Positions 1 through 41,480 of a stretch of 41,480 bases of DNA are shown piece by piece (within the stretch, counting starts at the first letter, position 1; each line of letters opens with the position of its first letter). Both the position numbers and the translations under genes were made by a program. The notes beneath the pieces are model-generated. The model had not been told where the DNA came from. It did not search any database and saw nothing but the letters and a program-made list of their open reading frames with translations. The stretch is from Jimgerdemannia flammicorona (taxonomy: Eukaryota). The stretch spans positions 1 through 41,480 of the forward strand of contig RBNJ01000106.1 in the NCBI GenBank assembly GCA_003990765.1, in the 5' to 3' direction.

Positions 1-74
1 AAAAAAAAAAAAAAAAATTCATCTATATATCCAAATTCCTACGTATCCATAGCAAAGACTGCTCTCACACTCAC

Positions 75-1159
75 CTTGCAATGTTCCCTGCTTCGGAGTA
101 ATTCTTCTGGCCGAGGTAGCACTGGGCCTTCATGACCCTCCACTTCATGGGGACGACCTCCCCGTCAACCATGCTGATGGCCCTGTCCAGGTTGTTGATT
201 GCGAGGGCGTGTTGCTTGTACTCGATAAAGAGCTGTGCCTGGTTGACGTAGTTGCCCACGGAGCTTAGGACGGCCATCTCTTTTTGCGCCTGCTGGTTCG
301 CCGGCTCGATGGCCGATGCGAGCTGGTACTGGCGCTGCGATTCGGGCAGATTGCCCAAGATCAGCTGACACTTGCCGGCACGCAGGAAGGCTTTCACCAT
401 CGTTGGGTCCAGGTCCGTCGCTAAACGGCAGTCTGCCACGGCCTCTTTATACTTTTTGAGCATCATCAGCGCCGCCGAGCGGTTGCTGTAGTAAGTTGCA
501 TTCGAATGTGCGAGCGCTGTGGTCAACGGCGTGAGCAGAGACAGAGGTGGATTAGGGAAAGTTGGCGTGGGATGGAGATCGAGATTTGAAGACGGTTTCG
601 GCAGGTACAGAGCCTTGCTTGTGCTTGTGGTTTTCGCGCACACGATCAAAAAACAACTGACCCTCCGCGCCTAAAAGGATAACGTACCGATTGCCTGCGT
701 ATATAACCTGACAGCGTCTGCATACCGGCCAGCCTTATACTCCTCGTTCGCTTGTGTCTTAATCTCCTCTGCGCTTCTACAGACGAAAAAGTAGTAACGT
801 TTTTTTTTTTTTTTTTTTTTTTTTGAAAGGAATTAGACACGTTGGGGCTTCAAGTTGACATTTTTGACCGGAACAGGTGTGGCAGAATAACCGTTGGACC
901 GTGTGCTCAAGTGTACACACAATCTTACAACCTGTTATCCACACAGTCCTCACTGCCAGCCCCATTTTTCTTCTAGGGGGATGGCTGGCATCGACCGTTG
1001 GATAATAGCACCTTTCTAAAGCACATTTTGGAAGGTAGGCTGTCCCAACCTGCCATTCCGTCCCCCGAACTTGAACAGAGATATTGAAGACAAGCCGCTT
1101 GCTGACACTTACAAGGCACCGTCCTGGAAGGTATCTGGTGAAGTGTCCATTGAGTCCAT
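75..1159 (-). CDS. DNAJC7: TPR-repeat co-chaperone, DNAJC7/Tpr2-like (5' part only; gene continues past the left edge of the window)
   Basis: Exons 688-776 (AEEIKTQANEEYKAGRYADAVRLYTQAI) and 75-516 (ATYYSNRSAALMMLKKYKEAVADC...KAFLRAGKC...WRVMKAQCYL) are TPR repeats with GT-AG borders. Probable ATG at 1159 (MDSMDTSPDTFQDGA). The J-domain is not in the window, so the symbol is inferred from the TPR pattern. Confidence 0.72.
800..824. repeat. Intronic poly(T) homopolymer
   Basis: Run of ~25 T inside an intron of the TPR gene; similar runs at 1-17 and 13531-13547. Confidence 0.9.
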
Positions 1160-1296
1160 TTGTAGGCTAGGCTATCGAGCTGCGGCAGTAAGTTCCTAGG
1201 GTGGTGGTCGGGGGTTCTGTCTTCTCGATGGTTGATGGGAGGAACAAAGCACGGGTAGGTCGGAGTGTAGCAGATATAGATGATGTGGGTTTGAAT

Positions 1297-1311
1297 GGAA
1301 GGTTCAAGAAG
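1297..1311. promoter_or_regulatory. Heat-shock element upstream of the TPR co-chaperone gene
   Basis: gGAAggTTCaaGAAg is a perfect nGAAnnTTCnnGAAn, ~140 bp upstream of the probable ATG. Confidence 0.55.
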
Positions 1312-1581
1312 GTTTTGCTATTGTGATGTCACCAATCCTAAAAATCTAATTTAGTGCAGTACTACTGGAACTGGAAACATTTCAAACGACGGTTTCTCAT
1401 ACGCGGGGAAAAAAAGAAAAAACTACAGCATGATCAGCTCTATGCACGGACAACTGCCTCCATCGATAGTGTTGCAATTAATAATTTTATGCTTCCATAC
1501 AAATGACCACAACCGATAATGTCTTGATCCATGCGCGGAATTTCGGCGTATCACACCTCCACAAACCTCTTTGGCAACCCC

Positions 1582-4500
1582 TCAACTCGCCTTGAACACA
1601 CCAACCAACAAACCCCTAAACTGCTCGAACATGATCTCGACGTTCCCGTCCCATAGCCCCGTCTTCTTGGGCAGCATGAATTCGACAGTTCGCATAGTGG
1701 TCAGGATGCCGTCCCCCCGCTCCACGCCTTCGGTGGGCACGTGCTTCCCCGTGCGCGCATTCTCGATTAGGAATGCCTTAGTGTACTTGAGGAGGAGCTC
1801 ACCGCGCTTGGTCATCCATTGTTCCGTGACCACTGGGTCGGGCGCCTCGAGGAAAGAATCTGGGAGGAGGAGCATGGGAAGAGAAAGGGATGAAATATCG
1901 AAGCGTGTGGTTAGGCGTACGATGTTGCGGAGGCCGTTGATCAACGGGTGTTGTGAGGAGAGGTCGGTTTTGCTGATGACTAAAGTCGGAAGAGGTGAAG
2001 TATGGCGATGTTTCGTTGAAAATAAGGAATACAGTGAATTGATGGAATAATTCGATGAATGAAAAACGAACTCGTTTAGCAAGACATTCGTTGAGCAGAC
2101 CTATCGATTGAAACGGGTGGTCACATACCATCCATATCCATCACAAGGTGGAACACGATTTGCGTCTGTGGCAGGTTAGAGTGGCGCGTCGTGAAGAAAT
2201 CGCCTGTATCATTCATGGTCAATGGTAATTCAAGTAAAAGGGCGAGGAACAGAGAGCATCAGCAAGATGTGACAAAATTATGAAAATGCGGCCAGATAGA
2301 AATAATCCAAATACCTTCTTGCAAGCTCGTCGTTCCGTCCGGATTCAAGAAGTCTGTCTCCACCGCCGCCAGCTGCGTCTCGATGTCGTCGAAGTGGAAC
2401 TCAGGCGAAAGTTGGCAGCGTTCAAAAAGGGCTATACCAATAGAAATGAAAGTGTTACGAGAAACTTCCAACTCATAAAGTAATTCCTCACTTCTGGATG
2501 GAGCAAATACACAAAGATATGGGAATATCCCAACCATGTACCTCGGTTACTTCCGTTCCCAAACTTATACTTCCCGCCCACTCCTCCTTGCCTATATTCC
2601 CCACCGCCATACTCCCCAGTCATGGTACTCATTTCACCCCCATCACCGCCCGCAATCCCTAGCTCCTTCTTCCCAACCAACACGACCACAGCACTTGGGT
2701 GCGATGAATACAGGTTCGCGGCGGTTTGTGCGCGATACGCCATTTCGCGGCCCGGGTCGCGCGGCAGCGGATTGAACACTTCATCGGCCATGTCGATCAC
2801 AAGCAAGCGGAGGTTGTGCGTCGATTTCAGTTGCGCGGTGCCCAGAGAGATAGTAAAGGATTCAACGAGCTGCGATGAAAACATGGTTGAGCTGTGGTGA
2901 GGGTGTCTGAGGTGGCGTGGGTCGCTGTGAAAAGGTGGTTGGGTGTTTGGATGGTATTTAATTGTGGAGAACGTCGTAGACAACGTGCAACGTGACAACG
3001 GAACAGTCTCCTGGAACCGGCAGTTGACCGAACCGATCATCGTATTTACGTAAAAACACCTGCTCATACCTACCTTTCATTTTCCATCCCAAAATTCTCC
3101 ATCGCCTTCCCCCACCATGACGAGAGCTTTCTGACCCCGCCAATATTTGCGCTCTCCATTTCCTGCCTTTTCTCCTTCAGGAACGAGATCGGGCTCCAGC
3201 TCCTGCCCTTTCCAAAGGGTCCATCTCCTCGCTGCATGCTTAGCATATTAACCGGCATAGTCTGCGTCCGAGTCAGATTCAGAGACCGGTCGCCTCCTCC
3301 CGAATCCGAGCGGCTCGACCGAGATGTCGGAACAGGCCCCGAGAGCGAGTTGTGGCGCGAGTGCGAGGTCGAGTTGGAGGCCGAAGCCGGGCCGGAGAGG
3401 GAGCCGTGCCGGGAGGAGGGGGTGAGGGGGCGTGGCGGCGGCAGCGGCAGCTGCGTGCCAGACGAGGTGGAAGAGACAGAGTTATGGCGCGAGCGGGGTG
3501 GGGGAGGAGGTGGGTTAGCGAGGGCGGCGGTGATTTGGTCAATGTTATCGAAGAGGAGGGCGGCAGCTTGTTCCTGGCAGAGGTTTAAGAGAAAAGGAGA
3601 TGAGATGAGAGTATCGAGTGAAATTGGCAATGATTCGGATGATATTGCCATCATCAACGCACCGTATCGCCATTCGCTAGGTTCCAGGCACATTCAGCCT
3701 GCGCAGAATTAAATCCCAACTCCTGCAAATTCTTCAACTGCGTTTGCTTCATTGAATCGACTTCCTCCTGGAGAGTCGATTAAGACATATGAGTACTTAA
3801 TCGAAAATTTTGCGTGAACATCACATTAAACGGCTTAAGCCCACACCCACAAAAGGAACTGCCAAACACACGTAAGCAGACCCGAACCAACCCGCACCTC
3901 CGGTTGCTCTCTCGTCGGCGTGGCCGTAAACATCTCCGCCTCCACCGGAAAATCCTCGATCTGCAAGCCCACTAGATTTGCGGAGCTCTTTCGGCGATGA
4001 GCCGGTCTCGCTGGCCCACCGCCGCCAACGCCCGCTATGACCGCCAACGCTTCGTTGCTGTCGCTCCGCTTGAGCGCCCAGCTCCGCATGCGATTCATGG
4101 CGGCGGCGACTATCTCCTTGCCGTCGATCTTGTCACTACCAGGCGGAGCGCCGCCGGCGGTGATGACAGAAGAAGAGGACGGTGAGGGCCCGCGGCTCGT
4201 GGAGGGGCCGAGGGCCGACAGGCGAATCTGGTGCTCCTGGTAGAGCTGGACGACGAAGTCGCGGTACTCGCTTCGATGGGTCTGGCAATTTTGGTGAATC
4301 TCTGAAGCCCACGTCGCCTGGCGGATCTCGATGTCTTCCATGTGGCGGGAGCGGGTGTGCGCAGGGTTCGAAATAAAATCAATTTCGCGAGCCTGTCTGT
4401 TGGCGTGGAAGAGGAGGAAAAGGTGGGTATAGATGTGAGGAGGATTCTGCTTGGTTTAGGTTGGACGCGACAAGAAAGATCTTCGGAGCCTTCAATGCCA

Positions 4501-5142
4501 TTTCACACGCACCTCGCCTGGAGATCAGCTATTTCTTTGTCGCGCGTCTTGACCAAGTCATCAATCGATAGTGCGTAATTTTGCTCGAGCTCTAAGAGTG
4601 TATCAAAGATGGAAGAAACGGGCGAGTGTACCAGGGTGTGATAAGCTTTCGGGAAGATATCCTATCTTATTGGCAATTAGCAAAGAAAGACGATGGAAAT
4701 ATATTGTGAGATTGTGGGATGTGTATAGAAATTGAGATGCCATGCTACGATTGAGATAACTCGCCTCCTCAGCTTTGTTGTGGAACTGCATCGTATAATT
4801 CTGATACGCCTCGACCAATTCGTTCTTGACAGCATTCGCGCGAGCGGACGTGCGGAACTCCTCGGGCGCGTCGGGATCGACTATTGCCTCGGGTAACTTT
4901 TCGAGGTCAAGTCTGTGGCTCTCAAGCATCACGGAGTGAACGGTGGACAGGATGGAGGTCTCAAGGTAGACAGGCACGAAGTTGTCGTTCATGAGCTTGC
5001 GGACGGTGTCGAGAATGAGCTGACCCTGGCGAAAGGGGATGGTGAGGGTTGTTGTTGGGAGGGGCGTTTGTAAGGAGACATTTGGGACGAGGTTGAGCGT
5101 GACAGATACGACGAAATCCTTGAGAGCCTTATCGAAAGCCAT
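1582..5142 (-). CDS. FERRY3: C12orf4 / FERRY complex subunit 3 homologue (DUF2362), multi-exon
   Basis: Spliced segments give FPKAYHTLVHSP, LLELEQNYALSI, QTHRSEYRDFV, ESFTISLGTAQLKSTHNLRLL, AANLYS, EFHFDDIETQL, GDFFTTRHSNLPQTQIVFHLV, HPLINGLRNIVR, KRGELLLKYTK and TVEFMLP, the motif series characteristic of C12orf4. Start MAFDK at 5142; stop at 1582-1584. Confidence 0.85.
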
Positions 5143-5214
5143 TCCGGGTTTCTTTTATGGCAAAAGGCCAATGAGACTTTGGCGTGGACTTCCCAAATTC
5201 CTCGTGGCGTAGTC

Positions 5215-5223
5215 TCACGTGAC
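5215..5223. promoter_or_regulatory. E-box (GTCACGTGA; Cbf1/CLEAR-like bHLH site)
   Basis: tcacgtgac ~75 bp upstream of the C12orf4 ATG, in a 165-bp intergenic spacer. Confidence 0.35.
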
Positions 5224-5307
5224 ACACTCCCGCTCTTTGAACTGCTGCCATTTTTTTTATTGCTCGGATTTCCTTGGACCATCTAACAATACACAACACC
5301 AGACCCC

Positions 5308-8300
5308 TCATCTAGTCCCGTCCACGAGTTCCTCCCTGCCTCCAAACATTCCACTAATAAACGCTCGATCTCCCGCACCTGTCTTGGCGCCGTCACTTGA
5401 GACGTCATCAAGTAGACCACATTGCCCAGGGGCCGAGCAAAGACATTGAGATCGGTGGCGCCAAAGGTATCACGGCGGAGGCGGGAGACGATGTACTGCG
5501 GGGCGGTGGAGGCGTAGCCTGTGGCAATAGGGCGGGGAGATCATGAGTGGTGGGAAAGATCAATGGTGTAGGATTTCATGGATAAAACACTAATTGAAGC
5601 GGATGGGCAACATACCACTACCAGTGTCGTCCTTGAGCTCGATCGCGAGCACGGAGCCAATGGGGACGACGCCCTCTACGTTCGGGAGATAAGAAATGTA
5701 ATCCACGGTCTGCGATATCGACGATCATAGGAAACGATGACACGACGATTGAGGGCGATGCATAAGCGGTTATACTAGATTTCCTCGCACGACAACACAT
5801 TTCAAAATTCCAAATATCTTCTACTCAACCGTATCTCCAACCCAAAAACCAACCCCGAACCCCATTCTCACCTTCTTGTCCCACACGCACCATGGTCCCT
5901 CCCAATCGCCATTCTCCCCTTCCGTCTTTACCCCCCAATCCAGCTTGGCGGCCTCCCAGTCCCCGCGCCTGTTCATGCGTTCCATCTCTTGCACCGCCGT
6001 GTTCGCCGCCGAGCATCCCATCGGGTGTGCCGTGTACGAGTGCCCGTGCAGCAACGCATCGGACTTGGACGAAGAGATGAAGGTGTCGAAGATGGATGGG
6101 TTGGTGAGCGTCACGGCTAGAGGAAGTACGCCGCCGGTGAGGAGCTTGGCGTAGGTGGCGATGTCGGGAGTCTAGAGTGATGAAAAGAAAGCAAGAGCAA
6201 CCAGAATGGCCACGTCACTTGAAAACGTAAAACATGATGGACACCCATGAAAGCATATCTCCAAGGGAGTGAGAACTCACCACATCCAAAAGTTCTGCTC
6301 CGTTCCGTTTCCCCAACCTCCACAACCCCGTGAACACCTCGTCAAACACCACGGGTAGCCCTGACCATGTCCCTTCCTTGCGCTGCAGCAATCCCATTCC
6401 GCTCTCCAACGCACCCCCAGACTCCCTCACGACCTCTACCACACTCCGCTGGAACAACGGATCCACGAACACCATCCCTCCGGCCCCCATCAGCACTGGC
6501 TCCATTAATAACGCCCCAAACCTCCGCCCGGCCCTGACTTCCTTCTCCAACCTCGTGCGAATATGTTGCACATATTTCTTCCGCAAAGGATCGGACTGGT
6601 ACCTCCGCGGCGTGAACAGGTCAGCCACCGCGTCATACTCGATGCTCGCACTCTTCTCGCTCGTCATCTCTCCAGGTAACGACACACACACACGCCCCTT
6701 CTTCACCTGCACGATGGGCGGCTCGAACCACGCGCCTTTGGGTTCGTACCACTGCACCTGCCTGTTGAAAACGTTGGCGGAGCACGCGTCCATGGCACCA
6801 ATGGTATCGCCGTGGTATCCGCCGTCGATGCCAATGACGTCCACCCGTCGCGCTGCGTCCCCCTCCCACCCGTATCTCTGCGCGGCGGACCGGAACGCCA
6901 TCTTGAGTGCGACCTCCGTGGCCGTGGATCCGTTGTCGGAGTAGAAAACGCGCGAGGCCCAGGGGCGGCCGATGGTGGAGAGGAGGAGCGAGGCAAGGGA
7001 GATGGCCGGCTCGTGCGCGCACTCGGGGAAGATGACGTGACCGTAGCGACCGGATGCGTGCGCGGCCGAGAGCGTGATTTGAGGGTTCCCGTGGCCAAGA
7101 CCTTGGGTCCACCAACTGGCGCAGGCGTCGAAGTGCTCGTAGGAGACGATGGAGGAGGAGACCGTGGATAGTGGTAATGCCGGTGAGGGTTTTGGCGCGG
7201 AATCGGCGGCGGTGGCGGTTTGGTCTGCAGGCGTGGGGCCGTAGGTGACCATGACGTCGCCGTACGCCGAATCGATAATCGTCACTTCCTTCACCTTTTT
7301 GTGCTGCGTGAACGGCCACCACACTATTGCCTTGGCGTTGGCTTCCATCCCCTCTAGCCTATCAAACCGTTCCTCGTGCTTCTTGTTCAACCTCTCCATC
7401 ACAGGGACCAGGTATTCGTCAACTTCTTTGTAGTACGCGCGCATCCGCTCGGCGTCTCGCTCAGGTTCTATATCCTGCGCTGGCGGCGGAGGGATGACAG
7501 TCACCTCTATTTCCGTGTCCGTGGAGGGCGATAGGGAACGGAAGTGACGGGCGATGAGCTCGTGGTTCGAGAACCTTGGGTTATCGAAGAGCAAAATGGC
7601 GGGAATGTCGTAGCCACGGATGTGCAGAGATTCGCGAGCGGTCAGAGTGGTGGAGATGCCGCCGAGGTTGGAGTCGCCGACGAGAATGGTCGGGAGGCGG
7701 AGGGGGCGGTAGAAATCGGATTGAAGGTTGCCTGACGATGGCAATTGAAGAGCAGGAGATTGTAGATGAAGAACATAGCGCAAGAATTGGGTGTGCCGGA
7801 TGCACATTATGTCAACATACCTGACATAATCGGACTATGAACCCCTAAATTAAATCGAGAGATTAAGATATTTGACTAGGTAAATGGATGCAGGTGGGTT
7901 ATCCAAGCGACAATCACTCATTGCTACAAACGGACCCCCGGCAGTCTCGAGGAACAAAACGCCTCCCGGCGTTTTCTTAACGCTTGCCGCGAATTCGGAG
8001 ATGTGGGTTTTAATCACGTTAAGAACTTCATCATCAGGGGGGGGCTAGGCATCGATGAATCAAATCAGCGAAAGTATGCAAGCTGAGGACAGGGAGTGGA
8101 CTAATACGGTCATGAATTGCTGACGATAATTTTACAGTGGTGGCTGACCTTTTCGGTGGCAATGTGCGGGCTTACTGGATCAGGATACTTGTAGATTGTT
8201 TGAGTGGATACGGTAGGGAAAGAATAATTTCGGACATGTCTATAGGGTAGCAAGAATTATCAGTGCGGTAAGAAAACGCGTTAGAGGATGAAAACAGGTC

Positions 8301-8550
8301 GCCTATTCTTCGCAAGGCTCCGGAGCTATGAGAGGATCAATCGTTGTTTCCACGACTACCTGGCGTCGCTGTCGGTTGGATAGCCCGTCTGCACTGGCTT
8401 CAGGTAAAAGACCTTCTTCTTGTTCTTCTCTGCGACGATGGCAGCAGCGCGGCACAAGCCCGTGGCAAATATTGTCTTACCGACATTTGTGTTTGCGGCG
8501 AATATATGGTAAAGCTGGAGGGCGCGTGTAGGGTGATAGAGCGGTAGCAT
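5308..8550 (-). CDS. bioDA: Bifunctional dethiobiotin synthetase / 7,8-diaminopelargonic acid aminotransferase, multi-exon
   Basis: N-terminal BioD: IFAANTNVGKT P-loop, YLKPVQTG, LETAGG, LVGDSNLGGISTT. C-terminal class-III aminotransferase: WWPFTQH, DACASWWTQGLGH, YSDNGSTATEVALKMA, GYHGDTIGAM, EPVLMGAGGM, FDEVFTG, YAKLLTGG (PLP lysine), HGHSYTAHP, ARPLGNVVY. TGA at 5308-5310. Confidence 0.95.
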
Positions 8551-8574
8551 TAGGGTGAGGTGTCAGAGCGAGTA

Positions 8575-8619
8575 AGCCGCGTAAATTGAAACCGCGTAAA
8601 TTGAAGCCGCGTAAATTGG
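8575..8619. repeat. Three tandem 15-bp units (a[g/a]ccgcgtaaattg[a/g]) just upstream of bioDA
   Basis: agccgcgtaaattga aaccgcgtaaattga agccgcgtaaattgg, 25-70 bp from the ATG. A TGACGTCA palindrome lies nearby at 8651-8658. Confidence 0.85.
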
Positions 8620-10321
8620 TGGCGATCAAGACGCGGTTCTCGTGACGCAGTGACGTCATTGCCCGTTTCAGAGACTATAAAAGGCCGATAATGTGTGGTG
8701 TTTCTGTTTGTTCGGTGTCTGTCCAAAAAAAATAGATGCGTCAATCCTAGTATACCTATAAATTTTTTTAATATTATTTATTTTTAGCGGTGGGAAGCTT
8801 CCCGTGCGTCCTCGTTCCGCAAGAACTCAAATCGGACTCTGCGGAAGCGAAAACGTATGGGCCATTACCTTCGAAACAAGCAACCATGATGCCAGCCAGG
8901 GTCACTCAAAGTACCTGTTGGACAAATTAAAAGTCAAGCTTAAAATTAAGGGTGAGATCGACTTGATCTTTGAATCCCTTCCAACATCAAAGAAGTCAGT
9001 TTGGAGGCTTATGGAATCATACATTCAGGGGGGGTTTTTTTTTTTGAAAATCTAAAATTTCTATGATTTATTATTCTCTGTTTTTAGCATTCTAGGGAAA
9101 GGTGTATGGAATGAAATTGATAGCGAATCGGTATCAATTTTACCTTATTTTCTCATACGATTTGCCTAGGATTTGGAAAGGCAAAACGAGTTTTAAGTTC
9201 AAGATGTGCATATATTATAAATGTCTTACTGTACTCATCATACATATGTATCTCTTTGTCTGAAATCTATTGATAAAGGCGCGTGTCTTGGATACTCTTG
9301 GTAAGTTGTCAGCGATTCCCGAGGATACTTGAAGAGCATGATCGGAAGGACTCCTGTTACCGAGGTCAACTATTATCGGTCCTCATGATGAGACACAGGT
9401 CACTAATCAGGGAAGGAAGTGTGCGTTCTCAATATCCTCGACATCACTCTCACCGCTCTTTGCGATCCAAATGAATCCTATCGTACGACATCTTTGGCGT
9501 CGTATCTGCTCTAGCCTTGGCACATTAACCCTCTCTCTCCGCATATGAAATGCGAGCAAAGTATATACCCGAATCCTTCGATTTTTCAGTCCAAGTAATA
9601 ATATCCCTTATTACGGTCCTGTATACAAAAACATTTATTCATAGTCAAGCCATTTAATACTAATTTTTATTTAAAATATAATAATCCGTATAAACAATTT
9701 GCAGGCAAATTGACTTGCAAACCGTAATAAGGAATATTCTCTTTGAAGCAAACAACAATACATTGTTACATGGGATGAAAAGATTAAAATAAGTACATTT
9801 CACCAAGTTCCGACCGTTTTCGTCCTTGCTCAAGGGATTCATCGGTTGGTTTCCCACCTGTGAGCATAAAAGCAAACCAATAATGGTCCACTTCAAGAGA
9901 GGAAGGCCGAAGTGGTGAATATCAAACCATGAAATCAATCGTAAAAACATGAGACTGACGACACTATCAGCCTTACCAATATCGCCTGCACGATTGCGAA
10001 CTCGTTACCCCCATTTTCATAGGGCATATCCCCAAGGCTTACACGGCGCTTGTGGACAGCGGGTTTGAGTGTTGGAGGGTGCGATAGCTTGAATCAACAA
10101 TTTAAGATGATTGGAAGAAAATGTGTTGTATTATATGTCTGTTGTTTACCATATTGTAAAATTACTAGTTAAGGTGCATATCTAAACAGCCAACCATTAA
10201 ATGAAAAAAAAGATCCGGAGAAGATATTTGTCTCTATATTTTGAAAATTTTCTATATTTCAATCCCTCCCTGCAAATGTGTTCGAATACCAATCACACCT
10301 CAACGTCACAGTGAGCGGCCA

Positions 10322-12914
10322 TCACCCAATTGGCGTGATCTCGTAGAACAGGCATGCATTAGTACTTCCTCCATCCCACCCACGATTGCCCGACGTGGTG
10401 ATCATGTAATGGCAGGTCGGGTCGATAACTGGTTTCGAAGGGTGTTTCATAATCAATGTTAAGGAATCATAGTCGATCTCTTGTAAATCATGCGTGCTAC
10501 TACCTTTGATGTACGATCGTCGCTACTACTACAACTAATTGCAATTAATCTTTGTTTAAAAGGATACGAATTTGTGAGATGATCCCACCATGATGTCCCG
10601 GTAAAATCGAGAACGGGATGACTGACGAGAGTTTCGAGGGTTTCGTCGCCAAACCTTCATCCCCCGCAAAAATCGTGAAACTCGTATCAACTGATGTGTT
10701 CCACATACGGATGTTATCGGTTGACGCGCTGATGTATGTATCACGAGGTCCATTCATTATGGTGTCACTAGACCATCCAAACCGCAGAAATAGATACCGG
10801 GAATCGGACATTCGATGTGGCCTTGCTTACCATATAATGTGTTTGCCGTTCGGCATACTAGTAACGTACGAAACAGGGCCTGAATTGGCCGGCATGCGGA
10901 AGGAACGGATATGCTTCTGCGACGCAAAATCCCATTCGTCCACGGTCCCGTTGCGGCGGCCAGCGTAGATTTTGGTGCCATCTGCGCTCCAACATGCCTG
11001 TGCAATAGGGTGGGTTGGAAAAAATTGAATTTTGGGAACGCAAAGTCGGCAACCTCTCCAAGTCATATAAGCTCGACGCAATATTCAAAAAAGATTATGC
11101 ACGAAGCGCACCGATAAACACCACGGCGGGGTCCGTTCAGGCAATCCGAGCTTTCTAGCGACACCATTAGGTACCCGCCGATCCCATACGAACGCATTTC
11201 CGTCAATACTCGTCGTCAAAATGATGTTGCTCTCCCTCCCGTCATCGAACGCACCAGCCGCTTCGTTCACTGTAGCATTCTTGACATCGCCCATCTCTTC
11301 GTCATCGTCCGCCTTGCTGTTCTCTTTTGCCTCCGCACCCTCACCCTTTTCATTCATATCTTCATCCTTGTCTTCTTTGTCCTTATTGTCATCACGCTGT
11401 GCCGACGTGAATCCACCGTCCTTGCGGTCGACTTCGATGTGGTCATCGTCCTCGTTTTCTCGCCGCGTTGGTAGTGGGAAGGGCGCCACGAATTTAGGCT
11501 GGAATGCGACGGACGATATTTGCGAGTTATGCGTCGTGTACTCGCGCACGATCGAACCAGTATTGAGGTCCCATTCCTTCTTTGGCCAAAATATTGGGTA
11601 TGAGTATGGATATTCACAATACGGAGGCTCGCCAAAAAAAACGAGACTAAGGGCATTATTCAGGACACCTCACCAAAACGGTCTTATCCCACGCCCCACT
11701 GATCATCCCAATTTCGTCTGGCGTGATCCGGAGCACCGAGACAGGGCCACTGTGTTTCTGAAACACATGATGACATCTTCCTTCTTCATGTCGAATGGTG
11801 ACGAGATTTATTGTCCCGTTCTGGTGGTGGGAACAATATGGTTATCATTAATAGATTTGTGTATACAAAGTGAAGTATCCGCGTTAAAAATATGCAGTGA
11901 CATACCTCTAGTCCAGTAACGCCCCACACCGCCTCTGATTGCACGTCAAGGCTATACACGGGGGAGAGTTTGGATTCCGGGGTCGGTTGCCGTTCCTCTT
12001 CAGTGCCGTTCGGCTCAGATTTTGGCTTTGCCTCCTCTGGATAAGCACACCAATGTTGATGAATCACAACGAACTGATCTTGCCCAATAGATGTTACCAG
12101 GGCGACAGCTCCCCATACCTTGTTGCTCTTCATTATCCCAGTACGAAAGCAAGACGCCAGCCTAGCTACCACAACACGTGTCAAAGCTAAAAGTTTAAAC
12201 CGTAGATTCCTCGATGCTGCCCTCGAACTCTCCAACCGCCCTCCACACATCATTAACTACATACCGCACCTTTGTCACAGATTCCACGTGTTGATGCCTC
12301 TGGACCTGGGTGAGCATGGTTTTTCCGTTCATGGACGCAAAGAAGTCCCACTTGCGGATGTAACCGTCTTCTGACCCAGTAAAGACCCAACGTAAGCAAC
12401 GCGTAGTGGCCAGCGAGTAGATGTGGCTAGTGTGAAGGGCCGCAACCTGTGTTGACGAAAATAGCGAACTCAGAATTTCGTAATTATATGATCCAAGAGC
12501 CATGACTTTACGGGGACGGGACATGTATCTGGTAAACCGAGGTTCCACCGAGACATCAATAAATCCAAGCGCAAAAGCAATCGCATACGTAAGGGGCAAC
12601 ATCATATGAGCGACAGGAGCGGGCGCCTGGCTGAAATTCAAGCTCAATGCGCTTGCTGATTGCGCTTGAAACTGGCGGTGGTGGTGCGGGTGTGGCAACG
12701 CGTGCAGTTGTAAGCATTGCCGGCGTTACCTGCGAGGAGGCTAGCGTTTCTATTACAAAGTAATTAGCGGTAGCTTCAAGACAAGAAAAGCACGGGCTTC
12801 CAGAAAGTTTCTTATACCCTCTGTTTCCATGACTTCGTCGATGTCCGAGCCATCCTGGTCTTGTTGAGAGGCGGCGTCGTCGTTCAAATCAATATCTTCT
12901 TCGTCGGACGACAT
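10322..12914 (-). CDS. SPT8: SAGA complex WD40 subunit Spt8, multi-exon
   Basis: Acidic N-terminus (MSSDEEDIDL), YDVAPY..RWVFTGSEDGYIRKWD, SPVYSLDVQSEAVW, VLSGSWDK, internal acidic loop, PPWCLS, YAGRRNGTVDEWD, ASTDNIRMW, PFSILPGHHGGIISQI, and terminal YMITTSGNRGWDGGST. TGA at 10322-10324. Confidence 0.9.
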
Positions 12915-13919
12915 TGTGTGTGCGTGGATTAGGCTGGAACAAAAACCACAAAACCAGAAAAGGTGCAAGTCACATGCAGTCAGTGGCTTGGCGATTGGAT
13001 CCACATACAAACTCATTGGCTACCCAGTATGATCAACTTGCTTAAAACAACGAGTACACTCATCTTATTTCCGTCGTCGACAAGGGAAGCCTCCACTTTT
13101 CGTCGGTTGTGGTTTCTGCACGAACTTGGATATCATACTGTGCTCGCGAATTTCAGGATTGAAATTTTCTGGGTCCAAATTATATATTGGGCGTGCTGCA
13201 ACAAAACCAGACAAAGTGAACATTTGACGTCACTCAATTATTTATTTTTGCCACTGCTTTGCTCGTAACTTTTTAATTATTCAATATTCACCATATAATT
13301 TGATTAGAGTAAGCAAACTGAAAGTATAACCTAATGTTCTCTGTTTTTATGCTTCTTTTAAAGTCTTCACTGATACTGATAGGACTTTGATGTATTGTAA
13401 TTAGGCAGAACATAATTTTTTCAGGGAACATTTCTTTATTTTCATACTATAACTGGATTATCATCAGTAAAATATAAAAATCTGGTGTATTTCTTTCATT
13501 CAGAACCACCTTAAAGAAAAATAATCATTGTTTTTTTTTTTTTTTTACTAAAATAATCTATATATTTGACATAATCTTATAAAAGGAATATATATAAGAA
13601 AAGATAATATTATAATAAACAACATAATCAATGAACTCCAAGAGAGGAATAAATCAAACTGAACAACTAAAAGAAGATCACAAATAAACAATTTGATAAG
13701 TTACTAAATATTCCTCTAATACTTTCTGGTTTAAAGTATTAAATCAAAAATGATTAAAAGAAGGCAAACTCTACCTTTTCTCTAATAACATTCAGATTAT
13801 ACAACCTTCTAACAACACTCACAACACAGTTTTTGGAGAAATGATACTTATAACAGTTCTAGTTTCTTTAAGAGGAAGTAGCTAAATCTGGAAGTTCTAG
13901 TTGACCTAAAGTAGCTCAA

Positions 13920-14322
13920 TGTAATATTTTAGCATAGTTTATTCCTTTTCTTTGTCTTTCTTCAATATTCTATGACTTTCCAGTACTTTCCAAATGCTTA
14001 GAAATCCTGTCTTGGTGCTGAGCATTAACTAGTACTCATTTAGTTAGTCACTGAATGTCCTGGAAATATATAGAACTTTATTTGTTATTATTTATTATCT
14101 TTGCCGAGAACTTTCCTCTTGGCATTTTCCTTTGATTTCTCAGATCCTTCCAGATCCTTCTTTCAGATCTTATATAAATATCCCCTTTGTTCTCATGAAT
14201 AAAGTCTCAGAATATTTTCTCTCAGAAATCCTTCGAGAACACTTGAATCCTTAGTATCTCTTTGAGCTACTTAGGACCATCAGACTTAGTCACTTCCTCA
14301 TTTAGAAACTAGAACCATTACA
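13920..14322 (+). repeat. 5' LTR of element A
   Basis: tgtaatattt...ccattaca, colinear without gaps with 19532-19934; contains TATAAATA and AATAAA. Confidence 0.95.
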
Positions 14323-14324
14323 CT

Positions 14325-14336
14325 TGGTAGCAGCAG
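14325..14336 (+). other. Primer-binding site of element A (initiator tRNA-Met type)
   Basis: tggtagcagcag 2 nt after the LTR. TGGTAGCAG is complementary to the CUGCUACCA 3' end typical of eukaryotic tRNAiMet. Confidence 0.7.
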
Positions 14337-14390
14337 TTAAGTTACACCTAGCCTTATCAAGATACCTCTCAAGATATCAGTCACAACACT

Positions 14391-17300
14391 ATGAAGGACA
14401 ATAAGTGGAACCCTTCATACAGTACCTATGGTCCAGGCAATACCTCATATAATCAGTACAATTAGTAAGAAGAAGAGGAACAGCAAAACCCTACTCAGTC
14501 AAATGGGACCATTGAGAGTCTTTTGCAGACTGCACTAGCTTAGATTGCTCAACTTCAAGAATGTATTGAAAGAAAGGAAAGCAAGGCCCCGCTCATACCT
14601 CTGCACCTCTACCGATATCAATACATCTAACAGTAGTCACTATCAAGCCTTAGAAGCCTGATATCTTTAATGGTCAAAGAGGAGGACTGTCTACCAATGC
14701 CTGGCTTTTCCAATTGGAGCAATATGGAGAACTGACCAATTTGGAAGAAACAACACTAGTCCAATTTGCCACCACACTTCTCTGAGGGAATGCTGCAATC
14801 TAGTGGCAAAATTATATCCAGAATACCAGATTCTCTGGCCAAATCAAGACCTGGGGTGAATTCTCTGATACTATTCAAGACCAATTCAAACCAGTCAATA
14901 GCACTAAGGCCATGTGAGACTATCTGGCAAATGTCAAACAACTCAAGTCTGTGCAGGCATACAATGTACAATTCCTGTCAATCCTACTAGAATTACCACA
15001 TGTCACTGAAGATAAGAAGGTCAACAAGTATATCTGAGGCCTGAAAGGTCAAACCTGAGTTTGTGTTGAACTAGAAGAACCCAAGGACCTAGATATAGTA
15101 ATGAAAATTGCTGATAGGTTTGATGTTATTACCTATGGTCACCGCTTTGAACAGAAGAGACTGCCTTTCAACAACAACAATAACCACAGAAGGGAGGAAC
15201 CCAAAGTCAGAACTGTTGGACCTGCCTCCATGGACCTCAATACCATCGATAAGAACAAGAAAGGCAAGCTTATACCCAAGGAAAAGGAGTACCTCAAGAA
15301 GGCTGGAGCCTGCTTCTTTTGCTGTCAGCCTGGTCACATTGCAACCAAATGTCCCAAGAAAACTGCCAGATCCTGGTCCTGTCTAAAGACACTCAAGGTC
15401 AATCAGTTGAATAAGAAGTTGTACTCAATTTCATATGAGTCAACCCCAAGGCCCAGATCCCTCAAGTACAGTCAGAAGGAGTCATTGGTTTGGACCTTCA
15501 AGCAGTACAACAAGTCACTATTCTGGTATATGAGAGAAGGCTCATTCCAACTGGCCTTTCAGTCGAAATCCCCAAGAAACATTATGCAAGAATTGCACCA
15601 AGATCTGGCCTCAGTTTTAAGCACTCATTGGATATTGGTACTAGAGTCATCGACTCTGACTTCCAAGGTAAAATGCAAGTCCTGCTAGTCAACCACAAGA
15701 ACCAACCATATACCATCAATGAAGGTGACAGAATTGCACAGCTCATTCTAGAGTGAGCTACCCTACCAGTTATCAAAGAAGTCACCAAGCTGTCTTCCAC
15801 TAAGCGAGATCAGAAAGACTTTGGCAGTACTGACAAAGTTGCAAGTATAGCCAAGAATTGAGCCAATTCAATGCTCATCTTCAAAGGTCTAGTCAAGGGA
15901 CAAGAGCTAGATATTCTCATAGATAGTAGAGCTGTTGGGAACTTCATCAACAAGAACCTCATCGACAAGCTCAAGATTCTCACCAAACCAGTCAGCAAGA
16001 ATGGTAGAGTTGTCACTGCAGATGGTACCACCTTACCAATCAACTCAATTGCTGCTAAACTTCCCCTCAAGATCCAGAAGTACTGGGAATGTTTAGATTT
16101 TGAGGTAGCACCACTAGGAGACTATGATCTGATCCTAGGCAAACTCTGGCTTACATGATACAACCCTCAGATTGATTGGACCAAGAATGAAGTCACCTTG
16201 ATCCAGGATAGAGCCAATATTACCATCAAGCCAGACAAGACTCAGACAAGAACCCCAATTGCTACCCTCTCAGCAATTCAGTTCAAGAAGGCTCTCAAGA
16301 AAGCTATCTGTGCCTTTGTGGCACTGATCTGATCAAAGAAAGAAGACAAGAAGCTATCAATTAGTGAAAACATCAAGTTACTGCTAAACAAGTACAAGGA
16401 TGTCTTCCTGGACAAACTACCTGGTCTACCACCTTCAAGAGATCATGATCACGAAATCAAGTTGGTACCTGATGCAGCTATACCTAAGAAGAAAATGTAT
16501 CACATGTCTCTACTCAAAATTGAAGCAGTTAAGAAGGAACTCAATGAACTTATCGAGTGAGGAGCCATTCAACCAAGCAAGTCACCCTTTGGCTCTCCAG
16601 TCCTATTTGTCAAGAAAAAGGATGATGCTCTGCGAATATGCATAGACTATCAAGCACTCAACAAGATTATAGTCAAGAACCACTATCTGCTACTGCTCAT
16701 AGATCAAATCTTTGATGCTCTCAAGAATGCAAAGTACTTCACCAAGATTGATCTCACCTCTGGGTATCACCAAATTCGAATCAAGTCAGAAGACATATCC
16801 AAGACTACCTTCATGATATCCTTTGAACTCTACAAGTTTCTAGTCATGGCCTTTGGTCTCACCAATGTGCCAGTAACCTTTCAAGACCTCATGTAAACTG
16901 TCTTCAAGGATCAGCTCTATATCTTTGTACTTGTGTACATTGATGACATTCTGATCTTCAGCAGCACTGAAGAAGAATATCTCAAGCACATTGAACAAGT
17001 CCTCAAGATCCTCTGTAAGAATAAGCTCTATGCAAAGCTCAAGAAATGTGAATTTTTCAAGGATCAAGTTGAATACCTTGGACACATTGTATCAGCCAAA
17101 GGAATTCAAGTAGACCCAAGGAAAATACAAGCCATTGAACAGTAGCCTATACTAGCAAACCTCACTGAACTCAGGTCCTTCCTTGGTCTAGCTGGATACT
17201 ACTGTCGATTTGTCAAGAACTTCTCTGGCATCACAGAATCTTTAACAAATCTCCTACAAAAGGAACCCCACTCTGACCTCTATGTCCCCTACATCTGGGA

Positions 17301-19230
17301 TGCCTTCTGTCAATAAGCTTTTCAAGAACTCAAGAACCACCTGACCCATGCACCTGTCCTTAGAAACATGGACCCAAACTTGAAGTTCATGGTCACTATA
17401 GATATATCTAACTTTGCCATTGGTGCAGTCATTTCTCAAGATGATGGTCAAAGACACTGACCTATTGCCTTTGAGTCAAGAAAATTGTCCCCAGCAGAAC
17501 AAAAGCTGGCTACTCATGAAAAGGAACTCCTGGCAATCATGCATGCCCTCAAGACCTGGTGACACTATCTAGAAGGAGTTGAGTTTGACATGATTACTGA
17601 TCACAGGTCTCTTCAGTACATCAACACTCAACCAACCCTTTCTCACCAACAAGCCAAGTGGAGTCAACTACTTCAGACCTTTACCCCAAACATCATCTAC
17701 AAGTCTGGCAAAACTCTAGTTATACCAGATGCACTTTCAAGGAGACCTGACCTTGCTGTGATTTTACAAGTTACCATAGCATCTGAATTCCTCAACCAGA
17801 TCAAGAAGGCATATGAACAAGACTCTCTGGTTTTACAAAGGAACACCAAGGAATTCAAGGAAAAGTACACCATCAAGGACAACCTCATGTACTATCAAGA
17901 CAAAGTATATATTCCTGCCAACTCTGAACTATGGTATAAGATTCTTTATGAACATCATGACTCCCCACTAGCTGGTCACCTTGGAACTGAGAAGACCATC
18001 AAGAATACCCAATGAGACTACTACTGGCCAAACATGCTCAAGGAAATCAAGGAGTATGTCCAAAGCTGCGATCTTTGCCAAAGAAACAAGTCAAGCAACC
18101 AAGCACCTGCCAGTCTTCTACAACCCTTGTCAATTCCGACCAAGAAGTTCGAACAAGTCACAATGGACTTCATTGTACAACTCCCATGAATCAAAACAAG
18201 CTATGATGCTATTGTTGTGTTTGTGGACTGTCTCACCAAGATTACAATTGCTGAGCCAACCACAACCAATACCACTACCCCAGAAATTGCAAGAATCTTC
18301 TTCAAGACTGTCTTTCATCATTATGAACTTTCCCAAGTAATTATCAGCGACCATGACCCCAAGTTCACAAGTCACTTCTGGCAAGCACTCTTCAAGACCC
18401 TTGGAATCCAAATTGCTATGTCCACTGCCTTCCATCCTCAAACTGATGAATAGACAGAGTGAATGAACAGAACACTTGAACAAATGCTCAGAAACTATAT
18501 GTCTTATGAGCAAGATGATTGGGACCACTATCTGACCTACACCAAGTTTGCCTACAACAATGCCAACCAATCATCAACTGGTCTTTCCCCATTCCAGCTA
18601 CTTCACAGTCAAAACCCTGAGACCCCTGCGAGCCTAGTCCAATTCCAGCAATCCAGTCACACACAAGTCCCCACAGCTCAGAACCTTATCAACAAAATGG
18701 ATTCCCTTCTCAAGATTGGCACTACAAACCTACAAAAGACTCAGCAACATCAAGCTAAGTATATAGATAAGAAGCAGCGAGATGTCATATATAACATTGG
18801 TGATATGGTTCTACTCAAAGCCAACAACATCAAGACTCAATCTCAAGTTAACCACCAGTTAGCCAAATTCCAGCCCAAGTATCTTGGACCCTTCAAGATC
18901 ACTGAGCAAGTCTCTACCTGGTCTTACTGTCTCAACTTGCCAACAACTATGTGTATACATCCAGTATTCCATGTGTCACAACTCAAGGTCTGGAACCAGT
19001 CACCCCTATACCCTGGCTGAATTCCAACACCATTAGCACCAGTTATAGTTGAAGACCACATCAAGTATGAAGTTGAGAAAATCTTAGACAAATGAGTCTG
19101 ATACCATCACACAGAATACCTAGTCAAGTGGATGGGTTACCCTGAGTATGATGCCACCTGAGAACCTGCCACCAATCTCAAGAACTCCTAAGACCTCATC
19201 CAAGAGTTCGAGCAAAAAGGAACTCATTGA
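14391..19230 (+). pseudogene. gag-pol of element A: Gag with CCHC knuckle, dUTPase, protease, RT, RNase H, integrase, chromodomain; many in-frame stops
   Basis: CFFCCQPGHIATKC; IAPRSGLS / GDRIAQL / DFGST; LIDSRA; YIDD (16936-16947); ITDHRSL; HHDSPLAGHLG...CDLC; HPQTD; GPF; YEVEKILD..YLVKWMGY. Start is approximate. Confidence 0.92.
15440..15830 (+). pseudogene. Trimeric dUTPase domain in element A polyprotein
   Basis: All five motifs are recognisable: GLDL, IAPRSGLS, (G)VIDSDFQG, GDRIAQLI, KRDQKDFGST. The equivalent in element B is at ~33855-34260 (-). Confidence 0.9.
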
Positions 19231-19518
19231 CTGCCCATAAGGTTCTCCCCTTGGATAGTAGATGATCTACTGTACTGATCAATTAGGGCTCTCTAAGGGA
19301 TACAGCATCAGAAGCAAGAGATATAGGAGAACCCTATAAATCCTGTAACTAATGAGATTCAAACCAGTTCTCATCCAATCAAGATGATACTTTGGCCTTC
19401 GCCTTATATAAGGATGGTCAATCCTTACCAATGAGTCAGTATATTTAATTTGAAGTTTCTTTTAGTCTTATTGTTTATCATGTGTAACTTTGAGAATTCA
19501 ACAAGGACATTGATTCTT

Positions 19519-19531
19519 AAGGAGGGGGAGA
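19519..19531 (+). other. Polypurine tract of element A
   Basis: aaggagggggaga abutting the 3' LTR. Confidence 0.85.
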
Positions 19532-19934
19532 TGTAACATTTTAGTATAGTTTATTCCTTTTCTTTGTCTTTCTTCAATATTCTACAACCTTCCAGTACTT
19601 TCTGAATGCTTAGAAATCCTGTCTTAGTGTCAAGCATTAACTAGTACTTATTTAGTTAGTCACTGAATGTCCTGAAAATGTGTAGAACTTTATTTGTCAT
19701 CATTTGTCATCTTTGTCGAGAACTTTCCTCTTGGCATTTTTCTTTGATTTCTCAGATCCTTCTGGATCCTTCTTTCAGATTTTGTATAAATATCCCCTTT
19801 GTTCTTATGAATAAAGTCTCAGAATATTTTCTCTCAGAAATCCTTCAAGAATACTTGAATCCTTAGTATCTCTTTGAGCTACTTAGGACTACCAGACTTA
19901 GTCACTTTCTCATTTAGAAACTAGAACTGTTACA
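19532..19934 (+). repeat. 3' LTR of element A
   Basis: tgtaacattt...ctgttaca, 403 bp. Confidence 0.95.
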
Positions 19935-20720
19935 CTTAAAGAGATACTTAAAGGTTCAAGTATTTTTGAAGGATTTCTGGAAGAAAATATTCTGAGCTTT
20001 ATTCAGGCAGAGAATAAAGATATTTATACATGATCTGAAAGAAAGATCCAGAAGGATCTTGGAAAGAAAGAGAAATGTCAAGAAATAGGTTTTTGGCAAA
20101 GCTGACTAATACTATTCTATAATGTTCCAAAAGGTTCTATGACTAGCTAAGATAAGATACTTAGTACCAAGGAAAGACAAGAATGTTTTAGTAGTGTCTG
20201 GGTGCCAAGAGAAGGTTTCTAAGCAAGTAGAAGGTGGTGGAACATAGTAGAATGTTTAAGAAATAATAAAAAAAAACTAACTAAAAGATGTAAAAATATA
20301 CTAAGACTAAATATAATTGTGAAATTGTTACATCTCTTCCTCTTTAAAAACCAATGTTCTCATTGAGTTCTTAGGTAACATAAGACTAGATATACTTAAC
20401 CAAAATTTCTTAAACTTGTATTAGTGCATTGGTGAGAATTGGCCATCCTTATATGTATAGGGCAGAGGGCCTATTATCAAACTAACTAACTGGGAGAAGT
20501 TTGAACCCAGCTAGTAGCTTCATTTTGGTAGACTTTTTGTTCATTAAATGTTCTGCTAGTTCCAGGGTTCCAAAGTAAACTTTTGATACATAAGGTACTG
20601 GTCTTTGCCATAGGTCATTGACAATCCAAGGAAGTCACTATAGAGATTAGACAATACATTTTGTCTTGAAGTCTTAAACTAGATCTTGAGAGTTCTTGAG
20701 ATTGATCAGTAGTTCCCAAG

Positions 20721-21073
20721 TAGTGCTCCCAATGAATCAAATTGAATTTAATTGGATCCAAATTCGATTTGATTCGAAAACTTTGAATCAAATTGAGGTC
20801 CAATTCAATTTGAGGTCTGATTTGAACTCTATTTTTAGAAATTAAATAACTCGACGAATACACATCTAAATTCAATAATCTTTATTTTGTTAGATTCCTA
20901 TTATATAGGGGAATCTAACAAGCTAAAGATCATAGAATTTGGACGTGTATTCGTTGAGTTATTACATTTCTAAAAATAGGTTTCAAATTGGACCCTTAAT
21001 TTGATTCAAATTTGATTCAATTCAAACTCAATTCAATTGAAAAATCCCCAATTCAATTTGTTTGGGAGCACTA
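20721..21073. mobile_element. Non-autonomous hAT-type MITE (353 bp), nearly fully palindromic, inserted in element B's chromodomain
   Basis: TIRs tagtgctcccaa.../...ttgggagcacta; 8-bp TSD ttcccaag/ttcctagg (both derivable from ttcccagg); internal inverted arms centred near 20903. Confidence 0.85.
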
Positions 21074-21791
21074 TTCCTAGGTAGCATCATATTTAGGGTA
21101 ACCCATCCACTTGACTAGGTATTCAAGATGGTGGTAGTGGATTCATTTGTTAAGAATTTTCTCAGCTTCATACTTGATATGGTCTTTAATAATCATAGGG
21201 GTAGAAGGCTTAGGAATTTGACCAGGGTAGGGCAGTGACTGGTTCCAGGTCTTGAGGTGTAACACATGAAATACTGGGTAACTCTCATGATTTCAGATAG
21301 CTTGAGGTGATAAGAGGATGCAGAGACTTGTTTAGTAATTTTGAAAGGTCTAATATACTTAGGTTGGAACTTGTTTGAAGAGCAGTTGACTTGAGATTGT
21401 ATCTTGAGGTTCTCAGTAGACAGTAGGACTTGGTCTCTAATAGTATAAGTGACATTATAGTATTTCTTATCAGTATACTTGACTTGATACTATTGAGCCT
21501 TCTATAAGTGCACAACCTCCAAGCCACTGAAATCATACATCACTCTCTGAACAAGTTACTGAAATCACATGTGACCTCTAAACAAATCTGAAAATCACCT
21601 ATACAATTATGAAGCTGAGTCAAACCAAAGTCACAGTACACAAAGCTGAGTCAATACGAAGTCACAGAATATAAGATTACACAAACAGAATCTTACCAAT
21701 TAGGACTAAATATATATATACTGAGCACCGAGATATATTGAAACAGAGAACTAAAACAAACAACAACCACAACTTCTGAATATATACAAAC

Positions 21792-22893
21792 ATGACCACT
21801 GAGATCTACAACCACATCCACACTGATATTTGGAATGCCATTATCAACCGAGCCACACCCCCTCTACTCCTCATGAATATCCATAGTCTAATACCTCTCT
21901 ACTTCATGGAAGCTCAATGGAATGCCCTGAATATGCTTAGTGAGACCTACCAAATTGGACAAATCTCAAGCTACTACCAGATTGGCCACCTCCTAGAAGA
22001 TATGGTTGAATACCACTATGATATAAATATTACTCAGATGTCTCAACACCAGAAACTCATTGCCCGTAAACATTGAAAACTCTTCTATGAGTTCAGCACT
22101 GTTATTCTCCATCTCTGAGTTACTACCACCAAAATGGTCACTACTCTGTCCTATGGCCAAATTGACAACATGATACAAGAACTCAACCACAAGTATCTCA
22201 AATATATTCAGACCACAGACAGAACCTTCCCATACCCTGATGACTATATTCTGCAAATGCCTTAAGTCAGATATATGTACAATAAAGAATATCTATAATA
22301 TAATCCAATTTGACAAAGATGAAGCAGAAGACAATGATCTCTCAGATACCAATATGACTGCAAGCTAAGGATCCCTGCTAACTCTGATCACTCTGCTAAT
22401 ACTGCTGATGAACTTACAACAGTTTATAACCATCTATGAGACCTATTGGGACAATGATCACTGGCATGAATACCAACTCACATTTACCCCCGATTACTTC
22501 AACTACAATGAAGAGACAGAAGAACACAACCTGTACCTTCAGATAACTCTTGAGATTGAACCAACCACTCCACCACCCAAGTATGAGTGATATGAACCAT
22601 AGCCACCAGCTTACTACAACCCTATAACTTATAGTGCTGTAACCTACAAAAGGTATGCAGATAGTGAATCCAATGAAAGTGAAGACAATGCACCACTCCT
22701 TCACCCATCAACTCCATACCCAGCATATGAGACAGATGATACTATCCTATGGGACAGTGATGAAGTCCCAATATATTACTACCTTAGTGAATAAGGAGAA
22801 TTAATCTGCAAATAACTCTTCCTAGATGACTACTTCATTGGAGATGATGCAATTGATAGTGATGTTATTGAAGACTACCCAGACAGCATCTAA
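21792..22893 (+). pseudogene. Degenerate acidic, Tyr/Pro-rich ORF of unknown function inside solo LTR copy 1
   Basis: MTTEIYNHIH... continues through isolated stops and one or two frameshifts to ...PPPKYE*YEP*PPAYYN...DDAIDSDVIEDYPDSI*. I recognise no family. Confidence 0.55.
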
Positions 22894-23559
22894 ATCTATA
22901 AATAGCTTAGTAGTTATAGCATAGCTAGATTAGCCTTATACAATATGACTGTAAACTGACTCAGTAGTCAGATGATCTCTTGATATATCAGATCACCCTT
23001 ATACTATATGACTGCATTCTGACTTAACAAGGCACTAAGTGCTACATCCATATCTAGCATAGTCCAGATAACCCCTCACTAGTATAAATACCCCCTCCCC
23101 CAGACCTCAGAATCTCAGACTTGAATAGACTTGAATACATAAGAACACTTCTGAGCACTTTCCCACAATATCCCTTTATATAACTACTCCTAGTATAGTA
23201 ATATCATAAATAGCAAATAAACCTATTTAATAATCCACAAACTACTCTTAAGTAAATCTGCTCCCTATTAGGTCCCACTCCTACCCCCATCATGAAGTTT
23301 CCTAATTGAGTATTGTCTGCAGCAATATACTGATTTAACTAAGCTGGTCTTAGTTTCTTGAACTTCCTGAAATACAGAAAATCTCAAACATCCAGAACTA
23401 GTCTGAAAAAGAAACTTTGGTTGAGACATCAACCCAATCTTGAAATCAATAAGTATAGAGGATATACTCTATATAAAATTGATCTTAATCATAAGAAAAC
23501 AGTCTTCCAGAATATCCAGAACTTCCAGAAAATCATTCCAGAACTATATAACAGTTACC

Positions 23560-26500
23560 TTTTTTTTTTTTTTTTTTTATAGTTACTTGGACTCTGCTAT
23601 TTATTACTCATCTATTAATAAGTTTACAGTATACCCTCCCACTATCTGATCCCCATAGGGGTGCCACTCCCCCCATCTACACAAATAAAGACCACTTTCT
23701 CACCTGCAACTCCAACCCTCCCCCCACTCTGCCTACAGATTTTCTCTACCAAACAATACCTTCGACCCCCCTATAACCCCCAACCAAGCCACCAGCCCAT
23801 CAAGGTGTCTTCCATAAAGCCACACTACCTCAGCAGTCTGATCTCAGAGCCAAGTCTCCTCTTATCCTCAAAAACAAATAACCAGTAACTGGCCAGCCCC
23901 ACCCAAATGGCCAAAGTTCAGCCTAATGTCAGCCATTCCTTCCCCACTCCCCCCTCCAATCTATCCCTTAAATCCTCCCATCACTCCCACACACCAGCTC
24001 CCCTACACACTACCCCCAAATGATCTCCAATGTTTTGCCAAAAGGTACTAAGTACCTCACACTCTCCTAGCCAATGTTCAGGCATCTGCATATATCCCCC
24101 TTCCTGCCTTATATTATAACACTCTTCACATTCGAAGCAACCTCCCTCGATAAGGTGACCTGAGCAGAAGTTGAGCATGACATTCTGCCTCAGCACATAC
24201 TACCAGACCACCCAGTACTTCAGCAGCAGCCACCTCCTCACCTCAGTACTTCAGGCCCAAATGCTATACCAGTTCTACTCCTTACCAATTTCTACTCCTT
24301 GCCAACTGCTAGGCCACAGGTCCTGGCCTGGTCCCCATTGGCATTCGATCCCATTACCAATGTCAAACTCCATTAGGGGAATGCTGCCCAGTAACACTTG
24401 GTCCCATCTCCACATCACTGGGTCTCAAGCTACCTCCTCTTTATTTCCCTGCTACCTAATTCCAATGCAGTGCACTCTCTCTGCCACTCCCCACCAGAAG
24501 CCTTTGAATTGCAATTGTTCAGTATTCTGAAGGCCCACAAGTGATAGGAGATCACCAGTCAAACCCCTCAGAGAGGACCTCATCTCCCAGACTTTCTGCA
24601 GTAGAGGGACCCAACCACCCCCTCTCAACTCCACCACTCTCTTCAGCCACCATGCTCTCAAGCAGTGCAGCCTCTTAGGAAAGTCAACCAGCCCAAGTCC
24701 CCTACTTGCCACCAGTAAGGACAAGACCTCCCAGCTGATCTGACTCCACCTTCCAGCCCAGATCCACCCCTTGGCCAGCTTCATCAATTGCTTCACCACC
24801 CAAGCTGGGAAGTCCAAATGATAAGCCAGATACCACAACTTTGGCAGTCAATAGATGTTCAGAATCGAAATGCATCCTACCAGAGACAATTGGCGGCCCC
24901 CCCAGCTCTGTAGAGTCTCCTTCCAGATGTCAACCTGCTGCTCCCACCAAAGTCTGGGCAGAACCGATCCATATACTGACAGATAAATACCCAAGTACCA
25001 TACTGCCTCACCAGCAGGGACAATGGTACCAATAATCTCCCCTCCCACCAGACCATTGCCTAACACTATTGTTTCACACTTATGCCAATTAAGCCTAGTC
25101 CTGGAGTTCACCTCATACCACTCCACTGTTTCCTTGAGCTTCTCAACATCCACAATTGATCCCAGGCTGACCACTATGTCATCTGTAAATGCTCCTACTT
25201 TCCACCCAATGCCAAAGATAGAGAGCCCCACTACCTTCTGCCTGATTCTGTCCATGAAGGGCTCCAGAGAAAGAGCATACAAAATGAGAGACAGTGGGTC
25301 CCCCTGGGGCACCCCCCTACCCAGGAGAAATACTACCTCTCTGTGTCCATTACACATGAGTGCAGCCCTACTCTCTTCTAGTAGGCTTACCATGGCTATT
25401 CTGAACTGGTGTGGGACCCCAATCCTATCCAATACTTTCACCAGCCAGACCCATCGCACTCAGTCATAAGCCTTCTCCTGGTCCAGAAAGATCAGACACC
25501 CATCCAGTCCACTGGCTCATGCCCCTTCAATAACTCCATGAACCCATGCTGTGCCATCTCTGATGAGTTGGCCTCCCACAAAGCCCCTCTACTCATCACC
25601 CAAGACTTGCTGGGCCACCTTTTGCAATCTTGTGACCACTACCTTAGTAACCAACTTTCTGTCCATATTCAGTAGCATAATTGGCCTCCAGTTCTTTCAG
25701 TCCTCATGCCTTCCTTTGTTCTTATAAAGCAACATCACCAGCCCCAGATCCTGTTCTCCCACCCATCTCCCCATCTGTATAATCCAATTACACAGTGCTG
25801 TCATCTCTTCCAGTACTCCTGGGACTCCCACCATCTTTTTCCAGAAGTCCCAGGGCAGACCATCCTCCCTAGGTACCATACCCAAGGTTGTTGTAGCAAG
25901 AATCTGGCAGATCTCCTCCTCTTGCACCAGCAGTACTAAGTCACCCAGCCTCTCTGCTCATGTAGGGTACCAATCCTCCAACACTCTGTCAATGTCCTCA
26001 GTATCTGCCCCACCCTCCTTCTTACTCCACAATCCACTCCAATGCTCCTTTAATGATCCAAGAATGTCTTGTACACTATGCACCAATATACCATTAGCAT
26101 TAAGCACCCCCTCCCACCTTTGTTACACCCTTCTCACCTAAAGGGCTCTTGTGAGAAACTTTGAGAGCTGCTCCCCTTCCTCCAACCCCTGCCAATGAAG
26201 CCATGTGGACCCTTGCCTCGTTCTCATTCTGCAGCACCTGTTATAGTTCAACCACCTCTATTCTTACCCTTATCAATCTCCAGTCCTCCTCTCCCTCCAA
26301 CATCACCAGTCTCACCCAGTCCTCCAAGAGCCTAGACAGTCTACTAGAAGCCCACTGCATCTACTGCCTCCTCTGTTTCCCAGCCTCCTTACCAGCCTCA
26401 CTCCAGAAGGCCCTGGCCATCTCCTTCATCCTCATCTACCAAGTACCAACTGGGGCATCTTCCTGTCTCCAGTACTCCACTTGTAGTTAAATGTCTTCAG

Positions 26501-29416
26501 CCTACTCATCCCATCAGATCTTATCATCTAGTAAGGAGGAATTGAGACACTAATGTCCAGGCCCATCCCTACTCCCCCCAAAACACCCCTGCCCTAAAAG
26601 CCCCCAATGATCCGACCAAGGATACCATTCCACCTCCAGTGACTTCCAAACATCCAAGCCCCAGCAGCTGGCTGTCAGAATCCAATCAATCCTTGTCCCC
26701 AGGCCTCTAGTCCAGTGTGTGTACACCCTCCTATCCCCCCAACATTCTCTACTTACATCCACCAGAGCACTCAGTCTTTCCACTTCCTCCCATACTGCCA
26801 GTCCTCCACTCCAACCCTCAGCTCCTCATCCTCCATCAGTTCTATCCCTCAATATGTCTTGGACCATATTGATGTCCCCACTGAGCATATCCACCCCAAC
26901 CTCCACAAGAATTCCACTCTCCTATAGGCCCTTCACCCAATTCACATACTCTCCCTATACTGCAGGGCAGTAGCAGGAGCCCACTATGACTGGCTTCCAA
27001 CCTGTACATATCCACTCTCCCCAGACCAATCTATCCCCCCAGCTCTACATATCTCTTATCTCCTCTCTGCCTTTCTACACCAGAATCCCAACCTTGCCCT
27101 TCCAGACTGCCTCATCTCCCCACTCCTTCATCCATTCCAGTCTATCCAAGTCATCCTCACACCTGACATCCTGTAAGAGGAAGAGATCAGCCTCCAATCC
27201 CTTCAGTCAGGTAAAAATGTTCTTATATCGATAAGTGCCCTATAACCTATTCATGTTCAAAGAAAAAATATTGGTTGTACTATTCATAATGAAAAAATGG
27301 TGTGTTATCAAGCTTTTTCTACTGCTTCATGTTCATCTCCTCCTGTGCCAAATCCAGATTATATTCCATAGTCACCGCCTCCTCTTCAGTCCTCTGAGCC
27401 TCCAGTCCAGCCAACAGCTCATTTATCTCCCCATCTGCCTTCTCCTTGAATTCCTCTCAGTACTCCAGGCAGGCTTCCTGTCAGAGCTGCAGTCCATGAC
27501 ACTTGGTCCAGCAGTATTCAGCCCTCTCTCCTGTGACTCCTGCCATCTCTGCCTCCCACTCCTTATCTATCTCATAGCCCTCCTCCTCCAGATACACTGC
27601 AAGAATTTCTGCCTTCAATGCCATCACCACCCCCTCCCTCTGCAGGATCCTCACCCAATGCTCATCACTCATTACCCTCAAATCCACCTCTCCCAGCTCC
27701 TCAGCCACCAGGTTGTTCATCATTCTGCATATCCAAAGTAGGTTCCCCACCTCCTTTCCTCCAGAGGTCACCAGCCTCCCACCATCCAGTATTGTGATAT
27801 CAGCCCCAGCACTCGCAGCCTCATCCCACTCCTCTGGAATGTCCACCAGTTCCTCCTCACCAACTACCACCACTTGTCCCCCTTTTGCCATCTCCAGAAC
27901 TCCAAATTGCACTCTCTGGGCCTCCCGCATTAGCACATCCTCCACCACCCTGCTTTGGGAAGCTGGGCCCTGCCTGATAAGAGGAGTAGGGGTAGAGGAG
28001 TCCTCCCATATCTTATCCCAAACCTCTAGCATACCATCTGCATATGGGTCCTTGCCAGTTGCCTCTCTGTTCTTGCCAGTCCCCTTCCCAGCACTCCCAC
28101 TTCCCTTGTCTGCCCAAACACTCACTTTGGCCCCCCCCATGTCCACCATCCTGCTCATATCCTTCTGAGGCCCACCCTTCATTTTTGCCAGCAGTTCCCT
28201 CTATCTCTTATGTCACTGATCTCATTTCCACTGCTCCTTGCTCACTTGAATCTGCTTCCCATCTACCACCTCCAAGTGCATCGCCTCCTTAAAGGCCCTC
28301 CAAGTCTTTGCCTGCTATTCCACCACACCACTCAACTCTTCTAGCACTTCCAATAGGTCCTCTTCCTCCTTCTCACTCCTCTTCACCCTTGTCACCTTAC
28401 ACACAATTGCCCCCCAGACCATACCAGAAGGCCAGTCCCTTGCCTTCCTGGTGGCCTCCTTCTCTGCTAGCCGAATCCTTACATTTATATCTCCAGTCCT
28501 AAGCGAGATCCCCTCCCAGACTCTGAATCCAATATCTACTATCTCTCTATACTCTGCCATGACCTCCTCAACTCTCTTTCTTGTCTCCATCGCTGTCACT
28601 GTAGGCATCCCTTTTACCAGCAGTTGGACCACTCTGGGATCCCATTTCAGGCATTGAGCCATCAGAACACACACTTCCCCAACTATCAATCCAACCTTCA
28701 ATGCCTCCTCCAAAGGCTCAGCCTCCTCAAAGCCCACCTCCACTCCCTCCAGTCCCTTCAAAAACTTTACAGATGCTGCTCCAGCCACCTGCTTAGCAAT
28801 CAGCTTCAGTACTATTTTCACCATCACTGCTAAGCCCCAGAAGCACAGTATCACTACAAATGCCAAGATCAATTTCTTGAGTAACAGCACTACCACCAGG
28901 CCCATCACACTATCTGCTAAATCTCCTTGTCTTCCGAGCTCCAGTTGCTCAGCTGTACCATCTACAGTCACATCTGGATTTTTTTTTCAGATTCACAGTC
29001 CTATCTCCATCAGCTATCACACCCCCCTCAGCCACTATACCTCCAGCCCCACTGCTCTCTCCACTAAGGGCTACTCCCCCATGTACTGTCACTCTCTCCA
29101 TTTCCTTGCCTTTTCTCAACCAACCCTCCAGCCCTGATATCTGCCTTCTCCCCTTCACCATCTCAGCAAAGCTCACTCTCTCAGATCCCTGTCCTCCACT
29201 ACTGCCTCCTTCCCTTCTGTACCCACCTGCTAGCAGCCCCCTCATACCTTCCCCCAGGCCCAGGCCTCTCCCCATGTACTGCCAGTCAAATGCACTCAGG
29301 CCACCCTACCCAGTATATACCTTAGATTACCTGTCAGTTGCCATATTGCTAGTCTCTTTTCTCCAAAAATGATGTTGTAGTTGCTTCCCAAAAGTTGTAT
29401 AACCTGAGAGGTACTG
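23560..29416 (-). mobile_element. LINE copy 2 (L1/Tx1-like), full length ~5.86 kb, degenerate
   Basis: Poly(A) tail (T-run 23560-23578); 14-bp TSD atataacagttacc (23546-23559) / acataatagttacc (29417-29430). ORF1 ~29344-27320 (SFAEMVKG, RRM-like region). ORF2 ~27287-23700 with APE (SLNMN, LFLLQD, GDIN, RIDWIL, SDH), RT (LDQEKAYD, GVPQGDPLS, AFTDD, YLGI) and a C-terminal CxxC...HxxxxC. Confidence 0.93.
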
Positions 29417-30895
29417 ACATAATAGTTACCATAAAAAGTAACCCTCTTACACCTTCTGAAGGTTTGTGGTAGCAATCTTGAGTAGTTTGTCCATTTTGTC
29501 TATAAGGTTCTTAGTGGTTGGGACTTATATTTGACTGTTTTTTTTAAAAGAGAATAGACTTGCAAGGGTCTTGGGATCTTAACTGTAGAGTAACCAGAAA
29601 GGGAAAAGACCAATAGATGATTGAATGGTATTATTGTATGCAAACTCTGAATAAGTCAGATAATGGTCTCAATCATCTTACTCATAAGAAATATAGTTTC
29701 TAAGCATTTGTTCTAGGGTTCTGTTTATGCACTTAGTTTGTCCATTAGTTTGTGGATGAAAGGCAGTAGATATAGCCAATTGGGTTTCTAGGGTCTTAAA
29801 GAGAGTTTGCCAGAAGTGACTGGTGAACTTGGGGTCATGATTGCTGATAATTACTTATAGTAGATCATAGTAATGGAAGATAGACTTAAAGAAGATTCTT
29901 GCAATCTTGGGTGCAGTAGCATTAGTAGTGGTTGGTTCAGTAACCATAGTCTTGGTCAGGCAGTCAACAAATATAATGATAGCATCAGCACCAGATTGAG
30001 TTTGTAGTAGTTGAGTTACAAAGTCTATATTAACTTACTTGAATTTCTTAGTGAAAATTAGCAGTGATTGTAGCAAACTGGCTGGCACTTGGTTGATAGA
30101 CTTGTTGTGCTAATATAGATTACAGCTAGCAATATAGTTCTTGATTTCCTTGACCATACTTAGCCAATAGTAGTAGTATTGAATGTTCTTGACAGTCTTC
30201 TCAATTCCCAGATAATTAGTAAGAGGGGAGTCATAGTGTTCTTATAAAATCTTATAGTATAGGTATATGTTTTCAGGTAGGTAAACTTGATCTTGATGAT
30301 AGATCAGGTTGTTCTCAACAGTATATGTATCCTTGAGCTCATTTGAGAAAACTCTAGTAGTGACTATGTCTTCTTTATAAGTTTGCCTAATTTGGTCTAG
30401 AAATTCTGATGCCAAGGTGACTTGCATAATTGTGGCAAGGTCTGGGCATCTTGATAAGATATCTGGTACTACAAGTATCTTGTCAGGCTTGTAGATGATC
30501 ATTGGATTGAAGGTTTGAAGCTTGAGGCTCCACTTGGCTTATAGATATGACAGGATAGATTGGGTATTGATATACTTGAGGGATTGATGATCAGTGATAA
30601 CATCAAACTCAACACCTTCTAGATAGCATTACCAGTAATCTAGTATATGTATTATTGCCAGTAGTTTCTTCTCATGAGTGACTAGCTTTTGTTCAGCTAG
30701 GGCCAACTTATAGGACTTGAAAGCAATAAGATGATGTCCTTTGCTATCATTTTATGACAGGACTGCTCTAATGATAAAATTCAACACATTAGTAGTAACT
30801 GTGAATTTTAGGCCTTGATCTGCATTATATAAGACTGGAGCATGGGTCAGGCAGTTCTTGAGTTCTTGAAAGACTTGTTGACAGAAGAGGTCTCA

Positions 30896-32392
30896 TGTAA
30901 GCGCACAACCTCCAAGCCACTAAAATCGCATGGTATCCTCAGAACTAATTTGGAAACCACATGTGAGACTACAAAACAAGTTACCGAAGAGATCATCTGG
31001 TTACACAAATACGCCAGCAAGCCTGAGAACCCACCACCAAGATACAAGAATACTAGAAGAAGTACTACAACCATAAGACTGACTCTGAACCGCTATAGCT
31101 AGTTTGGTGTACTATACTATTACAAAGAAGCCGAAAGTACCAAACTCAAATCAAGACAAGAAGAACCCTATCTCACCCATCAAAAGGTTCACGAACTGCA
31201 CTTATCAACTCAAGACCAAGATATACTGTGACTATACAAGACCTCATTACTTAGCAGAAGCAAAATGCATTTGAACAACTCTGTTCGCTTTATCTGTGTC
31301 ACCTCCGTTGGAGAGTGACAGACACTTCATCTGAACTCAAGAAAGCCGACAATGTCAAAACCAATCTCAAGCCATCCATGTAATAGATATTACTACTAGA
31401 AATTGCCTTGGATTACAGAAAATATCATTTCTGAGAGGTTCGAACCCCCAGCCGCGACATTGGGAGCCCTCGCCCTAGACAAGAATGGCCAGTCCTCGCA
31501 AATGCACCAGCAGACCAAAAAAAAAGAGAACCAAGACCTGTTATCCTTATATAACCACCGCCACCAAGGACAGCCTTAATCTTACAAGAGATAGACGTAA
31601 CGACATCTTGAAAACTGATGATGTCAGAAAAAACTACTCAGACTTTGCCAGTGATGATGTCATCAATAGTGATGTCATCGAGGACTACCCAGATAGTGCC
31701 TAAACCTATAAATAGTCTAGCAGTCATAGTATAGTTAGATTAGCCTTGTACGACGTGACTGTGAACTGACTCAGCAGTCAGACGATCTCTTGACATATCA
31801 GATCACACTTGTACTACGTGACTACATTCCGACTCAGCAAAGCACTTAGTGCTACATCCATATCTAGCCTAGTCCAGATAGCCCCTCACTAGTATAAATA
31901 CCCCCTCCCCCAGACCTCAGAATCTCAGACTCGAACAGACTTGAACAATCTGAACACAACTCCTGAGCACTTCTCCACAATATCCCTTTATACAAATACT
32001 CCTAGTATAGCAATATCATGAATAGCAAATAAACCTATTCCATAACCCACAAACCACTCTTAAGTAAATCCGCTCTCTGTTAGGTCCTACTCCTAACCCC
32101 ATCACAAAATTTCCTAATTGGGTATTGTCTGCAGCGATACGCTAATTCAACTAAGCTGGTCTTAGTTTCTTGAACTTCCTGAAATACGGAAAATCCTGAA
32201 CATCCAGAACTAGTCTGAGAAAAGGACTTTGGTTGAGACGTCAACCCGATCTTGAAATCAATAAGCATAGAGGACGTACTCCATACGAAATTGATCTTGA
32301 CTATAAGAAAACAGTCTTCCAGAATATCCAGAACTTCCAGAAAACCCTTCCAGAACTACATAACGGTTACCCTAAAAAGTAACCCTCTTACA
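30896..32392 (+). mobile_element. Long solo LTR copy 2 (1497 bp) with a different internal ORF remnant
   Basis: tgtaagcgcacaacc...ccctcttaca; 5-bp TSD TCTCA (30891-30895 / 32393-32397); TATAAATA 31893-31900; AATAAA 32028-32033; retains many CpGs; ORF ends DDVINSDVIEDYPDSA* at 31703. Confidence 0.88.
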
Positions 32393-35274
32393 TCTCAGGT
32401 ATAGGGTACATAGTGGTCTGAGTACAGGGTCTTCCTCATGAGGTTAGTCAGTGGCTTGATAATGCCAGAGAAGTTTCTGACAAAGTGGCAGTAGTAGTCA
32501 GCTAGACCAAGAAAGTATTGGAGTTCTGTAAGGTTTGACAGAATGGGTCATTCTTCAATTGCTTCTATCTTATTGGGTCTACTTAAATTTCTTGTACAGA
32601 GATAATATGGTCAAGATATTTAACTTATTCTTTGAAGAATTTGCACTTCTTGAGCTTAGCATAAAGCTTGTGTTTTTGCAGGATCTCTAAGACTATTCAA
32701 ATGTATTTGAGGTGTTCTTCTTTAGTTGCACTAAAGATCAGGATGTCATCAAGATATACTAATAGAAAAATAAATAGTTGGTCCTTGAATATCTTATTTA
32801 TCAGAGTCTGGAATATGGCAGATACATACATTGGTGAGACCAAATGCTAAGATTAGGAATTTATAGAGTCCAAAGAGAGTCATAAATATAGTCTTAGGAA
32901 TGTCTTCTGGCTTGATTTGAATCTGGTGGTATCCTGATATGAGGTCTAACTTAGTGAAGTACTTGGCATTCTTGAGAGTATCAAAGATTTGATCAATCAA
33001 GGATAGCAGATAGTGGTTCTTGATAGTGAGTTTATTGAGTATATGGTAGTCTATGCATATTTGCAGGGTACTATCTTTCTTCTTGATAAATAAGACTGGT
33101 GAGCTATAAGGAGATTTGCTTGGCTAGATGGCTCCTTATATAAGTAGTTCTTTTAGTTTCTTCTTGACTGTTTCAATTTTGAGTAGCAATATATAGTACA
33201 TATGTTTCTTAGATAGTATAGCTCTTAGGGTCAGTTTGATTTCATGATCAACTTCTTATATAGGTAGTAGACCAGGTAGCTTGTCTGGAAAGACATCCTT
33301 GAATTCTTCTAGCAGTAACTTGATGCTTTTATTGACTGATAGTCTCTTATCTTATTTCTTGAGATGGACTATTACAATAAAGGTATGTATTGTCTTCTTG
33401 AGTACTCTCTTATACTGTATAGCTGACAGTATTGCAATCTGGGTCTTGCTCATGGTCTTGTCTGTCTTGATAGTGATGTTGGTTCCATCTTGAAGTAGGG
33501 TGACTTCATTCTTACACCAATCAATATCTGGGTTATGTTTCATAAGTCAGGGTTTTTCTAAGATCAGATCATAATCTCCTAGTAGTACAACCTCAAAGTC
33601 TACTTATTCTCAATATTTCTGGATCTTGATGGATAGTTTGGCAGCAATTGACTCAATAGGGTACAGAGTACTGTCTGTAGTGACTATATTATTGTTCTTG
33701 AGTACAGGCTTGGTAAGGATCTTGAGGCTTTCAATGAGGTTCTGATTGATGAAGTTTCCTGCAGCTCTGCTGTCTATGAGTACTTGAACTTCTTTTCCTT
33801 TGACTAGGCCTTTGAAAATGAGCTTGATTTTCACTAAGACTTGCTACTTGATCAGTGCTGCCAAAACCTTTTTAATCTCATTTGGTTTCAGAGAGTTCTT
33901 GGACTTCTATAATCTTGAGTTGACTGGCTTTTTCTAGAATCATTTGTATGACTCAGTCTCCTTTCTTGACTGTGTAGTCTTGATTATTCTGGTTGATAAG
34001 TAGAACTTGAACTTATCCTTGAAAGTCTGGGTCAATGATATCAGTACCTACATCTAAATGATGTTTGATACTGAGTCCTGATCACAGTGCAATTCTGGCA
34101 TAATGTCCTTCAGGATATTGAACTGTAATTCCAGTAGGTACCAGAGTTCAGCCCTTGGCTAGAATAGTGACTTGTTTGACTGAGTGTAGGTCAAGACCAA
34201 TGGCTCTTTCTGTTTGATATTGAGGGATCTGGGCCTTTGGATGAAGCTTCTTGACCTTGAGCTCAGATTGACTAGTGGTAGAGTTAACAGATGTATTCTT
34301 AGACAACATAGTGACTGATCTTGAGGGTTTGCTATTCTTCTTAGAATATTTGATTGCAATATGTCCTGTTTGATAATAGAAGAAACAGGCTCTAGATTTC
34401 TTCAGACAGTCCTTTTCTTCAGGGGTGAGCTTGGTGTTCTTTTTGTTCATAGTGTCTAGGTCCATTAGTGCTGGGCCAACTATCCTTGGTTAGTTCTTGT
34501 GATAGTTCTTGAAGTGGTTCTTTTTGTGGTATTCTGGTTCAAAGTAGTTATCAAAAGTGATGACATCAAACCTATCAGCAATTCTCATAACTTTATTAAG
34601 GTTTTTGGGCTCTTCTAGCTTGACCTTAACTTGTGTGTTTCCTTTCAGATCTTGGACATAGCAGTCTATCTTTTCATTCTCAGATATTGCTGATAGCTTG
34701 AGTAGGATTGATAAGAATTGTACATTGTAGCTTTGCACAGACTTGAGTTGCTTGATGTTTGCTAGCTTATCTCTGGTTAGTTTGGTAGCATTAGCAGGCT
34801 TGAACTACTTGTGAAGAGCTCTCTTGAATTATAATACAATTGTGCTACCAGATGGCTGTATTTCCTCAGAAAAGTGTAGCAGCAAATTGGACTTGTATAT
34901 TATCTTCCATTCTTGTGAGCTTGAAGTATTGGTCCAACTAAAAGGTCTATGTATCTATAGATAGTCCTCCTTGATGGCTATCAAAGATATCTGGCTTGAG
35001 TGGCTTGAAACTGACTAGTGCTATAGCAGAATGTGATATACTCATAGTTTGTATTTTCTGCTATTCTAGTTGTGCTTGAAGTTCTTGAATTTGGTGGGCC
35101 ATAGCATTGATTATGTCCTCTATACTGAGTTGCTGTCCTCCTGGCAGAGGGGTCTGGCTGGTAGACTGACTCTTTATGGCTCATTTTGGATTCATGTGAC
35201 TATTTGTGACTGGTTTCCGAATTTGTGTGAGGTTTCTTAATAAGGCAAGATATAATAACACCACTACTACCAAG

Positions 35275-35715
35275 TATAATGGTTCTAGTTTCTTTAAGAG
35301 GAAGTGGCTAAATCTGGAAGTTCTAGTTGGCCTAAAGTAGCTTGAAGAGATACTTAAAGATTTAAGTATTCTTGAAGGATTTCTGGGAGAAAATATTCTA
35401 AGGATATTTATACATGATCTGAAAGAAAGATCTGGAAGGATCTTGGAAAGAAAAAGAAATGCCAAGAAATAGGTTCTTGGCAAAGCTGACTAATACTATT
35501 CTACAATGTTCTGAAAGGTTCTATAACTAGCTAAGACAAGATACTTAGTGTCAAGGAAAGACAAGAATGTTCTAGTGGTATCTGAGCATCAAGAGAAGGT
35601 TTCTAAGCAAGTAAAAGGTAGCAGAACATAGTAGAATGTTTAAGAAATAATAATAAAAGACTAACTAAAAGATGCAAAATATACTAAGACTAAATATAAC
35701 TGTGAAATTGTTACA
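35275..35715 (-). repeat. 5' LTR of element B
   Basis: Matches the reconstructed 3' LTR (13849-13919 + 19940-20332) except for transitions and a ~22-bp deletion that removes the AATAAA. Confidence 0.92.
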
Positions 35716-38700
35716 ATACTAGTGATATGGTAAGCAACAAGTATTCTGAGGTGTGTACTGAGCAGAGAGGCTTAAGTATATTTGATTGGCAGTATGTAGG
35801 GAGGGGCATGGGCTTGGGGAGAAGCATGAGAGACTTGCTGACAGGCAAATAAGGAAGGAGAAGAAGCAGTGTTGGAGGGCAGGAGATCAGGAGAGTAAGT
35901 TTTATAAATAAGGTAAAAGAGAGATAGCTGATGACTGAATGGAAGGCTGGCTGAGAAAGAGTAAGGAGATAGTGAAGAATATGAGACAATAGTAGCTGGG
36001 GGGAGTCTCATTGGGTGGCTAGAGTAGGGGGGCTGGTGATATAGTGGCTGAGGGAATGACTGTTGATGGAAGTGTGATGGGCAATCTGGAAAAAAATCTA
36101 GATGGAATTGCTGATAGTGGACCAAGTTGTGGGAAGAGCATGAGGCCTAGTGACTTGGCTGATGGTGTAATGAGACTGGCAGTAGCTCTGTTACTTAAGA
36201 AGTTGATTTTGGAGTTTACAGTTACTTTATACTTCTGGAGCTTAGTGATGACAGCAAAAATGGTCCTAGGGCTAATCATGAAGCAGATAGGTGGCATGGT
36301 ATCTGTTAAGTTCCTGAAGGGCTTAGAAGGAGTAGAGATGGGCTTTGAGAAGACTAGACCATTAGAGGATATATTGAAAGCTGGGTTGATAGTTAGGAAG
36401 ATATGTATACCAATAGTGTACTACCTGAAGTAGGATCCCAGAGTGGTATATGTAGCTTCTGGTGAAAGGAGTTCCTACAGTGACCATAGTAGAGACAAGA
36501 AGGAGAGTAGAAAAAGTCATGACTGAGTATGGGGAGGTAGTCAATATAGGGTTCAGGGTGTAGAAAAGAACCTCCTTCTAGATAGAGAATATTGATATCT
36601 GAATTTGGTTGGCAGAAAGAGAGGCTATTGGGAAGGCTTGAGACTGGCCTTCAGTAATGATGTGGAGAGCCTTCATATATGAGGTGATGAGGGTAAAGGG
36701 GAGTGAGGAGGAAGAAGACTTATTGGAGGTACATACTAGAGAAGTTGAGTAGTGCAGTAAAGTGGGGGGTGAAAGCTTAGAAGATATTTGTAGAGTTGAT
36801 ACATCTGGAGATTGTTGATGGGAAGTGGGTCCACATTGATGAGGAGCTGTGAGAGAGATCTTAAGGATACAGGAAGTAGAGGAAGTTGCTGGCAAAAATT
36901 GAGAAAGAGATGAAGAGAAATACTGGTAGTAGTGAAAATACTGAAGATATCAAGGTGAGTGTCTGGGCCAGTGGAAGTGGAGAGAATAAGAAGATAGGTC
37001 TGGAGGAGGCCAGGAAGGTACTGAGCAAGGATCCATATGAAGATGATATGTTTGAAGTCTGGGAGGATACTTCTCCTCCTCTTATTAGACAGGGACTAGC
37101 TATAAGAGATCAAGTGGCAGAGGATGTGCTAATGCACAGTACTCAGTAAGTATACTTCAGAGTTCCTGATGTGGTGAAGGGGGGATGGGTGGTAGCAGCT
37201 AGCAAAGAGATATTGGTGGATGTCCTGAAGGAGGAGTGGGATGAGTCTGTAAGCACAGGGGTCAATATCACAATACTGGATGGAGGAAGGCCAGTGACTC
37301 CAGGGAGGAAAGAGGTGGGAAACCTACTATGGATGTATTGGATAATGAATAACTTGGCAGCTGAAGAGTTGGAGAAAGTAGACCTTAGAGTGATAAGTGA
37401 TGAGCATTGGGTATAGATTCTACAGAGTAATAGAGTGGTAGTGGTATTGAAGGTGGAAATACTTGCAGTATACTTAGAGAAGGAAGGGTATGAGATCGAT
37501 AAGGAGAGAGAGGCTGAGCTGGCAGTTGTTGCTGATGAGTGGGCCACCTCCTGTTAGGCTAAGTATTATGGATTGTAGCTCTGACAAGAGGCCTATCTGG
37601 AGTATCATGAGGAAAAGGAGGATGGGGAGATGACTGAGCTATTGGTTGGATTGGAGGCTAAGAGGGCTGAAGAGGAGAAAGTATCTGCTGAATATAATCT
37701 GGATGTAGTACAGAAGGTGATGAACATAGAACAGTAGAGAATGTACTTGATATTACACAATTTTCCTTATAAATAGTATAACCAACATTTTATTTTTGAA
37801 TATAAATGGGTTATGAGGTACTTTTCAGTATCAGAACATTTTTACTTAGCTGAAGGGATTGGAGGCCAATTTCTTTCTTTTGCAGAATATCAGATGTGAG
37901 GATGATTTAGATAGACTGGAATGGACAAAGAAATGGAGAGATGAGGCAGTTTGGAAGGGCAAGGTTGAGATTCTGGTTTGGAGAGGCAGAGGGGAGATAT
38001 ATGATGTGAGGAGCTGGGGAGACAGGCTGGTTTGGGGAGAGTGGATATGAACAGATTGGGAGCTAGTTACAGTGGGTTCCTGCTACTGTCCTGCTATATA
38101 GAGTGAGCATGTAGATTGAGTGAAGGGTCTCCAGAAGAGTGGAGCCCTTGCAGAGGCTAGAGTGGATATACTTGATGGAGACTTCAATATGGTCAGGGAT
38201 GTGCTGGTGGATAGAACTGATAGAGAACAGGGGGCTGAAGATAAGAGTGGAGGGCTGGAGACATAGGAGGAGGTAGAAAGGCTAAGTGCTCTGATAGACA
38301 CTAGCAGAGAGTTCTGGAGTGATAGAAGAGTATACACACATTGGGCAGGTGGCCTAGAGATGAGGATTGACTGGATTCTGATGGTGAGCTGCTGGGGTTT
38401 GGATGTTTGGAAGTTGCTGGAGGCAGAGTGGTATCTGTGGTCAGATTATTGGGGGCTGCTAGAGCAGGGTCATTTTGGGGAGAGTGGGAATGGGTCTGGA
38501 CATTGGTGCCTCAATTCCTCTTTGTTAGATGATAAGGTGCTGTGGAATAAGTGGGCTGAGAATATTCAGCAGAAGATAGAGAGCTGGATGCAGGAAGGTA
38601 CCCTGGTTGGTATCTGGTAGATGAGGATGAAAGAGGCTGCTAGAGCTTACTGGAGTAAGGCTGGCAAGATGGCCAGAAGACAGAGGAGGAAAAGGGTGAG

Positions 38701-41480
38701 ATGGGCTTCTGCTAGACTGACTAGGCTTCTGAAAGATTGGGCAGGTCTGGTGGCACTGAGGAGAGAGAGGACTGGAGATTAATATAAGTGAAAATGGAGA
38801 TTGGGGAATTATAACAGATATTGCAGGAAGAGGAGAAGACACAGATGCAGAGTTTGGCAGCATAGTTATATTGGCAGAGACTAAAGGAAGGGAAAATATC
38901 TTCTAAGTATCTCATGAGGGCCCTTCAGATGAGGAGAGTAAAGCAGAGGTAGGAGGGAGTACTAGATTCTGATAGTCTGCTGGTGCATAGTATATAAACC
39001 ATTTTTGGATTGTTAAAGAAGAGATAGAGTGATTTATAGAGTGAGGAGGAGGGTGAGGCTGATGCTGCCACCATTGACTATACTTTAGAGAATTGATACC
39101 TATTATAAGTAGAAGGGCTGAGTGGCTTGGTAATACCAGTATGAGGAGGAGATCTGCCAGATTCTTACTGTAACTATGCTGGGTATGGTACCAGAGGAGG
39201 ATGGTCTGCTCTGAGACTTCTGGAAGAAGATGGTAGGAGTCTCTGGAGTACTGGGAGAGCTGATAGTAATGTGTGACTTGATACTACAGTCAGAGAGATA
39301 GGTGGGAAAGCAGGATCTGGGGCTGGTAGTACTGCTTTATAAGAACAAGAGGAGGAGGGAAGACTGGAAGAACTGGTAGCCAATCATGCTACTGGATATG
39401 GACAGAAAGTTGGTTACTAAGGTGGTAGTTACAAGACTGTAGAAGGTAGCTCAGCAAGTCTTGGATATAGAGTAGCAGGGTTTTATAGAAGGCCAGCTCA
39501 TTAGGGATGGTATGGTTTGAATATATAGAGTTATTGAAGGGGCATAAGTCTGTAGACTAGATGGGCAACTGGTCTTCCTGGATCAGGAGAAGGCATATGA
39601 CTAGGTTTGGCAAGTCTAGTTGGCAAAGATATTGGATAAGATTGGTATATCTCACTAGTTCTGGTCAGTAATAGTCAGTCTACTGAAAGAGAGTAGAACT
39701 GTACTCATATACAATAGATATAGAGAGGTAGTGTTCTCTCTGGGTAGGGGTGTGTCTCAGGGGGACCCACTGTCCCCTATTCTATATACTCTTTCTCTAG
39801 AGCCTTTGATGGATAGAATTAGGCAGAAGATGGTCAGACTCTCAGTTTTTGAAATTGGGTGGAAAGTTGGAGCCTTTACAGATGATATAATGGTTAGTCT
39901 GAGATTAATTGCTAATGTTGAGGAGCTCAGAGAGATAGTGGGATAGTATGAGGTGCACTCTGGGGCTAAATGCAATTGGTATAAGTGTGAAACAATGGTG
40001 TTAGACAATGGTCTGGTGGAAAGAGATGTCATTGGAATAATTGTCTCTACTGGGGAGGTAGTGTAGTACTTAGGTATCTATCTGTCAGTATATGGATCAG
40101 TCCTACTGAGACCTTGGTGGGAGCAGAGAGTTGTGATCTAAGGAGAGGCCCTGCAGAGTTGGAGAGAACACTACTTGTCTCTGGTAGAGTGTGTTTTGAT
40201 TTTGAACATCTACTGGCTGCTGAAGCTATGATACATATTTGGCTTATCACCTAGACTTTCTAGTCTGGATGGTGAAGAGACTGATGAAACTAGTCAAGAG
40301 GTGGATCTGGGTTGAGAGAAGGAGTCAGATCAGCTGAGAGGTCTTGTCTTTACCGGTGACTAGAGAGGGCCTTGGGCTGGTTGATTTTCTGAAGAGGCTG
40401 TACTGCCTGAGAGTATGGTGGTTGAAGAGAGTGGTGGAGTTGAGAGGGGATAGCTGGGTTCCCCTAATGCAGATGGTCTGAGAGATAAGAGGCTCTACAG
40501 GAGATCTATTGTCCTTAGTTGGGCTTCAGAGCAATGAGTATATGGTATAAAGGCTTCTGGTGGGGAGTAGCAGATAGAGAGTACTATATATATTGGAATT
40601 TTCTGGCAGAGAAATGAAGGAGAGGTGTCTTGGGACTCAGTGATGTGGAGATGAGACTAAGTATTGTTGGAGGGTATCCCTCTAGTTGATTTCAATATTA
40701 GTGATGGGATTGAGTGCCAGAGGGGGCCAGGACAGAATCTATGGCCTAGTAGATAGCAGCTGACAGATATTGAAGAAGAGTGAGACTGGAATAGGGTTTG
40801 GGTCTAGAGTACTGAGGTAAGATAGTAGCTATCACTGAAGTACTAGGTGGTCTGGTGGCACATGTTGCAGAGGAATATCATGCTCAACTTTTGATCAGAA
40901 TACCTTATCAAGAAGGGAAGCTTCAACTGTAAGAAGTACTACAATATAAGACAGGAAGATAGATTTGTACAGATACCAAAACATTAGCTAGGAGAGTATG
41001 AGGTACTTAGTGACTTTTGGCTAGCAGTTGAGGATTGATTGGGTATTTTAAATAGGGGGGATGGTGAGTGGGGTCAGTGGAAGAATCTGAGGGATAGATT
41101 GGTAGGTGGGATGGAAAAGAAGTAGCTTACTTTAGGTTGGATATTGGCAGTTTGAATAGAGCTGACAGGTCACTAGTTGTTTATTTTTGAGGAAAGAAGG
41201 AGTCTGAGATTAGGGGTACAGTTATTGAGATGGTAAGGACTAATGGAGGACAGTATGATGGGCTGGTGGTTTAGTTGGAGTTTGCAGAGTGGTCAGAGGC
41301 ATTGCTTGGTAGAGAAAATCTGTGAGCAGAGTAGAGAGAGAGTTGGGTAGTGGGTGGTAAAGTGGTCTTCAAATATGAAAGTGTGGAGGGGGACTCCCCT
41401 ATGGGGATTGGGTAGTGAGAGGAAATACTATAACTATATCAATAGATTAGTAATAAATGGTAAAGTCTAAGTAACTATAA

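Follow-up and report, generated by a model that had tools for sequence, protein, structure and literature searches.

All transposons beyond position ~13350 of the window, the 41,480-nucleotide stretch of Jimgerdemannia flammicorona DNA that was analyzed, are best explained as having been eroded after their insertion by a cytosine-specific C-to-T process. These transposons form a 28-kb block and comprise elements A, B, C, and D and the solo LTRs E1 and E2. The process is visible in the spectrum and polarity of the changes, in their dependence on sequence context, in their symmetry between the strands, and in their restriction to transposons. The first-pass annotation, made from the letters alone, had assigned the DNA to a probably non-Dikarya fungus from a lineage with no established RIP. 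Both statements are supported: a protein of the gene region is 100% identical to P0001 of J. flammicorona, which belongs to the Endogonales (Mucoromycotina), and searches of the accessible literature found no study of RIP or methylation in the Endogonales. J. flammicorona is a mycorrhizal fungus. Its genome is reported to consist of >77% repeats (PMC10386755).

Element A is a Ty3/gypsy element on the forward strand, with 403-bp LTRs (TGTAA...TTACA) at 13920-14322 (5′ LTR) and 19532-19934 (3′ LTR). Its interior (14323-19531) was characterized by translation and Pfam domains. It carries a PBS-like stretch, TGGTAGCAGCAG, at 14325-14336 and a pol region from 15439 to 19017, in which Pfam recognized the order dUTPase-PR-RT-RNaseH-IN-SH3 in one frame. 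A CCHC motif in a gag-like frame that gave no Pfam hit, and a chromodomain-like tail, were found by eye in the translation. The pol region contains 14 in-frame stops in 1193 codons, of which 10 are TGA, 2 TAA, and 2 TAG. No frameshift interrupts its 3.6 kb, and the Pfam profile positions run on across the stops. Ungapped comparison of the two LTRs revealed differences at 33 of 403 columns, all of which are transitions, with no transversion and no indel, in agreement with the approximate hand count of the first-pass annotation. Eleven of these differences lie at CpG sites (five reciprocal TG/CA pairs, which account for 10 sites, and one CG/CA), 14 at CpA/TpG, 6 at CpC, and 2 at CpT, which is the mixture of CpG decay, CA>TA or TG>TA changes, and a few CC or CT sites that had been described. 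If two thirds of all changes were transitions, 33 out of 33 would arise with a probability of 1.8e-6; at 80%, the probability would be 6e-4. The 21 C/T and 12 G/A differences compare with a content of 84 C and 49 G. The target-site duplication (TSD) of element A carries one C/T difference, at a CpA, between its left copy CTCAA (13915-13919) and its right copy CTTAA (19935-19939).

Element A sits between two parts of the 3′ LTR of element C, a gypsy element on the reverse strand (13849-35715, TSD ATACT/ATACT), and is therefore younger than C. The outer part of this LTR (13849-13914) was identified by BLAST to the 5′ LTR of C (35275-35715), just below which lies a PBS-like stretch. The first five bases of the inner part (19935-20332) are the right TSD copy of A. 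The LTR pair of C differs by 35 transitions, 2 transversions, and 2 gap events. Because their TSDs match, A and C can each be argued to be a single insertion. Contigs from two public sequencing runs (X1 and X2, presumed to be RNA) run directly from 13914 to 19936/19939, which shows that copies lacking A exist. The solo LTR E1 (TSD CCTTC; main part 21503-23559, last 21 bp at 29431-29451) is interrupted by the LINE-like element B (23560-29416, reverse strand), which matches RVT_1 (E=1e-11) and, weakly, Exo_endo_phos (E=0.04), and whose poly(A) is visible as a T-run from 23560. The two copies of the 14-bp target duplication of B (23546-23559 and 29417-29430) differ at 2 transition sites. The solo LTR E2 (30896-32392, TSD TCTCA) is the least decayed element. 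The LINE-like element D (35716-41480, forward strand) shares its family with B, to which it is 72% identical; it was split by the insertion of C and extends leftward from 13849 for ~70 bp or more. A supposed 5′ LTR of D was rejected, its similarity to E being no higher than that of shuffled controls. Also rejected was an LTR pair of one element formed by 22843-23559 and 31653-32371, which are the 3′ parts of E1 and E2. As E1 and E2 are independent solo LTRs, the 81 transitions and 10 transversions between them are not an intra-element comparison.

The LTRs start with TATAA at 13849, 21503, and 35275, and with TGTAA in A and in E2 (30896). The first-pass annotation had read this as three conversions of the invariant TG end to TA. 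The letters are present at all three places, but 13849 and 35275 are both LTRs of C and thus may represent one change before insertion or two parallel ones. On the strand of C itself, the change is from terminal CA to TA. The change at 21503 is polarized by E2, which starts with TGTAAG where E1 has TATAAG.

The gene region (1-13330, reverse strand) served as the internal control. It contains spliced genes with Pfam hits, whose products include a TPR protein, a Fy-3-like protein, and a DAPA aminotransferase, among others. The X1 and X2 contigs skip intron-like stretches of 82-149 bp in this region, with CT..AC ends in 13 of the 15 listed. CpG is not depleted here (890 observed versus 839 expected, ratio 1.06), and the last CpG lies at 13264. 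In the transposons, the observed/expected ratio is about 0-0.12, with 0.56 in E2. The individual counts are 24/241 for A, 19/288 for B (over 23561-29430), 2/213 for D, and 6/42, 0/45, and 1/107 for the three parts of C. E1 is almost CpG-free (5 observed, 64.7 expected over 21503-23560), whereas E2 (34 observed, 60.7 expected) keeps CpG where E1 has TpG/CpA. Up to 13000 there are 36-93 CpG per kb. The kilobase 13001-14000 contains 12, none of them beyond 13264, and from 14001 on the density is 0-6 per kb with the exception of E2. CpA/TpG is in excess in the element interiors (observed/expected 1.1-1.3). Genes were thus spared and every transposon was affected. The window holds neither unique non-genic DNA nor a duplicated gene, and for this reason a "repeat" is inseparable here from a "transposon" or "heterochromatin". 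CpG loss and TpG/CpA excess only in transposons, with reciprocal TG/CA differences between copies, are features shared with 5-methylcytosine deamination, through which methylated transposons of animals, plants, and Basidiomycota lose CpG. Alone, however, CpG decay of this kind yields neither the ratio of non-CpG transitions to transversions nor the CpA > CpC > CpT gradient described below.

The pooled transition rate was 0.78 at CpG (50/64), 0.31 at CpA (51/163), 0.22 at CpC (27/124), and 0.08 at CpT (19/245), where context assignment assumes that C or G is the ancestral state and independent polarity is confined to 40 listed places and E1/E2. The differences between CpG and CpA (p=1.5e-10), CpA and CpT (p=1e-9), and CpC and CpT (p=2e-4) were significant. 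In the LTR pairs of A and C alone, the counts were 21/24 at CpG, 24/80 at CpA, 13/57 at CpC, and 10/139 at CpT. CpG therefore mutates much faster than any other context and is near saturation, and the raised rate at CpA relative to CpT inside transposons resembles DIM-2-type mutation. The excess of transitions is not restricted to CpG. Because 97 of the 147 context-assigned transitions are non-CpG, the mutation reaches beyond CpG, as the first-pass annotation had proposed. Non-CpG transitions outnumber transversions by 47:2 in the A and C LTR pairs, which contain only these 2 transversions in 844 aligned positions, and by 97:12 in the pooled data. The 5′ base had little effect (0.15-0.25), also at CpG itself (TCG 15/21, ACG 14/18, CCG 15/17, GCG 6/8). 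A preference for CHG was sought and not found (CHG 13/107 versus CHH 82/420), and the pooled transitions showed no dependence on the distance to CpG and no UV-like or APOBEC-like 5′ context. Both strands were affected in proportion to their base content.

The polarity of the changes was determined at places at which A stands against almost all other copies. Here, 29 changes were C>T/G>A in A, 9 were the reverse, and 2 were transversions; these 40 places are the best supported of about 1096 at which the run contigs differ from the window. This count agrees with the earlier proposal of transition-only C-to-T change after insertion. Across genes and transposons together, comparison of contigs from four public runs with the window gave 437/67, 231/13, 533/56, and 619/78 transitions/transversions, and the transition-rich pattern is family-wide, not specific to this contig. 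A metagenome scan for more copies of the family yielded one close relative among six loci (L001, 83% amino acid identity), and a scan of viral contigs yielded none. Three-way polarization of A, L001, and C over 880 columns gave 29 C>T/G>A versus 25 T>C/A>G for A and 72 versus 15 for C. This result lends no support to a bias purely toward C>T along the branch of A; it was set aside because it mixes subfamily divergence that predates insertion with decay that follows it.

These observations are probably accounted for by cytosine methylation that is targeted to transposons, dense at CpG and weaker elsewhere, and followed by deamination. The methylation is predicted here from sequence decay alone, and the enzymes and the timing are likewise predicted. 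The transposons would first acquire 5-methylcytosine, which would be dense and maintained at CpG and lower at other cytosines, and the methylated cytosines would then be deaminated, either spontaneously or with the help of an enzyme. The erosion acts on duplex DNA, affects both strands alike, and halts at the gene border. Its rate is set by the 3′ base, G being well ahead of A, followed by C and finally T, whatever the 5′ base. In its stop codons, its lack of indels, and its loss of G+C, the outcome resembles that of RIP, but it need not depend on a homology trigger or on meiosis. In the available text of two studies, Phycomyces, also of the Mucoromycotina, is described as having DNMT1 and a Dim-2 homologue and as being more methylated at CG than at non-CG sites (PMC7862722, PMC13297926); the levels given are 2.2% for CG, 0.3% for CHG, and 0.5% for CHH (PMC7862722). 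If non-CG methylation in J. flammicorona were as low as in Phycomyces, the non-CpG share of the transitions would be large, which counts against the methylation reading. The first-pass annotation had offered either an active mutator or methylation with deamination; the data do not separate the two, and we favor the latter.

A genuine RIP-like defense, in which a repeat- or homology-triggered mutator converts C to T in bursts (e.g., before meiosis) with the preference CpG > CpA > CpC > CpT, is a distinctly less probable account. Such a mutator would have arisen, or been kept, in the Endogonales. RIP-like hypermutation is considered a feature of Dikarya, chiefly ascomycetes. Near-exclusive C:G>T:A change without indels in every repeated element, next to intact genes, would fit this account (transitions/transversions 33/0 in A and 35/2 in C, polarity 29:9), as would the rise of C>T even at CpT against so few transversions. 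Moreover, the younger, nested A has diverged as much (33/403) as its host C (37/441 aligned bases), which burst-like events explain no worse than steady decay does, and one LTR copy of A carries six changes in 29 bp (14068-14096). Of 16 segments, however, 13 had a negative composite RIP index, and the remaining three, all short LTR segments, reached +0.01, +0.13, and +0.27; the ratio (CpA+TpG)/(ApC+GpT) was 1.3-1.6 in the element interiors. CpG, not CpA, is the dominant target, and 10 of the 14 pol stops are TGA. Strand-coordinated clusters, which the first-pass annotation had suggested looking for, did not emerge: runs tests for strand or copy clustering in A, C, and E were not significant (P=0.06-1.0), although repeated rounds of mutation might erase such runs. 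In addition, E2 belongs to a repeated family and still keeps over half of its expected CpGs (34 of ~61). The process thus does not look like Neurospora RIP, and the earlier label "RIP-like" holds for transition-only change beyond CpG but not for the classical indices or for the leading context. In the accessible part of a 2025 kingdom-wide screen, RIP-like enrichment is limited to ascomycetes (PMC12543289). The sole published hints outside Dikarya that we found are composition indices, reported for Zoophthora in the part of that paper available (PMC11105155). It is only tentatively proposed that the Endogonales possess an active repeat-directed cytosine mutator of their own, which would act in all contexts with a 3′ preference G >> A > C > T alongside CpG methylation and would constitute a RIP-like Mucoromycota defense that arose or persisted independently of ascomycete RID.

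Several known systems resemble the process in part. The RID-dependent RIP of the Pezizomycotina, including Neurospora crassa, shares C:G>T:A change only in repeats, absence of indels, numerous premature stops, loss of G+C, and sparing of genes. Its target is CpA, as far as the consulted portions of two papers state (PMC4352252, PMC2621366), whereas in the Mucoromycotina species studied here CpG leads, CpT is least affected, the index is mostly negative, and strand-coordinated runs are lacking. The transposons of Pucciniomycotina, in the available text of Horns et al. (2012, PMC3318451), undergo TpCpG hypermutation. They share with J. flammicorona a CpG-centered, RIP-like C>T change outside the Ascomycota, as described there, but the J. 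flammicorona elements have no 5′ T preference, and two thirds of their transitions are non-CpG. A dual CpG and CpA signature is described for transposons of Tuber melanosporum in the part of Amselem et al. consulted (2015, PMC4352252). By that description, its transposon-rich genome likewise has CpG as the chief and CpA as the second signature of C>T change; the difference is that Tuber, an ascomycete, carries RID/Masc1-like and Dim-2-class genes, and that CpC is also raised in J. flammicorona. Tuber is also ectomycorrhizal. In Zymoseptoria tritici, according to the available text of Moller et al. (2021, PMC8016269), Dim2-dependent mitotic C>T mutation occurs at CpA in methylated transposons. 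CpA-biased change only in methylated transposons with no need for meiosis would be common to both fungi, methylation being predicted for J. flammicorona, and by this analogy the Dim2 process could plausibly serve as a model of the non-CpG changes. By the same text, CpG in Zymoseptoria is methylated yet not highly mutated, in contrast to its near saturation in J. flammicorona.

Neutral ageing under a background extremely biased toward transitions or C>T, with only the CpG part specific to transposons, is improbable. In most organisms, C>T is the most frequent spontaneous change, yet the excess of non-CpG transitions over transversions in the LTR pairs and in the pooled data is hard to reconcile with such ageing: the probability of at least 97 transitions in 109 changes amounts to 9e-8 when two thirds of changes are transitions and is still only 0.009 when 80% are. 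The strong dependence on the 3′ neighbor and the near absence of T>C are also unexpected, as are the lack of indels in 403 bp at 8% divergence and of frameshifts in the 3.6-kb pol. Least credible is an origin before integration or an artefact, i.e., deaminase editing of cDNA, gene conversion, or misassembly joining LTRs of different copies: A carries a dUTPase domain, often tied to uracil avoidance in reverse transcription, and many copies are available for conversion or mis-joining, but each LTR carries both C>T and G>A changes, with neither the coding-strand G>A bias nor the 5′ motif of APOBEC/AID-like editing, the LINE-like elements, the solo LTRs, and the target-site duplications show the same changes, the matching TSDs favor single insertions of A and C, and conversion or misassembly would import only variation that is itself transition-only in the family.

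The TSD-bounded LTR pairs thus provide direct, alignment-based evidence for C-to-T inactivation of transposons in a fungus of the Endogonales. Dating by LTR divergence would be strongly inflated in the J. flammicorona genome, as the first-pass annotation had anticipated, and will saturate, and RIP scans based on indices would overlook the process. The sharp contrast in CpG between genes and transposons predicts methylation restricted to transposons, and the pattern as a whole points to a methylation-linked or RIP-like genome defense in a group for which none has been described.

The two 403-bp LTRs of element A, a Ty3/gypsy retrotransposon (13920–14322 and 19532–19934, TGTAA...TTACA), differed at 33 of 403 columns in an ungapped comparison. 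Every one of these differences was a transition, and transversions and indels were absent, which bears out the first-pass hand count of about 33 C/T or G/A sites. The probability of this outcome is 1.8e-6 if two-thirds of changes are transitions, and 6e-4 at 80%. By context, CpG accounted for 11 of the sites, as five reciprocal TG/CA pairs plus a single CG/CA, CpA/TpG for 14, CpC for 6 and CpT for 2. The LTRs of element C, also gypsy (13849–35715, minus strand), differed by 35 transitions, 2 transversions and 2 gap events, and the solo LTRs E1 (21503–23559 plus 29431–29451) and E2 (30896–32392) by 81 transitions and 10 transversions over their common 3′ 740 bp. E1 and E2 were rejected as the LTRs of one element and are two independent insertions. 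All conclusions draw on one 41-kb window: two clean LTR pairs (70 differences), a solo-LTR pair (91 differences) and the best-supported places of disagreement with contigs of public runs. Four such runs, two apparently from the same organism and two from soil metagenomes (transposon part only), were compared with positions 1000–20400, and their contigs gave transitions/transversions of 437/67, 231/13, 533/56 and 619/78. Because the excess was present in all four runs, the transition bias is common to the whole family and not special to the window contig.

The changes were then sorted by context, the C or G allele being assumed ancestral at every transition. In A, C and E pooled, 50/64 CpG, 51/163 CpA, 27/124 CpC and 19/245 CpT sites differed; the corresponding fractions for A and C alone were 21/24, 24/80, 13/57 and 10/139. 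The pooled classes were distinct (CpG vs CpA p=1.5e-10; CpA vs CpT p=1e-9; CpC vs CpT p=2e-4). Frequent T>C change would have swollen the CpT class, since the T-rich LTRs supply mostly TpT, yet CpT was the emptiest. The ratio of non-CpG transitions to transversions was 47:2 for A and C, the clean pairs, and 97:12 with E included, in agreement with the first-pass claim that mutation extends beyond CpG. The 5′ base had a small effect on the differing fraction (0.15–0.25, pooled), leaving no TpC, WRC or dipyrimidine motif. No CHG excess was found (CHG 13/107, CHH 82/420), and distance to the nearest CpG was without effect. In proportion to base content (84 C, 49 G), the A LTRs differed at 21 C/T and 12 G/A sites, which means that neither strand is favoured. 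Strand-coordinated clusters, proposed as a check in the same annotation, were absent: runs tests on the non-CpG changes revealed no clustering by strand or by copy.

Beyond the gene region, the window consists of transposons inserted within transposons. The outermost, the LINE-like element D (35716–41480 and at least ~70 bp left of 13849, plus strand), is interrupted by C, which has the target-site duplication (TSD) ATACT/ATACT. Within C lie A (flanked by the 5-bp duplication CTCAA/CTTAA), E1 (TSD CCTTC) and E2 (TSD TCTCA). E1 in turn carries the LINE-like element B (23560–29416, minus strand), with a T-run from 23560 and a 14-bp target duplication. Some contigs of two coded runs joined 13893–13914 to 19935–19939, the halves of C's LTR without A; this shows that uninterrupted copies of the LTR occur elsewhere and favours A being a later insertion. 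A encodes dUTPase, protease, RT, RNase H, integrase and a Tf2-type SH3 domain in one frame (Pfam), and the profile positions of its pol run on across stop codons. This frame contains 14 stops, 10 of them TGA, a product of CGA or TGG, and no frameshift over 3.6 kb. The dUTPase domain (15439–15753, E=1.9e-29) is located between gag and protease.

The polarity of change was examined against other copies. Among the best-supported 40 of about 1096 places, A departed from nearly all others by T or A at 29, by C or G at another 9, of which at least 3 were former CpGs, and by 2 transversions. When a metagenome copy was brought into a three-way comparison, subfamily divergence confounded the result and A's branch showed no clean bias towards C>T. 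E2 retained CpGs where E1 reads TpG or CpA. The two copies of B's target duplication (23546–23559 and 29417–29430) differ at two transition sites; relative to the uninterrupted E2 sequence, the changes are CG>CA in one copy and CG>TA in its partner. The PBS-like stretch reads CTTGGTAGTAGTGGT in C (35257–35274, reverse complement) and CTTGGTAGCAGCAGT in A (14323–14340), with C>T hits in the primer-binding site itself.

CpG depletion followed the border between genes and transposons. Observed/expected CpG was 890/839 in the genes (1–13330), 24/241 in A, 19/288 in B, 2/213 in D, 5/65 in E1, and 6/42, 0/45 and 1/107 in the three parts of C. Density was 36–93 CpG per kb up to 13000; the 12 CpGs of 13001–14000 all lay at or before 13264, and 0–6 per kb were found from 14001 onward, except in E2. 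With 34 of ~61 expected CpGs retained among nearly CpG-free neighbours, E2 either inserted last or escapes the C>T process. Element interiors had a CpA/TpG excess of 1.1–1.3, and the composite RIP index was negative in 13 of 16 segments (+0.01 to +0.27 in three short LTR segments). The coding strand of the B/D family is rich in G (32–36%) and poor in C (11–13%), with a GC skew of about 0.4–0.5 and A and T near equal. As B-vs-D differences were roughly symmetric per base, this skew looks like a family trait rather than an outcome of C>T change.

The gene region (1 to ~13330, minus strand) identified the organism. The 530-aa open frame at 6215–7807 (minus strand) was 100% identical to a J. flammicorona protein, P0001; its next named relatives, from Umbelopsis, Mucorales and Mortierellaceae, had ~50–53% identity. 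J. flammicorona belongs to the Endogonales (Mucoromycotina), so the first-pass guess of a non-Dikarya fungus was correct. Its genome is given as 240 Mb with >77% repeats in reviews (PMC10386755). Annotated P0001 (718 aa) has the aminotransferase domain only, and most relatives, of 750–810 aa, have a dethiobiotin-synthase domain (PF13500) in addition; the 5′ end of the gene, or of its model, may be incomplete. Contigs of two coded runs skipped intron-like stretches of 82–149 bp, and 13 of 15 among the matches listed had CT..AC ends, which would equal GT..AG introns on the minus strand.

The C>T process is cytosine-specific, duplex-symmetric, post-insertional, limited by the gene/transposon border and graded by the 3′ base. 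Judged from sequence, this spectrum probably reflects transposon-targeted cytosine methylation with deamination. Methylation would be dense at CpG and fall off stepwise through CpA and CpC to CpT, and the methylated cytosines would subsequently deaminate. A true repeat-triggered mutator is a less likely source. In its favour, even cytosines in CpT are altered at a much higher rate than transversions of any kind, and A, nested in C and younger, is equally diverged (33/403 vs 37/441 in C); against it, RIP indices, target order and the absence of runs are all unlike the Neurospora type. The data are a poor fit for cDNA editing, UV damage, neutral ageing or assembly artefacts.

Enzymes of the kind that such methylation would need can occur in Mucoromycotina: Phycomyces has both DNMT1 and a homologue of Dim-2, and its CG methylation exceeds non-CG (PMC7862722, PMC13297926). 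Published reports also describe Dim2-dependent, meiosis-independent C>T change at CpA in Zymoseptoria (PMC8016269), a dual CpG plus CpA signature in Tuber melanosporum (PMC4352252) and a CpG-centred RIP-like pattern in Pucciniomycotina (PMC3318451), whose TpCpG preference is absent from the J. flammicorona elements. A 2025 screen reported RIP-like enrichment in ascomycetes only (PMC12543289), and an entomophthoralean study gave index-based hints of RIP outside Dikarya, with caveats (PMC11105155). No report on either RIP or cytosine methylation among Endogonales turned up in our search of the literature, exclusive of supplementary data. The phenomenon belongs with known cases of C>T hypermutation in transposons, whether methylation-linked or RIP-like, and its non-CpG component is the part of the J. 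flammicorona pattern most worth attention.

Follow-up and report, generated by a model that had tools for sequence, protein, structure and literature searches.

Two related units in the window, the whole 41,480-nucleotide stretch of DNA analysed here, appear to be solo long terminal repeats (LTRs) of one retrotransposon family that carry recombinant U3 subtypes, and the U3 of the longer, type-1 unit seems to hold a real accessory open reading frame (ORF). We consider this combined reading somewhat probable. The family itself is probably a Ty3/gypsy-like LTR retrotransposon. The sequence evidence supports a gene inside the U3 of the long unit, where the U3 assignment itself is one that we infer from the order of motifs.

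Two units with LTR-type ends and different middles

Copy 1, of type 1, measures 2078 bp in total and is divided by a nested LINE, and copy 2 is of type 2 (Table 1). The units end in TGTAA..TTACA with a 6-nt inverted repeat, the termini of copy 1 now reading TATAAG...CTTACA because a G>A change has turned its 5' TG into TA. The 5-bp target site duplications (TSDs) are perfect for both, which agrees with the first-pass annotation of two TG..CA elements with such duplications, the decayed tip of copy 1 apart. TG..CA ends together with 5-bp duplications are the signature of LTR-element integration. For copy 2 the empty site was also observed. One contig from X1, a soil metagenome run with near-identical sequence from which 6108 contigs were placed on the window, joins 30890 to 32393 with five letters that fit both sides, and a single further X1 contig joins 30892 to 32396. 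No third copy of the unit was found within the window.

At their 5' ends the units match at 75.7% over 70 nt (21505-21574 against 30898-30966), the first ~32 nt being the best-conserved stretch. At their 3' ends they match at 86.8% over 720 nt (22843-23559 against 31653-32371), or at 86.9% over 742 columns with the piece past the LINE included. The middles, of 1268 and 686 bp, gave no blastn match to one another. The annotation had described a shared 3' part of ~740 bp with TATA and AATAAA, and middles of ~1.3 and ~0.7 kb that could not be aligned, and both descriptions are borne out; the sharing at the 5' end also stands, but reaches ~70 bp rather than ~30 bp. Divergence between the copies is confined to the part of U3 preceding TATA, with the tip and R/U5 kept. 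The idea that the type-1 middle came from a nested insertion was dropped, since type 2 has its own 686 nt at the same place.

In both copies the order of enhancer-like repeats, TATA and AATAAA is that of U3-R-U5, as judged from motifs only. The layout would be a long U3, two enhancer-like repeats, TATA, an R with AATAAA and a U5 of ~350 nt. Internal repeats of the kind that a TRIM or LARD would have were absent from the units, and that reading was dropped for this reason.

Both insertions lie in a Ty3/gypsy element, Gypsy B copy 2, which is collinear across them, decayed and older than both units; another Gypsy B copy (13920-19934) is nested inside its 3' LTR. We also dropped the idea that copies 1 and 2 are the two LTRs of one element, as their TSDs differ and the intervening sequence is the collinear integrase region of Gypsy B. 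Gypsy B has the same TGTAA..TTACA ends as the two units. Comparison of its LTR with theirs gave no significant similarity (local score 35 against a shuffle maximum of 42), the likeness being limited to these ends and a 15-nt TATA core. The LINE that interrupts copy 1 has its poly(A) visible as T19 at 23560-23578 and its reverse transcriptase on the minus strand at 24851-25459, and has a 12-bp duplication, ATAACAGTTACC / ATAATAGTTACC, at 23548-23559 and 29419-29430.

Table 1. Positions of the units, their candidate reading frames and the surrounding elements in the window.
Feature	Position	Strand	Remarks
Host Ty3/gypsy element B, copy 2	13849-35715	-	Received both LTR insertions; TSD ATACT at 13844-13848 and 35716-35720
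Copy 1 TSD CCTTC, left	21498-21502		
Copy 1, type-1 long LTR, 5' part	21503-23559	+	5' end TATAAG, U3 with ORF, enhancer-like repeats, TATA, AATAAA, most of U5
Type-1 U3 ORF, first part	21792-22274	+	ATG at 21792; stops: TGA codon 95, TGA codon 109, TAA at 22260
Type-1 U3 ORF, second part	22279-22893	+	+1 frame; five internal stops; ends ...YPDSI, TAA at 22891-22893
Nested non-LTR (LINE-like) retrotransposon	23560-29418	-	5.86 kb; interrupts copy 1
Copy 1, last 21 nt (...GTAACCCTCTTACA)	29431-29451	+	Beyond nested LINE; 94% match to end of copy 2
Copy 1 TSD CCTTC, right	29452-29456		
Copy 2 TSD TCTCA, left	30891-30895		
Copy 2, type-2 LTR	30896-32392	+	TGTAAG...CTTACA, 1497 bp
Type-2 frame open from LTR base 1	30896-31579	+	Candidate coding only; 4 stops in 227 codons
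Type-2 open frame, 72 codons	31485-31703	+	MASPRKCTSRPKKKRTK...DYPDSA, stop; uses shared tail
Enhancer-like pair, two 63-nt-spaced direct repeats	31737-31839	+	TGACTCA cores; upstream of TATA; copy-1 equivalent 22927-23024
Inferred promoter and R	31893-32033	+	Motif reading only; TATAAATA (31893-31900) to AATAAA (32028-32033); copy-1 equivalents 23083-23090 and 23216-23221
Copy 2 TSD TCTCA, right	32393-32397		

A candidate gene within the U3 of the type-1 unit

The type-1 ORF is ATG-initiated and spans ~361-366 codons; it lies inside the bounds set by the TSDs and is in sense orientation relative to the TATA>AATAAA axis. It starts 289 nt into the LTR, with an in-frame stop five codons upstream of the ATG and the AT-rich TATATATATA ~70 nt ahead of it, and ends ~190 nt before the LTR TATA; the LTR AATAAA follows ~325 nt past its stop codon. 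The window copy contains eight stops and one frameshift, located between 22274 and 22279. Stop codons are nevertheless depleted relative to shuffled sequence, with 2 in 156 codons against 10.1 ± 2.9 in shuffles and 5 in 215 codons against 17.9 ± 4.0 (P ≤ 0.0045), and the depletion is restricted to one frame per segment. The frame that begins at LTR base 1 of copy 1 stops after 15 codons, and the type-1 ORF is in another frame.

Relatives outside the window were limited to two independent metagenome proteins, P0006 and P0007, each from one short contig. P0006 (128 aa, from a JGI contig of 1180 bp) begins at the same Met, is identical at 97 of 128 residues (76%) and contains no stop, both TGA codons of the window copy aligning to Arg. 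P0007 (247 aa, from an ENA contig of 998 bp) shows 57% identity, ends in YPDSI like the window tail and has a single open frame across the position of the window's frameshift, with two indels relative to the window, both in frame. Decay of the window copy by C>T/G>A change explains 25 of its 31 differences to P0006 and 37 of the 96 to P0007, so that ~59 of 247 residues (~24%) differ from P0007 beyond decay. The stop at 22813 is CAA in 11 of the 11 X1 contigs that cover it. Protein databases list open frames only, and intact type-1 copies are therefore found preferentially. Neutral drift of 42-84 substitutions would leave a 247-codon frame open with a probability of 0.23-0.05. We regard the evidence for selection on the type-1 ORF as modest. 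Where the annotation had seen an ORF remnant in each middle, the stop depletion and the open relatives uphold this for copy 1; for copy 2 it is not established.

Outside P0006 and P0007 the type-1 product has no relative in Pfam, the PDB or 1.84 billion representatives. The Pfam search gave no family at E ≤ 1, the PDB sequence search no match, and P0004, which was aligned with P0006, had no match among longer proteins. P0008, a bacterial repeat protein of 1598 aa that matched in nine short stretches at 36% identity, was judged a repeat or composition match and not a relative. The ESM Atlas provided no usable lead (its model of P0007 has a pLDDT of 0.39), and AlphaFold2, run on a two-sequence alignment for each part, gave no confident fold, with pLDDT values of 54.5 (N part) and 32.3 (C part). 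The C-terminal half has a pI of 4.05 and contains 18.6% D+E, 14.6% Y/F/W and 9.7% P. The protein is probably helical in its N-terminal third and very acidic, aromatic- and proline-rich and non-globular in its C-terminal part. Our leading suggestion for its function, although we consider it rather unlikely, would be an element-encoded accessory factor of the acidic-activator kind that acts on the LTR; the composition of the C-terminal half is the sole support for a transactivator or anti-silencing function.

As the ORF is situated upstream of the LTR promoter, its expression would depend on a subgenomic message or, alternatively, on a promoter within the initial 289 nt of U3, and the LTR's own AATAAA could serve in polyadenylation of the message. 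Both LTRs receive their U3 from the 3' end of the RNA, so a U3 gene would be carried twice per element and left behind in every solo LTR.

The type-2 frames and the shared tail

Frames in both units end in a common tail, DDAIDSDVIEDYPDSI in copy 1 (22843-22893) and DDVINSDVIEDYPDSA in copy 2 (31653-31703), each followed by a stop, and the acidic DYPDS(I/A) ending given in the annotation was confirmed. The tail comprises 17-18 codons, with differences distributed 2/2/7 by codon position (P = 0.039), a bias that loses weight because C/G decay sites make up most of them. Read in frame with the tail, the sequence specific to type 2 stays open over ~50 codons and offers an ATG in a favourable context; the 72-codon frame holds an in-frame 51-nt internal repeat (31619-31649 / 31670-31700). 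In the type-2 tail region some X1 contigs have indels that break the frame, a 1-nt one at 31611 and a 5-nt one at 31629.

A second type-2 frame, open for 68 codons from LTR base 1, is likewise open over the 21 codons that precede it in the adjoining Gypsy (30833-31099 overall). Its four stops compare with 13.2 ± 3.3 in shuffles (P = 0.0055, best of three frames), and it reaches the tail only with a frameshift. P0003, representing the type-2 frame, had no relative among proteins of 124-398 aa. The openness from base 1 that the annotation had pointed out is real, but coding is not established.

The annotation's wider interpretation was of a modular U3 cassette on solo LTRs. The solo LTR and the type-1 U3 gene are supported, but the modular cassette is more thinly backed, by 17-18 shared codons and a 72-codon type-2 frame. 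The term 'interchangeable cargo ORFs' is unproven, because the type-2 middle shows only stop depletion and the 72-codon ORF that uses the tail. A recent recombination with its breakpoint inside the ORF end would account for the shared tail equally well.

Copy number and searches for full-length parents

The unit family is high-copy and dispersed in the X1 metagenome. Summed depth ranges from 335 to 823 over the type-1 U3 and from 362 to 800 over the type-2 U3, and in the shared half it reaches 1814; the flanking Gypsy has 26-152, which places the units at 5-20 times their flanks. The run search traced window sequence to one soil metagenome (share 0.10) and to two runs belonging to the same study, and it listed no RNA runs. 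Neither the window nor the contig scans showed a copy next to a PBS, gag-pol and PPT. In metagenome contigs a 26-nt pattern from the TATA region had no match, and the P0006/P0004 alignment gave 417 pattern matches, 0 of which were confirmed. Neither P0007 nor a transition-tolerant pattern matched viral contigs or genome contigs.

Alternative explanations

It is possible, although we think it less likely, that the units are solo LTRs with recombinant U3 whose ORF is a functionless passenger, captured or arisen de novo and open only in young copies, the tail marking a breakpoint. The shared 3' halves differ almost wholly by transitions (81 of 92 substitutions, with 16 non-transition differences in 742 columns, gaps counted), which would mean that the copies had a common 3' half, tail included, until recently. 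On the estimate above it is not very improbable for the 247-codon frame to survive neutrally, the ORF shows neither a known domain nor a known fold, no relative of the type-2 middle turned up in the size range of proteins searched, and ORF-less U3 subtypes are known in crapaud, in the parts of PMC10787394 drawn on here. A mere passenger is harder to reconcile with P0007, which keeps the whole frame despite its residue differences beyond decay and its two in-frame indels, and with the identical start codon of P0006. The stop depletion in only one frame per segment and the type-2-specific codons open in the tail's frame behind a well-placed ATG also argue against it. A stronger version of our own interpretation, which we regard as unlikely, would be a true accessory gene wholly in U3 that exists in exchangeable versions, one of 360 codons and one short and basic with an NLS-like motif, with the same acidic-hydrophobic tail. 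Each LTR would then be a promoter-ORF-poly(A) unit present in hundreds of copies, and the protein, a counterpart of sag/nef/tas, would act on its own enhancer or on host silencing.

Two further explanations seem far less probable. The units might be something other than LTRs, namely self-contained non-autonomous mobile units of ~1.5-2.1 kb with their own gene, moved in trans by an integrase-type enzyme. This would fit the lack of an internal region adjoining any copy in the window and the possible promoter, ORF and poly(A) signal in each unit. It is very unlikely in view of the integration signature at the ends, their likeness to those of the neighbouring Gypsy B and the U3-R-U5 order of the motifs; in addition, the units have no internal terminal repeats and no PBS-like tRNA match, and Rfam family and tRNA searches of them gave no match. 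Least probable of all, and scarcely credible, is that the coding signal belongs to pol, whose end would extend across the PPT into the 3' LTR. The copy-2 frame open from LTR base 1 and the conservation of the first ~32 nt speak for this account, but the corresponding copy-1 frame closes early, and the type-1 ORF begins well inside the LTR in another frame, with its own ATG behind an in-frame stop and with P0006 starting at the same Met.

A functional type-1 ORF would be the first protein gene found within an LTR of a fungal retrotransposon, as far as our phrase searches of the literature for such genes go, which returned only retroviral cases and internal additional ORFs. Solo LTRs, usually seen as inert promoters, may then be gene-carrying units, U3 subtype turnover could swap coding sequence as well as enhancers, and some of the orphan 'hypothetical proteins' catalogued for fungi and soil metagenomes would be LTR cargo. 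Should the ORF be a passenger, the locus would remain a clean case of crapaud-like U3 mosaicism at the kilobase scale.

Relation to known systems

A gene inside the repeat is an arrangement known elsewhere mainly in a few retroviruses. In betaretroviruses the MMTV sag gene ('LTR ORF') is located in U3, and lentiviral nef and foamy-virus bel/bet overlap the 3' U3. Like the type-1 ORF, these are sense genes wholly or largely in U3, present in both LTRs and upstream of the LTR promoter, and they need their own or a spliced message. The type-1 ORF differs in that neither its sequence nor its domains resemble Sag, Nef or Bel (Pfam and PDB without match), in its fungal-type host and in belonging to an element known here from solo LTRs alone.

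Additional ORFs are described for Boty (brtn), Grande, RIRE2 and Retand as element-specific, lacking known domains and kept within families (PMC7264820), and ORF3 of bdelloid rotifers as modular and swapped between lineages (PMC5408684). In the portions of these sources used here such ORFs are located internally, either after pol and before the 3' LTR or ahead of gag, and many of them are antisense (PMC7264820, PMC5408684), unlike the type-1 ORF, which is inside the LTR and on the sense strand, and so differs from the brtn or aORF-3R type. Cargo within the LTR is found in the non-autonomous elements Cassandra, Helenus and Ajax, where, in the relevant part of PMC10886601, it is a small RNA gene. 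The units here resemble them in LTR-borne cargo and differ in that the cargo is a protein ORF and has no Rfam match.

Copies of crapaud, from Podospora, share R/U5 and vary in the 5' (U3) half before TATA, and recombinant LTRs and TG>TA decay of the tip are described (PMC10787394). Our units likewise vary only in U3 before TATA, keep the tip and R/U5 and show TG>TA decay, and the mechanism proposed for crapaud, recombination or template switching of RNAs packaged together, may also have produced their two U3 subtypes. The LTRs of crapaud are 339-443 bp long, the part that varies being shorter than 200 bp, and the sections of PMC10787394 considered report no ORF in them. Here, by contrast, in a comparison by description, U3 is ~1.0-1.6 kb and one subtype encodes ~360 codons. 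As far as these sections go, the U3-subtype pattern itself is already described for crapaud, and the type-1 ORF in U3 is the new point.

Two long LTR-like units within a retroelement nest

The window is eukaryotic. Its first 13,000 bases (GC about 50%, CpG observed/expected 1.06) contain fungal-type genes for a TPR protein, a FERRY subunit-3 homologue, a class-III aminotransferase and SPT8, and from 13.8 kb onward it consists of nested, decayed retroelements. The CpG ratio is 0.07-0.12 in the old repeats (13000-41480) and 0.56 in the type-2 unit, the shorter of two LTR-like units. Both units lie in the integrase region of copy 2 of Gypsy B, a Ty3/gypsy element, 1.44 kb apart and antisense to their host, and the Gypsy B sequence is collinear across both insertions.

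Features of the retroelement nest
Feature	Position	Strand	Details
Gypsy B copy 2 (Ty3/gypsy)	13849-35715	minus	TSD ATACT at both sides
Gypsy B copy 1, nested in 3' LTR of B copy 2	13920-19934		TSD CTCAA/CTTAA
Type-1 unit	21503-23559 and 29431-29451		own length 2078 bp; cut by LINE-like element at 23559; second CCTTC follows its end
LINE-like element interrupting type-1 unit	23560-29418	minus	5.86 kb; T19 23560-23578; RT 24851-25459; 12-bp TSD
Type-2 unit	30896-32392		1497 bp; TGTAAG...CTTACA; TSD TCTCA

The first-pass annotation had described the units as elements with TG..CA ends and 5-bp target site duplications that share their tip and 3' part, and this description was confirmed, the TG of the type-1 unit now reading TA. 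The perfect 5-bp duplications at two units are far beyond chance. In a soil metagenome run two contigs join 30890/30892 straight to 32393/32396, with five letters fitting both sides in one of them, and read as the empty site of the type-2 unit in other Gypsy B copies. No internal terminal repeats, tRNA or Rfam family were found in the units, and both are very probably solo LTRs. That one family inserted twice into one element suggests targeting of existing repeats.

The units are 75.7% identical over their first ~70 nt, the first ~32 nt being nearly identical, and 86.9% identical over their last ~740 nt. In this 3' half transitions account for 81 of the 92 substitutions, both within CpG and elsewhere, and non-transition differences, gaps included, number 16 in 742 columns; the two halves were therefore nearly identical before C>T/G>A decay. 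Together the CpG depletion and the excess of transitions point to a mutational process, possibly methylation-linked or RIP-like, that would act on repeats only. Successive features of the shared half are two TGACTCA-core repeats spaced by 63 nt, TATAAATA, an AATAAA ~135 nt on and ~350 nt further, which from these motifs may be read as U3-enhancer/TATA, R and U5. The middles (1268 and 686 nt) have no match to each other at the DNA level, and their likeness as protein is confined to the last 18 residues.

Several other features of the nest were observed. Its three levels consist of B copy 2, then B copy 1 and both long LTRs in the same orientation, then the LINE-like element inside one LTR. B copy 1 has 403-bp LTRs (TGTAAC..GTTACA), the PPT AAGGAGGGGGAGA, the PBS TGGTAGCAG and the domain order gag, dUTPase, protease, RT, RNase H, integrase, SH3. 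A second LINE-like copy at 35999-41480 (+) is inverted relative to the first and ~71-81% alike; in both, RT is the sole detectable domain and strand composition is extreme (GC skew to -0.5), with a G-rich, C-poor sense strand. Reiterated TTCCAGAA/TTCTGGAA words, which resemble heat-shock-element half sites, are present in the presumed U5 portion of the long units (32168-32344, 23503-23545) and recur in the unrelated LTRs of Gypsy B (13880-13900, 19950-19990, 35300-35400). The dUTPase domain of B copy 1 (15439-15753, +; Pfam E = 1.9e-29) precedes the protease (15862-16155). Earlier reports of a retrotransposon dUTPase, as summarised in the available part of PMC5408684, come from basidiomycetes only and place it between PR and RT.

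An open reading frame in the type-1 unit

An ORF remnant had been proposed for the middle of the type-1 unit, and both the window and outside sequences bear this out. The ORF begins at an ATG at 21792, 289 nt into the unit and five codons after an in-frame stop, runs to 22274 and, following a one-base shift, from 22279 to the TAA at 22891-22893. It comprises ~365 codons with 8 internal stops, and strong stop depletion is restricted to this frame: the first segment has 2 stops where 10.1 +/- 2.9 are expected, and the second has 5 where 17.9 +/- 4.0 are expected. Two metagenome proteins cover it with open frames. P0006 (128 aa, from one JGI contig of 1180 bp) shares the Met start, is stop-free and 76% identical, and has Arg opposite both window TGA codons. 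P0007 (247 aa, from one ENA contig of 998 bp), one of only two matches among 1.84 billion representatives, is 57% identical, reads straight across the window frameshift and ends ...DDVIDDDLIAEYPDSI. The two overlap by ~15 residues and jointly imply ~361 codons. The other match is to a bacterial repeat protein, over nine short stretches, and was discarded.

The differences expected from C>T/G>A decay of the window copy are 25 of 31 against P0006 and 37 of 96 against P0007, leaving ~59 of 247 residues that truly differ from P0007 and two in-frame indels. The window stop at 22813 is CAA in 11/11 covering soil contigs. Depth in that run is 335-823 over the type-1 U3 and 26-152 over the flanking Gypsy sequence, and the ORF-bearing form itself is therefore high-copy. 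One contig (depth 2.4) swaps 230 nt of the ORF (22376-22607) for 26 other letters, a net change of 204 nt, or 68 codons, that keeps the frame.

In favour of constraint, the frame stays open across 247 codons despite ~24% divergence beyond decay, all indels preserve it and the start is conserved; the case for a functional gene is moderate. Against this, random substitutions in this frame create stops at only ~3.4%, so that 42 to 84 neutral changes would leave 247 codons open with a probability of 0.23-0.05; moreover only open frames appear in databases, and the outside sequences number two. On balance we consider it more probable than not that the type-1 U3 gene is real and was once functional.

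The ORF gave no Pfam family at E <= 1, no sequence relative in the PDB and no usable lead from the Atlas, whose model of P0007 has a pLDDT of 0.39. AlphaFold2, run on two-sequence alignments, returned a helical N part at low confidence (pLDDT 54.5) and a C part without a fold (32.3). The C half has a strongly acidic composition that is also rich in aromatics (pI 4.05; 18.6% D+E, 4.0% K+R, 14.6% Y/F/W, 9.7% P). Acidic activation domains have recognised features, and from composition we would guess at an acidic activator-type factor.

The type-2 middle and the shared tail

In the type-2 unit, 4 of the 227 codons in the frame read from LTR base 1 (CKRTTSKPLKSH...) are stops, where 13.2 +/- 3.3 are expected (P = 0.0055 for the best of three frames). 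This frame is just as open through 21 codons of the Gypsy flank upstream, reaches the tail, the ORF end common to both units, only via a frameshift, and has no relative among proteins of 124-398 aa; the corresponding frame of the type-1 unit stops after 15 codons. The tail frame itself is open for 74 codons, where 4.5 +/- 2.0 stops are expected in 68 (P = 0.006-0.021), with an ATG in good context at 31485, a basic PKKKR stretch and an in-frame 51-nt internal repeat of the tail. At 31549 all 14 covering soil contigs have G against A in the window, changing TAT to TGT and giving C-Y-P-C in this short frame.

Between the units the tail differs by 2/2/7 changes by codon position (P = 0.039), a bias that is only suggestive because most differences are decay sites, and some soil contigs carry a 1-nt indel at 31611 and a 5-nt indel at 31629. 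On this evidence, the idea that two exchangeable coding bodies share a single tail would seem possible but rather unlikely. The shared tail is accounted for equally well by a recent recombination that broke within the final 20 codons of the type-1 ORF.

Proposed mechanism and comparison with known systems

The data establish the insertion structure, the family's copy number, the mosaic nature of its LTRs and the presence, upstream of promoter motifs, of a conserved orphan ORF. LTR elements replicate by a well-established scheme in which whatever lies between PPT and promoter is copied to both ends; each element would thus carry two copies of the ORF, and each solo LTR one. The ORF would lie in the 3' portion of the genomic RNA and would need a subgenomic or internally promoted mRNA; the AT-rich TATATATATA at 21711-21722 and the AATAAA of the LTR could delimit a putative unit of ~1.5 kb.

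The type-1 layout works in the manner of MMTV sag, or of nef and bel, the latter two overlapping U3; having no homology to them, the ORF falls outside those families. Full-text searches of the main texts of openly accessible papers gave no case of a protein ORF carried within an LTR of a fungal retrotransposon. As described in the parts of the sources available, the additional ORFs of Boty, Grande, RIRE2 and Retand are internal and often antisense, unlike the type-1 ORF (PMC7264820), and bdelloid ORF3s also differ from it (PMC5408684). The crapaud LTR subfamilies of Podospora (Westerberg et al.) have a conserved R/U5 and a variable 5' half before the TATA, a mosaicism attributed to gene conversion and recombination during reverse transcription (PMC10787394). 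Unlike the long units, crapaud LTRs measure 339-443 bp and carry no ORF reported in the available part of that text; as in crapaud, both units join a variable 5' half ahead of the TATA to a conserved part, the putative R/U5.
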